A stretch of DNA of 54,426 nucleotides, taken from positions 73,398 through 127,823 of the forward strand of contig JBAZSE010000004.1 in assembly GCA_041662565.1 (NCBI GenBank), read 5' to 3'. The notes beneath the pieces are model-generated. The model was not told the DNA's origin and made no database searches. It was given only the letters and a program-made list of their open reading frames with translations. This document shows, piece after piece, positions 1 to 54,426 of the stretch (positions within the stretch are counted from its first letter, which is position 1; each line of letters starts with the position of its first letter). The position numbers and the translations under genes are program-made. This stretch comes from Patescibacteria group bacterium. GTDB lineage: Bacteria; Patescibacteriota; Patescibacteriia; UBA1558; UBA10009.

Positions 1-461
1 AAAATTTTTAAACTTTCTTTGCCGGCATCTTCTTCGTTATTGGAAGTAAACATTACAATTTCTTCAACCCTATCTTTAATAGTTTCATCTATTGAATAAT
101 TATAAAATTGCTCTCTAAATATCCTTTCCTTTGTGGCAATTTTCCAAGGTGCGACCAAAATAAGTTTAAATATTTTTCTTTTTGTTTCTCCTAGCCAGCG
201 AACCAAGAAAGCGCAACCGCAACTGTGGCCAATTAAAATCGTGTTTTCATTGGTATTATATTTTTCAAATTCATTTTTGAATTTATCATAATCCGGTTCC
301 CACGGCGTAGGCATAAGAGGTGCTTCTGTTGCCAGATTTTTATCGTTTAACTGTTTTTTTGTCCAAGCAATCCAATGTTGATCGTATCTGGCACCCAAAT
401 CAACCATCGTTTCCGGGGTTGAAGGACACCCATGAACAATGATGCATTTTTTATTTTCCAT
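1..461 (-). CDS. alpha/beta-fold serine hydrolase (YdeN/RBBP9-like); 3' end runs off the window
   Basis: Own translation from ATG 461-459: MENKKCIIVHGCPSTPETMVDLGARYDQHWIAW...NTILIGHSCGCAFLVRWLGE. It has a GxSxG nucleophile elbow (GHSCG). The frame stays open to nt 1, so it is absent from the ORF track. Confidence 0.6.
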   Translation of the reverse strand, partial: MENKKCIIVHGCPSTPETMVDLGARYDQHWIAWTKKQLNDKNLATEAPLMPTPWEPDYDKFKNEFEKYNTNENTILIGHSCGCAFLVRWLGETKRKIFKLILVAPWKIATKERIFREQFYNYSIDETIKDRVEEIVMFTSNNEEDAGKESLKI

Positions 462-462
462 A

Positions 463-795
463 TTATTTTCTTGTAAAATAAACTAAAGCCAAAGCAAATA
501 CAAAACATAAAAAATAAGCAACGGCAAAGTTGATCCAATGGGTTTTAAGAAATTGTGAATTTAACCAAAGCAAAAGAAAACTAAAAAAAATCGCAGCTAA
601 TGCACCATAAATTCCGCCAACTAGAAAATCACGGGATAACCCTTTGTCATTTAAAGTTAATAAAATGTAAGACATCGCAAAAACGATCGGAATGCCGCCA
701 ATTGCGCCTGCCAATTTTGGCCCTGAAAATTTTGCAATAATCAAAATTATAGCTGTTACAATTGCAGCAGATAAACTTTTTAAAAGAATATCCAT
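463..795 (-). CDS. small integral membrane protein, about 4 TM helices
   Basis: 110-aa ORF, almost entirely hydrophobic (AAIVTAIILIIAKF, GGIPIVFAMSYILLTL, GGIYGALAAIFFSFLLLWL, FAVAYFLCFVFALALVYF). 1-nt gap to the next gene. Confidence 0.5.
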   Translation of the reverse strand: MDILLKSLSAAIVTAIILIIAKFSGPKLAGAIGGIPIVFAMSYILLTLNDKGLSRDFLVGGIYGALAAIFFSFLLLWLNSQFLKTHWINFAVAYFLCFVFALALVYFTRK

Positions 796-807
796 AATTT
801 TATTTAT

Positions 808-1272
808 TCAATAATTAATTTTCAATTGTTTATCCAAGGTCGGGTTGGAAAAATATACCCGTACATTAAATGCAGAATCCATTAATTCAATCATTTCAAA
901 TTTTTCTTTATTAATAAGCTTAAAGCCGTTTTGCGATAAATACATTTTTTTGAATTCGTCGTAATTAGCTAGAGTAAAATCGGCATCGCCCCTTTGTGGC
1001 CTTGTTACATCGGGTTTTCTGATTTTTAACAATTGCAAATTTCCGGCAATTGTTTGAAGCGGCTCAATTTGAAACAGTACACCGCTTGGCATTTCCTCAA
1101 TCACCTTACCAATTTGTTTTGACAATTCCACAAAATTATTAAATTCCTCGTCATTTTGGCAAAAAATACAAGCATAATTAACCGGTGCCAGATCGCTAAC
1201 AAATTTACGTTTAAGTTGATCAGCTTGCGCCACTATGTCTTGAATAATGTTTTTTAAATCCTGCACGTTCAT
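808..1272 (-). CDS. hypothetical cytoplasmic protein
   Basis: 154-aa ORF packed 6 nt after the HD gene and 12 nt before the membrane gene. I can name no motif. Confidence 0.4.
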   Translation of the reverse strand: MNVQDLKNIIQDIVAQADQLKRKFVSDLAPVNYACIFCQNDEEFNNFVELSKQIGKVIEEMPSGVLFQIEPLQTIAGNLQLLKIRKPDVTRPQRGDADFTLANYDEFKKMYLSQNGFKLINKEKFEMIELMDSAFNVRVYFSNPTLDKQLKINY

Positions 1273-1278
1273 AAAATA

Positions 1279-1797
1279 TTACCAATCAGTCTCATTTAAT
1301 ACGGCTTTTGCTAATGTTACCAAACGAATACTGCCGTAATGCTTTTCAACATCGGTTAATAATTTTTGGGTTAAAATTTTCCATTCTTTTCGCCTTTGCG
1401 GTTCATTTCTTACCGTTTCATCGTACATGCTGGCGATTTTATCGCAAAGAACTAATAATTTAATAAAATTACTTTTATCTGAAATATTTTGCTCCTCCTC
1501 CCAAGAATCATGAGTCATTTCTTTAACACATTCAAGCACTTTGGGTTCAACAAAATCAGGAATCTCTAAACTTGTATCTTCAAGAATATCGTGAAGCAAA
1601 AGAACTTGATAACCAAGCTCGCGTTCCTCAAAAGGAATACGCTGGTCATTAAGCAAAGTTAAAGCGCACCACATGGGATGAACCACAAAAGGCACTTTGC
1701 CATCTTGCCTAAAATCCTTTCGGGTATTGTGTTCCTGATGGGCGCTGTAGGCCAAGTCCAAAAGCTGTTTTAAATTTGTTGGTTTAATGTTGTCCAT
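1279..1797 (-). CDS. HD-domain hydrolase, SpoT/Mesh1-type (p)ppGpp-hydrolase-like
   Basis: AHQEHNTRKDFRQDGKVPFVVHPMWCALTLL ... LLLHDILEDT matches the H..R/K..PY..HP ... HD..ED signature of RelA/SpoT HD hydrolase domains. At 172 aa it has no synthetase domain. Confidence 0.65.
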   Translation of the reverse strand: MDNIKPTNLKQLLDLAYSAHQEHNTRKDFRQDGKVPFVVHPMWCALTLLNDQRIPFEERELGYQVLLLHDILEDTSLEIPDFVEPKVLECVKEMTHDSWEEEQNISDKSNFIKLLVLCDKIASMYDETVRNEPQRRKEWKILTQKLLTDVEKHYGSIRLVTLAKAVLNETDW

Positions 1798-1852
1798 AGT
1801 AATTATTTTAAAATAATATCAATCAGCTTGAAATTATGCTGTTTTGTATAGT

Positions 1853-2341
1853 CTAACTATTGAGCCTTTTAATTTGAATTTCATAAAATTTTAAATATTT
1901 TAAAACAATAATATAATGACTAATAATTACTGATGGCGCATTAAATGTTTGTTGAATTCCATGGATATATGTATGGGCACAATTATCTCGCATTTTTTTT
2001 AATGTCCTTAAAGTAGATTTAAATTCTTCGATGTTATCAATTGATTCTTCAATTTTTTCTAATAATCTAATTCCATAAGCATAAATAAGAATTTGACGAA
2101 AATGCTCATAACTAAAACTATTATTTTTTTCCACCTTTTCCTCGAGATACTTACGATTAAAGTCTTTTTTAATGGTTCTTTTTATAAAGAGCGTCAATTT
2201 ATCCATAGTTTGTTCAACCCATCCACAACACTCAATAATTGCCATTTTACTATATATTTTTTGATCGCCTTTAACAATAGACTTACTATATAATCTATCT
2301 AACTTTTTTAATTCCTTCGTTATTTGAGATTCGGCAATCAT
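1853..2341 (-). CDS. HEPN-domain protein (Rx4H motif), putative RNase
   Basis: C-terminal KKMRDNCAHTYIHG contains R-DNCA-H, the Rx4-6H HEPN signature. Its ATG at 2341 directly abuts the TAA of the DUF262 gene. Very AT-rich. Confidence 0.55.
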   Translation of the reverse strand: MIAESQITKELKKLDRLYSKSIVKGDQKIYSKMAIIECCGWVEQTMDKLTLFIKRTIKKDFNRKYLEEKVEKNNSFSYEHFRQILIYAYGIRLLEKIEESIDNIEEFKSTLRTLKKMRDNCAHTYIHGIQQTFNAPSVIISHYIIVLKYLKFYEIQIKRLNS

Positions 2342-3421
2342 TTATTTACCAGAAAAAATTTTTTCTGCTGTTTTTAATCTATCAATAACTTTGCTTTTTT
2401 TAAGAATACCCTCTCGTATGTTCTGTTCACTAAATGATTTGCTATTAATTAATTTTTTATAATATTTTTCAATAACACTGCTTCGTTTATTTTTTAAAGT
2501 ATTTACATTTTTTGCTACACCATATAACAAACCCTCTAAAACCGTATTACTAATATTTATTTTTTTCATCTTTTTATTTATTTTTTCAAGTACTCCCACA
2601 GTGTCATCAAAAAGCAATCGCTTAGTCTCATTATCACTATCAAATCTATGATCATGCATGTAGTCATTTAGAAAAGATGATAGCTTGCCTTCATACTTAT
2701 TTGCTACACCATAGAAAGCAAAAAAACGAAGTATTAATTCAACTGTTTTAAACCTAAGGTCTTTTTTATTTCCACTAATTACTTTCCATTTAGGTGACAA
2801 TGCGCATTCTTTTAAAAACTCATTAAAAGCACCTTGATAGACTGCATTTCTAATCTCCTGATTATTAAGTTTTAATCCACCAGTATTCAATCTATTAAAA
2901 ATCATAAATATATACTCAGAATGCTTTTTTTTAGTATAATCGCATCTTAATATTGTAATTGGTAATGTTAAATTTTCGACACGCTTATATAAATCCGGAA
3001 ACTTCGACTTTATTTCAGAGGTAGTTTTACCAGCTATTCTATTATCAATGTCTTTCGTTTTTGACAAAGTCCAATTCGGATCATTAAGAAATTTAGTAAT
3101 TGTAGACATTCTTTGTAAGCCATCTATAACCTGCCATTTTTGAGATTTATAATCTAAGCTAAAACACATACTTGGAATAGGTAATTGTTTAATCAAAGAA
3201 TCTATAAATCTTGTTTGATCGGTCTCTGGCCATACAAAATTTCTTTGAAAATCTGGATTAATAGTCAAAGTTTTATCATTATGCATTCTATTAAGATCGG
3301 AAGCGGATCTTAATTCGTTATACGCTATTACATCGTCTGGTGGCACCTCTCCTTCATCTATTTGAAAAAAGGTCTCTTCCTCTATTTTTTTTAAATCCTT
3401 TCCTTCCTTGGTCTTTTTCAT
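2342..3421 (-). CDS. DUF262 (ParB-like / GmrSD N-terminal-type) protein without a fused nuclease domain
   Basis: Motifs PDFQRNFVW, VIDGLQRMSTI (DGQQR-type) and FNRLNTGGLKLNNQEIRNA. The ORF track extends to a TTG at 3466. The ATG at 3421 (MKKTKEGK...) is the more likely start. Confidence 0.7.
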   Translation of the reverse strand: MKKTKEGKDLKKIEEETFFQIDEGEVPPDDVIAYNELRSASDLNRMHNDKTLTINPDFQRNFVWPETDQTRFIDSLIKQLPIPSMCFSLDYKSQKWQVIDGLQRMSTITKFLNDPNWTLSKTKDIDNRIAGKTTSEIKSKFPDLYKRVENLTLPITILRCDYTKKKHSEYIFMIFNRLNTGGLKLNNQEIRNAVYQGAFNEFLKECALSPKWKVISGNKKDLRFKTVELILRFFAFYGVANKYEGKLSSFLNDYMHDHRFDSDNETKRLLFDDTVGVLEKINKKMKKINISNTVLEGLLYGVAKNVNTLKNKRSSVIEKYYKKLINSKSFSEQNIREGILKKSKVIDRLKTAEKIFSGK

Positions 3422-3462
3422 ATTTTTGAAATTAATTTTATATAATTTATAATAAATTGAAA

Positions 3463-4890
3463 TCAACTAATAATAGAATCATTATCAAACTCAACCACTT
3501 CCCCATCCATCTGCTCCGGCTTAGGGATGCCAAACTCATTAAGGATAGTTGGAGCGAGATTCAAAATACTAGTATCCATTTTACCGGCTTTAATGCCTTC
3601 TCCGTAGGCCAAAAACAGGCCACGGCGCTCATTTTCGCCTTTCCAATGCGCCGGTGCTTCAAATACGCCATTACCGCCCAAAGAACCGCTAAAATGGGTA
3701 TTAGGGGCTTGATCTACAATTAAATCGGGCGCCAGATCAAAAAACTGGCCGCTATAAACTTCTTCCTTTTTGTAAACTTTTTTAACGATTCGCATGCCAT
3801 TATGCTCCAGCGCTTCCAATTCTTTAATTAATTTTTCTTTAAACGCTTCATCTTTATTTAATAAGTACAGCGGACCCTGGCCCGAAGCAATAACTTGAGA
3901 GTTATCCCAATCAATGCTTTCGGCTTTACCGGCAAATTGAATATGCCCTACATCATCCGGCAACATTTGCTGTAAATTTTTGGGAACCACTTTTTTTACA
4001 AAATCCTTAAGGCCTAAAGTGGTTAGCCATTTGGTGGCTCTGGTTTTGGTAATACCTAACTTTCCTAATTTTGATGTTGCGGTATTTTGTTTAAGCTTTA
4101 AATAACCTTTTTCTTCCAGCCAACTGGAAATATTGAATTTTATTTTAATTTCATTAGTGCCATGATCAGACATAAAATAAAATTTGGCTTCCGGGTATTT
4201 GGCCATTAGCCTACCCACACCTTCATCAATAATTTGCCAGGCCTTAAAAACAACTTCATCGCCCCAATGATAATGCTGTAAAACATTAATCAGATAAACA
4301 GCCACCATGAAAAAATCAAACTTGCCTTGTTCCAATAAGTATTCGGCAACCTGGAATCTAACGGAAATTAAACGATAAATTTCTTCTATCACTTCGGTTG
4401 CACCCTGGCCCATATAGCTGATGTTATGAGGCAAAACAGCGTAATCAAATTTTGATTTTAACAAATTTTCTAACGCAGCCGGATAAGTAAAACCCGATTC
4501 CATGGCATCGGGCCCGCCCGAAACCATAATGCCGTTAATTTTATGAGGCGGATAAGTAGTGGGCATATCAACTACGCCAACTCTGTATCCGGCTTCGCTT
4601 AAGTAATCAAAAATTTCCTTGCCCGTAAATGATTTGGCATTGGGCACGAATATTTTTCGGTTTTTTACATCCACGTTTTCCCACCAAAAAACACCAAGTT
4701 TAGCCGGATTTAAACCAGTAGAAAAACATTTCCAATTGGGCGAAGTAACCGGAGGCAATTGCGACATTAAAACTCCCCAGGTTCCACCTGTTTGTAATTT
4801 TTTAAACGCAGGCATTTTGCCTTCATCAATCCATTTTTGGATATAGTTCCAACTACCGCCATCAAGGCCGATCACGATAACTTTTGGCAT
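3463..4890 (-). CDS. alkaline-phosphatase-superfamily phosphodiesterase / nucleotide pyrophosphatase-like protein
   Basis: Motifs VIVIGLDGGSW, PPVTSPNW (Thr nucleophile context) and FYFMSDHGT (metal site). 475 aa. Confidence 0.7.
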   Translation of the reverse strand: MPKVIVIGLDGGSWNYIQKWIDEGKMPAFKKLQTGGTWGVLMSQLPPVTSPNWKCFSTGLNPAKLGVFWWENVDVKNRKIFVPNAKSFTGKEIFDYLSEAGYRVGVVDMPTTYPPHKINGIMVSGGPDAMESGFTYPAALENLLKSKFDYAVLPHNISYMGQGATEVIEEIYRLISVRFQVAEYLLEQGKFDFFMVAVYLINVLQHYHWGDEVVFKAWQIIDEGVGRLMAKYPEAKFYFMSDHGTNEIKIKFNISSWLEEKGYLKLKQNTATSKLGKLGITKTRATKWLTTLGLKDFVKKVVPKNLQQMLPDDVGHIQFAGKAESIDWDNSQVIASGQGPLYLLNKDEAFKEKLIKELEALEHNGMRIVKKVYKKEEVYSGQFFDLAPDLIVDQAPNTHFSGSLGGNGVFEAPAHWKGENERRGLFLAYGEGIKAGKMDTSILNLAPTILNEFGIPKPEQMDGEVVEFDNDSIIS

Positions 4891-5009
4891 AAGTATGTCT
4901 ACGAATTAGGAATCTTTACGAATATACGAATTAATGTATTTGGCAATCCAAGGATTAAGCAAAAATTCAACCTAGTATTCGTATATTTGTATTTATTCGT
5001 AATTAGTAA
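4891..5009. repeat. TACGAAT-rich ~120-bp imperfect palindromic intercistronic element, copy A
   Basis: Five TACGAAT/ATTCGTA heptamers. The arms ctacgaattaggaatctttacgaatatacgaat and attcgtatatttgtatttattcgtaattag are an inverted pair. Confidence 0.7.
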
Positions 5010-6128
5010 TTAATTAATTAACTGATTAAATGTATTGACAATCTCTTGACTCAAATGATTAACATTATGGTATTTTACCACCAAATCACGTAATTTTAAA
5101 CCAATAGCTTGCCTTTGTTGAATGGGCAAATTGATGATATTGGTAATTTTTTTTGCCAAATCCAAATAATCTTCTCTGGCAAAAACAAATAATTGTTTTT
5201 CCGCTTCTGTTAGTTCGCTGGGTAATAAAATTTCTGATGTTGCGGCATTGGAATCAACCACAATTTTTCCAACCGCCATAGCTTCCACAATGCTTTTATC
5301 CAAACTATTACTGCCTCCGGGATTAACCACAAAATTTGCTTCGTTAATTAATTTAGGTAATTGCCAATTGCTTACTGCTCCCATAAATTCAACCACTTTA
5401 TCCAAACCCAATTTTTGCCGTAAAGCCAATAACTCCTGCAAATATGAATCATCGCCTTGAGCAATGGTGGCGCCATATACTTTGGATTGAATTAAAATTT
5501 GGGGCTGGTTTTTTAAAACTTCGGCCAGCGCTTTTAACAGCAGCTCGTATTTGCGAACCGGTGAAACTCGGCCAATAGAAATAATCTTAAGAGTTTGACT
5601 ATCAACTGCAACATCATTTGATGGCTGAAATTTATCGGTATCAATCCCCTGCCCAACAACCCGTCTTTTATTTGTTTTAACATTAAACGCCACGGAAACG
5701 CTGGTTAAAACCCGATCCACAAAATGCCTGGCAAATTTTGCTCGTCCATTTAATTTAGCGTGGGCTTTCCACCAAATTAAACCAATATGATTAATTTTTA
5801 ACAACAATCTAAAAGGAGAAAGCAGGTAAACATAAATTTCATTCATGTGCACAAAAATTCCATTGATTTTCTTGTTAAAAATCAAAGGCAAAACAAAGCC
5901 GTAGAAATTTTTTAAATATTGCCATCTGTTGTTTCCAACTTCTTTGCCTAACGAAAAAACTTCGCAGTTGCTTGGCAATTCTACCCGGCCTTTAAACAAA
6001 CAAACAATGTAAAGTTTTTCCACCTGACCAGCTAAACTAAATAAATAACTGTGGATGGCGCCCAAAACATGATCGTTAAGATCAACCTTTTGGGTAATGT
6101 ATAAAATTTTTAATTTATTTTGATTCAT
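5010..6128 (-). CDS. glycosyltransferase, GT4-like (GT-B fold)
   Basis: C-terminal NPGGSNSLDKSIVEAMAVGKIVV motif. 4-nt overlap with the upstream GT gene. Confidence 0.7.
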   Translation of the reverse strand: MNQNKLKILYITQKVDLNDHVLGAIHSYLFSLAGQVEKLYIVCLFKGRVELPSNCEVFSLGKEVGNNRWQYLKNFYGFVLPLIFNKKINGIFVHMNEIYVYLLSPFRLLLKINHIGLIWWKAHAKLNGRAKFARHFVDRVLTSVSVAFNVKTNKRRVVGQGIDTDKFQPSNDVAVDSQTLKIISIGRVSPVRKYELLLKALAEVLKNQPQILIQSKVYGATIAQGDDSYLQELLALRQKLGLDKVVEFMGAVSNWQLPKLINEANFVVNPGGSNSLDKSIVEAMAVGKIVVDSNAATSEILLPSELTEAEKQLFVFAREDYLDLAKKITNIINLPIQQRQAIGLKLRDLVVKYHNVNHLSQEIVNTFNQLIN

Positions 6129-7252
6129 TTTTTTGGTAATTGAGCCAATTGCCAGGATTTTAAATATAAATCCAAATTATCCTGCTCGCTAGGTAGTGAA
6201 TTAACAGTTAACAAGACCTGCCGTGATAAACGCTGGCGCAGAGCAGGATCTTTAGCCAGATCCAATAACTTGGCGGCTAAACTTTCTGCTGTCATGTTTG
6301 GTAAAACAAAACCGTTAATGTTATCTAAAATAACTTCGCCGGCCGGAGTTACATCGGTTGTAATTGTTGGCAAACCGCATGATGCGGCCTCAATCGGTGT
6401 TCGCATATAGCCCTCGCTTTTGGAAGTAACAACCAACACATCCGCTGTTTTATAAAACGAAGCCAAATCATCTTTCCAGCCGTAAAACAGAACTTTGTTT
6501 TCTAGTATTAAACTTTTAGCTTTTAGTTTTAGATCTTCTTCTTCCGAACCGGATCCGACAATCACTAACATCACTTGCGAATAATCTTTTACTAGCAAAT
6601 CGATGCTCTCAATTAACAAACCAAAATTTTTAACGCTAACCAAGCGCCCAACAGCCAAAATAATAAATTGGCCTGGAAATTCTTTATGCAAATCAATTTG
6701 GACCGGCGCGTTAGCTATTTTTTGGCAATCAATAAAAATCGGCACTGTAATAATTTTTGCCAACGAAATTTTAAATTGAGCCAAACTAGCGGTAATTTTT
6801 TTACTGACCGTTCTAATGGAATCAGCTTGAGGCAATAAAAATTTGGCTAAAAATAAACGGCAAGAGTTAAGCAAGCCGGTGCGATAAACATTATGCTGGC
6901 CAAAGTAATCGCCGTGCAGCTGCAAATTCAAACCCAAATTGAATTTTTTCTTTAACCAATAGCCAACCAAACCCGACTCAAAAGGATCCTGGGTGGAAAC
7001 TATATCAATTTTTTCTTGCGCCACAATTTTTTTCGACAACTTCCAGGCGTCATAAATATAACAAAATTTTGTTTTTGAATTTGTTGGATAAATTTTTAAT
7101 TTGGAGTTTGAAGTAACCGGGGTAAAACCTTTTTTGGTAAAAACCACCACAAAAATCCTATCCACCAACTGGCTGTATTTAACCAAACGCTGGTAAACAT
7201 CGCTATTGGGCTTAAATAAATTTCGATCCGAGCCGATGATTAATACTTTCAT
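6125..7252 (-). CDS. glycosyltransferase family 4
   Basis: VVTSKSEGYMRTPIEAASCGLPTITTDV is an E-x7-E type GT4 motif. Overlapping stop/start on both sides. Confidence 0.8.
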   Translation of the reverse strand: MKVLIIGSDRNLFKPNSDVYQRLVKYSQLVDRIFVVVFTKKGFTPVTSNSKLKIYPTNSKTKFCYIYDAWKLSKKIVAQEKIDIVSTQDPFESGLVGYWLKKKFNLGLNLQLHGDYFGQHNVYRTGLLNSCRLFLAKFLLPQADSIRTVSKKITASLAQFKISLAKIITVPIFIDCQKIANAPVQIDLHKEFPGQFIILAVGRLVSVKNFGLLIESIDLLVKDYSQVMLVIVGSGSEEEDLKLKAKSLILENKVLFYGWKDDLASFYKTADVLVVTSKSEGYMRTPIEAASCGLPTITTDVTPAGEVILDNINGFVLPNMTAESLAAKLLDLAKDPALRQRLSRQVLLTVNSLPSEQDNLDLYLKSWQLAQLPKK

Positions 7253-8370
7253 ATTGATGAAATTAGCAATAAAAATCTTTCCAGCAATTGCTCTGGGCCG
7301 TAGCTGGTATCAATTTTACTTATGGCGTGCTTAATTGAGGCGTAATGATCGGAATCCAAAGAAAGCAAATAATCCAGCTTGGCTGTTAATTCATCCGCGT
7401 TTAAAGGATACTTTAAAAAAAGCAGTTTTTTATCCCAATCATCAAAAACTCCGGAATGTTTGGTCATTAGTACAGGCGTTTTTAAAGCAATTGATCTAAA
7501 AACTATGTTGGGTGAAATATCCGAAATAGAAGGTAAAATCAGCCACTGGCTTTGCCCAATTAAATTATCCAATTCTTGACCAAAAACCGGTTTTTTAAAA
7601 ATAACCCTGTTTTCCAGTTTTAATTCTTTAACTTCCTGCTTTAACTTATTCTCTTCCGGACCTTCTCCTATCAATAATAATTGATAATTAATATCCTGAA
7701 GCTTGGCAAAGGCCGAAATTAATCGGCTTAAATTTTTTAATTTGGTAAAACGCCCGGCAAAAATCAATTGTTTTTTTAATTCAATATTTTCATCAGAAAT
7801 AATAACTTTAGGGAAAGCGTTAGGCAGCATTAAAAACTTATCAGCATTTATGCCGTAATGCTCTTCAATAATAGATTGCTGATAAGCTGTGGTGGTAATT
7901 AATTTTTCCGCCCGCCTAAAAATAAACCTGATTAATAAAAAATAAACAGCTTCAATTACATTAAAATTGGTTCTGTAATAATCGGTTAAAGTAACTTCTT
8001 TGTTAAATTTATTAACGGCCGTTTCCCATAAAAAATCTCCACCCAATCGAACGGAAAACTTAAAACTTTTAAACAAGCTAGCCGCTGCCACCGGTAAGGC
8101 CGCACTAAAGGTATCAAAAACAACCACTTTATCGCTTACAGAAACATTTTTTAAGACAATAAAAAAATATTTTAAATAATTCCAAAACCTAAATGAACGA
8201 TAAATCCTGATTACCGGAAAATCCAGCTTTTCCTGATTTTTTTTATCGGCGTAAGTTAAAACAAGCGGCTGCTGGCCGCGTTTAAAAAGTTCCGTTGCCA
8301 AATCTTTAACCAAAATGGCCGGCCCGCCGATTTCCGGAAAAAAAATGCCGGTGGCTAAAACAATTTTCAT
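7249..8370 (-). CDS. glycosyltransferase, GT4-like (divergent)
   Basis: GT-B-like C-terminal half (LLIGEGPE...WLILPSISDISPNIVFRSIALKTPVLM). Translationally coupled within the GT operon. Confidence 0.6.
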   Translation of the reverse strand: MKIVLATGIFFPEIGGPAILVKDLATELFKRGQQPLVLTYADKKNQEKLDFPVIRIYRSFRFWNYLKYFFIVLKNVSVSDKVVVFDTFSAALPVAAASLFKSFKFSVRLGGDFLWETAVNKFNKEVTLTDYYRTNFNVIEAVYFLLIRFIFRRAEKLITTTAYQQSIIEEHYGINADKFLMLPNAFPKVIISDENIELKKQLIFAGRFTKLKNLSRLISAFAKLQDINYQLLLIGEGPEENKLKQEVKELKLENRVIFKKPVFGQELDNLIGQSQWLILPSISDISPNIVFRSIALKTPVLMTKHSGVFDDWDKKLLFLKYPLNADELTAKLDYLLSLDSDHYASIKHAISKIDTSYGPEQLLERFLLLISSI

Positions 8371-9305
8371 AAATTACCCTGATAATATTCAATGGTTTTT
8401 TTAAGACCGTCTGTAAAATTAACTTGGGGTTCGTAACCAAGTAATTTTTTGGCTAACCTGATATCCGCCAAAGATTGTTTAATATCCCCTGCCCTCTCGG
8501 GCCCATGAATAGGTTCAATTTTTGTATTTAGGCAATTATTTATTTCTTCAACCAGTTGATTTAAAGAAATGGAATTATTGCAGGCAATATTTATAACTTC
8601 ACCCTTGCCCACTTGCGATGATTCCATGGCTAAAATATTGGCCAAAACATTGTTATCAACAAAAGTAAAATCCCGCGAAATTAAACCGTCGCCGTTGATG
8701 GTAGGGCGTTCTCCTTTTAAAATCTGTTTAATAAACAAAGGAATCACGGCGCTGTAAGGAGAATTAGGATCTTGATTGGGCCCAAAAACATTAAAATATC
8801 TTAAAGAAACCGTTGGCAAATCATAAAGTTTGGCAAAAACTTTAACCAGTTGTTCGCCGGCATTTTTATAAACAGCGTAAGGCGAAATTGGCATAGCAGG
8901 CAATGTTTCCACCTTTTCCACAGCCGATTGATCTCCGTAAATGGAAGATGAAGAAGAATAAACCAATTTTTTAACTTTAAACTCAACGCATTTTAATAAT
9001 ATTTTTAAAGTAATGGTAACGTTATTTTCTAAACTTAATAAAGGACTTTCAATAGAACGAGGCACCGAGGGCAAAGCAGCAGTATGCAAAACATAATCAA
9101 CGTCCTGCATGGCTTGATTGATTTTATCTTCTGCCAAAATTGAGCCCTCAATAAATTCTATTTGGCTTAAAACTTCGGCTAAATTTTCTTTGCGGCCAGT
9201 AATTAAATTATCAATCACCGAAACTTTGTAACCTTTACGCAAAAGCTCTTTAACTATATTGGAACCGATAAATCCCGCACCGCCTGTTACTAATACTTTA
9301 GACAT
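8367..9305 (-). CDS. NAD-dependent sugar-nucleotide 4-epimerase (extended SDR; TviC/WbpP-like)
   Basis: VLVTGGAGFIGSN Rossmann motif, SPYAVYK (YxxxK), FNVFGP. Confidence 0.8.
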   Translation of the reverse strand: MSKVLVTGGAGFIGSNIVKELLRKGYKVSVIDNLITGRKENLAEVLSQIEFIEGSILAEDKINQAMQDVDYVLHTAALPSVPRSIESPLLSLENNVTITLKILLKCVEFKVKKLVYSSSSSIYGDQSAVEKVETLPAMPISPYAVYKNAGEQLVKVFAKLYDLPTVSLRYFNVFGPNQDPNSPYSAVIPLFIKQILKGERPTINGDGLISRDFTFVDNNVLANILAMESSQVGKGEVINIACNNSISLNQLVEEINNCLNTKIEPIHGPERAGDIKQSLADIRLAKKLLGYEPQVNFTDGLKKTIEYYQGNL

Positions 9306-9427
9306 AATATTGACTACGAATTACGAATTATTACCAATATACGAATACAAAGTTAAATTTTAGCTTAACCATTTGTATCTCAATAACCACTAATTTGTAT
9401 ATTCGTAATGATTCGTAATTAGTAGAA
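9306..9427. repeat. TACGAAT-rich palindromic element, copy B
   Basis: ctacgaattacgaattattaccaatatacgaat ... tttgtatattcgtaatgattcgtaattagtag; ~35-bp arms with few mismatches. Same position as copy A, directly upstream of a start codon. Confidence 0.7.
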
Positions 9428-10705
9428 TTATAAACACTTATACACAATCCCTAAATTCTTTGCTTCCTGCTTATCATAAAACCTTTTTAAATCAAACAAA
9501 ATCGGAGCATCATTCATCATGCCCTTTAATTTCTCTAATGTCAGTTCTTTAAATTCATGATGCGGACTAAAAACAATTACGGCATCAACCTTTGGTACAT
9601 CAGCCAGTTTGCTATTGGTCATGCCGAAATAATGTTCTATAAATGAATCCTTAACCAACGGTTCATGGCCAAAAAGTTCAATATTAAAACCCTTAAGCTC
9701 CGCCATTAATTCTTTAACTTTGGAATTTCTTAAATCAGGGACGTTTTCTTTAAAAGTTAAACCTAAAATTAAAATTTTGGCGTCTTTTAATACCTTGCCC
9801 GCGGCATTTAAGGATTTAATAACCACTTCGGCCACATGATGAGGCATGTAATCGTTAACGCCTCGGCCGGCTAAAATAACTTGCGGATGATAGCCCAGCT
9901 CCAAGGCCTTATGGGTAAGGTAATATGGATCAACGCTAATACAGTGCCCGCCAACCAGGCCGGGAAAATATTTAACAAAATTCCACTTGGTGCCGGCTGC
10001 CTCAATTACTTCGCGAGTATCAATATCCATACGTTCAAAAATCAAAGACAATTCATTCATTAAGGCAATATTCAAATCCCGCTGGATATTTTCGATTACT
10101 TTAGAGGCCTCGGCGGTTTTTAAATCGGAAACAGGGTAAATTGTATTGATAATGGAACCGTAAACTTCGCTAACGATTTTTAACGCTTCGGGCGTGGAAC
10201 CGCTAACGATTTTAACGATCTTATCAATGGTATGCTCTTTATCTCCCGGATTAACTCGTTCCGGCGAATATCCTAGGAAAAAATCCTGATTGTATTTTAA
10301 GCCGGATTCTTTTTCTATCAGTGGCATGCAAAATTCTTCGGTACAGCCCGGATAAACAGTGCTTTCATAAACCACAATGGCACCCTTAGTTAGATTTTGA
10401 CCAACGATGATTGAGGCCTTTTCTACCGGCCCTAAATCGGGATTTTTACTGTTATCAATAGGCGTAGGCACGGCCACAATAATAAAATTGGCTTCTTTGA
10501 TAACTTCCGGCGTGGCGCTGTATTTGATGTTATATTCCTTAAGTTTATCACCCACTTCATCGGTTCTATCGTAGCCCCTTTTTAGTTCCTCAATTTTTTC
10601 CACATTGGAATCGTAACCAAAAACCTCATATTTTTTGGATAACAAACAGGCCAAAGGCAAACCAACGTAACCCAAACCAACTACGCAAATTTTAGTGTTA
10701 TTCAT
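9428..10705 (-). CDS. nucleotide-sugar 6-dehydrogenase (TviB/WbpO/UDP-GlcNAc-GalNAc dehydrogenase-like)
   Basis: ICVVGLGYVGLPLA, GGHCISVDPYYL catalytic Cys motif, 425 aa. Confidence 0.8.
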   Translation of the reverse strand: MNNTKICVVGLGYVGLPLACLLSKKYEVFGYDSNVEKIEELKRGYDRTDEVGDKLKEYNIKYSATPEVIKEANFIIVAVPTPIDNSKNPDLGPVEKASIIVGQNLTKGAIVVYESTVYPGCTEEFCMPLIEKESGLKYNQDFFLGYSPERVNPGDKEHTIDKIVKIVSGSTPEALKIVSEVYGSIINTIYPVSDLKTAEASKVIENIQRDLNIALMNELSLIFERMDIDTREVIEAAGTKWNFVKYFPGLVGGHCISVDPYYLTHKALELGYHPQVILAGRGVNDYMPHHVAEVVIKSLNAAGKVLKDAKILILGLTFKENVPDLRNSKVKELMAELKGFNIELFGHEPLVKDSFIEHYFGMTNSKLADVPKVDAVIVFSPHHEFKELTLEKLKGMMNDAPILFDLKRFYDKQEAKNLGIVYKCL

Positions 10706-10826
10706 AATTCGTCATTGCGAGGAGCCGAGCGCAACGAAGGCGACGAAGCAATCTCGCTTGCTAAAAAGTTAAAAAAATTATACCCTACTATTATACTTAG
10801 AAAGTAATTAAAAGTCAACCACAAAA

Positions 10827-12011
10827 ATGACCGATTCTAGAATAAAAATCCTTTATTTAGTGACTCAATCAGAATGGGGCGGTGCCCAGGAATATGTTTT
10901 TAATTTAGCCTTTAATCTGAATAAAAACCAATACACCCCCTTGGTTTTGGCTGGTCGCGAGACCTTGAGCGACCAAAGGGAGTCGAAAGGTGGCAATGGC
11001 GCCCTTTTTAATGCTCTAAAAGCCCAAAAATTGCCCTACCAAGAGCTTAAATGGGTTAAACGGGCAATTAATCCTTTATTTGATTTACTGGCCGTTTTTG
11101 AATTAATTGGCATATTTAAAAAAGAAAAACCAAATGTGATTCACTTGAACAGTTCTAAAATCGGTTTTTTAGGAAGTTTGGCAGGAAAAATTTATCAAGC
11201 AACCGCCAATCATGAATTACGAATAATTTATACAGCTCATGGCTGGGTGTTTAATGAACCGCAACCTTGGTTAATCAGCAAAATCTATTTTTGGATAGAA
11301 AAAATTTCTTCTGCTTGGAAAGATGTGATTATTACCGTTTGCGAAGCAGACAAACAAATTGCTTTAAAAAATAATTTTAAAACCAAAATTGTTACTATCC
11401 ACAATGCAGTTGATTCTCAACAATTAAACTTTTTGGATAAACAAACGGCTCAAACAAAATTGTGGCAACTAACTAAGGATAATAATGAGTCGCTACACAA
11501 AGAGGCAAAAATTATTTTTACTATCGCCAACCTTTACCCTACCAAAGGCATTAATTATCTGATTGAAGCAGCCGCTATTTTAATTCCCCAACATCCTAAC
11601 TTGGTATTTATGGTTGCCGGAGAGGGTCAAGAACGAATTCGTTTGGAATCTTTAATTTTAAAACACAAACTAACCGACAATTTTTTCTTGCTTGGCTCTG
11701 TGTTAAACGCTTACCAATACCTTAAGGCCGGCGATTTATTTGTTTTGCCTTCGGTTAAAGAAGGTTTGCCTTACGCCATACTGCAAGCTAAGGCGGGTCA
11801 GGTGCCGATTATTGCTACCCGCGTTGGCGGCCTGCCAGAAATATTACCTCAAAACTGCCTCATCCCGCTGGATAATCGTACGGGCGGGGTCCTCCCGCCC
11901 ATCCTGGCGGATAAAATTGAATCCTTCTTAGCAGGCCGCCTACCAATACCTGAATATAAAATTGATTCCTTTAGAGAATTTCTAGAAAAAACCATTACCT
12001 TATATAAATAA
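10827..12011 (+). CDS. glycosyltransferase family 4
   Basis: FVLPSVKEGLPYAILQAKAGQVPIIATRVGGLPEI. Followed by a perfect 38-nt palindromic terminator. Confidence 0.8.
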   Translation: MTDSRIKILYLVTQSEWGGAQEYVFNLAFNLNKNQYTPLVLAGRETLSDQRESKGGNGALFNALKAQKLPYQELKWVKRAINPLFDLLAVFELIGIFKKEKPNVIHLNSSKIGFLGSLAGKIYQATANHELRIIYTAHGWVFNEPQPWLISKIYFWIEKISSAWKDVIITVCEADKQIALKNNFKTKIVTIHNAVDSQQLNFLDKQTAQTKLWQLTKDNNESLHKEAKIIFTIANLYPTKGINYLIEAAAILIPQHPNLVFMVAGEGQERIRLESLILKHKLTDNFFLLGSVLNAYQYLKAGDLFVLPSVKEGLPYAILQAKAGQVPIIATRVGGLPEILPQNCLIPLDNRTGGVLPPILADKIESFLAGRLPIPEYKIDSFREFLEKTITLYK

Positions 12012-12014
12012 ACT

Positions 12015-12054
12015 AAAATGCGGATCTTTGATTAATCAAAGATCCGCATTTTTT
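12015..12054. terminator. bidirectional intrinsic terminator (perfect 19+19 nt palindrome)
   Basis: aaaatgcggatctttgatt|aatcaaagatccgcatttt flanked by A/T runs, between convergent genes. Confidence 0.85.
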
Positions 12055-12072
12055 ATTTCAACAATCTTTCTT

Positions 12073-13161
12073 CTACTTCAAAGCGTAACCTAAAGCCCTA
12101 ACAACCGACCAATCCAATGGACTGGTTGGAATACGGTTAAAGGCCTTTTGGAAACTGCCAATACCCTGCTTTTCTTTGGTTAAATCACGAGTAAAGCGAA
12201 TGCGATACATCATGGTGTTCCAGGCCAAATCCTCTTTGGCGTTTTTAAAGTTGGGAGCATGCCCCACAACTTTTTCAAAAGCCGCTAAAACCTTGGGCAC
12301 CTGGGCTTGTTCGTTGGCTAAATTGCGGCCAAGAACTTTTTGCCCGGTTGTCATCCGCTCAATATCCGACCAGCTGACATTGGCTTTGCCAACGGTATTA
12401 AAGTAATCCCTTAACAGGGCCCCTCTTTCGCCCAAACCTATTTTTTTAGTTGCGATGGAAACGCCGTAAGTGACAAAGTTAGCCATAGCTGTCTTTTGTT
12501 CCGCGCTGGCTGTAACCTTAAATTCCTTAAGATCAGCAGTAACCTTATCGCTGGACTGGCTTTCTTTAGCCGAATCGCGTGTTAAACCAAGGTTAGTTAA
12601 CAATGCGGTTACATTGCTGGGATCATTAACTGAATTGGCTGATGGTGTAGCCGGCGTGGCCGGTGTTGCCGGGCTTTCTGTTGGAGTTGCCGGCGTGGCC
12701 GGTGTTGCCGGAGTAGCTGGAGCTGATGATCCTCCACCACCTCCACCGCCACCATTATTATTACTGCCTGCATTACTACTGCCCAATCCCGTACAACTTC
12801 CACTAGGTGTTACTGTCACAATAACCGGAGCTGGCTCGGATGCTGAAGCTGTAATCAACAAAATTGATTGGCTGTTGCCACACTCGTTGGTAACTGTCAT
12901 ATAGGAGTCATCACCTGAAACAGTAAAACCCTTTCTTTCGACTGAAATTAAAGAAACAATTGAGTTGGCCGAAAGAGTAAAGGTAATTGTAGTGGCATTT
13001 ACGGTAAACGAATCAAAGGTTGAGGAAGTATCTATGGTGTAGCTCGAACCATCGTCTAGAGTAATAGTACTTTGTTGAGGAAAAGTTACATCATTAGCGG
13101 CAAAAGCCAAAGTTGGGGCAGTCAGCAGGGCAAGTAGGCCTAAAATGAGAATTTTTTTCAT
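12073..13161 (-). CDS. secreted protein with a Gly8 + (PAT)n low-complexity linker and a conserved C-terminal domain
   Basis: Signal peptide MKKILILGLLALLTAPTLAFA, then GGGGGGGGSSAPATPATPATPATPTESPATPATPATP. Confidence 0.6.
   Translation of the reverse strand: MKKILILGLLALLTAPTLAFAANDVTFPQQSTITLDDGSSYTIDTSSTFDSFTVNATTITFTLSANSIVSLISVERKGFTVSGDDSYMTVTNECGNSQSILLITASASEPAPVIVTVTPSGSCTGLGSSNAGSNNNGGGGGGGGSSAPATPATPATPATPTESPATPATPATPSANSVNDPSNVTALLTNLGLTRDSAKESQSSDKVTADLKEFKVTASAEQKTAMANFVTYGVSIATKKIGLGERGALLRDYFNTVGKANVSWSDIERMTTGQKVLGRNLANEQAQVPKVLAAFEKVVGHAPNFKNAKEDLAWNTMMYRIRFTRDLTKEKQGIGSFQKAFNRIPTSPLDWSVVRALGYALK
12644..12753 (-). repeat. in-frame tandem repeats encoding (PAT)n and Gly8
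   Basis: Exact 23-bp direct repeat gccggcgtggccggtgttgccgg at 12650-12672 and 12689-12711. cctccaccacctccaccgccacc encodes Gly8. Confidence 0.85.
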
Positions 13162-13188
13162 ATTAATTGACTGCTTAAATTAATTAAT

Positions 13189-13908
13189 TTAGTTGGGACA
13201 ATTGCCTGCTGAAGAAACCAAGGATCCCGCGGCATTAATATGGAAGTGATAAAGCGTGCCGGCGGAATTTTCCATTTCAAAACATCCTTTTTTAATTCTG
13301 ATAGTTGATGAAGCAGTGTTGCCAATTGAGAACAATCTAGAAGGTGAAGATGAGCCAACGCCAGTTTTGCCGTTAGCCAATACCGTAAACAAACCGGTAT
13401 GCGTAGATGAAGCCACGTTAAACAACCTGGTGGTTGGGGGCAAAGAAGCGCTAGAAACAGCTAAAATGGATAAAGGAGTGGTTGTACCAATACCAACGTA
13501 ATTATTTGTGGCATCAACAACCAAAGTATTGGTATCAACTGTTAAGTTGCTGGTAACAGCCAAAGTGCTAGTAAAAGTACCGGCGCCATCAACCCTTAAT
13601 GTACCATCAAATTCGCCTTTACCTTCTACAAACAAAGAATCATCAGCTAAAGCTGTAAAAGCATCCGGAGTTGAACCGGTGCCAATTCTGGCACCCGAAG
13701 TAACTGTTAAATCGGTACCAACAGTAACCGCGGCCTGTAAATCAGCCGCACCTACTAGCGTTAAAGCACCAGTTAAAGCTGATGTACCTGTAACAGTCAA
13801 TGTTCCACCGGTGGAAATGTTTGTGCCAATGGTGGAAGCGGCAGAAGCAACGCCAGCAACTACGAACATGAATAAGGCTAACGAAAAAATAAATAATATT
13901 TTTTTCAT
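13189..13908 (-). CDS. secreted Thr/Gly/Ala-rich beta-strand repeat protein (fibre-like)
   Basis: Signal peptide MKKILFIFSLALFMFVVAGVASA. Repeats of the type GTLTVTG/LTVTSG/LRVDGAGTF, and a NNYVGIGTTTP motif typical of fibre or collagen-like tail domains. Confidence 0.6.
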   Translation of the reverse strand: MKKILFIFSLALFMFVVAGVASAASTIGTNISTGGTLTVTGTSALTGALTLVGAADLQAAVTVGTDLTVTSGARIGTGSTPDAFTALADDSLFVEGKGEFDGTLRVDGAGTFTSTLAVTSNLTVDTNTLVVDATNNYVGIGTTTPLSILAVSSASLPPTTRLFNVASSTHTGLFTVLANGKTGVGSSSPSRLFSIGNTASSTIRIKKGCFEMENSAGTLYHFHINAAGSLVSSAGNCPN

Positions 13909-14072
13909 AGTTAACTTAATTAAATTGTTAATTCAAATTTATAAAACGTGAGTATATAGACAAGGGCCATTTTGTTTCGACCTTTAAAGACCGCATCTTT
14001 ATTTTTATTAAAGAATTTAATATATTATACCATTTTTTTTCTTAATTATAAACAATGCCAGTTATCCACAGC

Positions 14073-14105
14073 GTTGTAGAGACAGGGTAACCCCGTCTCT
14101 ACAAC
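14073..14105. repeat. TGTAGAGAC-stem hairpin
   Basis: gttgtagagac-agggtaacccc-gtctctacaac; 11-bp perfect stem. Confidence 0.7.
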
Positions 14106-14108
14106 GCA

Positions 14109-14141
14109 AAACCACCTCCGTTGATCAGACGGAGGTGGTTT
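14109..14141 (-). terminator. intrinsic terminator after the giant surface-protein gene
   Basis: aaaccacctccgt-N7-acggaggtggttt; 13-bp perfect stem followed by a T-run on the minus strand. Confidence 0.75.
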
Positions 14142-14202
14142 AAAATCGCTAATTCAGTTTTTACATAAATCGGTTCGGACTTAAGCCCGGAGAGCGATTC
14201 AC

Positions 14203-14239
14203 GTGACGCTCAGCGTCACATTAGTCACGCTTAGCGTGA
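14203..14239. repeat. two tandem GCTNAGC-centred palindromes
   Basis: gtgacGCTCAGCgtcac (14203-14219) and tcacGCTTAGCgtga (14225-14239). Confidence 0.8.
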
Positions 14240-14262
14240 TGTTTTTACTAGAGAACAATAGC

Positions 14263-17200
14263 TTAGTTCAAGGACCTAGATTTGTTTAAGGTCTTGATAT
14301 TATAGCCATTAAACCAGTCAGCTGACTTAGTAACAGCAGTACCATCATAAGTGCTGGAGGCATTAAGATCTGTGTGGGATAAATTGCCATTTACACCCGT
14401 AGAATCAGACCAAATCATATAAGATCCAGTAGATTCCGCACCATTTGCATTAGAGGACAAGCAGTATTTGCTTTGGGCTTTAGAAGGGGAATTGCCCACA
14501 CAATTTGCTTTCAGGTACTTATAACCAGTAGTGGTGTTGGAAGCAGTATCGCCATTAAATAGGTATGTCCAAACGGCATCACCATTACTGCTTGTGCCGG
14601 TTTCAAAATGACCAACGTTAGCAGTTAAAATGTAATACTTGCTTTGACCACTAGAAATAACGCGTTCTTGGTTAAAGACCAAAATAACATCGTTGGTACT
14701 GGAAGCACCGGATCCAGCAGCTGCAGAATTGAGAGCGGTATTCTGATACAGATAACTATTAGCATCGCTTAACTTACCGCCAAGAACACCAGTAGCTACG
14801 GTAGTTGTTGCGCCCCAACCATTATAGATCTGATACGCTTTAGCACCTGTATCAGCTTGAGTTAAAGCAGCGGCTGCGTTATAGCTATCACCCTCTAAAA
14901 TCTCAAAATTGCTGAGATAAAGGGTTGAAGTATCCTTTACAACATCGGTCATACCCAATTTAAAGGATAATTTCTTCAAGGTCAGGTCTGTGCCTTCATT
15001 AGCCGTAACCTGGAATTTATACAATTGGTTGACACCACCAGCTAAATTACCGCCGGTTTCATCAGCAGTAAAGACTGGTAATGTTCCATGAACAACCATT
15101 AAGTTTCCCGGAACATCAACGATACTAGAGGCATTACTCACAGAGGTAATAGATGTTCTGGAAGAACCAGCGCCCTTGGCCTCAAAATTACTATCTTCAT
15201 CAAACATAGCAGAAACAACATCACCAGTATAAGCCGCTGTGTTTTGATTAATAGCTGCCAAATTAAAGTATACGTTTACTACTTTAGAACCAATTGGAAC
15301 ATACAACGGATTAGCAGTAATATTAAAGTCAGCTACACCACTAATTAACTGTTGAGTAGCAAAAACAATTGTATTGTCTTTGTTTGTATACTTAATAGTT
15401 ACACTAGTAACCGACCTGTCATTAGTAGCGGCTTCTTTTTGTTCAATTCTTAACTTATTAACGTTAAAGGCCTCATTAGTGGCCTGGAACTTTAAATTAA
15501 GAACAGGAACATTTAAAGTTGAAGCAACCACATTGGCTGCATCCGGATTACTGTCAGCAGTAACATTTAAGGTACCGGATTCTGCAATCACAATGTAAGT
15601 GGAGGAGGTAACGGCAGTAGCCGAGCCATTACCACTGGTAATAACGTAAGCTCCGCCAGTACTGTTTTTCATAGTAACGGAATTGTTACTAGCATCAACA
15701 GCGGTAATGCCAGTATTATCCTTAAAGTTCATCTTAACATATTTTGACATACCAGTGGTGCCTTCACCACCAGTATCACCATTAGCAAAAGCTGAAGAAG
15801 TAACATCTCCAACCACGGCCAAAATTTTTGTTTCACCAGCCGGAATAGTCCAGTTCATATCAGAGAAAGTAACAAGTCCGGCAGTGCTCATTGATTCAAG
15901 GGAACCATTGAGATTGGTGGCTAAAGCGCTATCAGCACTCTTATCATAAATGCGCAAATTAGTTACCAAATTATTGGCGTAAACTGTACCAACAGCGGCC
16001 ATACCCGCTTCCCTAACATCAGCCACACTACCCACAGCCATAGAGCTGGTCGCGCCAGCGCCATCGCCATCAACATAACCATACATAGTCATGCCGGAAA
16101 TAGTCACGGATGAACCGGATAAGGCCTTAAGGGCAAATTCGGCTAAGGTAACTTTATTAGTTCCTTGAATAATGGTAGTACCAGCTGAAGGAGTGCCGGA
16201 AGCCAATGACACATAGAGGTCAGCGGCTGCTACTGTTTGGCTTGTACCTTGAGAAAAGGTAGAAGGAGCAATATCAGTAACAAATTGGTTATTGTCGGTG
16301 TTCTTAATTGCGGTTGGGCCAAAAGTGTAAAAACTGGTAACACTTGAACCCAAGGTAGCAAAATAAGTAGCGGCAGTTAAGCTGGAGTGCAAATCGGCCT
16401 TAATAGCAAAGTGTCTGGTTACATTAGCAGTTAAGGTAAAGTAATCAGTAAAGGTGTTATATACACCAGCACCGGTGCCCAAATCGCCAGTAAAGCTGGA
16501 ACAATTAACTGCGCTGGTGCTCTCGCCATTGTCCGTATCAACTACTTTAACGTTAGTAATATAGTCGTTGGAGCAATCATCAGCAGTAGTATCAGCGGCG
16601 GTCTTGTCTAAGTTAGCACCGGCAGCACCGGAGTTGCTAAGTTCAACTCTTAAACTTCTAATTTCAGCATTAACTTTGGAAGTAACACCAAAATTCATTA
16701 AAGAAACATTGGTCGCACCAGCGGCAACGTTACCGGCAATAGGACCATCCATAGTAACGGTGAACTGTCCGCCTTGGACTGTAACTTCAGAATAATAAGT
16801 GCTAGTACCATCATAAGTACCAGTATCAGTACCGCTAGTACTCATATCAACTGTTGCACCATAACCATAAGTAGCACCAACAGCGTATAAGTCAGTAGTT
16901 TGATCCAAGTAAGTTCTAATGGTATCAGTATTTCTAGCTGCGCCATTAATATCAGCGTAGACGTAGAAAATTCTATTAGTATTCTTAGCTAAAGTGAAAG
17001 GAGTGGCTAAATCAAAGACCACATAACCCTTGGCGTTAACACTGCTAACGGATGCAAGTTTAGTGGTAAGTTGATAAAGCGACAAGTTTGATAAGTAGGC
17101 GTTGTTTAAAGTACCGGCCTCATAAAGAGTAATTCTCTTTATTGTCAAATCCTCACCGGTTCCGGCGGATAATTTAAACTGAGCAATCTTGGCATTTAAT

Positions 17201-18450
17201 TGGCCAACTGAAGGGTTGGACAGAGTGCCATCCTTATCAATTTCCACATCGCCGGAGTTAGCCGAACCAATACTTGTGGTTTTGCTAACAATTGGGAATG
17301 AACCGTTAACAACAGCAGTAGAAGTAATATCAGTAGAGTTAACTTGAAAGTAGCTGAAATGACCAGAGTAAGTAGCAGTAGCGCCGGTATCAGCACTTAA
17401 GGTTAAGGTCTTGGTAGAACCAGCAGGAATAGCTAAGCCAATATTGACAAATTGAGCCATATTGGTGGTGCTATTTAGGGTTTTACCATTGGTTAATCTG
17501 GTAGCGCCATCATACAAATAAAGATTTGTATATTGGGCGGAAGAACCAATGCCTAATCTTTTAACACTCAAAGTGTTAAGGGTAACAGCGCCGTCAGCAG
17601 CCGCGGTCAAATTAATTTTCATTAACGGGACGTTGGTAGCTAAACCTGGAACTGTCTGATCGCCTGGGGTATCAGAAGCCAAAGCTACTGTTAAGCCAGA
17701 ACCGGAAATTGGGGTAGCAGAACCACTACCAGCCATAGGAGCAGCTAAAGCTGATTCCATGGAAGTAACGGAAGAGCCATCGGAATAACCGGACAAATCA
17801 GAAGCGGTTTGCACAAAGGCCATGTTAAATCTGTTGGCGGTAAAACCAGCATCAGTAACAGGGCGCTTGGTGGAACCATCAATGTAATAGGTTTGGGAAG
17901 AAGCAGCTGTTTTAACCAAAGAACCAGTTGGGTAGTTTGAAGAGCTGGTTAATTGGGCGCCGACGGTGTAATAACCGTACAAAAAGTTAGGCAAGCCTAA
18001 AATTTGGCTTTCCCAAGATGAACCAAAGAATTTAACAGCAGTAGCGGCAGAGTCAACGTGCATAATGGTGCCGTTGGTACCAACTGCGTAAACTTTAGGA
18101 TCATCAACGCTAAAGCCGCCATCGGCTTTTAACGAAACAAACTGCACCAACTTGGTGCCTGGTCTTACAACGATTGTTGAGCCCAGGTCATAGCCGGACA
18201 ATTCATCGGTGGAAACGGTTTTTACGCTGGAAAAATCTTTATACCAGGTAAAATACTGATTCGCATGATGGAAAGGATGCCTCTTTAAGTTGGAATCCAA
18301 GTAATAAACAGCGGTGGTGTTTGAGGCAGTGATTAAATCACCAGGCACGGCCACATTGGCGGCGGTGGTGGTTAAAGCAAAACCAAAAGTACCAAAAGCT
18401 GTTAAAACCATCATGGAGATCAAGAACGATTTCTTTAAGAAATTACTCAT
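14263..18450 (-). CDS. giant (1395 aa) secreted repeat-rich surface protein (S-layer/adhesin-like)
   Basis: N-terminal signal/anchor FLISMMVLTAFGTFGFALTTTAANVA and AAGGAG RBS. Ser/Thr/Ala/Gly/Asn-rich with recurring ~100-aa beta-type modules. One uninterrupted 4.2-kb ORF. Confidence 0.8.
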   Translation of the reverse strand: MSNFLKKSFLISMMVLTAFGTFGFALTTTAANVAVPGDLITASNTTAVYYLDSNLKRHPFHHANQYFTWYKDFSSVKTVSTDELSGYDLGSTIVVRPGTKLVQFVSLKADGGFSVDDPKVYAVGTNGTIMHVDSAATAVKFFGSSWESQILGLPNFLYGYYTVGAQLTSSSNYPTGSLVKTAASSQTYYIDGSTKRPVTDAGFTANRFNMAFVQTASDLSGYSDGSSVTSMESALAAPMAGSGSATPISGSGLTVALASDTPGDQTVPGLATNVPLMKINLTAAADGAVTLNTLSVKRLGIGSSAQYTNLYLYDGATRLTNGKTLNSTTNMAQFVNIGLAIPAGSTKTLTLSADTGATATYSGHFSYFQVNSTDITSTAVVNGSFPIVSKTTSIGSANSGDVEIDKDGTLSNPSVGQLNAKIAQFKLSAGTGEDLTIKRITLYEAGTLNNAYLSNLSLYQLTTKLASVSSVNAKGYVVFDLATPFTLAKNTNRIFYVYADINGAARNTDTIRTYLDQTTDLYAVGATYGYGATVDMSTSGTDTGTYDGTSTYYSEVTVQGGQFTVTMDGPIAGNVAAGATNVSLMNFGVTSKVNAEIRSLRVELSNSGAAGANLDKTAADTTADDCSNDYITNVKVVDTDNGESTSAVNCSSFTGDLGTGAGVYNTFTDYFTLTANVTRHFAIKADLHSSLTAATYFATLGSSVTSFYTFGPTAIKNTDNNQFVTDIAPSTFSQGTSQTVAAADLYVSLASGTPSAGTTIIQGTNKVTLAEFALKALSGSSVTISGMTMYGYVDGDGAGATSSMAVGSVADVREAGMAAVGTVYANNLVTNLRIYDKSADSALATNLNGSLESMSTAGLVTFSDMNWTIPAGETKILAVVGDVTSSAFANGDTGGEGTTGMSKYVKMNFKDNTGITAVDASNNSVTMKNSTGGAYVITSGNGSATAVTSSTYIVIAESGTLNVTADSNPDAANVVASTLNVPVLNLKFQATNEAFNVNKLRIEQKEAATNDRSVTSVTIKYTNKDNTIVFATQQLISGVADFNITANPLYVPIGSKVVNVYFNLAAINQNTAAYTGDVVSAMFDEDSNFEAKGAGSSRTSITSVSNASSIVDVPGNLMVVHGTLPVFTADETGGNLAGGVNQLYKFQVTANEGTDLTLKKLSFKLGMTDVVKDTSTLYLSNFEILEGDSYNAAAALTQADTGAKAYQIYNGWGATTTVATGVLGGKLSDANSYLYQNTALNSAAAGSGASSTNDVILVFNQERVISSGQSKYYILTANVGHFETGTSSNGDAVWTYLFNGDTASNTTTGYKYLKANCVGNSPSKAQSKYCLSSNANGAESTGSYMIWSDSTGVNGNLSHTDLNASSTYDGTAVTKSADWFNGYNIKTLNKSRSLN

Positions 18451-18507
18451 TTTTATTAATCTCCTTATTAACTCATTTTCCGTCTTTTCCGTTTGTAAAT
18501 AGCGCCT

Positions 18508-18545
18508 GTCACGCTCAGCGTGACAATTACGACGCTAAGCGTCGT
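18508..18545. repeat. two tandem GCTNAGC-centred palindromes
   Basis: gtcacGCTCAGCgtgac (18508-18524) and acgacGCTAAGCgtcgt (18529-18545). Confidence 0.8.
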
Positions 18546-18933
18546 GCCCGCTAGAGCCCAACAAAACATAATTTTAATTAACTCCGGCTCAAAAGCCGAT
18601 CAACCTTTAGCTAATCCAAATTATGGACAACTACTTATAACCTTGAAAAGGGCAAAAAATGAGGGGTTGTCAACGACTTTACTTAACTTACCCGCTCATC
18701 AAGCTTTCACTAAATTAACGGGTAATTGACTTATGTCCGAAACCGTCCCTGTTATTTACAAAGAGGCGGCCGTCGGACACAAGCCAAAAATAAAGCAATT
18801 GACGTTGTTTAACTACAGCCATGGGTTAAAACCCACGACTTTAACTTACTAAATTAGCTGTACTTTTGCCTTATTTAAGCAGAAATACAACAAAATATTT
18901 CTTCAACCGGTTTGGTTAAAGAAATGTTTTGAT

Positions 18934-18962
18934 ATTATAAAATAAAGAACAAACTTTGTCAA
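18934..18962 (-). promoter_or_regulatory. consensus sigma-70 promoter TTGACA-N17-TATAAT
   Basis: Minus strand: ttgaca (18962-18957), aagtttgttctttattt, tataat (18939-18934). About 475 nt upstream of the giant gene's ATG. Confidence 0.7.
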
Positions 18963-19000
18963 AAACACTTCTGTGGACAATTTTCTGCCCAATTATCATT

Positions 19001-20299
19001 TTAATCTTCTAAAAATGGCAAGGTTAACGTGCTGGAAGTGGGCTGTTCGGAAAAAATCAATGAAGGATTAACCTTTACTCCTTTAGGATTAATAATCGGT
19101 AAAGTTGTTTCTAAACTGGATGTGGAATCCTTAACGTTTACAGTCGGTACTTTAGGCGCTCCAACTTTTAACAAATTAATGGTACTGCTGGAAGTAGTGG
19201 CTGATTGCAATAAGGCATCATTAATTACAGAAATATCCCCGATTTTTGAAACAATATCTTTTGATTGCTTGGCAATAACATTACTGGCTTTTACTTTTTC
19301 CAAAGCACCGGTTAAATTATCGTTGTTTAACAAACCCTTGGCTTCATCCAAAATAACCTGGGCTTTACCGGAATTTTCAACAGCATCGGTTAATTCTTTA
19401 TTTAAGGCCTTAACTTCCACTTTTTTAGGATCATCTTTTTTGGTGGCCAATGAATCGGCCAAGCCAACTTGTTCGGCCTGCGCGCCCAACTGATTGATAT
19501 TTTCCTGTGCGTGATTAATAACTTCGGACAAAACATCTTTAACCTGATCAGCTGCCCCGCTTTGGCCTTCAATCGGCTGATTTTGAATTTGATTAACGGC
19601 TACTTCCAAACTGGCAACGCCCGTTGCTTCAATAACCGATTGAGCTTCGGATACAGTTTTATTAACATCCTGGGTTGGCACCGAAACTTTAATTTGTTCC
19701 AAACTTTTAACGGCTTCTTGGCCGTTTTGGGTAATTTGCAAAGCCAATTGAGTTACTTCTGATTTTTCTTGTTGATCTTGGCCTGAATCCTCTTTAGCAA
19801 TGGCCAATGAATTAGCGGCTCCGGCAATATTGCCCTCTAAATACTTAACTATTTTATTAATATGTTGAACTTTTTCTTCAGCGGAAATTTCATTATCATT
19901 GGCTATATGCCCCAGTTGAGCTTCTCTTTTTTCGGCATAAAACAAGTGGACATTGATTTCATCTTTAGGCGTAAAAGCCAATAAAATGTTGATTTTTTCG
20001 GCTGTCCGATCCAGCAAGCCCATGGCTCCAACAGGCGGAATTTCGGCTTGGGCAACCAAATTGGTGCCAAACATTACTGCTACTAAAGTAACTAAAGCCG
20101 TCATTTTAACCGGAGATGGCATTAATTTGCCGGACCAAATAACAAAAGACAAATAAAACTTGTTAGACCAGGTTGGTTCCAAAGCAATGGTCTCGGTTTC
20201 AATTTTTTTCAACAAAAAAGACCGGGCATTTTCGGTCCATTTGGAAGAAGGTGAGATTGTTTCCAGTTTTTTAAATTGTTTAAGAAGGCGTTCGGGCAT
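19001..20299 (-). CDS. membrane-anchored anti-sigma-like protein (DUF5667-like coiled extracytoplasmic domain)
   Basis: 13 nt downstream of the ECF sigma gene. Single TM (VKMTALVTLVAVMFGTNLVAQA) followed by a long Q/E/K/A-rich helical region. Confidence 0.5.
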   Translation of the reverse strand: MPERLLKQFKKLETISPSSKWTENARSFLLKKIETETIALEPTWSNKFYLSFVIWSGKLMPSPVKMTALVTLVAVMFGTNLVAQAEIPPVGAMGLLDRTAEKINILLAFTPKDEINVHLFYAEKREAQLGHIANDNEISAEEKVQHINKIVKYLEGNIAGAANSLAIAKEDSGQDQQEKSEVTQLALQITQNGQEAVKSLEQIKVSVPTQDVNKTVSEAQSVIEATGVASLEVAVNQIQNQPIEGQSGAADQVKDVLSEVINHAQENINQLGAQAEQVGLADSLATKKDDPKKVEVKALNKELTDAVENSGKAQVILDEAKGLLNNDNLTGALEKVKASNVIAKQSKDIVSKIGDISVINDALLQSATTSSSTINLLKVGAPKVPTVNVKDSTSSLETTLPIINPKGVKVNPSLIFSEQPTSSTLTLPFLED

Positions 20300-20312
20300 G
20301 GTTGATTGAATG

Positions 20313-20849
20313 CTACTTAATATAATCTTTTAACTCTTTAACTGCTCTGTGAATAATGACACGCACGTTGACTGTGGACTTATCCACAATCTTGGCAATT
20401 TCTTTAATGGAAAGATCTTCTATATACCTTAACAAGATAATTTCTCTGACTTCTGTTTTTAAAGTGAATAAGATTTTTTCCAATGCTTCGCGATCAATAT
20501 TATGATCGGGATCCACTACTACCGGATCTTCTATTTCTTCATCACCGTAAATTAAAGGCAACTCTTCTTTTTCTCTGGTTCTAAAATAATCGGCAATTAA
20601 GTTTCGGGCTATGCGATAAATCCAGGCCTGAAATTTGTTAACTTGATTACCGCCCGATAAACTTTCCCAACATTTTAAAAATGTTTGACTGGCTAAATCT
20701 TCTGCGGTTTCTTGACTGCCGACTTTGAAAAAAATATAACGATAAATCTTTTTATTATACTTATCAAAAAGAGCGCCAAAGGCCTCTGAATCTCCTTGGC
20801 TGGATTTGATAGCCAATACTTTATCCTGATGTTCGGAAGATTCGTACAT
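20313..20849 (-). CDS. ECF-type RNA polymerase sigma-70 family factor
   Basis: Region 2 (FDKYNKKIYRYIFFKV...AEDLASQTF...WIYRIARNLIADYFR) and region 4 HTH (LSIKEIAKIVDKSTVNVRVIIHRA). Confidence 0.85.
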   Translation of the reverse strand: MYESSEHQDKVLAIKSSQGDSEAFGALFDKYNKKIYRYIFFKVGSQETAEDLASQTFLKCWESLSGGNQVNKFQAWIYRIARNLIADYFRTREKEELPLIYGDEEIEDPVVVDPDHNIDREALEKILFTLKTEVREIILLRYIEDLSIKEIAKIVDKSTVNVRVIIHRAVKELKDYIK

Positions 20850-20856
20850 ATAATAA

Positions 20857-20882
20857 GACGTAATTTAACAAAAAATGTTACA
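20857..20882 (-). promoter_or_regulatory. ECF-type promoter TGTAAC-N16-CGTC upstream of the sigma gene
   Basis: Minus strand: ctgtaac-attttttgttaaatta-cgtc-ttattat-ATG. The -10 lies only 7 nt from the start codon. Confidence 0.5.
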
Positions 20883-21045
20883 GATTTAAGCCCTAAATAA
20901 AGAAAAAGCTAATATTAGCTGAATTTTGAAGATTGATTAGTATTAAGAAGCTTAATTTTGCTTAATTATACGATAATTAGGGCAAAATGTCCATTGTTTT
21001 AAAAATTAAAGCAAGGTCTAAAAAGGTGGATAAATTTTAAAAATC

Positions 21046-21165
21046 CGGCCGTTTTGCCTTGGTGTATTTTAGATAATTGATGACAACAAAATGTAGAGAC
21101 ACAACCTGTTGTGTCTCTACATTATTGATAACCAATCACGCTCTACAACGCCGGCAAAACGGCCG
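21046..21165. repeat. nested inverted-repeat element
   Basis: Outer 13-bp IR cggccgttttgcc/ggcaaaacggccg (21046-21058 and 21153-21165) enclosing a 16-bp-stem hairpin aatgtagagacacaac-ct-gttgtgtctctacatt (21090-21123). Confidence 0.75.
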
Positions 21166-21223
21166 TGCTGTGAATAACAAATTGGTTTAAAAATTAAATG
21201 ATTGGCTAAATTATTAGAATAAG

Positions 21224-21241
21224 GTATACGATATTGTATAC
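21224..21241 (+). promoter_or_regulatory. palindromic operator-like site 1 (GTATAC-N6-GTATAC)
   Basis: gtatacgatattgtatac. Part of a ~43-bp unit duplicated 63 bp downstream. Confidence 0.45.
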
Positions 21242-21286
21242 TTTATTTAATATTATTAAATATGTTAACAAATTTACTATAATTAA

Positions 21287-21304
21287 GTATAGACATATCT
21301 ATAC
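21287..21304 (+). promoter_or_regulatory. palindromic operator-like site 2 (GTATAG-N6-CTATAC)
   Basis: gtatagacatatctatac, 20 nt upstream of the HTH gene's ATG. Confidence 0.45.
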
Positions 21305-21323
21305 TTTATGGTATTATTAAAAT

Positions 21324-21629
21324 ATGGAACAACCATTATTACCAGTTAGATTATCTATTAGCGAAGCGGCCAAACTTTTTGGCGTTTCCGTTAAAACAAT
21401 TAGACAAGCCCTTAAGCGCGAAGAGATTCGTTATATTATTGCCAGAGGCAGATACAAACTTAATTTTGAAAGCGTACTTAAGTGGTCGCAAGAATCAACC
21501 CGCCGTCGCAACTTACTTTCTTCTTCCGGAGTTGGCCAGTATGTGGATAAATGGAAAATCCAAAATAAAAAATACAGCCCCAATATTCCGGCTGTTGATA
21601 ACACTCTTAGCGCTTTAAAGAAAAGTTAG
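21324..21629 (+). CDS. excisionase/MerR-type helix-turn-helix DNA-binding protein
   Basis: LSISEAAKLFGVSVKTIRQALKREEIRYI...GRYKLNFESVLKW follows the excisionase-family HTH pattern. It is the lone plus-strand gene behind a repeat-rich 470-bp spacer. Confidence 0.6.
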   Translation: MEQPLLPVRLSISEAAKLFGVSVKTIRQALKREEIRYIIARGRYKLNFESVLKWSQESTRRRNLLSSSGVGQYVDKWKIQNKKYSPNIPAVDNTLSALKKS

Positions 21630-21681
21630 TTCTTACTTTGTTGCATATAAATTTTTTTAACCCGCGCGCCAAAAAATAACA

Positions 21682-22914
21682 TTAAATATCGTCCAATTTT
21701 CTAAAACCAATTCGTTCGTGAGCCATATCATTTGTTTGCCACATCCTTCCGCGATAAATAACTCCTTTGCCGTAACGGCCATTAATAGAATCTAAGGCCT
21801 GAGCCAAATAAACATCTGCACCTAACGGATGTTTTTGTTCTACCTCAAAAGGTAAAGTAGTTTGACCGGATGGTTGGTTTAAGTTATACACACCAACGGC
21901 TAAAAAACGGACCTTATCGGTTAAAACGGCTTTAGTTAATGTTTGATCAACCAAAGAAAAAATCTCATCATCCGTTGATACCGGCCTGATTAGGGTAAAA
22001 CTTTTGCCAAAATAAGAGCCGGTAACATAGGCCCAATTAATATAAAACCCGTGGGCTACTTGGCCACCCAACCTTAACCGTTCGCCGACTTTGTAAACCA
22101 GCTTAGCCAAAGTTTTAGACAAATAATTTTTATCCTGGGTCCATTTTGGCAAACAGTAAGAGTGTCCAATGGATTTTCTGGGAGCAATTGCCAAGTTATT
22201 TTCTTGGCCCAGTTCCAAGCCATTAACTTTACTCCAAAGGTAATAACCCTGTTTGCCCAAGGCCTGCATTAAATTAGCTAAAGGAAAAACTCTTAACTGA
22301 GATATTTCGGTAATACCCAAGCTGTTTAACCGACGCGATAAAGCCGGGCCAATGCCCCAAATATCAGTTAATTTACAGCCCAAATATGCTTGCTCCAAAT
22401 CATCGGTTGAACCGATGATTTTTATAGCATCTTTGCCAGCAGTATCCGAGGCAAATTTAGCTAAAAATCGGGTAAATGAAATGCCTACCGAACACTTAAG
22501 CCAGCAACCAACTTCAGCTTTGATTCTTTGCTGAATTTTTAAAGCAATTACTTGGGCTTCGGCAAAAGAATTAACTGCCGATGACAAATCCAAAAAGGCC
22601 TCATCAATGCTGTAGGGTTCAAAATTGCCCCCAAACTCTTGCATAATTTTAAAAAAACGCTTTGTTACAGAGCGATATTTATCAGGATCATTTTCCACTA
22701 AAGCAATGTGAGGGCAGATTTGTTTGGCCAACTTAACCCGGCAACCGGTTTTAATACCCAGTTTTTTGGCCTCAACAGAGGAAGCAATAATGCAACCGTT
22801 GGGTGTTAAATAGGCACAAACACCAACAGGTTTGTTTCGTAAAAAAGGATTGGCCTGCTGTTCCACGCTGGCAAAATACGAATTCATGTCCAGGTGCGCT
22901 ATAATCTGTGGCAT
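21682..22914 (-). CDS. Y-family DNA polymerase (DinB/UmuC-like), catalytic residues intact
   Basis: IAHLDMNSYFASVE and YSIDEAFLDLS (catalytic Asp/Glu). 410 aa. 6 nt after orf82, downstream of lexA. Confidence 0.85.
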   Translation of the reverse strand: MPQIIAHLDMNSYFASVEQQANPFLRNKPVGVCAYLTPNGCIIASSVEAKKLGIKTGCRVKLAKQICPHIALVENDPDKYRSVTKRFFKIMQEFGGNFEPYSIDEAFLDLSSAVNSFAEAQVIALKIQQRIKAEVGCWLKCSVGISFTRFLAKFASDTAGKDAIKIIGSTDDLEQAYLGCKLTDIWGIGPALSRRLNSLGITEISQLRVFPLANLMQALGKQGYYLWSKVNGLELGQENNLAIAPRKSIGHSYCLPKWTQDKNYLSKTLAKLVYKVGERLRLGGQVAHGFYINWAYVTGSYFGKSFTLIRPVSTDDEIFSLVDQTLTKAVLTDKVRFLAVGVYNLNQPSGQTTLPFEVEQKHPLGADVYLAQALDSINGRYGKGVIYRGRMWQTNDMAHERIGFRKLDDI

Positions 22915-22920
22915 ATCAAT

Positions 22921-23169
22921 TTAACCCTCGCTATAAACGGTTTCCAAAACCCAGCTTAAGTTAAAAGGATTAAAGGCCAGTTGAAAATAGTTAGCCGCAT
23001 CGGTAACCGAAAAATGATAAATCAAAGCCCGTCCTGCTTGGGAAGTATGAACCAAATGAACCTTATCTATCTTATATATTTTACGACGCCAAGAAAAAGA
23101 ATGAGGAATTAAACCGTCTTTTTTAAAACTGGCAATTACTTCTATTGGCTCGTTGATTTGATCGTTCAT
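22921..23169 (-). CDS. small hypothetical protein (82 aa) in the lexA / Y-polymerase operon
   Basis: ORF lies between lexA and the polymerase and is coupled to the latter by a 6-nt gap. No S24 peptidase motif. Confidence 0.5.
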   Translation of the reverse strand: MNDQINEPIEVIASFKKDGLIPHSFSWRRKIYKIDKVHLVHTSQAGRALIYHFSVTDAANYFQLAFNPFNLSWVLETVYSEG

Positions 23170-23187
23170 GATAAAATTCTATTACGT

Positions 23188-23203
23188 CGAAAATCATTTT
23201 TCG
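23188..23203. promoter_or_regulatory. candidate SOS-box-like palindrome CGAAAA-N4-TTTTCG
   Basis: cgaaaatcatttttcg, 19-34 nt upstream of the orf82 ATG. Same architecture as the Gram-positive CGAAC-N4-GTTCG box. Confidence 0.35.
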
Positions 23204-23243
23204 TTGTCCTGACAATGCCTTGGACGAAAATGGCAAATCGTAA

Positions 23244-23855
23244 TTAAACAGTTGCGAACTTTCTAATAACTGCCCGCACTATCCCCTGGATTAAAGGATC
23301 CTTGCTGTAAATGGGCTTCATGGCGGGATTAGCCGGCTGTAAGCGGATCCGGTCTTTTTCACGATAAAACTTTTTTAAGGTAGCGTAAGCGTTATCCAAT
23401 AAAGCCACTACCACATCGCCGTTTTTAGGGCTGTGGTTGCGCTCTACAATTACATAATCCCCATCCCAAATACCTTCATCAATCATCGAACGCCCTTTAA
23501 CCCTTAAAATGTAGCTGTTATCGGCATCCTGCACAAAATCCGAAGGAATAGCCATAGTTTCCTTTTGTTCAACGGCCTCAATAGGTTCGCCGGCGGTAAT
23601 TAAACCAACCAAAGGCAAATCAATGGCTATAGCATCGCGGTAAGCCGAAAGCAGAACGGGCTCCAGAGCCCGTTTTTGCCCCTCTGAGGCCTTTAAATAG
23701 CCCTTTTCCTCTAAGGCCTTAACATGCTGGTGAATCGTGGCTGGAGAGGAAACACCCAGATGATCGGCAATTTCCATATAGCTGGGAGCGTAATCATTAT
23801 CCTTAAGATAATAAGTAATGTAATCCAGAATTTCTTTTTGCCTTTTGGTAAGCAT
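23244..23855 (-). CDS. lexA: LexA repressor (S24 autopeptidase)
   Basis: N-terminal wHTH (MLTKRQKEILDYI...SYMEIADHLGVSSPATIHQHVKALEEKGYL), Ala-Gly cleavage site (ITAGEP), GRSM Ser and LKKF Lys. Confidence 0.9.
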   Translation of the reverse strand: MLTKRQKEILDYITYYLKDNDYAPSYMEIADHLGVSSPATIHQHVKALEEKGYLKASEGQKRALEPVLLSAYRDAIAIDLPLVGLITAGEPIEAVEQKETMAIPSDFVQDADNSYILRVKGRSMIDEGIWDGDYVIVERNHSPKNGDVVVALLDNAYATLKKFYREKDRIRLQPANPAMKPIYSKDPLIQGIVRAVIRKFATV

Positions 23856-23879
23856 AAGGATAAAGATTAATGATTAATT

Positions 23880-23897
23880 TGTTGATAGTTATCAACA
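23880..23897. promoter_or_regulatory. candidate operator palindrome TGTTGATA-N2-TATCAACA upstream of lexA
   Basis: 8-bp perfect arms, 25-42 nt upstream of the lexA ATG. Overlaps a possible TTGATA -35 hexamer. Confidence 0.4.
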
Positions 23898-23955
23898 CCC
23901 TTTTTGTATTTCTAGTATACCGAAAATAAACCGAAAATACAATAATACAGTTATC

Positions 23956-24010
23956 CACAGCGCTTAGCGCTGTGATTGTGGCGCTCAGCGCCACACAGCG
24001 CTTAGCGTGT
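23956..24010. repeat. three tandem GCTNAGC-centred palindromes
   Basis: cacagcGCTTAGCgctgtg (23956-23974), gtggcGCTCAGCgccac (23978-23994), acagcGCTTAGCgtgt (imperfect, ~23995-24010). Confidence 0.8.
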
Positions 24011-24025
24011 TTAATATAAAACAAT

Positions 24026-24058
24026 GTAGGGGCATCGAGCTTAGCTCGATGCCCCTAC
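24026..24058 (-). terminator. intrinsic terminator after the HtrA-like gene, with a GCTTAGC centre
   Basis: gtaggggcatcgagc-tt-agctcgatgcccctac; ~15-bp stem followed by attgtttt on the minus strand. Confidence 0.7.
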
Positions 24059-24092
24059 GGGATTTACGTGTAATTACGTTTTGCAAATTTTT

Positions 24093-25343
24093 TTACAATT
24101 CACCTAAAGTAACCTTAAGATCTTTTTCCTCCCCTTTTCTAAAAATTCTTAAAGTAATTTCTTGGCCGCTGGAATAATCCTGAATCAATTTGGTTAAAGA
24201 ATTGCTTTCATCAATATCTTCGTTATTAACTTTTAAAATAATATCTCCGGCTGCCAAACCAGCCAAGGCCGCAGGGCTGCCATCAATAACCGCTAAAATA
24301 TTTCTTTTGGCATCACCCAGTAAAACCGCACCCTTTACCCTGCCTTCGGCTACTGCTTGATTCAAACCCAAGGCCTCGGATAAATCCAAATAGTTAACGC
24401 CCAAACGGCTGCGCAAAACTTCTTCGCTATTGGCCAAAAAGTTGCCGATAGCGGATTTTAAATAATAAGCCGGAATGGCCAAATTAATACCTTCTCGGCC
24501 GGAATTAAATAAAAGACCGGCAACTTCATTTTTATCATTCAACAGCATAGCGCCGTTATAAACCGGTGCCAGTTCTTTGGCTAATTTTAAATAATGATCG
24601 ATTTTATCGGTAGAAAGCAAAAAATCCGCCGGCTTGGCTTGATCGTGATAAGCAAATTTTTGAATGGAGGTTTTAACAATATCCGAACCGTGATTTTGAA
24701 TGGAATAACGGCTGGTTAACAATAAATCGGTCGGGCTAATGGCACTAACCGAGGCGAATTTAACCGGAGATAATCCCGTAGCCGATATATGAACCAATAA
24801 AATATTACTGAATTTATCCAAAATTTGCTTATCGGGCTGATAAATCTTTTTATCGGAGGTAACCACTATAAATTTATTATCCCCCACCACTCCGGCGGGC
24901 ACCATTAGCCAGCCATCGCTGGTGGCCACCACGCCACTGCCCAAAAAATCTTTTTCCAAATACAATGAATCCAAAATTCCGCTTCCAGCACTGGTTGGAG
25001 TTTTAAGCCGGTAAAAACCAACTAATTGCTTTCTGATTTCACTAAAAATTTTATCATAACTGCCGGTATCTTCCTTGACCAAAAAATTCAAATCCAAAAC
25101 CTCTTTGCTTTTAGCTACTTGCTCGGAAGCAGCGGGTGAAAGGTAATCATTAACCGAAAACCAGTTATCCTGAACCAATCCGGCTACAAAACCGCCTAAA
25201 ACCGAAACCACTAAAATCAACAATAGATTTTTTATACCTAAAATACCGCCTCCGCTTGAAGGGCGCAAAATTTCTTGATTATAAATATTATCAATCACCG
25301 TTCTTTTAGTTTCTCTATTGTTGGCTTCGGAAGTTTTAGGCAT
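24093..25343 (-). CDS. membrane-anchored HtrA-like trypsin-fold + PDZ protein, apparently catalytically dead
   Basis: TM LLLILVVSVLGGFVAGLV. GSGVVATSDGWLMVPAGVV / NILLVHI / VYNGAMLLNDKNEVAGLL align to the DegP His/Asp/Ser blocks with G/N/N substitutions. C-terminal PDZ (GSPAALAGLAAGDIILKVNNEDI). Confidence 0.6.
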   Translation of the reverse strand: MPKTSEANNRETKRTVIDNIYNQEILRPSSGGGILGIKNLLLILVVSVLGGFVAGLVQDNWFSVNDYLSPAASEQVAKSKEVLDLNFLVKEDTGSYDKIFSEIRKQLVGFYRLKTPTSAGSGILDSLYLEKDFLGSGVVATSDGWLMVPAGVVGDNKFIVVTSDKKIYQPDKQILDKFSNILLVHISATGLSPVKFASVSAISPTDLLLTSRYSIQNHGSDIVKTSIQKFAYHDQAKPADFLLSTDKIDHYLKLAKELAPVYNGAMLLNDKNEVAGLLFNSGREGINLAIPAYYLKSAIGNFLANSEEVLRSRLGVNYLDLSEALGLNQAVAEGRVKGAVLLGDAKRNILAVIDGSPAALAGLAAGDIILKVNNEDIDESNSLTKLIQDYSSGQEITLRIFRKGEEKDLKVTLGEL

Positions 25344-25361
25344 AAATGTTTTTAATTCTCG

Positions 25362-26129
25362 TTAAAACCACCTGGCGGTGGCTAAAATTAATATAATAAT
25401 AAAAGCAATGGTCAATAAATAATTTTTAGCAACAGTTTTGGAAAAATGACGATTAAAATAACTATCCAAGCTAACACTTAAAGCCAGATAAAATAAAGCA
25501 AAAATTAGTCCTTTAAGATAATAAACCACCGGTAAGGCGCTTAGCGCCCAAAAAATTTCTCCCAGCACCAAGGTCGCAACAAAGCTTGAACGCCAGGCTG
25601 TAAACTTATCCGAAAGGCGTCTTTTTAACCAGTCCAAAAAAAATACCGCGAGCATTACCCCGCCTAAAATCGGCCAAGTGTTGTAGCTTAAAAAATCCTT
25701 AAAACCAAAAGCACTAATACCGATAAACAAAACGGTCAGCTTGCCCAGTAAAAAAGGATCAAAGTTAAATTTGGGCTCGCTTAATTTTGCGGTATAAAAA
25801 AGCTTAAATAGCCGGCCGTAATAAAAATACAAAGCCAATAATGCCAAGGCCAACAAACCTGATTTGAACCAAATGCTTTCCAAAAACAAAAACAGTACTA
25901 AATAACTGAAGATAAAAAATATGCCCTGGAAAATATAAAAACCACCGCCCAAAGAAATTGCCTTTTCTTTAAGATTCAATTTAAGCATAACCCACAAGCT
26001 TAAGCCGGTGATAGCCAAGCTAATGCCGGCAAGCAGGGCTAAATTGGAGTTTTGCAAAAAAAGCAAAGATAAAACCCCGCCAATGGCCAAAGGGCTAAAA
26101 ACCGATAAAACTTTAGCTAAAAGCAACAT
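25362..26129 (-). CDS. polytopic integral membrane protein
   Basis: 255 aa, hydrophobic throughout, several predicted TM helices. Confidence 0.5.
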   Translation of the reverse strand: MLLLAKVLSVFSPLAIGGVLSLLFLQNSNLALLAGISLAITGLSLWVMLKLNLKEKAISLGGGFYIFQGIFFIFSYLVLFLFLESIWFKSGLLALALLALYFYYGRLFKLFYTAKLSEPKFNFDPFLLGKLTVLFIGISAFGFKDFLSYNTWPILGGVMLAVFFLDWLKRRLSDKFTAWRSSFVATLVLGEIFWALSALPVVYYLKGLIFALFYLALSVSLDSYFNRHFSKTVAKNYLLTIAFIIILILATARWF

Positions 26130-26137
26130 GGCAAAAA

Positions 26138-26560
26138 TTAAAGAATATTTGCTAGAAAAATAGTTAAATTAGCTGTTAACCAAGAGTAGCGATTTTTTAG
26201 ATTTTCCAACTTGCCCTTAATTTCAGCCAAAGGCGGACGCGAGGAATTTAACTCGGCAAGGGTTGTAGATAATTGAAAATGCAAATCTTTATAAGCAACA
26301 GGCGCATTAAGGGCAAACAAAGATTCTTCCAGTTGGCTGGCCGAAATTTTTTTCTCTTGATAATTTTTTAATAAATCCAAAACATCTTGCTTATACTTGG
26401 ATTTTAATTCCTGTTGCTGGTTAGAAGCATTAGCGGAATCGGCCAAGCTAAGCTGATGCAATGCGCTGTAAGCTCTTTGTTCAAAAAAAGAACTTACGGC
26501 CAAAATAGTGGTTAACGAAAGAAGAAAAATTCCTAAAAATAAAATTCTGCCAATACGCAT
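26138..26560 (-). CDS. N-terminally anchored hypothetical protein
   Basis: MRIGRILFLGIFLLSLTTILAV anchor, then a helical soluble part. 8-nt spacing to the next gene. Confidence 0.45.
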   Translation of the reverse strand: MRIGRILFLGIFLLSLTTILAVSSFFEQRAYSALHQLSLADSANASNQQQELKSKYKQDVLDLLKNYQEKKISASQLEESLFALNAPVAYKDLHFQLSTTLAELNSSRPPLAEIKGKLENLKNRYSWLTANLTIFLANIL

Positions 26561-26573
26561 ATAATTTATAATG

Positions 26574-27002
26574 CTAGTTATTTTCTTTCGGCTGGTACAT
26601 TGAGCCGATAATCAAGCCGGCTAATAAATAATTAAACAACCCGCCGATCAGCCAAGAAACCACCAGCTCTTCCGGTACTGCCATGGTTAATAAAGTAAGT
26701 AACAAACCAGGCACAACGCCCACAATCCAAATCCAAAAACCATATTGCAAACCCCTAACCGCGCCTGTATCCGGCAAACCAGCGTAAAAAACTCCAAAAA
26801 CCAAAGTTAAAATCAAACCGACGATTAAATTAAAAACCAAATTATACAACCACCAATTGCCGGCCATATCTTTCCATAAAGCAGGATCGGAAGCGGCATA
26901 TAAACTGCCCGAAAGCCAGCCCTCAAGAGAGCTTAAAACGAATAATAAAACACCCACTAAAATACCGATTTGAAAAATTTTCCCTTGATTATTTTTGTTC
27001 AT
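26574..27002 (-). CDS. integral membrane protein (about 4 TM)
   Basis: 142 aa with hydrophobic segments ILVGVLLFVLSSL, LVFNLIVGLILTLVFGVFYAG, WIWIVGVVPGLLLTLLTM and LIGGLFNYLLAGLIIGS. Confidence 0.5.
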   Translation of the reverse strand: MNKNNQGKIFQIGILVGVLLFVLSSLEGWLSGSLYAASDPALWKDMAGNWWLYNLVFNLIVGLILTLVFGVFYAGLPDTGAVRGLQYGFWIWIVGVVPGLLLTLLTMAVPEELVVSWLIGGLFNYLLAGLIIGSMYQPKENN

Positions 27003-27063
27003 ATTTTTTTATTTTGTTAATTGAAATTTTGTTAAAAATTTTTCGACTTTTATTTGAATTTTT

Positions 27064-27387
27064 TTAAGTAAAGTTAGCGGAGTCAATTTCTTGCCAGTCA
27101 TCACGCGCTTCGTTCCAATTGTAAACTTTTAAGGTATGAGTTTGTTCATCTTCCGAATAAACATAATCAACATTAATTTCTCCTCCAATCCGGTTGGAAT
27201 AATTGGTTTTTTTGCTTAAAACCTTGGGCCGGGTAATCCACTCCAGGCGCATTTTGCCAGCAGGGCCGTTAAATTCCAAAACCTCGGTTTCTTGCCTGAT
27301 TTCGGGATCTTTTTCTATGCCCTGATGCAACAGTTCATAGCCGTCAATGATTTTCTTTTTAATATCCAACCAGCGATCGAGGTGCAT
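27064..27387 (-). CDS. hypothetical cytoplasmic protein
   Basis: 107-aa ORF, same strand and operon-like spacing. No motif recognised. Confidence 0.4.
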   Translation of the reverse strand: MHLDRWLDIKKKIIDGYELLHQGIEKDPEIRQETEVLEFNGPAGKMRLEWITRPKVLSKKTNYSNRIGGEINVDYVYSEDEQTHTLKVYNWNEARDDWQEIDSANFT

Positions 27388-27448
27388 AAATTATTTGAAT
27401 AATTCAAACTGAATTTATTATAGCATTTTTTTCAAATTTTGTCTTTAA

Positions 27449-28174
27449 TCAACGAATTACTTTCCATTCCTTGCTTAACGAACGCTTAAAAAATTTAAGA
27501 GAAATAAAATTGAATATCCAGGTGGCTAATAAACGCGGCCAACCCAATTTATGCGCCCGACGCGAAGTATGCCAAACGCTTAAGCTTGGTTCAACGTAAG
27601 TTCGGCCAATTTTATTGATTCTGGCAAAAAAATCCTGATCTTCAGCGGCGGCCAGTAATTCGTTATAACCCCCTAATTTTTTAAATGATGCGGCCCTGAC
27701 CATTTGAAATTCCCCGGAAGCAATACCGATATTTAAAAAATTATTGGCCAGATAATACATACCATTAATAATGCCAAAAATAATCTTATCTAAAATATTT
27801 GCCTGTTCAGGTAAAACTTTTAAAAAAACCGTTAAACCCAAAACATTATTTTTTTCGGCAAAAACCTTAAGCGCTTTGGCTATAAAATCATTAATTTCAA
27901 AAATAACCACATCGGCGTCCAAAAAAATAAGATACTCGCCTTCAGCCACGGCAGCCCCCATATTTTTGCCCTGGCCGATTGTTTGCCTGGCTAACCCGGT
28001 ATATTCAACCACTTGGGCCTGATATTTTTTAGCGATTTCAAGAGTCGCGTCGGTGCTTTTGCCGTCCGAAATGATAATTTCGTAAGCAACGTTGCGCAAT
28101 TGCCTTAACGCTTTTAAAGTCCTTTCTAAAACCGTTGCCTCATTAAGCGTGGGAATAATAAAGGAAATTAACAT
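27449..28174 (-). CDS. glycosyltransferase family 2
   Basis: ISFIIPTLNE...IIISDGKSTD...FLDADV (DxD). Confidence 0.8.
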   Translation of the reverse strand: MLISFIIPTLNEATVLERTLKALRQLRNVAYEIIISDGKSTDATLEIAKKYQAQVVEYTGLARQTIGQGKNMGAAVAEGEYLIFLDADVVIFEINDFIAKALKVFAEKNNVLGLTVFLKVLPEQANILDKIIFGIINGMYYLANNFLNIGIASGEFQMVRAASFKKLGGYNELLAAAEDQDFFARINKIGRTYVEPSLSVWHTSRRAHKLGWPRLLATWIFNFISLKFFKRSLSKEWKVIR

Positions 28175-28211
28175 ATTTTTAAAAAATAAAAGCCAGTTGC
28201 ATTAAGCAAGA

Positions 28212-28946
28212 TCAATCAATTTTTTTCCATTCTTTAATATGCGCTTTGCCCGTAAATATAATCCACAGCATATTAATAAACCAAACCCAGACCATTTTTA
28301 GCCAGCCCTCGCGCCTAAATCTGGTAGAAGCGCCATAAGCAATAAAATTTTTTAAAACCTGGGTGCGACCGATCTTATTTAAACGTAAAAATAAATTACT
28401 ATCTTCCTGCGTAATTAATTTTTCGTTATAACCCCTGATTTTTAAAAATGATTCCCGCCTAACAACCTGCACCCAGCCCATGGCCACTCCCATTCTGATC
28501 ATATTTAAACCCTCTATGCCCTTATTGATCATCCATAAATTAAATCTATCAAAATTGGTTTCTTCTTCGGGATAAAACCTGACTTCCAAAGTAAGCCCGA
28601 CTGTTTTTTGATCTCCCTCCAAAACCGCCAAAACCGCTCTGATAAATTGGTCCAATCGGCCAATAACCACTCCGCAATCAATAAAAATCAAATAACGGCC
28701 ACCAGCAAGAGAAGCACCTTTATTACGGTTTTCACCGATGCTTTTATTTTTTTCGCCCGGTTTTCTAATGTAAACCTTATCGGCCAATTCTTGGGCAATA
28801 ACTACGGTATTATCGGTAGAACCGCCATCAGCGACAATAATTTCCTTATCCAGCCAAGTTAATGAACGCAAAGGACTTAAGGTTTGGGCTAAATTTTTTT
28901 CTTCATTAAAAACTGGAATAATGAATGAAATGAGAGGTTGATTCAT
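28212..28946 (-). CDS. glycosyltransferase family 2 (tandem paralog)
   Basis: MNQPLISFIIPVFNEE...IVADGGSTD...FIDCGV. The ORF track extends to 29033 through a GC-rich inverted-repeat element, so I prefer the ATG at 28946. Confidence 0.75.
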   Translation of the reverse strand: MNQPLISFIIPVFNEEKNLAQTLSPLRSLTWLDKEIIVADGGSTDNTVVIAQELADKVYIRKPGEKNKSIGENRNKGASLAGGRYLIFIDCGVVIGRLDQFIRAVLAVLEGDQKTVGLTLEVRFYPEEETNFDRFNLWMINKGIEGLNMIRMGVAMGWVQVVRRESFLKIRGYNEKLITQEDSNLFLRLNKIGRTQVLKNFIAYGASTRFRREGWLKMVWVWFINMLWIIFTGKAHIKEWKKID

Positions 28947-28963
28947 ATTGATAAAATTTTCCA

Positions 28964-29065
28964 TTAGGCAAGCGGCGGTAATCAAAAATTTGCTCATTCG
29001 GACCCTAGCCTCGTCGGCTGGGTACCCCCTCATTTCGCAAATTTTTATTACCTTCGCTTGCCTAA
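28964..29065. repeat. ~100-nt long-stem inverted repeat with a GC-rich 43-nt loop
   Basis: ttaggcaagcggcggtaatcaaaaatttgc ... gcaaatttttattaccttcgcttgcctaa; ~29-bp stem with 2 mismatches and 1 bulge. Confidence 0.7.
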
Positions 29066-29075
29066 ATTAAAAAAA

Positions 29076-29759
29076 CTACTTTCCATATCTACGCTGTCTG
29101 CTCGCATAATCTTCAAGTGCTAAATCCAAATCTTTCTCACTAAATGCCGGCCATAGGGTTTGGCAAAAATAAAATTCACTGTAAGCCGATGGCCATAATA
29201 AAAATCCGGACAGCCGATGTTCGCCCGAGGTTCTAATAATTAAATCGGGCGGGGGCATTTGAGGATCGTAAAGATACTGGGAAAAATTTTCTATGGAAAC
29301 TTTTTTAATCCCATCTTTAATGATTTTATTTACGGCGTCGATAATTTCCGGCTGACCGCCGTAATTTAAAGCAATATTTAAAATAGCCTTGGTGTTGTTT
29401 TTGGTTAATTCCATGGATTCATAACACAGTTTTTGCAAATCAGTTGGCAGTTCGTGCAACCGGCCAATCATTTGAACTTTAACGCCTTTTTTATGGAAAG
29501 TTTTAATATCATTAGTTAAACCATCCTTAAGCAAATTCATTAAGTAACCAACTTCTGCCTTGCTCCTGTTCCAATTTTCGGTAGAAAAAGCAAAAACCGT
29601 TAACACCTTAATGCCCCTTTCAAAACACCAATCTCCCACCTGCAACATCTTGCCATAGCCCTTTTTATGCCCCAAAAGAGTGGGCAAACCTCGTTTTTTG
29701 GCCCACCTGCGATTACCATCCATAATAATGGCTAAATGCTCTAAAATCGGTTTTGTCAT
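29076..29759 (-). CDS. uppS: undecaprenyl (isoprenyl) diphosphate synthase
   Basis: HLAIIMDGNRRWAKKRGLP, FAFSTENWNR, IRTSGEHRLSGFLLWPSAYSEFYF. The track start at 29777 is a TTG; the ATG at 29759 is more likely. Confidence 0.9.
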   Translation of the reverse strand: MTKPILEHLAIIMDGNRRWAKKRGLPTLLGHKKGYGKMLQVGDWCFERGIKVLTVFAFSTENWNRSKAEVGYLMNLLKDGLTNDIKTFHKKGVKVQMIGRLHELPTDLQKLCYESMELTKNNTKAILNIALNYGGQPEIIDAVNKIIKDGIKKVSIENFSQYLYDPQMPPPDLIIRTSGEHRLSGFLLWPSAYSEFYFCQTLWPAFSEKDLDLALEDYASRQRRYGK

Positions 29760-29875
29760 AAAAAATCCGCCTGTCAATAATTTAAGCCATTATATCACAA
29801 AAATAGCGCTTGACCTATGGCCGTAATAATGTTAAAAGGTAAGTGACTATAGCACAAACCACTTTTGGAGAAACA

Positions 29876-30085
29876 ATGAAAGTTCTACTTAATATTCTCT
29901 TTTTACTCGGACTAATCGGTGGCCTTTTCGTAGCCGTCCGAGCTGTGGCAGATGAGAGAAATATTCGTTGGCACCTAGTGGCCATTGGACTGATTTGCGC
30001 CATTGGATTTGGGATGCTCTACCTGCATCCCATGGTCAATGAGGTTTGGTCAACGAGATCGCTCGTTATAGGAAGGCATCTCTGA
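29876..30085 (+). CDS. small two-TM membrane protein (69 aa) in a locally GC-rich patch
   Basis: GGAG-N5-ATG RBS at 29867-29878. MKVLLNILFLLGLIGGLFVAV...LVAIGLICAIGFGMLYL. Followed by a hairpin + T-run terminator. Confidence 0.5.
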   Translation: MKVLLNILFLLGLIGGLFVAVRAVADERNIRWHLVAIGLICAIGFGMLYLHPMVNEVWSTRSLVIGRHL

Positions 30086-30103
30086 TGCCAAAAAAAACGC
30101 AAA

Positions 30104-30140
30104 AGACGGTTACCATCACGGCGACCGTCTCTTTTTTTTC
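30104..30140. terminator. bidirectional intrinsic terminator
   Basis: agacggt-N13-accgtct flanked by an A-run (upstream) and ctttttttt (downstream), between convergent small genes. Confidence 0.65.
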
Positions 30141-30225
30141 TTTAAGAATACCTTAACGAAGCGATTTTTTTTCCGCTTTTTTTGCGGTGCTTGCGAATAG
30201 CAACTTTATTTTTCTTATACATAAT

Positions 30226-30483
30226 TTACTTCCTTTCTTGCTGTTTAAAAATTTTGCTTAAATAAAAGGTGATAACCACCAAAATCACGGTCATAGCCAA
30301 CGCGTAAATAAATTTAGCCAAAACGGAATTGCTGTTTAAAGGAAACAAATATTCAATCAAACTTTTTATGGCCTCGTTCCAAGCCAAACCTGCCACCAAG
30401 CCAAAGCCGGCAGTAATGTAACCCAAAGCACTTGTTTTGATTACTTGAGGCAATGGTTCTTGTTTTTTTAATTCTTCTGGCAT
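30226..30483 (-). CDS. DUF5654-like small membrane protein
   Basis: 85 aa: GYITAGFGLVAGLAWNEAIKSLIEYLFP plus a C-terminal TM helix. Confidence 0.55.
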   Translation of the reverse strand: MPEELKKQEPLPQVIKTSALGYITAGFGLVAGLAWNEAIKSLIEYLFPLNSNSVLAKFIYALAMTVILVVITFYLSKIFKQQERK

Positions 30484-30510
30484 AAATTTATTTGCTTAAT
30501 TTCCTAACTT

Positions 30511-30586
30511 TGGTCGGGGATCCGGGACTTGAACCCGGAATCTCACGAACCCGAATCGTGCGCCCTAGCCATTAGGCCAATCCCCG
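30511..30586 (-). tRNA. tRNA-Pro (anticodon CGG), CCA encoded
   Basis: Hand-folded cloverleaf: CGGGGAT/ATCCCCG acceptor, GCCT/GGGC D stem, CACGA-TTCGGGT-TCGTG anticodon arm (U33, CGG, G37), CCGGG-TTCAAGT-CCCGG T arm, A73-CCA. Confidence 0.9.
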
Positions 30587-30736
30587 AACAGAGCTATAAA
30601 ATTAATTACCAACTGCCTGCCCCGCCAACAATGAGCGATAGCGAATTGTTTTGCGGGGCGCTACAGCCCGGCTGATAATCGCGAAACAACCTTATCTTAC
30701 TGGTTTTTAAACAAATTGACAACACTTGAATTTGGC

Positions 30737-31942
30737 CTACTCTGCCAGCTGTTTTTGATATTCACCTATTTGGCTAAAAAACCTATCTTTATTTTCGGGC
30801 TTAATCGGCGTACCCGGAGGTAAAATTTCTTTAAGCGGATTTATTTTAACGCCGTTTTTAACCATTTCAAAATGCAAATGCGGGCCGGTAGATAAGCCGG
30901 TGGAGCCAACATAGCCGATAACTTGACCCTGCTTAACTTGCTGGCCTTTTTTAACAATTATTCTGGATTGGTGGGCGTAATTGGTGGAATAAGTGCCATT
31001 GTGCCTAATGGTGGTTAAATTGCCATAACCAACTCTGCTCCAGCCAACGCTTGTTATTGTGCCATCGCCTACCGATCTGATAGGCGTGCCCATGGGTGCG
31101 GCGTAATCTATTGCCCGATGCCCCGTGCATAAGCCGAACTTTTCCAAACAGCGCGAACCCGTAGTGTAGCCCGAAGTAATGTATTTGTAAGCCACAGCTG
31201 ATTTTAAAAACATTTTTTGGACCGAATTGCCATCTTGATCAAAATAGCCCGAATTATCCGCTGATTCTTCAAAATAATAAACAAAATGTTCGGTTCCTTC
31301 GTTAACATATTTGCCGGCTAAAATTTTGCCCGGCATAATATATTTGCCGCTGCGATAACGCTCTTCGTAAATAAATTTAAAAATATCGCCTACTCTGGGA
31401 TCCATGGAAAAATCAATAGTCCATTGAAAAGCATCAGCCGCATCAATAATGGCCCGTTGGTCAATATTGTTTTTTATCGCCGCTTCGTACATAGAGGTCT
31501 CAATAACGCCCGTGACTGTTTTAATTTTTATCTCGTAATCAATCGGCTTGATTTTAGGAAGCCATTGGTTGGTAGAATTTTTTGTTACATACAGCTCTTG
31601 CTCCGAATCTATCTGATAAACTAATTGCTTTAAATCATCTGTTTGAAGTTCGTAAGTTAAGGCCAAAGATCTGCCGACTCTGATTTTTGACAAATCATAA
31701 ATATCTTTGGTTGAATCAAAAATTGCCTGGGTAACAGTAGCCGCAATACCTGCTTCGGACATTAAATTGCCATAAGTTGAATTAGGCGTAATTTCCACTT
31801 CCACTGTTTTATCCAGGACTTCGGGAATTTTGGTTTGGTCTTTTTGGTTGGAAACATGATTGCCATTGGATTTAAAAAACCAGACAAACAAAAAAATCGC
31901 CAACACGATTAAAAAAAGAAATAAATAGTTTTTGATTTTCAT
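30737..31942 (-). CDS. M23 family (LytM-type) metallopeptidase
   Basis: HRAIDYAAPMGTPI ... GSTGLSTGPHLHFEM. N-terminal TM anchor. Confidence 0.85.
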   Translation of the reverse strand: MKIKNYLFLFLIVLAIFLFVWFFKSNGNHVSNQKDQTKIPEVLDKTVEVEITPNSTYGNLMSEAGIAATVTQAIFDSTKDIYDLSKIRVGRSLALTYELQTDDLKQLVYQIDSEQELYVTKNSTNQWLPKIKPIDYEIKIKTVTGVIETSMYEAAIKNNIDQRAIIDAADAFQWTIDFSMDPRVGDIFKFIYEERYRSGKYIMPGKILAGKYVNEGTEHFVYYFEESADNSGYFDQDGNSVQKMFLKSAVAYKYITSGYTTGSRCLEKFGLCTGHRAIDYAAPMGTPIRSVGDGTITSVGWSRVGYGNLTTIRHNGTYSTNYAHQSRIIVKKGQQVKQGQVIGYVGSTGLSTGPHLHFEMVKNGVKINPLKEILPPGTPIKPENKDRFFSQIGEYQKQLAE

Positions 31943-31949
31943 AAATAAA

Positions 31950-32024
31950 TGGTACCGAGTACGGGAATCGAACCCGTGTTACCAGGATGAGAACCTGGCG
32001 TCCTAGCCACTAGACGAACTCGGC
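31950..32024 (-). tRNA. tRNA-Glu (anticodon CTC), CCA encoded, G1-U72 wobble
   Basis: Hand-folded: GCCGAGT/ACTCGGT acceptor, TTCGTCTAGTGGCTAGGAC D region typical of tRNA-Glu, CCAGG-TTCTCAT-CCTGG anticodon arm, ACGGG-TTCGATT-CCCGT T arm. Confidence 0.85.
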
Positions 32025-32078
32025 TTACAAATCAAATAACAACAAGCTTGCTCATCCTAGCAAATCAAACCAAGTAAA

Positions 32079-33848
32079 TCAAGGTTTTTGCATTACTTCA
32101 TAGGCCGGCGGGATTTTTAAATAATTCAACAAAAATTGGGAAATTTCTTTAAACACAGGCACCACCGAGGATTCGGCAAATGCCACGCCTTTAGGATGGT
32201 TTAATTTAACCAACATAACAAATCTAGGATCTTCAATCGGAGCAAAACCGATAAACGAGTGAATGGTTTTATCGGTGGCATATTTTCCGCCTTCTGCCAC
32301 CTGAGCCGTGCCTGTTTTGCCGGCAATATAATAACCGGGAATTTGCGCTCTTTGCGCGTGACCGGATTTAACCACCGAAGCCAACATGGCAGATAAAGTG
32401 GTGGCGGTTTTTTGAGTAATAACCTGCCTTAAAAATTGCGGTTCAAATTTTTCCACCTTACCGCCGGAATGCTTAATTTCATCAACCATAAACGGCTTCA
32501 TTAATTTACCGCCATTGGCAATGGCCGAAAAAGCGCTGATAATTTGCAAAGGCGTAGCCGTAATGCCCTGGCCGTAAGAAGCGGTAAACATAGAAATTTC
32601 ACTTTTTTTGGCCACATCAATGGCTGAAATATTGCCTTCATTCTCCCCTTCCAATTGAATGCCGGTTTTAAGACCAAAACCAAAACGGTCAAAATAATTT
32701 CTAAATAATGACAGCCCAACTTGCTGGGCGGCAAAAATCGCGCCGGTGTTTAATGATTCTTCCAAAACCTGAGTCATATTTTTTATGCCGTGGGCTTTGC
32801 CGTCGCTGTTCTTAATGGTGTAACCGCCAATTTTAATAAATCCTAAATCTTCATAAGTAGTGTTAGGCGTAACCGCACCAACATCCAAGGCGGCAGCCAT
32901 AGTTATGGCTTTAAACATGGAGCCCGGCTCGTAAGGTTCGGAAACGTTATAATTGTTGTAAACGCTGTAATCGGTTACTTCGTTATAATTATTGGGATCA
33001 AAACTGGGGTAACCGCACATAGCTAAAACGGCGCCGGTTTTGGGATCCATAATAATTACCGAACCGTCTTGGGCACCGTGTTTTACCACACCGGTTTTAA
33101 GAGCATTGCAAGCGGTAAATTGAATGGAACGATCAAGGGTTAAAATAATATCCGAACCGTTTTCCTGATCGGCCTTAACTCTTCTGGCTAAAGGAATTAA
33201 GCGGCCAAAAGCATCCCGCTCAAATAAAAACGAACCTTTTTCGCCGGCAAGCTCTTTTTGAAAATAGCCCTCAACGCCGTATTGCCCCACCAAATTATCT
33301 CCTTTATAACCTACAAAACCGGTTATCTGGGCGGTAGTTTCGCCTTCCGGATAAAACCGCACGATTTCTTCTTCAAAATTTACGCCCTCCAAATTTAACG
33401 CCTCAATTTCCTTTTTTTTATCTTCCGGCAGTTTATGCTTAATGGGTTCGTAAATGTCCTCTTCTTTGGATAATCTTTCACCTAAAGTTTTTGCTTCTTC
33501 TTCTGCAAGCCCCAAAACCGGAGTTAATATTTTTACCGTCATTAGCGGATTTTTTACCAAAGACGGCACGGCATACAATAAATAAAATTTTTTATTAATT
33601 GCTACCGGATAAACTTCGTTCTGACCCGATTCATAATCATGAATATAAATGCTTCCTCGGCTGGGATAAAGTTCTTTTTCTACCACATGCTGGTTATCGG
33701 CTACGGCTAAATACTGGGCATGCTGAAAAACCTGCATTACCAGCAAACGAATTATAATCACGCCGGCAATTAAAAAAATGACTATACTTAAGATAGTCAA
33801 TCTGCTTATTGCCAAAAGGCCGGAATTATGGGACTGAAACCTTCTCAT
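32079..33848 (-). CDS. ftsI: class B penicillin-binding protein / peptidoglycan D,D-transpeptidase
   Basis: SMFK (SxxK) and KTGTA motifs. It follows ftsL in the dcw cluster. The track start at 33932 is a TTG inside a repeat element; the ATG at 33848 (MRRFQSHN..) is preferred. Confidence 0.8.
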   Translation of the reverse strand: MRRFQSHNSGLLAISRLTILSIVIFLIAGVIIIRLLVMQVFQHAQYLAVADNQHVVEKELYPSRGSIYIHDYESGQNEVYPVAINKKFYLLYAVPSLVKNPLMTVKILTPVLGLAEEEAKTLGERLSKEEDIYEPIKHKLPEDKKKEIEALNLEGVNFEEEIVRFYPEGETTAQITGFVGYKGDNLVGQYGVEGYFQKELAGEKGSFLFERDAFGRLIPLARRVKADQENGSDIILTLDRSIQFTACNALKTGVVKHGAQDGSVIIMDPKTGAVLAMCGYPSFDPNNYNEVTDYSVYNNYNVSEPYEPGSMFKAITMAAALDVGAVTPNTTYEDLGFIKIGGYTIKNSDGKAHGIKNMTQVLEESLNTGAIFAAQQVGLSLFRNYFDRFGFGLKTGIQLEGENEGNISAIDVAKKSEISMFTASYGQGITATPLQIISAFSAIANGGKLMKPFMVDEIKHSGGKVEKFEPQFLRQVITQKTATTLSAMLASVVKSGHAQRAQIPGYYIAGKTGTAQVAEGGKYATDKTIHSFIGFAPIEDPRFVMLVKLNHPKGVAFAESSVVPVFKEISQFLLNYLKIPPAYEVMQKP

Positions 33849-33973
33849 TATATTACTTACTACAAAATTACTAATCAATACGAATATACAAATCGACAGA
33901 TTAAACTTGCTAATAATGAACCAAAGATTCAACCTTACATTCGTATATTAGTCAATATTTGTAAATTCGTAGA
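33849..33973. repeat. TACGAAT-rich palindromic element, copy C
   Basis: ...caatacgaatatacaaat...acattcgtatattagtcaatatttgtaaattcgtagat, between ftsL and ftsI. Confidence 0.6.
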
Positions 33974-34297
33974 TTAATTACTCAATGCCACTTCACCCGG
34001 GACTGGCAAAATATAATCATAAGTGCCGGCAGTAACCATGGATAATTCGGTGTTACTGATCTGCTCGATTCTGGCCATGGCTTGCAAGCTGGTGGCCAAA
34101 GATTCCAAATCACGGTTGGTATCGCTTAAAGTTTGGATTTGGTATTTCATTTGGCCCATTTTAATGCCTAAAGTGTTAGTATTGTTAACTACCAGCAAAT
34201 AAGCAAAAACACTGCTTAAGCTTAAAAAATATATAACGGTTCTGCTGTTATTTAAAAATTTATGGGAAATTATGGAAGTTTTCTGTTTATTAAACAT
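33974..34297 (-). CDS. ftsL: FtsL-like cell division protein
   Basis: 107 aa with a single TM (VIYFLSLSSVFAYLLVV) followed by a coiled segment. Position is between rsmH and ftsI. Confidence 0.5.
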   Translation of the reverse strand: MFNKQKTSIISHKFLNNSRTVIYFLSLSSVFAYLLVVNNTNTLGIKMGQMKYQIQTLSDTNRDLESLATSLQAMARIEQISNTELSMVTAGTYDYILPVPGEVALSN

Positions 34298-34340
34298 TTT
34301 TGTTTTTGTTGGCTGATTATAAATTATTAATATTGATTTT

Positions 34341-35297
34341 TTACAGCTTCTCTACTGCCCTTAACTTGGCGCTTCGGGCTCTGGGATTTTTTTGCAATTC
34401 TTCGGGCGATGCCGTTACGGATTTTCTGGTTAAAATTTTTATCGCCGGTGTATGATTACAGCAACAAACCGGTAAAATTTTTGGGCAAATACAGCCCCTG
34501 GCTTGTGCTTGAAAAAAATTCTTTACTATCCTATCTTCCAATGAATGAAAACTGATAATAACCAATCTTCCGCCAGTTGGCAAAATTTCCAATAACTTTG
34601 GCAAGGTCTGTTGCAAATTTTCCAATTCATCGTTAACCGCAATCCGCAATGCCTGAAAGACCTTGGTAGCCGGATTGATTTTACCCCGCCCAAAACCGAT
34701 TGCCTGATTGATTATGCCAACCAATTGATCTGTTAATTTTATCCTTTTTTGAATCCGATAATTGATTATTTTTTGAACTATCAATTTTGCCCTTGTTTCT
34801 TCACCGTATTCTTTAAAAATCTGAATTAATTTTTCTGCCGGCCAATCATTTATAATTTCCTCGGCAGTTAGCTCGGTTTGAGGCCCAAAGCGCATATCTA
34901 AAGTTTGAGCGCCTTTAAAAGAAAAGCCCCTTAAATCAGTTTCCGATACTTGAGCTGAGGATAAACCCAGGTCCAATAAAATGCCGCTAAATTGTAAATT
35001 GTTTGCTGTGTCATGATTTGTATTTTTGTTTTTCTGAATGACTTCTGTTAAGTTTGAATAATTTTCCTGAACCAAAATTACGCGCTCTTTAAATTTTTTT
35101 AAATTCTCACTGGCTGCCTTAATCGCCAAAGGATCTCTATCTAAACCGATTAAAATTCCGGCTGGTTTGATTTTTTCCAAAATAGCACCTGCGTGGCCGC
35201 CGCCGCCAACAGTGCCATCTATAAAATTCTGATTAGGCAAAGGATTTAAATAGTCCAAAACTTCATTTAACAAAACCGGTTGATGGAAGTAAGCCAT
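34341..35297 (-). CDS. rsmH: 16S rRNA (cytosine1402-N4)-methyltransferase
   Basis: HQPVLLNEVLDYL, DGTVGGGGHA, LLDLGLSS, SFHSLEDRIVK. Confidence 0.9.
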   Translation of the reverse strand: MAYFHQPVLLNEVLDYLNPLPNQNFIDGTVGGGGHAGAILEKIKPAGILIGLDRDPLAIKAASENLKKFKERVILVQENYSNLTEVIQKNKNTNHDTANNLQFSGILLDLGLSSAQVSETDLRGFSFKGAQTLDMRFGPQTELTAEEIINDWPAEKLIQIFKEYGEETRAKLIVQKIINYRIQKRIKLTDQLVGIINQAIGFGRGKINPATKVFQALRIAVNDELENLQQTLPKLLEILPTGGRLVIISFHSLEDRIVKNFFQAQARGCICPKILPVCCCNHTPAIKILTRKSVTASPEELQKNPRARSAKLRAVEKL

Positions 35298-35311
35298 AAG
35301 GCAAAATTATT

Positions 35312-35743
35312 CTAAACTCCCAGTTCCCCCAGGGCTTCGGCAATATTGCCACTATCTTTTTCTGTTGCTGTTTTATATTTTTCCCAAGATGACTCATCCC
35401 AAATTTCAATTCGGTTATATAAGCCGTTAACTACGGCTTTTTTATTCAGGCCTGCGTACTTTCGCAAATAGTCGGGTAACACAATTCTGCCTTGCTTATC
35501 CAACTCTGCTTCCATGGCACCGGCTAGCATCAAACGGCTAAAAGCCCGGCTGGAACTTTGGCTGATCGGCAATTGCGAAATTTTTTGGGCCAGCTCCTGC
35601 CACGATTGCTTGGTATATAAAAACAAACAGTTTTCCAAACCCTTGGTAACAACTGCCCCCTTTGCCAGCTCGGCTCTGAACTTAGCCGGTACGGCCAATC
35701 GGCCCTTCTCATCTATAGTATGATTGTATTCTCCGATGAACAT
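35312..35743 (-). CDS. mraZ: transcriptional regulator MraZ
   Basis: MFIGEYNHTIDEKGRLAVPAKFR and a second DKQGRIVLP SpoVT-AbrB repeat. The track start at 35785 is a TTG extension. Confidence 0.9.
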   Translation of the reverse strand: MFIGEYNHTIDEKGRLAVPAKFRAELAKGAVVTKGLENCLFLYTKQSWQELAQKISQLPISQSSSRAFSRLMLAGAMEAELDKQGRIVLPDYLRKYAGLNKKAVVNGLYNRIEIWDESSWEKYKTATEKDSGNIAEALGELGV

Positions 35744-35909
35744 GGCGGATAAAACTTTTAGACAATTAAACCCTGGACCTCGCAAGATTCACTTGAGGTT
35801 CAGAGTAGACCCTTTTAGGCGAGCCCCATAGTAGATGGGGCAAAATATGATAGATTAGCGGAATTTGGATTTAAGCCAATTTAGTTTATCCCCCATTTTC
35901 TGGCTTATC

Positions 35910-35934
35910 CCCACATTTATCCACTTTCTACCAC
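35910..35934 (-). promoter_or_regulatory. MraZ operator: three GTGGN boxes in exact 10-bp phase
   Basis: Minus strand: GTGGTagaaaGTGGAtaaatGTGGG (boxes at 35934-35930, 35924-35920, 35914-35910), just downstream of the promoter -10. Confidence 0.6.
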
Positions 35935-35943
35935 TGCAATGAT

Positions 35944-35972
35944 ATTATAAACCACTCCTCCACAAATTGCAA
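35944..35972 (-). promoter_or_regulatory. dcw/mraZ promoter TTGCAA-N17-TATAAT
   Basis: Minus strand: ttgcaa-tttgtggaggagtggtt-tataat. Confidence 0.55.
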
Positions 35973-36046
35973 CAACTTACCAACTGTGGATAATTTTTTT
36001 ACAACAAAAAAATGGCCAATATTAGAGCCATTTTTAAATTTATCTA

Positions 36047-36667
36047 TTAATTAAAAATCCTCTGCAGTTCTGATAAATCATGAAATAAAAAATCCGGCTT
36101 GGCTGCTAACAACTTATCTTCGGTATCAATTCCCCAAGTTACCGCGCCGGTTAAAATACCCGCCTTTTTGCCTGCTTCAATTTCATGAACAGTATCGCCA
36201 ATAAAAATTGTTTTGGCAAAATCCAAGTTGTCGCTAGCAACCAGTTTAATAACACTCTCCGTTTTATCATGAACACCGGCAACCAAGTGTTTAAAAATTT
36301 TATCCAACTCAAACGCTTGCAATTCTTGTCTGATATATTTTTCCGCATCGGAACTGACGATAATCAGATCCTTACCTTGAACAAATAATTTTTTTAAAAA
36401 ATCAGCTATGCCGGGATAAAGTTTAACCGGATGTTCCGTTATAACTTCTTGATAAACCTTCTTATAAACAATTACTTCTTCTTCAAAAGATACATCTGGC
36501 AAATACTTATTATAAAACAGCATAAATGGCTGGATCCAATTACGCCTGAATTCTTCATAACTAATAGTGGGTCCTTTAAAATGCTCAAAAATCTTAACAA
36601 CCGTTTGGTAAGTAGTTTCACGATTGTCATTGATCACGCCGGAATAATCAAAAATTATAGTTTTCAT
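36047..36667 (-). CDS. HAD-superfamily hydrolase
   Basis: IIFDYSGVI (motif I variant), IVSSD, FIGDTVHEIEAGKKAG. Confidence 0.65.
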   Translation of the reverse strand: MKTIIFDYSGVINDNRETTYQTVVKIFEHFKGPTISYEEFRRNWIQPFMLFYNKYLPDVSFEEEVIVYKKVYQEVITEHPVKLYPGIADFLKKLFVQGKDLIIVSSDAEKYIRQELQAFELDKIFKHLVAGVHDKTESVIKLVASDNLDFAKTIFIGDTVHEIEAGKKAGILTGAVTWGIDTEDKLLAAKPDFLFHDLSELQRIFN

Positions 36668-36668
36668 G

Positions 36669-37445
36669 CTAGCGTGGTAAAATTTTTATTACTTGTTGGT
36701 GCAAAGAAGTATTATTTGAAGCAACAAATGAATTGATTCGATCATTTTTTAACTGTCTACCGTGCAAATCGGTTAACTTGCCACCGGCCTCCCTAATTAA
36801 CAGCTTGCCGGGCAAATTATCATACAAATCATTATCAAAATTAATAAAAGCATCAATTTGTCCGCTCGCCATTAAGCACATTTCCCAGGCAGGCGACCAA
36901 GTGTTTAACAAACGAGAAATATTTGCATTAGCCAAACGGCTCATCATTTTTCTGGCAACTTTTTTAGGCGTGCGCCAGGCCCACGAAGAACCAATCATGG
37001 CCTGGCCGAGCTTTGTGGTTTTACTAACAAAAACCCTGCGCCCGTTAGCATAAGTGCCTTTATTTTTAAAAGCCCAATAGGTTTGCTTATTTAAAGGATT
37101 ATGGGTTACGGCAAAAATCGCTTCATCCCCTTTTAGCAAAGCCAGATTAATGCCAAAAAAACAAAGTTGGCGATAAAAATTAATCGTGCCATCAAGCGGG
37201 TCTAAAACAAAAGTGTATTCGGATCGGTTATCAATAAAGCCGGCTTCTTCGGATAAAATATTATAGGTAGGAAAATTTTTTTTAATAAACTTTAAAATAT
37301 TGGCTTCGGAAGCCAAATCCGCCTTGGTCACAAAATCAATGGCAGATGATTTAACTTTGGTTAAAACATTTTTGCCATAAAAACCCATAATCAATTGTCC
37401 GCTTTTTTCTACGGTTTTGATCAAATTTTTAAATTTAATATCCAT
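36669..37445 (-). CDS. inositol monophosphatase family protein
   Basis: ILSEE ... VLDPLDGTINF ... WEMCLMASGQIDAF. Confidence 0.8.
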   Translation of the reverse strand: MDIKFKNLIKTVEKSGQLIMGFYGKNVLTKVKSSAIDFVTKADLASEANILKFIKKNFPTYNILSEEAGFIDNRSEYTFVLDPLDGTINFYRQLCFFGINLALLKGDEAIFAVTHNPLNKQTYWAFKNKGTYANGRRVFVSKTTKLGQAMIGSSWAWRTPKKVARKMMSRLANANISRLLNTWSPAWEMCLMASGQIDAFINFDNDLYDNLPGKLLIREAGGKLTDLHGRQLKNDRINSFVASNNTSLHQQVIKILPR

Positions 37446-37456
37446 ACTATTATTCG

Positions 37457-37885
37457 TTATTCATTATTTTTAATTCCGGTTATATTCGGCTCTTTGCCGT
37501 AATTAGCTACAATAGGAATAAATGTTTTAGCTTTAAGTTTTAAGTTTTTAGTTTTTTCTTCCAAAATCTTTATCAATTTTTGATCATCAAAAGCCTCATC
37601 TATACTAACTTCAATCACCGGAATACTTAAGCTCCAAGCCAGCGCATTAGCCGTGGTAATGCCAAACCTTAAAGCGCTAAATGCTCCTGGGCCGGAAACT
37701 ACCGCGACTTTATCCAAATCTTTAACCTTTATGCTTTGATCTTTAAGCAATTTATCAATTATCCCTAAAAGCAACTCCGATTGCTTGTATTCTTCCTTGC
37801 TTTCCAAACTGCCAACAATTTTTCCGCCATCAATCAGCTTGACCTGAATCAAATCTGTTTGCAATGTATTAATGAATAAAATCAT
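37457..37885 (-). CDS. tsaB: tRNA t6A37 biosynthesis protein TsaB (short form)
   Basis: VAVVSGPGAFSALRFGITTANALAWSLSIPV. Only 142 aa. Confidence 0.65.
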   Translation of the reverse strand: MILFINTLQTDLIQVKLIDGGKIVGSLESKEEYKQSELLLGIIDKLLKDQSIKVKDLDKVAVVSGPGAFSALRFGITTANALAWSLSIPVIEVSIDEAFDDQKLIKILEEKTKNLKLKAKTFIPIVANYGKEPNITGIKNNE

Positions 37886-38799
37886 AATGATTGCTTTTGG
37901 ATGACTTCCTTATTAATTGCCGAAACTCTGTAAATAGCATAACCCAAAATAATTGCGCCCAACCATTGGATCCAGCTAAGCGCATGGCCGCGGATAATAT
38001 ATTCCAAAATAATGGCGGTTAAAGGAAAGGCCAGTTCACAAATGGTGGCCACCGAAGCTGTTACTCGTTTTAAACCCCAATAATAAATAAAAATGGCCGT
38101 ACCGCCGGTAGTTAAAGCGGTAATCAAAAAAATCAGCCATTGAAATGAACTCACGTTGCCAAGTTGAGCCAAATCACCGGTAGTTAAAACAATCAACAAC
38201 ATTAAAATCGAAGTCAATCCGAATCTTAAATATGTACCCACTCGATAACCAACATTTTGCAGGCCTCGTTTACCAAAAACGGTAGATGAGCCAAAAGCAA
38301 AAGCAGCCAGCAAAGAAAACAAGGCCGCGGCAATGGTTTTTTCTCCGGTATTAAGGTTAGGCAGATTTAATCCAAAGGTAACCAAATAACTGCCACTTAA
38401 AGCCAGAACGGTCCACAAAAAAAATCTTTTTGGCAATCGTTCTTTTAAAATCAGCCAAGCTAGTAAGATAGCAAACACCGGCTGCAGTTTTTGTAATAAG
38501 ATAACAATGGAAAGATTAACAAAGTTGACGTAAAACAAAGCTTTAACAATGGCCATAGTGCCAACTGCTCCGCCAAAAATAGCGATCCAAATAAAAGCGC
38601 CCCAGTCGCCTTTTTTCATTTGCCTGATTTCGTTTAATTCTTTGATAAACATTGGCAGCATTAAAATAAAAGCTAGAGCGTGCAATAAAAAAACTACTAA
38701 AGGTACAGGTAAAGAAAATAATTGCGGAGTTAAAACAATGCCGTCTACTCCCCAGAGGACGGCGGCAATAACAATAAACAACGGTGCGAACTTTTTCAT
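37882..38799 (-). CDS. EamA/DMT-family transporter
   Basis: About 10 TM segments in two EamA-like halves. 4-nt overlap with tsaB. Confidence 0.7.
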   Translation of the reverse strand: MKKFAPLFIVIAAVLWGVDGIVLTPQLFSLPVPLVVFLLHALAFILMLPMFIKELNEIRQMKKGDWGAFIWIAIFGGAVGTMAIVKALFYVNFVNLSIVILLQKLQPVFAILLAWLILKERLPKRFFLWTVLALSGSYLVTFGLNLPNLNTGEKTIAAALFSLLAAFAFGSSTVFGKRGLQNVGYRVGTYLRFGLTSILMLLIVLTTGDLAQLGNVSSFQWLIFLITALTTGGTAIFIYYWGLKRVTASVATICELAFPLTAIILEYIIRGHALSWIQWLGAIILGYAIYRVSAINKEVIQKQSL

Positions 38800-38806
38800 A
38801 AAATTA

Positions 38807-39370
38807 TTAATTAGTGTTTAACCTATTAACCAGCTCTATTTTAGGACTGTTTAAAACAGTGTATAAAAATTTATCGGTCATTTCTTTTCTTAAATTAAAT
38901 TCCTTGGTTGTTAAATATGTATAGCGGACCGATAAGCGATAGGCCTTTTCTAGCTCTTTAACGAATTTTTGCAATTGTTCCGCCGGCACGGTACCAACCA
39001 GTAAAACATCGGTAGGTAACGTTGGTTCGCCTACAAGCTGGCCGGTTAACACCAAATACTTAAGTCCATCAAGCTTGTTAACTTTGGCGGAAATCAAACG
39101 CTGGGCCAAAAGCTTGGATTTTTCAATTAAAGTTTTTAGTTCCGAAAATAAGACAAAGCCCTTATCGGCCTGGTAATATTTTTTTTGGCTTTCTTCTTTG
39201 GAAGTGATTAAGCCAAACTTGGTTAAATTATCCAATTCCCGCCTAACCGAGTTGATCCTTTCATTTATCGCCCGGGTGATTTCACGGACAAAAAAACGCG
39301 TTTCGGGATTTTCCAAAAATAAATATAAAAGCTTGGTTCTGGTTTGCGAACCGAACAACTGTTCTAACAT
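38807..39370 (-). CDS. winged-helix transcriptional regulator with a C-terminal uncharacterised domain
   Basis: LFGSQTRTKLLYLFLENPETRFFVREITRAINERINSVRRELDNLTKFGLI. Confidence 0.55.
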   Translation of the reverse strand: MLEQLFGSQTRTKLLYLFLENPETRFFVREITRAINERINSVRRELDNLTKFGLITSKEESQKKYYQADKGFVLFSELKTLIEKSKLLAQRLISAKVNKLDGLKYLVLTGQLVGEPTLPTDVLLVGTVPAEQLQKFVKELEKAYRLSVRYTYLTTKEFNLRKEMTDKFLYTVLNSPKIELVNRLNTN

Positions 39371-39452
39371 AAAAGCAGCTTTTTAAAAAGCTTTATTTAT
39401 AGTATAATCATTTGGAAGGATTCTGGCAACATCAGCAACCAATCCCAAACCC

Positions 39453-41654
39453 ATGGCCCATAAAATTGCTCAACTTTCCATTCACGATCTTAGACACGCC
39501 CATACTACGGGCGAAATTTTTGTCCAACCGGATCCCGGAGGTCAAAATTTGGGTGTGCTGCTTATTTTGCTGGAATTGGCCACCAATACCCCGGCCGACC
39601 AGGAATTGATGCGGCTTTTTTTGGAAATCGCCTACAATGCCTACGAGCAATCCCAGCTACACCAGCCGGAAAAAAAATTGGAAAATATTTTAGCCGCCTT
39701 AAACCAAGAGCTGCCCGCCCAAGCCGCAATTATCAACAAAACTCCGGCTTGGAAAAGCGGCAAAACCAAACTGCCCATTGGCATAAATTGCTTTGTGGGT
39801 TTAGCCGAAGATAACAATCTTTACTTTTCAACCTACGGAAAAATTTTTGCTTATTTAATCCGTCCCACTTTAATAAAAAAAATTAATGAACCAACGGCCG
39901 AAGCAAACGGCCAAAACATGTTTGATTTTACCTTAAACGGAGCTCTTCAGCCGGATGATCGTCTTTTAATTGCCAGCCAAAGCGTTTTGGATTATTTATC
40001 CTTGGAAAAAATAAAAAAAATAATTTCCACCCTGCCGCCCCAAAGCTCCAGCGCCCACATGACCAATATTTTGGAAGCCGCTCCAAAATCAGCTTCTTTT
40101 TTTGCTTTAATTTTGCAAACCGTAGCGGCCGAAAAATCGTCTTTAGAAGCAAAAACCATTCCACTTAAAACTGCCAATGTTACGGGCTCCAAAAAATCCA
40201 TTGATCAAATGCTTTTAACTCAGGCCGAAACAGAAAAAATCCTAACTCCCCCTTCCTTTTGGCAAAGCATCAAGGATAAAATAACGGAACAATTGGCCGA
40301 ACGCAAAAAAAATTCTGTCCGCACTAAAAACGGTCAAACCATTTTAAACAATCCTGCTCTGGAAAAAATAAACCAACCTGACAGGCCGTATTTTTCAACT
40401 TTAATTAAAACTTCCGGTTTAAAAAAATTTACCACATCCCTTAAACCTTTACTTAAAATCTGGCTGATTCTATTAGATCCTCAAGAACGTCAGCAAGCAG
40501 GCAGCAGATTGGCTAAAAAGGCAGGAAGCGTTATTAATTATTTTAACCGCTTATCTAAAAACCAAAAAATTGCTATTGTCAGCGTTATTGTTCTAACAAT
40601 GTTTTTTTCGGAAAGTTTGATTTGGCAAACGCATAGAACCGAAAAAAACAAACAAGAACAATTTTATCAAACCACCGTTGCTCAAATTAACGGCAAAAAA
40701 AATGATTTGGAAGCCGCGCTGATTTACAAAGATGCCCAAAGAACCAAAGAAATTTTAGCCGAAATTTTAAATCTGGCAAATTCTTTGCCTTTAAATAATC
40801 CTGTTCATTTGAGCGAAACGCAAAAAATAAAAAGCGAGGCCAATGCGTTGATGGCCAAAGTTTGGAAAATAACCGAGATCCCCGAACCATTAAGCTTGAT
40901 TAATCTGCGGGAAATAAATTTAACCGCCGAAATGAAAAGCTTGAATTTTAAAGACGATTATTTGTTTGCTTTTGGCAATCAAAACCAAATCATTGCCGTT
41001 AACGTTAACACCAGCAAGCCCTTGATTTTGGATAATTTGACTTTAGCGGTAAATAAAAGCGCTTTATTCCCCAAAATAAAAAATTTAATTTTAAGCACAC
41101 AGGATAACAAATTTTTTACCTTGGAAAATAACCAAATCATCCCCTTAATTGCCCAATTACCAGTTGGTTTAACACAAATCGATGATTTGACTTTTTACCT
41201 TGATAAAATGTATCTGCTGGACAGGCAAGCCAAGCAAATTTTCCGCCTCACTTACTCGGGCGGCGAATTTAAAAATCCGGTTAGCTGGCTAAAAGAAAGT
41301 TTGCCGGTGGAACAAATTACCTCTTTAGCCGTGGATGGGGTTATTTACGCCATGCAAGATAATGGGCAGATTTTAAAACTGGCCTCTGGCAAAAAAGAAG
41401 GCGAAATCAAACCTATTTTAGAACCGGAACTTAATAAACCCGCAAAAATTTATACCGACGAAAATAGCCAATACCTATACATTTTAGACCAGGCCAATAA
41501 ACGGCTGGTAGTTTTGGATAAACAAGGTGAAGTTATTGCTCAGTATCATTCCGAAAAATTCAGCAATTTAAAAGATTTGATTGTTAGGGAAAAAGACAAA
41601 AAGGCCTACTTACTGAATGATTCGCAAATTTACGTTATTGCCCTGCAGCCATAA
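39453..41654 (+). CDS. large membrane protein: N-terminal cytoplasmic domain, one TM, C-terminal beta-propeller-like repeats
   Basis: 733 aa. TM IAIVSVIVLTMFFSESLIW. The C-terminal half has recurring blade-like strings (MYLLDRQAKQIFRL, IYAMQDNGQILKL, LYILDQANKRLVVLDKQGEVI, AYLLNDSQIYVIAL). Confidence 0.55.
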   Translation: MAHKIAQLSIHDLRHAHTTGEIFVQPDPGGQNLGVLLILLELATNTPADQELMRLFLEIAYNAYEQSQLHQPEKKLENILAALNQELPAQAAIINKTPAWKSGKTKLPIGINCFVGLAEDNNLYFSTYGKIFAYLIRPTLIKKINEPTAEANGQNMFDFTLNGALQPDDRLLIASQSVLDYLSLEKIKKIISTLPPQSSSAHMTNILEAAPKSASFFALILQTVAAEKSSLEAKTIPLKTANVTGSKKSIDQMLLTQAETEKILTPPSFWQSIKDKITEQLAERKKNSVRTKNGQTILNNPALEKINQPDRPYFSTLIKTSGLKKFTTSLKPLLKIWLILLDPQERQQAGSRLAKKAGSVINYFNRLSKNQKIAIVSVIVLTMFFSESLIWQTHRTEKNKQEQFYQTTVAQINGKKNDLEAALIYKDAQRTKEILAEILNLANSLPLNNPVHLSETQKIKSEANALMAKVWKITEIPEPLSLINLREINLTAEMKSLNFKDDYLFAFGNQNQIIAVNVNTSKPLILDNLTLAVNKSALFPKIKNLILSTQDNKFFTLENNQIIPLIAQLPVGLTQIDDLTFYLDKMYLLDRQAKQIFRLTYSGGEFKNPVSWLKESLPVEQITSLAVDGVIYAMQDNGQILKLASGKKEGEIKPILEPELNKPAKIYTDENSQYLYILDQANKRLVVLDKQGEVIAQYHSEKFSNLKDLIVREKDKKAYLLNDSQIYVIALQP

Positions 41655-41671
41655 ACTTTTTTTATAAAACA

Positions 41672-41706
41672 AAAACCCAACTCTTATAGAAAGGGCTGGG
41701 TTTTTT
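41672..41706. terminator. bidirectional intrinsic terminator between the 733-aa gene and rplL
   Basis: aaaaacccaactc-ttatagaaa-gggctgggtttttt; A-run and T-run on either side. Confidence 0.65.
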
Positions 41707-41749
41707 AATTTTATTTCAAGTTTATCCTTAAAAAGTAACGAGGAAGATT

Positions 41750-42154
41750 TTACTTAAGAGTAACTTTGGCGCCAGCGGCTTCCAATTTCTTTTTCATTTC
41801 TTCGGCTTCTTCTTTCTTTAAGCCCTCTTTAACCATAACAGGCGCGCCTTCGGTCATATCCTTGGCTTCTTTTAAGCCCATCTGGGTTACTTCTCTGATC
41901 GCCTTAATAACGTTGATTTTGCTTTCGCCGGCAGAGGTTAACTCTACGTTAAAGCTGGTTTTTTCTTCAACAGCTTCGCCTGCGGCAACAGGAGCAGCGC
42001 TCATGGCCATCATAGGAGCGGCAGCGGAAACACCGAACTTGTCTTCTAAGACCTTTACTAATTCTGAAAGGTCCAGAACGGACATTTTTTCAATCTCGGA
42101 AACAATCGATTTGAATTTTTCCGGGACAACGACTTCTTTTTTTTCTTCGGACAT
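41750..42154 (-). CDS. rplL: 50S ribosomal protein bL12 (L7/L12)
   Basis: [19 protein letters not shown] ... [51 protein letters not shown]. Confidence 0.95.
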
Positions 42155-42208
42155 AATGTTATTTGTCGAGCTTAGCTCGATTTAATTATTCTAATTAATT
42201 TATTAATT

Positions 42209-42736
42209 TTATTGGTTCTTATTTTCTTTAACGGCATTTAAAACATTAACCAAGCCCCTTAAATTGCCGGCTAAAACATTTACAAAACTGGATAATGGCG
42301 CTTGAATGGTGCGGACAGTTAAAGCAATTAATTCCAGCTTGCCGGGCAAAAGCGCCAATTCTTTAACTTTAGCGGCATTGATGAATTTGCCTTCCAATAA
42401 ACCGCCCTGGATTTTTAAATAATCCCTGCCTTTGGCAAATTTAGATAAAATTCTGGCCGGAGCCACTTCTTCTTCTTGGCCAAAAGCTACGCCAATGCTG
42501 CCCACAAATTCGTCCACATTAACATCATTAAAGCCGGTTTGGCCTAAAACTTTTTTAAGCAAAGTTTTTTTGCTGGCAATGTAAGAAGAACCTTCCTGCC
42601 TTAAAATATTCCTTAATTCGTGGCTATCTTTGACATTCAAGCCGTCATAACTGACAAAAACGGCTGATTTGGCTGCTTTAAAGTGCTCTTCCAAATTTTT
42701 AACTTCTTGATCTTTTTGTAATTTTGATTTTGGCAT
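42209..42736 (-). CDS. rplJ: 50S ribosomal protein uL10
   Basis: 175 aa directly upstream of rplL. VFVSYDGLNVKDSHELRNILRQEG, typical L10. Confidence 0.9.
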   Translation of the reverse strand: MPKSKLQKDQEVKNLEEHFKAAKSAVFVSYDGLNVKDSHELRNILRQEGSSYIASKKTLLKKVLGQTGFNDVNVDEFVGSIGVAFGQEEEVAPARILSKFAKGRDYLKIQGGLLEGKFINAAKVKELALLPGKLELIALTVRTIQAPLSSFVNVLAGNLRGLVNVLNAVKENKNQ

Positions 42737-42974
42737 ATGTTATGATTATATAATTAAAAAATCTGTGTATTCCACAGACATTTTTAGCTAATATTAGCTA
42801 AAATCCAGATATTTTACCAAAATTATGGCATTCTACCTGCGCAGGAAATTAAATTAAGTTTTATCAAGCTAAGCTTGAATTTGCTTAATACCTGCGGTCT
42901 ATGGCAATATTGATAACCGAATTATAGCAAAATAAAATAATTAGTCAAGCCCTTAGATTGGTCACATGGGCTGT

Positions 42975-44750
42975 TTACCAACTACCTCCCCCGCCACCAC
43001 CAAAACCTCCGCCCGAACTGCCGCCCGAAAAACCGCTCCCACCGCCAGCCGCACTACCAGGTGCGGCAATTATCATGGATCGCGAATAGCTATCAAAACT
43101 GTTTAAGGAATTGATTAAAATCAAAGAGTTAAAAGAAGCCAGATTGCCATCATACCAAGAGGGCTGCTCTACGTAAATTTTGGCAAACTGCTTGGCCCAT
43201 TTTTTTTCTAGCCCCAAAACCATGGCATACGGCAAATGGCGTTCAAAAACTTCGGGTGTTTTTTGCGGAGCATTGCTAAAATTTAAACGGGATTTTTCGG
43301 CTACTCCCAAATATAATTCATAACCCTTAATTTGATCGACCATTAAGTGCCCTTGAACTGTTTTATGAGGCATAATTTGCCCGATGGCTGCGATAATAAT
43401 AGCCGAAACTGCTAAAGCAGCTATATTAATAAATCCTCCGCTAATAATTTGAGAACAAATCAAACCTACCAAGAACAACGCCACCGCCGTAGAAAAATAA
43501 ACCACTCTAACACGCCCGGGTGAATCCGGAAAAAAATTCTTGGCCACAAGTGAGGCGTAAATTTCTTTTTTTAATTTTGGCAAATATTGATAGAAAACAT
43601 TTTTTAAATCCGAAAGCTTAACGGATGTTTTGTTGTTTTTAAAAACCTCATCGGCAAATTCTTTTTCCCAAGGCACTAGATCGCCAAAATTTTTGGTCTT
43701 TAAAAGTTCCCAATCCTTGTTCGGCAAATTTTTTATTTTGATATAACCTCTTACGGCCAAATGAATAAATGTTGAAGAAATATCCTTTAAATTAACTCTT
43801 TCATCGATTAATGATCCCACTTCCACCGGCAGCAAATTTGCCGGAGCTTCATAAACTGGAATGATTGATCTTTTGGCGCCCAGATCCCGGCCATGAAAAT
43901 ACCATAATACCAGCATCACCACTAAAACCACGATTGGCAAAGGCAAAAAGGGATTATCCCTAACAAGCCAAACCATTTGCTGCCACATGCTGGGCGGAGT
44001 TAATATTCCCTTGGGCCAGCCCAAAACAACTGTTAAACCCTCGCCTGGGAGCAAAGTGCCAAAAGAACTGTAGCCCACTTGAGAATTGGTAATATTGGTA
44101 ACTTGGCAATTTTTTTCTTGACTGCCAACTAAACCGGTAAAACACTCGGCATTTAAACTGGCGGCCAAAACTCCTGAAGGCAATTTAATAAGAACACCGG
44201 ATCTATCTATGGCAACAGGCCATCTATTGCCGGTTACGTTCCAATATAATTCATCGTGATCGGCAAAAAAATTAATTATCCGATTTAAACTATAGCTTAT
44301 TTTATAAGTTTGCCGGCCGGAAATTAAAACATCAGGATTGCCAATCTTTATTTTAACTTGCCCTGATTCGGTTACAACTTGATAATCAACAGCTTTGCCT
44401 TCCTCATCGGTTACGTCGGATACTTTTAAGCTAACGGTAAAATTCCCGCCGGATACCTTATAACTGTAAGGGATTTCGCGGTAAATGCCATGCCTTTCTA
44501 AATCGCCAAAATTGTAAACTATGGTTTCGGTAACTTCCACGGAATTATCCTGGTTTATTTTAAGTTCCGCTTGAAAATCATCAATATATCCCTGATCTGC
44601 TTCCTCTTGGGCCAAAGCGTGATTGATAAAAAGATGGGAAATCACCTGCCGCGGGTATTGGTATTGCTTGATAAAATAAAATACCGCCAAGAGCGATATT
44701 AAAAAAACAACTATACTGATGATTAAAAAACGTTTTTGATGATGCCTCAT
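42975..44750 (-). CDS. DUF2207-like membrane protein with a Gly-rich C-terminal tail
   Basis: N-terminal TM, extracytoplasmic domain, internal TM cluster, tail GGGSGFSGGSSGGGFGGGGGGSW. The track start at 44771 is a TTG; ATG at 44750. Confidence 0.65.
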   Translation of the reverse strand: MRHHQKRFLIISIVVFLISLLAVFYFIKQYQYPRQVISHLFINHALAQEEADQGYIDDFQAELKINQDNSVEVTETIVYNFGDLERHGIYREIPYSYKVSGGNFTVSLKVSDVTDEEGKAVDYQVVTESGQVKIKIGNPDVLISGRQTYKISYSLNRIINFFADHDELYWNVTGNRWPVAIDRSGVLIKLPSGVLAASLNAECFTGLVGSQEKNCQVTNITNSQVGYSSFGTLLPGEGLTVVLGWPKGILTPPSMWQQMVWLVRDNPFLPLPIVVLVVMLVLWYFHGRDLGAKRSIIPVYEAPANLLPVEVGSLIDERVNLKDISSTFIHLAVRGYIKIKNLPNKDWELLKTKNFGDLVPWEKEFADEVFKNNKTSVKLSDLKNVFYQYLPKLKKEIYASLVAKNFFPDSPGRVRVVYFSTAVALFLVGLICSQIISGGFINIAALAVSAIIIAAIGQIMPHKTVQGHLMVDQIKGYELYLGVAEKSRLNFSNAPQKTPEVFERHLPYAMVLGLEKKWAKQFAKIYVEQPSWYDGNLASFNSLILINSLNSFDSYSRSMIIAAPGSAAGGGSGFSGGSSGGGFGGGGGGSW

Positions 44751-44801
44751 ACAGGTTGGATTTATTTGCAAATCTTAAACCTATTATAACACATTATCCG
44801 C

Positions 44802-45812
44802 TTAATCTAAATACTTCCGCTTATTAGCTACATGCTCATCGTGGGTTTTGGAATAAATCACCTCTCCGGTTGGCGTTGTTAAAAAATAATAATAAGGGTT
44901 GGCAGTTGGGTAAATGGCTGCCTTAATCGCCTGCAAACCCGGGTTGGCAATTGGCCCTGGCGGCAAACCGCGGTATTTATAAGTATTATACAAACTGTCG
45001 GTTTTAATATCTTGGGATGAAGGCCGGGTAACACCCTTGCCGGTAATATAATTAAGAGTGGCATCCGACTGTAAAGCAATGCCAACTTCAAGGCGCTTAT
45101 AAAAAATATCAGCTACTTTTTTCATATCCTCTTCCTGGCTGACTTCTTTTTCAATAATTGAAGCTAAGGTTAATATTTCAAACAGGGTTTTGTGTTGGCG
45201 GGTAATTTCTTGGCGCAATTCCAAAGTGATTTTTTTATCAAAATTAGCCAGCATTTTATCGGCGATTTCTAAGGCGCTGGAATTTTTAAAAACCCGATAA
45301 GTATCTGGGAAAAGATAGCCCTCCAAATCAACCGTGGCGGGCTTATCGGCCAAAAAATCGTACCTGGCGGTAAAGGAGCCTAAATTGCGGCCAACCAAAT
45401 TAAGCCAAGCATCCTGCGTTCCCAAACCCTGATCTTGCAAATATTTGCCAATTTCTTTATTGCTCCAGCCCTCGGGAATGGTAATGCTTTTTTCGGATTC
45501 ACCGGAAGTGGTTAATTTTTTAACCAACTCCTTAATGCTTAAATTTTTCGGCAAAACGTATGAACCCGCAAAAAAATTGCGCTGCAAATCTTTTTGCCAA
45601 ACGTAAACTTCAAACCAAAAACTGTTTTTTATCAAACCCTGCTTAAATAAATTAGCACTAATTTGATTAACGCCTTCACCTTGGGTTATTTCAAAAATTT
45701 GCTCTTGTGAATTTCCGGGCAAGGGCGAATTAATTTGGTAAGTATAATAAACCCAACCGCTAATTAAAGCGATGACTGTTAAAGCAAATAAATATTTTAT
45801 TATTTTAAACAT
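44802..45812 (-). CDS. mltG: endolytic murein transglycosylase MltG (YceG family)
   Basis: TIPEGWSNKEIGKYL, LEGYLFPDTY, LASIIEKE, YNTYKYRGLPPGPIANPG. Confidence 0.9.
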   Translation of the reverse strand: MFKIIKYLFALTVIALISGWVYYTYQINSPLPGNSQEQIFEITQGEGVNQISANLFKQGLIKNSFWFEVYVWQKDLQRNFFAGSYVLPKNLSIKELVKKLTTSGESEKSITIPEGWSNKEIGKYLQDQGLGTQDAWLNLVGRNLGSFTARYDFLADKPATVDLEGYLFPDTYRVFKNSSALEIADKMLANFDKKITLELRQEITRQHKTLFEILTLASIIEKEVSQEEDMKKVADIFYKRLEVGIALQSDATLNYITGKGVTRPSSQDIKTDSLYNTYKYRGLPPGPIANPGLQAIKAAIYPTANPYYYFLTTPTGEVIYSKTHDEHVANKRKYLD

Positions 45813-45821
45813 TCTTTATTT

Positions 45822-46883
45822 TTATAAATATTTCTCCATCTTCTTTTTCTCCAGTTCCTCCACGATTTTTTTAACATCTTGGGCGCGGCTTTTAGGGCAA
45901 ACCAACAAGGCATCATTTGTTGCCACGATAATCATATCTTGCAAACCAATCCCGGTAATCAGCTTATTTGAAAAATTATAAACCAGGTTGTTGCCGGATT
46001 GCAAAATAATATTATTTCCCATCAGCACATTATCCAAAGATTTTTTAGCTAGCGTGTCCTTGATGGTCCGCCAATGGCCAACATCAACCCAATCAAAGCT
46101 TGCCGGCAAACACAGCATCTTGGTGGCACGCTCCATAATACCGTAATCGATGCTGATTTTTTTCATTTGCCCAAAATACTTTTTAATTTGAGTTGGCTGA
46201 TTTTTTATTTTTTCAATCAACCGGTAATGGCTTGGCAAATATTTGTTAAAAAGTTCCAACATCGTACTGGCTTTAAAAACAAAATATCCGGGATTCCATA
46301 AATAGGTGCCGTTGCTTAAATATTTTTTGGCTGTTTTTAAATCCGGCTTTTCTTTAAAACTATCAACCAAATAAATTTTATCTTTATCCAATGAATCAAA
46401 AATTTTGTTCAACTTAATATAGCCGTAGCCGGTTTCCGGATAAGTCGGCTTTAAGCCGATTAAAACCAAGTGATCAGGATATTTATCAACGGTTTTTTCG
46501 GCTTGTTTTAAAACTCTTAAATACTCGGCACTATTTTTTAAATGATGATCCGCCCAAACCGTAGCCACGGTTGCGCCAGGATTTTTTTGCGCAATTAGCA
46601 TCACGGCAAAACCAATGGCTGCGGCCGTATCTCTTTTTTCCGGTTCAACCAAATAATGATCTTTTAAAATTAAATCGCCCAAATCTTTTTTAATAAGTTT
46701 AAGCTGGGATTGATTGGTTGACAAAAACAGGTCTTCTTTTTTAAAACCAGAGAGCATCCTTTTAACCGTTGACTTTAAAAGAGTTTGGTTGCCTAAAAAA
46801 TGCTGAACTTGTTTTGGGTCTTTTTTTCTGGAAACCGGCCACAATCTTGTGCCGGTCCCGCCTGCTAAAATTAATATTTTCAT
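45822..46883 (-). CDS. mannose-1-phosphate guanylyltransferase-like sugar nucleotidyltransferase
   Basis: MKILILAGGTGTRLWPVSRKKDPKQ. 353 aa, no isomerase domain. Confidence 0.8.
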   Translation of the reverse strand: MKILILAGGTGTRLWPVSRKKDPKQVQHFLGNQTLLKSTVKRMLSGFKKEDLFLSTNQSQLKLIKKDLGDLILKDHYLVEPEKRDTAAAIGFAVMLIAQKNPGATVATVWADHHLKNSAEYLRVLKQAEKTVDKYPDHLVLIGLKPTYPETGYGYIKLNKIFDSLDKDKIYLVDSFKEKPDLKTAKKYLSNGTYLWNPGYFVFKASTMLELFNKYLPSHYRLIEKIKNQPTQIKKYFGQMKKISIDYGIMERATKMLCLPASFDWVDVGHWRTIKDTLAKKSLDNVLMGNNIILQSGNNLVYNFSNKLITGIGLQDMIIVATNDALLVCPKSRAQDVKKIVEELEKKKMEKYL

Positions 46884-47008
46884 AAAATAAATTAGCGCTT
46901 ATAAGCACCATTATATAGTAGCAAAAGAAAACCTATTAATCAATGTCAAAAAAAAATATTAAACAAAAACATTAACCCCTTCTTAAATTACGATTTACAA
47001 AAACGTCA

Positions 47009-47037
47009 TTGACAAACTGCTTAATCTGTGATATAAT
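47009..47037 (+). promoter_or_regulatory. consensus sigma-70 promoter TTGACA-N17-TATAAT
   Basis: ttgaca-aactgcttaatctgtga-tataat, 74 nt upstream of the CAP-domain gene. Confidence 0.7.
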
Positions 47038-47110
47038 GACTTTGTAAGGGTGAAGAACAACCCTTTTTTATATTGCTCAAAAAATATTTTAACCCCATAA
47101 ACAGAACAAA

Positions 47111-47749
47111 ATGCTTAATTTGAATCATCCCAGCTTTGCGGTCGAAGAACAAAACCATATGGCTTTTGCCAATAAAGCAAAATTGCCATTGCTGTTTTTT
47201 GGCGTGGCTTTAGGATTGTTATTGATGTTTTTATTTATTCCCCTTTCTCATAGCCAGGATAATGTTGATTTGGATATTAAGGAACTTATTTTACTGACCA
47301 ATAAGCAAAGAGTGCTGCAAGGCCTGCCGGAATTATCAATTAACATTTCCTTAAACAAAGCGGCTAAGCAAAAAGCCGGCAATATTTTTAAATGGCAAAA
47401 ATTTTCCCATGATCTGCCAAACGAAAAATTTTCCGCGCCAGTAAAAGCCGTTGGTTATGAATATTCAATTACCGGAGAAAACTTAGCCGAGGGTTTTGCC
47501 AATTCCGAAGCCATCATCAAGGCCTGGATGGCAAGTGCGGGGCACAGAAATAATATTTTAAATCCCAAATATAAAGAAATCGGCATGGCCATTAAACGAG
47601 ATAAATTAGATGGAAAAACCACCTACGTGGTGGTGCAATATTTTGGGGCGCAAGCAACTCTCCCGCTGGTGCTTTCAGAAAATTTTTTTCCTTACCAATT
47701 AATTGTGCCGGGTAAAATCGAACGATCGGTAGTTATTGTTTTAACCTAA
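47111..47749 (+). CDS. secreted CAP/SCP (YkwD-like) domain protein
   Basis: TM/signal LPLLFFGVALGLLLMFLFI. GENLAEGFANSEAIIKAWMASAGHRNNILNPKYKEIGMAI. Confidence 0.75.
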   Translation: MLNLNHPSFAVEEQNHMAFANKAKLPLLFFGVALGLLLMFLFIPLSHSQDNVDLDIKELILLTNKQRVLQGLPELSINISLNKAAKQKAGNIFKWQKFSHDLPNEKFSAPVKAVGYEYSITGENLAEGFANSEAIIKAWMASAGHRNNILNPKYKEIGMAIKRDKLDGKTTYVVVQYFGAQATLPLVLSENFFPYQLIVPGKIERSVVIVLT

Positions 47750-48555
47750 TACAAAAATACCAGTAAGGCACCGGCTAAAATAAACCGGTAGATGGCAAAA
47801 ACGGTTAAAGAATTACTGGCCAAAAAGCGAATAAAATATTTGATCACCACAAAACCCAAAAGAGAAGAAACAACCAAGCCCAAAAGTGAAACAAAAATAA
47901 AGTTCGAGTTTAAATCACTCCAAGAAATTTGGGTGATTTTTTGTAAAGTGGCGCCAAACACAATCGGCAATGATAATAAAAAAGAAAAATCAGCTGCTTC
48001 TTTTCTTTTAAACCCCAAACCTAAACCGGCTACAATGGTAATACCGGATCTGGAGATACCGGGAACAAAAGCCAAAATTTGGGCCGTGCCGATAACCAAA
48101 GCATCAAAAAAATTCATCGTATCCATGTGCCTGTTTTGTTTGCTTGTTTTTTCATAAACGATAAAAAGCAAACTGCCGATAGTTAAAGTTATGGCAATCC
48201 AGCCGATTGATCTAAAAGTCGCTTCAATCAAATCACCATAAAAAAAGCCAACTAAAGCCGCGGGGATTGCGCCGATAATCAACAGCCAGGGCAATTGCTC
48301 ATTAAAGTTATGAGTGATTTTAAAAGAAAAAATTGTTTTAAAAAAATTGCCGATCAACTGGCCAACGGTTCTTCTAAAATAAAACAAGGTCGCGATCAAG
48401 GTTCCGGCGTGCAAAATAACGTCAAAGGTCAAACTGTCCAATAAGTCCGATTTGATTAAGCGATGCAAAATAACCAAATGACCGGAACTGGAGATTGGCA
48501 AAAATTCGGTTAAGGCCTGGGTGGCCCCCAAAATGATTGAATAAAGATAATCCAT
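47746..48555 (-). CDS. uppP: undecaprenyl-diphosphate phosphatase
   Basis: ALTEFLPISSSGHL ... GISRSGITI; 8 TM. Converges with the CAP gene, overlapping by 4 nt. Confidence 0.9.
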   Translation of the reverse strand: MDYLYSIILGATQALTEFLPISSSGHLVILHRLIKSDLLDSLTFDVILHAGTLIATLFYFRRTVGQLIGNFFKTIFSFKITHNFNEQLPWLLIIGAIPAALVGFFYGDLIEATFRSIGWIAITLTIGSLLFIVYEKTSKQNRHMDTMNFFDALVIGTAQILAFVPGISRSGITIVAGLGLGFKRKEAADFSFLLSLPIVFGATLQKITQISWSDLNSNFIFVSLLGLVVSSLLGFVVIKYFIRFLASNSLTVFAIYRFILAGALLVFLY

Positions 48556-48608
48556 AAGGTATAATTATGTTATCAATTATAACTTAATAAAACTTAAGTA
48601 TCAAGCGT

Positions 48609-49028
48609 ATGAAATATTTTTTAATACCTATAGCTATTTCTTTAATCGTCCATGGCATTAAACTGATTTTGGATTTTTCCAAAGGCCGTTTTAGCTGGCA
48701 CAAGAGCATGCACTACGGCGGTATGCCTTCTTCACACGCGGCTTTGGTAACTTCGCTCGCCACCATTATTTATCTTAATCAAGGTCTATCAGCCGCCTTT
48801 GGCATCAGTTTTGTTTTGGCCGTTATTGTCATGCGCGATGCTATTGGTTTTAGGGGCTATCTTTCGGAGCACGGCAGAGTTTTAAATAAACTGATCAAAG
48901 ATTTGCCCGATGAAGAAGAATACAAATACCCTGTTTTGCAAGAAACCATTGCCCACACCTGGGCACAAATTATTGTAGGCGGAGTATTGGGAATCATATT
49001 AACTGGCGCGCTATTTTTGGCAATTTAA
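48609..49028 (+). CDS. divergent PAP2-family membrane protein (DUF212-like)
   Basis: YGGMPSSHAALVTSLA ... RDAIGFR. Confidence 0.7.
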   Translation: MKYFLIPIAISLIVHGIKLILDFSKGRFSWHKSMHYGGMPSSHAALVTSLATIIYLNQGLSAAFGISFVLAVIVMRDAIGFRGYLSEHGRVLNKLIKDLPDEEEYKYPVLQETIAHTWAQIIVGGVLGIILTGALFLAI

Positions 49029-49871
49029 ACAAAATACCGTTCCTCTACCCCCTAATTTAATTTTTTTAAGAATTGCTCGGCAGTTATGGCATTCTTGTCC
49101 GCCACGCTGATAAACTTTTAGTTTAGAAACAAATCTTCCCCTTTCGCCTGAAGCGCTTACAAACGTATTAACCGAAGTACCTCCTAACTTAATTGCCTGG
49201 CGCAATTTTTTTATTATTGATCGGTGTAAAAATTTAATTTCTCCTTCTGTAAGCTGGCCGGCCAGCCGCAAAGGATGTACGCCAACATCAAACAAGCTTT
49301 CATCAGCGTAAATATTGCCAATGCCGGCAATTAAATCTTGCATCAAAAGGAGTTGTTTTATATTAGCTCGCGGACGCTTTTTTAAAATGTCCGTTAATTT
49401 TTTAACGGTAAAATCTTTGGTTAGAGGTTCAACGCCGTACTTGGCAATAATTTTTTGATATTGTTCCTGATCAACAATTTTCATCCAGCCAAACTTTCGG
49501 ATATCATGAAATAACAAGCAACTGCCGCCTTTAAAATTTAAAACGATCCTGGTAAATTTATTCGGTTGCTTAACGTCAAAATTTTTAAAATTTATCGGAT
49601 GACCACCGCCCGAAGCTTTACCTTGCGGATCCAAATAAATCAACTGCCCTGTCATTTTTAAATGGACCAATAAATATTTTTCTTTTGCCAATTTGATTAT
49701 TATCATTTTTCCCCGGCGCAATACTTTGCTTACCCGAGCATTTTTTATTTCTCGGCTAAAATTTTTACTAACCATTTTTGGCGCCAAAACAGAGCAAGTC
49801 AAAAACACCTTGCCGATAATTTTTTTGGCAAGATGATTAACCACTGTTTCAACTTCCGGTAGTTCGGGCAT
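49011..49871 (-). CDS. mutM: formamidopyrimidine-DNA glycosylase
   Basis: MPELPEVETV N-terminus. C-terminal zinc finger CHNCRAILKKIKLGGRGTVFCLNCQ. Confidence 0.9.
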   Translation of the reverse strand: MPELPEVETVVNHLAKKIIGKVFLTCSVLAPKMVSKNFSREIKNARVSKVLRRGKMIIIKLAKEKYLLVHLKMTGQLIYLDPQGKASGGGHPINFKNFDVKQPNKFTRIVLNFKGGSCLLFHDIRKFGWMKIVDQEQYQKIIAKYGVEPLTKDFTVKKLTDILKKRPRANIKQLLLMQDLIAGIGNIYADESLFDVGVHPLRLAGQLTEGEIKFLHRSIIKKLRQAIKLGGTSVNTFVSASGERGRFVSKLKVYQRGGQECHNCRAILKKIKLGGRGTVFCLNCQK

Positions 49872-49887
49872 AATGCAAACATTATTC

Positions 49888-50036
49888 GGCGCTGAAGCAA
49901 ACTTTTTTTCGCCTCACGAAGCCGGTCATTAAAATTGTTCTGTTCACTTATGTTTCGCTCTTCAATTTTATACAACTTGAACTTACAATAGTGCTCTTAG
50001 CAGACGCTCGGCTTTAAAAAAGTTTACTCCAGCGCC
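49888..50036. repeat. ~150-bp element bounded by 21-bp inverted repeats
   Basis: ggcgctgaagcaaactttttt (49888-49908) versus aaaaaagtttactccagcgcc (50016-50036); 19/21 complementary. Confidence 0.65.
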
Positions 50037-50050
50037 TCATTACTGATTTA

Positions 50051-51625
50051 TTAAATAAGAGGTCTACCAGTCATTTCATCAGGCCTTTTTAAACCCATAA
50101 TTTTTAAAATGGTAGGAGCTACATCGGCCAGTACGCCAGCCGGAGTAACTTGGCTTAAATCCTTACCAATGGCGGAAACTGCAATTTTACCGGCAAATTC
50201 CTTGCCAATGATAAATAACGGCACCGGAGAAGCGCTGTGCTCCTTATTTATTTCGCCTGTTTGCAGATTATACAGCTCTTCGGCGTTGCCATGATCGGCG
50301 GTAATCAAACTAACTCCCCCTTTGGCTAAAACTTTGGCCACAATCTGGCCGCATAAATCATCAACAATTTCCACGGCTTTAATCGTGGCGCTTAAATTGC
50401 CGGAATGGGCCACCATATCCGGATTGGCAAAATTCAGCACAATAAAATCATACTTATCTTCATCAATTTCTTTTAACACTCTGGAGGTTATTTCGTAAGC
50501 CGACATGGCCGGTTTTTGATCGTAAGAAGGCACCGATGGAGAAGAAATAATAGCTCGATCCTCGTTGGTAAAAGAAACTTCTTGCCCTCCATTAAAGAAA
50601 AAAGTTACGTGAGCGTATTTTTCGGTTTCGGCAATATGCAGCTGTTTTAAACCCGCTTCGGAAATTACCTTGGCTAAAGGCGAAGCAATCAATTCGGGCG
50701 GAAAAGCAACATCCATGGGCAAATCTTTTTCATATTCGGTCATGGCCACAAAGTTTAGATTTTTCAAATACGTGCGTGGGCTGAATTTTTCCAAACCGGG
50801 CAAAATAAAGGCCTTGGTTAATTGACGAGCACGATCGGCCCTAAAATTGAAAAAAATAACACTGTCGCCTTCTTTAACTTTGGCTATTGGTTGTCCGTTT
50901 TTGGTAATCACCGTTGGCACGAATTCTTCATCAAAAACCTTGGCACTATACGAGGCCTCCAGAGCTTGCAAAGGATCTTCAAAAGTTTGTTCGGATTTTC
51001 CTTCAACTATGGCAGAATAGGTTTTGGCTATCCTATCCCAATGGTTATCTCTATCCATAGCGTAAAATCTTCCTGAAAGAGTGGCAATGGCGCCCAAACC
51101 AATTTGTTTAAGCTTGCCCTGAAGCTGTTCAATATATTTTTTACCGCTATTAAAAGGAGAATCGCGCCCATCTAAAAAAGCATGGATAAACAAATTTTTA
51201 ACTTGATGTTTTTGGGCTGTTTCCACCAAGGCGTAACAATGTTCGTTATAAGAATGAATACCGCCCGGGCTCATTAAACCCATCAGATGCAAATCCCCTC
51301 CTGTTTCATTAACGTGCTGGCAGGCCTTGGCAAAAGCCGGATTGTCAAAAAAACTGCCGTCGGCAATGGCCCGGGAAATTCTAGGCAAACTTTGGTAAAT
51401 AATTTTTCCCGCCCCCAACGAAAGATGGCCGACTTCGGAATTACCCATTTCACCCCAGGCCAAACCAACCGATTCTCCGGCGGCTTGTAAATTTAAAACC
51501 GGATAATTGGCAAGATACGAATCAAAATTCTTTTTTTGCGCCAAAGTAATGGCATTGCCTTTGGATGGGCCGCCAATGCCGTAGCCATCTAAAATAATTA
51601 AAACTACCGGTTTTGGTCTGATCAT
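50051..51625 (-). CDS. gpmI: 2,3-bisphosphoglycerate-independent phosphoglycerate mutase
   Basis: LIILDGYG, GNSEVGHLSLGAG (Ser nucleophile), ETEKYAHVTFFFNGG, TADHGNAE. Confidence 0.9.
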   Translation of the reverse strand: MIRPKPVVLIILDGYGIGGPSKGNAITLAQKKNFDSYLANYPVLNLQAAGESVGLAWGEMGNSEVGHLSLGAGKIIYQSLPRISRAIADGSFFDNPAFAKACQHVNETGGDLHLMGLMSPGGIHSYNEHCYALVETAQKHQVKNLFIHAFLDGRDSPFNSGKKYIEQLQGKLKQIGLGAIATLSGRFYAMDRDNHWDRIAKTYSAIVEGKSEQTFEDPLQALEASYSAKVFDEEFVPTVITKNGQPIAKVKEGDSVIFFNFRADRARQLTKAFILPGLEKFSPRTYLKNLNFVAMTEYEKDLPMDVAFPPELIASPLAKVISEAGLKQLHIAETEKYAHVTFFFNGGQEVSFTNEDRAIISSPSVPSYDQKPAMSAYEITSRVLKEIDEDKYDFIVLNFANPDMVAHSGNLSATIKAVEIVDDLCGQIVAKVLAKGGVSLITADHGNAEELYNLQTGEINKEHSASPVPLFIIGKEFAGKIAVSAIGKDLSQVTPAGVLADVAPTILKIMGLKRPDEMTGRPLI

Positions 51626-51675
51626 GTAATTTAAATATTTGGATATTTGATTTTTTCAAATACCCAAAACAACTA

Positions 51676-53232
51676 TCAATCAATTAAACTTTTTCCTGTC
51701 ATCACTTTGGGCTTGGGAATTCCAAAAATCCGCAAAATGGTCGGCGCTACATCGGCTAAAATGCCGTTTCTTAAAATGGCTTTTTTATGTATGTCGGAAA
51801 CCAAAATAAAAGGCACGGGGTTATTACTGTGCTCCGTATCTAGTTCGCCGGTTGTGGTATTTATCATTTCTTCAATATTGCCATGGTCGGCAGTAATCAG
51901 CAAAACGCCGTTTTTGCTTAAAATCGCGGGAGCCAGCTGGCTTAAAACTTTATCGCAAGCTTCCATAGCGGCAATGCCTGCCGATAAATTGCCGGTGTGG
52001 CCGATCATATCCGGATTACAGTAATTGATCACGATAAATTCTTTACCTGCCTTGATTTTTTCCAAAACAATCTTGGTGATTTCATCAGCCGACATCGCCG
52101 GCGTTTCAGCGTAAAATTTATTGCGCGGAGAAGGCACTAAAATTCTTTCTTCCCCGGCCACCGGCTCATGATAACCGCCATTAAAGAAAAAAGTAACATG
52201 GGCATATTTTTCGGTTTCCCCGATATATAATTGCTTATAATCCTTCATGATCATAGGCAAAGTGGATTCCAAATCCAAACTGGGAAAAGCCGTTAAAATA
52301 TGGTCCAAATCCGGGCCAAAATCGGTCATGGCCACAAAACGCAGATGATTGGGCCATTTTTTCCGCTTAAAACTGCCTGGATTTTTTTTGGTAAAATCTT
52401 GCTGAACAAAGGCCTTGGCCAATTGGCGCGCCCGATCGGAACGCAAATTATAAAAAATTATGCCGTCATTATCACTAATAGTGGCCGTTGGCTTACCATT
52501 ATGAGTAATAATGGTGGGTTGAATAAATTCATCGGTTTCGCCTCTGTTATAGGCCTGCAAAACAGCTTCTTCGGCGCTGGCCGCTTTTTGGCCTTGGCCC
52601 AAAGTTAAGGCGTTATAAAACGCCTCCGTTCTTTCCCAACGCTTATTACGATCCATGCCGTAAAAACGCCCGCCAATGGTAGCTATTTTTTCATTTGCCA
52701 AAAAATGCTCTTTAACTTTAGCTAAATATTTGGTGGCGTCATGTTGGGGGGCATCACGGCCATCGGTAAATAAATGCAAAAATATTTTTTCAACGCCTTC
52801 TTGGTCCAATAATCTTAACAAAGCGTACAGATGATCCATTTCCACGTGCGGGCTTTGCCTGCCCGAAAGCAAACCCATTAAATGCAATTGAGATTTATGC
52901 CTTAAGACATGCTCAATTACAGCGGTAAAAGCCGGATTTTTGAAAAATTTACCGTTTTTAATATCATTATCAATAATCTGCACATCTTGCTGGACAATTC
53001 TGCCCGACCCTAAATTCAAATGCCCGGCTTCGGAATTGCCTCGCTGATGATCGGCTAGGCCCACTTTTTTGCCCGAAGCAATCAATTGGGAATGAGGATA
53101 ATTTTTTAACAATCCTTTGATAAACGGCAACTTTGCCAATTGTGTTGGATTATTTTCTTTTTTATCCGATAAGCCCCAGCCGTCAAAGATGGCTAAAACC
53201 ATGGGTCCGGTAAATTTTTTAACTTCTTTCAT
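51676..53232 (-). CDS. second iPGM paralog (2,3-bisphosphoglycerate-independent phosphoglycerate mutase family)
   Basis: LAIFDGWG, GNSEAGHLNLGSG, ETEKYAHVTFFFNGG, TADHGNIE. All key motifs are retained. Confidence 0.85.
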   Translation of the reverse strand: MKEVKKFTGPMVLAIFDGWGLSDKKENNPTQLAKLPFIKGLLKNYPHSQLIASGKKVGLADHQRGNSEAGHLNLGSGRIVQQDVQIIDNDIKNGKFFKNPAFTAVIEHVLRHKSQLHLMGLLSGRQSPHVEMDHLYALLRLLDQEGVEKIFLHLFTDGRDAPQHDATKYLAKVKEHFLANEKIATIGGRFYGMDRNKRWERTEAFYNALTLGQGQKAASAEEAVLQAYNRGETDEFIQPTIITHNGKPTATISDNDGIIFYNLRSDRARQLAKAFVQQDFTKKNPGSFKRKKWPNHLRFVAMTDFGPDLDHILTAFPSLDLESTLPMIMKDYKQLYIGETEKYAHVTFFFNGGYHEPVAGEERILVPSPRNKFYAETPAMSADEITKIVLEKIKAGKEFIVINYCNPDMIGHTGNLSAGIAAMEACDKVLSQLAPAILSKNGVLLITADHGNIEEMINTTTGELDTEHSNNPVPFILVSDIHKKAILRNGILADVAPTILRIFGIPKPKVMTGKSLID

Positions 53233-53311
53233 AATTTTGGTATTTTAACACACTAAGCTAAAAAAACAAAAAAGCCCTAAACAAACCCACTAAAATTTAT
53301 TTATTAATTCA

Positions 53312-54426
53312 TTAACCAAGCTCTGATTCAATTTCCATCAGCCGATTGTACTTAGCCACTCTTTCGGATCTGGATGGCGCGCCGGTTTTAATGTAATCGG
53401 AATTTACCGCCACAGCAAGATCCGCAATAAAATCATCTTCGGTTTCCCCGCTTCTGTGCGAAACGGCGATTTTAAAATTATGCTTTTGAGCCAGCTTAAT
53501 GCAAGCCATAGTTTCGGTTAAGGTGCCAATTTGATTTGGTTTGATTAAAATGGCGTTGGCGGCTTTTTTTTCTATGCCTAGGCGCAACCTGGCAACATTG
53601 GTGGTAAACAAATCATCGCCAATCAACAATAAATTTTTATTAATGCCCAAAAGCTGTGCTTGAAACTTTTGCCAGCCATCCCAATCATCCTGCGCAAAGG
53701 GATCTTCCAAAGCCAAAAAAGGATAGGCAGACATCCACTGCTGGTAAACCAAAGATAATTCCGCGGCGGAAAAATTTTTATTTTCCAGTTTTAAAATATA
53801 TTTTTTTTCCTGCTCATCGTAAAATTCCGAAGAACCGGCATCCATGCCGAAAAATATTTCTTTGCCTAAGCCATAACCGGCTTGGCTTACCGCTTGGCTT
53901 AATTTTTGCCAAACCTCATTAGTTGTTTTAAAATTCGGCGCGTAACCGCCTTCATTGCCTACATCGGTATCATAACCCGAAGCCACAAAAATCTTTCCTA
54001 ATGTATGAAAAATTTCCGAAACCGCCCTAATTCTTTCTTTGATGGTTTTAATATTTTGGGGAATTATCCAAAATTCCTGAAAATCCAAATTATTATCGGC
54101 ATGCGCTCCCCCGTTTACCACGTTAACCAAAGGTACGGGCATTTTATAATCCGCCAAATTCATTTTGTAACACTGCCTGATAAATTTATACAAAGGTAAA
54201 TTATGTTCCAAAGCGCCAACTCGGGCAGCAGCCAATGAAACGCCCAAAATGGCATTGGCACCCAAGCGGGCTTTATTGCCGGTACCGTCCAAATCAATCC
54301 TCCTTTGATCGATTAATGGCAATTGGTCAACGGAAAAACCCAAACAGGCCTGTTTTATTTCCAAATTAACATGTTCAATGGCTTTCAAAACGCCCTTACC
54401 GCCATAGCGGGCTTTATCATTATCCC
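53312..54426 (-). CDS. eno: enolase; 5' end outside the window
   Basis: The frame stays open upstream of the track's Met to the window edge (..DNDKARYGGKGVLKAIEHVN..). Motifs SHRSGETED and KTGAPSRSERVAKYN. Confidence 0.9.
   Translation of the reverse strand, partial: DNDKARYGGKGVLKAIEHVNLEIKQACLGFSVDQLPLIDQRRIDLDGTGNKARLGANAILGVSLAAARVGALEHNLPLYKFIRQCYKMNLADYKMPVPLVNVVNGGAHADNNLDFQEFWIIPQNIKTIKERIRAVSEIFHTLGKIFVASGYDTDVGNEGGYAPNFKTTNEVWQKLSQAVSQAGYGLGKEIFFGMDAGSSEFYDEQEKKYILKLENKNFSAAELSLVYQQWMSAYPFLALEDPFAQDDWDGWQKFQAQLLGINKNLLLIGDDLFTTNVARLRLGIEKKAANAILIKPNQIGTLTETMACIKLAQKHNFKIAVSHRSGETEDDFIADLAVAVNSDYIKTGAPSRSERVAKYNRLMEIESELG

Follow-up and report, generated by a model that had tools for sequence, protein, structure and literature searches.

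PD-T4-2 ('DUF262, HEPN') was discovered in E. coli ECOR65 and, in the available text of Vassallo 2022 (PMC9519451), protects against T4 when supplied from a plasmid, while deletion of PD-T4-2 from ECOR65 restored T4 plaquing. The same text lists it as a validated two-CDS system of 1540 bp. An operon of ParB and RiboL-PSP-HEPN genes had already been on record since 2013 (Table 1 of Anantharaman et al., PMC3710099). We found no biochemical work on PD-T4-2 in the literature. Here we analyzed a two-gene cassette in a stretch of 54,426 nt from a Patescibacteria (CPR) genome, referred to below as the window. The cassette very probably belongs to the PD-T4-2 family, is intact, was acquired horizontally and is located in a variable region of the chromosome. 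PD-T4-2 has been named and tested in E. coli, and the window pair is an ordinary new copy of it; phage protection by this copy is predicted from the E. coli system.

The gene pair and its assignment to PD-T4-2

The cassette is 1569 bp long and both genes lie on the minus strand. Gene A (2342-3421) encodes, when read from the ATG at 3421, a 359-aa protein of the PD-T4-2_A type, and gene B (1853-2341), also with an ATG start, encodes a PD-T4-2_B-type HEPN protein of 162 aa from the RiboL-PSP-HEPN branch. In both the ORF list and the sequence, the TAA of A (2344-2342) abuts the ATG of B (2341-2339), and B is probably translationally coupled to A. The original prediction had located the two ORFs, their junction and the motifs of both proteins correctly. 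A longer reading of gene A (2342-3466, minus strand) begins at a TTG, yields 374 aa and overlaps the stop codon of the phosphodiesterase gene by 4 nt (TTGA), and the segment 3422-3466 (minus strand) is either a 41-nt spacer past that stop or an optional extension of A by 15 codons at the N terminus, starting at TTG 3466. The start calls differ accordingly, with 359 aa given by one gene caller in an independent sample (L081) and the 374-aa version recorded as P0002. An exact-sequence lookup with the 374-aa form matched no record, and the 15-codon extension showed no conservation among homologues in an alignment of 31 sequences. The start codon of A appears ambiguous, and ATG 3421 is favoured.

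PADLOC profiles fit both proteins end to end. Protein A matched PD-T4-2_A (PDLC04027) at 3.2e-145, with residues 1-357 aligned to profile positions 1-362 of 363, and protein B matched PD-T4-2_B (PDLC04028) at 1.7e-46, with residues 1-159 aligned to positions 1-165 of 168. PD-T4-2_B profiles were the only PADLOC matches of B, and the sole other strong match of the pair was the related NsnA, which scored far lower. The two full-length matches are adjacent on the same strand with A upstream of B, which is the arrangement that PD-T4-2 calls for. The statement in the original prediction that the pair could not be placed in a named system is thus superseded, as both proteins match PD-T4-2 over their full length, an outcome that the prediction itself had named as speaking against novelty.

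For comparison we used the E. coli pair from strain MDR_56, the prototype strain of PD-T4-2 being ECOR65, where the system occupies QOYX01000002 338334-339873 (RCO39066.1 and a second, unannotated CDS). The MDR_56 proteins matched the PD-T4-2 profiles in PADLOC at 2.3e-162 (A) and 7.9e-64 (B) and are annotated by PGAP as 'DUF262 domain-containing protein' and 'HEPN domain-containing protein'. Aligned with the window proteins over their full length, they showed 50% identity for A (7e-127) and 36% for B (3e-33). This E. coli copy belongs to a P4-like satellite, where psu and the integrase gene flank it.

Protein A is a DUF262/ParB-like protein with a helical C-terminal domain

The only Pfam domain in A was GmrSD_N (PF03235; 9.4e-26, aa 48-195), corresponding to an N-terminal DUF262/ParB-Srx NTP-binding domain at aa ~48-195, and the C-terminal domain (aa ~200-359) was all-helical in the AF2 model (pLDDT 87.9). 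A second nuclease domain of the DUF1524/HNH type was found by Pfam in neither A, B nor the neighbouring genes. Together with PADLOC and the motif and Pfam matches of the family, this bears out the earlier description of a co-transcribed-looking, two-gene DUF262/ParB-like and HEPN defence cassette with no fused DUF1524/HNH domain.

Three motifs on the minus strand are strongly kept among 31 sequences. Motif I, PDFQRNFVW (3230-3256, aa 56-64), contains the invariant residues P56, Q59, R60, V63 and W64. Motif II, VIDGLQRMSTI (3098-3130, aa 98-108), corresponds to the NTP-binding motif DGQQR of DUF262 proteins, which this family has as DGLQR; its residues D100, G101, L102, Q103 and R104 do not vary, and the E. 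coli protein likewise has DGLQR. Motif III, FNRLNTGGLKLNNQEIRNA (2843-2899, aa 175-193), has F175, R177, L178, N179, G182, L185 and N187-N192 invariant. When the A model was searched against the PDB with Foldseek, the top 12 matches were BrxU, ParB-CTP/CDP complexes and Noc (best E 0.03, prob 0.92), with BrxU as the best structural match and KorB further down (ranks 19-20). The A-family profile had no significant match among PDB sequences.

Protein B carries an invariant Rx4H motif

Protein B contains the catalytic-type motif R118-D-N-C-A-H123 (Rx4H; 1973-1990, minus strand), whose R118 and H123 are invariant in 69/69 family sequences, as are E37, W41, E43 and G90. No HEPN match to Pfam was obtained with the window protein itself, even at E <= 1, and it is too diverged for the PF18735 profile. 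PF18735 (HEPN_RiboL-PSP) was nevertheless matched by 23 of 32 members of the B family at E <= 0.1. Only one of ten tested homologues (Microcystis, 35.2 bits) exceeded the gathering cut-off of 28.4 bits, the others scoring 16.7-25.3 bits. The AF2 model of B (pLDDT 93.9) is all-alpha with 7 helices. Foldseek searches with this model found no significant solved HEPN structure in the PDB (best E 0.23) and no significant match among viral structures; the HEPN toxins 8xeh, 1wty, 7bxo and 8xdj appeared at non-significant values (E 0.8-3.2, TM 0.32-0.44). The B-family profile likewise had no significant match among PDB sequences. Because the Foldseek matches were not significant, the HEPN call for B rests on the motif, the family-level Pfam matches and the PADLOC profile.

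The two genes are inherited together

A relative of A was found in 342 species genomes. Among the best 80 of these 342, which span many phyla, a relative of B lay directly downstream on the same strand in 77 loci, confirming the co-conservation of the two genes, and two of the three remaining loci were contig ends, so that B stands beside A in 77 of the 78 assessable loci. The identity matrices of A and B were correlated (r = 0.70), a value reached in none of 2000 Mantel permutations, and the nearest relative of window A and of window B was the same locus (L001). On this evidence from sequence comparison, A and B are co-inherited. A Saccharibacteria genome (L069) already carries the same pair. 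A word-indexed search with B found B alone, and an exhaustive search was required, which gave 500 representative clusters.

The cassette is AT-rich and lies in a variable region

A GC trough at 1800-3450 coincides with the cassette, which has a GC content of 27.7% (B 25.8%, A 28.5%) against a window mean of 38.3% (z = -3.65), and the flanking genes have 39.9% and 37.0%. The cassette is the lowest-GC stretch of its length in the 54-kb window, where no other 1.57-kb stretch falls below 33.1%. The claim that both genes are more AT-rich than their neighbours was correct and the computed profile is not flat; the hand counts of 9-12 G+C per 60 nt given with it were extremes, however, the computed means being 15.2 for B and 17.1 for A, with 23.8 and 22.6 in the flanks. 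Across the family, the GC content of the cassette was below that of the host in 47/47 loci, the difference averaging 10.7 GC points over hosts that range from 28% to 65% GC. Low GC is a family trait, and in composition the cassette is foreign to its host. It is doubtful, though conceivable, that the AT-bias of PD-T4-2, which is AT-poised relative to every host, is a selected property or that the family comes from one AT-rich reservoir or vehicle. If AT-richness were selected, it could, for example, silence a toxic RNase module, or hold its expression low, as long as there is no infection. On this reading as a whole, selected or from a reservoir, the Patescibacteria copy would be functional and would defend an ultra-small episymbiont genome that has few other recognisable systems.

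The original prediction had pointed to a 9-mer, TTGAAATTA, at both edges of the cassette as part of the pattern of an inserted island. The 9-mer is present at 1828-1836 and 3426-3434, but its three occurrences in the window compare with 3.1 expected by chance. We found no longer flanking repeats at the cassette; the 9-mer and other repeats were all at chance level and were rejected as insertion scars, and there is therefore no repeat-based evidence of insertion. The nearest named relatives of a housekeeping gene agree with the earlier guess of a Patescibacteria host. Relatives of the genome keep the upstream GT-GT-phosphodiesterase block and lack both the cassette and the three genes downstream of it; at the cassette site, close relatives have other genes, a type III methyltransferase gene among them. 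We therefore regard the site as a variable region rather than a clean insertion; of the proposed island between housekeeping-type genes the conserved upstream side holds, whereas the three downstream genes are missing from the relatives.

Promoter and terminator counts around the cassette were no higher than in shuffled sequence, and the top-scoring promoter-like sequence (11 of 12; 3426-3453) lies on the strand opposite to the cassette. The cassette has no recognisable Shine-Dalgarno sequence. The neighbourhood of the cassette was scanned with Rfam for an antitoxin or any other RNA; the only matches were two distant tRNAs. A functional tie of the neighbouring genes (encoding 172-aa HD-like, 154-aa and 110-aa proteins and the phosphodiesterase) to the cassette was rejected, as they never accompany it elsewhere and have no PADLOC match.

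Proposed mechanism and alternative explanations

Protein A combines a ParB/Srx-type (DUF262) NTP-binding fold with a helical C-terminal domain and lacks a nuclease domain. In the mechanism that we propose, it would act as a nucleic-acid- or NTP-dependent sensor or switch. A dimer of B would be held or activated by A, and upon infection the composite Rx4H site of this dimer would cut RNA (tRNA or mRNA), so that translation and phage production would be stopped. We infer the sensor role of A and the effector RNase role of B from their domain families, and likewise the RNA target and the activity in this host.

The pair might also be mainly a toxin-antitoxin (TA) or addiction module, with B as a HEPN RNase toxin inactivated by A, which would stabilise mobile DNA while defence would be secondary or absent here. 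Pairs of a HEPN toxin and a neutralising partner are common, HEPN-MNT structures are among the weak fold matches of B, and a TA module would also agree with the abutting stop and start codons, the strictly kept order of A then B and the mobile, AT-rich character of the cassette in every host, including the satellite location of the E. coli copy. A has, however, no MNT or other known antitoxin domain, and it is better conserved than B (mean family identity 53% vs 39%), which is unusual for an antitoxin. Moreover, the E. coli system protects its native strain against T4 and is not among the TA-like systems in the available text of Vassallo et al. (PMC9519451). We consider a mainly TA function fairly unlikely; TA and phage-defence functions are not mutually exclusive. 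It is quite unlikely that the effector is A, cutting or nicking phage DNA as a ParB-like nuclease in the manner of type IV restriction, with B as a regulator or dispensable second arm. A is a DUF262/GmrSD_N protein with the type IV enzyme BrxU as its best structural neighbour, it also matches the PADLOC 'REase_II' profile (3.6e-11), some ParB-fold proteins have been described as nucleases (PMC3710099), and the DNA of T4, against which the prototype acts according to the available text of PMC9519451, is modified. Yet PMC10952713 assigns cutting by GmrSD, BrxU and SspE to their DUF1524 His-Me domain, which is absent here, and the invariance of the Rx4H motif in all 69 B sequences argues for a catalytic role of B, which adjoins A at all but one of the assessable loci.

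Two further readings concern the identity and the state of the cassette. That it is a remnant or variant of Menshen (NsnABC), with A as NsnA, is suggested by the PADLOC NsnA profile, which matches A over nearly its full length (1.8e-60), and by the ParB-DUF262 and helical C-terminal architecture described for NsnA (PMC12065111). But A scores 481.7 bits with PD-T4-2_A vs 203.2 bits with NsnA, neither an NsnB ABC ATPase nor NsnC is nearby, the genes that follow A coding for the HEPN protein of 162 aa and for small proteins that PADLOC does not match, and the Menshen study treats PD-T4-2 as a separate DUF262-centred system (PMC12065111). Menshen is effectively refuted by the missing nsnB and nsnC. 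An inactive relic of past transfer would be in line with the lack of a recognisable promoter, terminator or Shine-Dalgarno sequence, with the very small host genome and with broken copies in other genomes, where B is split (L026) or truncated (L037). The window copy, in contrast, has both ORFs at full length and keeps every family-invariant residue, and an identical cassette is present in the independent sample (L081), an exact lookup of B leading to the same genome in another sample; a relic is very unlikely. An intact PD-T4-2 pair, with A as putative sensor and B as putative effector, remains the preferred reading.

On its own the pair is of little importance, as PADLOC and DefenseFinder would annotate it automatically. 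A diverged but intact variant that keeps all family-invariant residues nevertheless gives a sharper list of residues to mutate in PD-T4-2, and the locus is a further example of candidate-phyla bacteria with ~1-Mb genomes that have taken up a compact defence module in a variable part of the chromosome.

Comparison with known systems

Like GmrSD, BrxU and SspE, the pair has a DUF262 ParB/Srx NTP-binding domain at the N terminus of A, with a DGxQR motif, but it lacks their DUF1524 His-Me/HNH domain, and its nuclease-type partner is a separate HEPN protein. The likely target is therefore RNA, and not modified DNA as for those enzymes. A GmrSD-type type IV enzyme was rejected because DUF262 is present while DUF1524 His-Me/HNH is neither fused nor encoded next door, and the C-terminal half of A is helical. 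Menshen NsnA has the same ParB-DUF262 and helical C-terminal domains as A, but here there are two genes, with neither an NsnB ABC ATPase nor an NsnC inPIN-effector protein; membership was rejected on the absence of NsnB and NsnC directly downstream, where no ATPase domain is encoded.

With DARNA/PD-T7-3, ApeA, HepT-MNT and Csm6, protein B has in common a small helical domain with Rx4H, and RNA cleavage would be expected for B by analogy. In DARNA the two residues are R117/H122, at nearly the same position as R118/H123 in window B. These proteins have, however, no detectable sequence match or significant structural match to B, and the sensor here is a separate ParB-like protein rather than a fused C-terminal domain, an MNT antitoxin or a CARF domain. 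A HEPN-MNT type II toxin-antitoxin was rejected, as neither Pfam nor PADLOC finds a nucleotidyltransferase in the partner, a ParB/DUF262 protein. The RiboL-PSP-HEPN proteins (PF18735, PMC3710099) are closer, with PF18735 matches among the B family, the Rx4H motif and a ParB-type neighbour, although B has no endoribonuclease L-PSP fusion.

PD-T4-2 itself differs from the window pair in sequence (identity to the E. coli type only 50% for A and 36% for B), in the host, which is a member of the Patescibacteria here and an enterobacterial P4-like satellite there, and in the adjoining integrase and satellite genes, which the window cassette lacks. The two agree in being two-gene operons in which a DUF262/ParB-like A is followed directly by a HEPN B of ~165 aa, in the DGLQR and Rx4H motifs, in size (1569 bp in the window vs 1540 bp) and in the composition and context of mobile DNA.

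Gene content of the cassette

The cassette lies on the minus strand as two abutting ORFs, in which the ATG of the HEPN gene B (1853-2341, 162 aa) directly follows the TAA stop of the DUF262/ParB-like gene A (2342-3466 from a TTG, or 359 aa from an ATG at 3421). The start codon of A was ambiguous. The ATG at 3421 gives a length typical of homologues and was picked by one gene caller in L081, a second sample in which the same genome is present with an identical cassette. The TTG at 3466 overlaps the stop of the upstream gene by 4 nt (TTGA), and a 374-aa version of A is also recorded (protein record P0002), its 15 additional N-terminal residues not being conserved among homologues. All motifs cited in the original prediction were found, namely PDFQRNFVW (aa 56-64), VIDGLQRMSTI (aa 98-108) and FNRLNTGGLKLNNQEIRNA (aa 175-193) in A, and R118-DNCA-H123 (Rx4H) in B.

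A matched Pfam GmrSD_N/DUF262 (9.4e-26, aa 48-195) and no other Pfam domain. In its AlphaFold model (pLDDT 87.9) the N-terminal half is mixed alpha/beta, whereas the C-terminal half is helical. BrxU, ParB-CTP/CDP complexes and Noc made up its top twelve PDB neighbours, with KorB lower; E-values were weak (best 0.03, prob 0.92) and the ranking was consistent.

B itself gave no match in the Pfam search. Its family comprises 500 representative clusters, each of about 165 aa; 23 of 32 members matched Pfam HEPN_RiboL-PSP, and one of ten tested passed the curated cut-off. E37, W41, E43, G90, R118 and H123 were invariant across 69 B sequences. The confident, all-helical AlphaFold model of B (pLDDT 93.9) had no significant Foldseek match among solved and viral structures, with HEPN toxins as weak matches only, and sequence-profile searches of the PDB returned no significant match, so the putative HEPN membership of B rests on the motif and on family-level profiles.

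A and B are conserved as a unit

Relatives of A were found in 342 species-level genomes, and we surveyed the neighbourhoods of the best 80 loci, which include Planctomycetota, Bacteroidota, Cyanobacteria, Acidobacteriota, Chloroflexota, Nitrospirota, Proteobacteria and one Saccharibacteria genome. A relative of B lay immediately 3' of A on the same strand in 77/80, usually with a gap of -11 to +11 nt; contig ends account for two of the three exceptions, leaving a single true absence (L044). Pairwise identities of A and B were correlated (r = 0.70; reached by 0/2000 Mantel permutations), and both window proteins have their nearest relative in the same Planctomycetes MAG. Adjacency, correlated identities and the common nearest relative together indicate that the pair is inherited and transferred together.

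Decay or loss of a component was seen in some family members. In Microcystis sp. LSC13-02 (L026, 5031-5524) B is broken into two ORFs, in an Alphaproteobacteria MAG (L037, 5078-5404) it is cut down to 108 aa, and beside the 406-aa A of a Caldilineaceae MAG (L044, 694-1914) it is wholly absent.

Base composition and genomic site

The GC content of the cassette was 27.7% (B 25.8%, A 28.5%), compared with 38.3% for the window and 39.9% and 37.0% for the flanking genes. It is the lowest-GC 1.57-kb stretch in the whole 54 kb (z = -3.65), no stretch of that size elsewhere in the window falling below 33.1%. The AT-richness originally predicted was thus borne out, whereas the hand counts of 9-12 G+C per 60 nt proved to be minima, the means being 15.2 and 17.1 within the cassette against 22.6-23.8 in the flanks. 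All 47 surveyed loci with at least 2 kb of flank per side had a cassette poorer in GC than the flanking DNA (mean -10.7 points; hosts about 28% to 65% GC), and therefore AT-richness characterises the family as a whole, as is typical of mobile defence genes.

The 9-mer TTGAAATTA does occur at both edges, as had been noted, but its three copies in the window equal chance expectation (3.1), and no better flanking repeat was found around the cassette. Promoter-like and terminator-like sites there did not exceed their frequency in shuffled sequence. The best sigma-70-like site in the region (TTGAAA-16-TATAAT, 11/12; 3426-3453, plus strand), in the spacer upstream of A, is directed opposite to A and antisense to the phosphodiesterase gene, and is probably a by-product of AT-rich sequence.

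The nearest named relatives of a housekeeping PBP2 in the window are from Patescibacteria, Parcubacteria and Komeilibacteria, which makes the host originally assumed a reasonable one. Related genomes (with phosphodiesterases 67-87% identical) retain the glycosyltransferase-glycosyltransferase-phosphodiesterase block that lies upstream here and carry entirely different genes 3' of the phosphodiesterase. They lack A, B and also the three small genes after B, so the site is a variable region, and the clean insertion originally proposed, with a conserved gene on either side, did not hold. No integrase or transposase adjoins the cassette. At this site a related Patescibacteria genome (Ga0209142_1000001, 963 kb; L087 6508-11212) encodes an 813-aa protein without a PADLOC match, a small ORF and a type III-like DNA methyltransferase (PADLOC 5e-58), which suggests a hotspot for defence-type cargo.

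The three genes missing at the syntenic site in relatives are 1279-1797, 808-1272 and 463-795, and none of their products adjoins PD-T4-2 elsewhere. The first (minus strand), just downstream of the cassette, encodes a 172-aa protein weakly matching the RelA/SpoT N-terminal HD region (TIGR00691, E 3.9e-4, far under cut-off). Upstream, 5010-12011 is a sugar/surface-polysaccharide cluster whose proximal part is syntenic in relatives; it encodes several glycosyltransferases of the GT4 family together with an epimerase/dehydratase and a UDP-glucose/GDP-mannose dehydrogenase. Farther away, full-length genes for 2,3-bisphosphoglycerate-independent phosphoglycerate mutase form a tandem pair (50051-51625 and 51676-53232, both minus; 524 and 518 aa, both with iPGM_N and Metalloenzyme matches), an unexpected duplication of a glycolytic enzyme in a genome of the ~1-Mb class. 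The large ORFs 14263-18450 (minus, 1395 aa), 39453-41654 (plus, 733 aa) and 19001-20299 (minus, 432 aa) had no Pfam match at 1e-5 and no PADLOC match.

Proposed mechanism

In other HEPN enzymes, such as DARNA, the Rx4H motif forms a composite RNase centre within a dimer. Most likely, A would act as an NTP-dependent sensor of phage nucleic acid or of a state linked to infection and would release or activate B, which would then cleave RNA and block phage production. The abutting codons and correlated divergence fit a physical A-B complex.

A carries ParB/Srx NTP-binding motifs in the DGLQR form and a helical domain, without a nuclease domain, and the probability that A is itself a DNA-cutting effector is low. 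We likewise consider it improbable that the pair is a toxin-antitoxin or addiction module, and give little weight to an inactive relic. A Menshen remnant was ruled out because the ATPase and effector genes are missing near the cassette.

The cassette belongs to the PD-T4-2 family

Searches with the defence-specific PADLOC library were decisive, their profiles identifying the predicted products end to end as PD-T4-2_A (A, 3.2e-145) and PD-T4-2_B (B, 1.7e-46). The original prediction was confirmed in its observation of two AT-rich ORFs (coordinates, motifs and low GC) and right in outline as to function; its statement that the pair lacked a named counterpart was wrong. PD-T4-2 was obtained from E. 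coli ECOR65 by functional selection and is entered as 'DUF262, HEPN', validated, with two CDS over 1540 bp; T4 plaquing was regained once it was deleted from ECOR65 (PMC9519451). A 2013 HEPN survey had described the RiboL-PSP-HEPN family as 'in operon with ParB' (PMC3710099). Reviews place PD-T4-2 among DUF262 systems without DUF1524 and also among HEPN systems, and the literature searched yielded no paper on its biochemical mechanism.

The DUF262+HEPN pair was present in 17 of 5426 complete E. coli genomes. In MDR_56 (NZ_CP019903.1 4757127-4758762) it lies in a P4-like satellite inserted at ssrA, with psu (polarity suppression) on one side and the satellite's integrase on the other. The window cassette holds little interest beyond routine annotation. 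Over their full length, A and B are 50% and 36% identical to the E. coli pair, respectively, and the cassette is a new, diverged member of the known, experimentally validated PD-T4-2 family.
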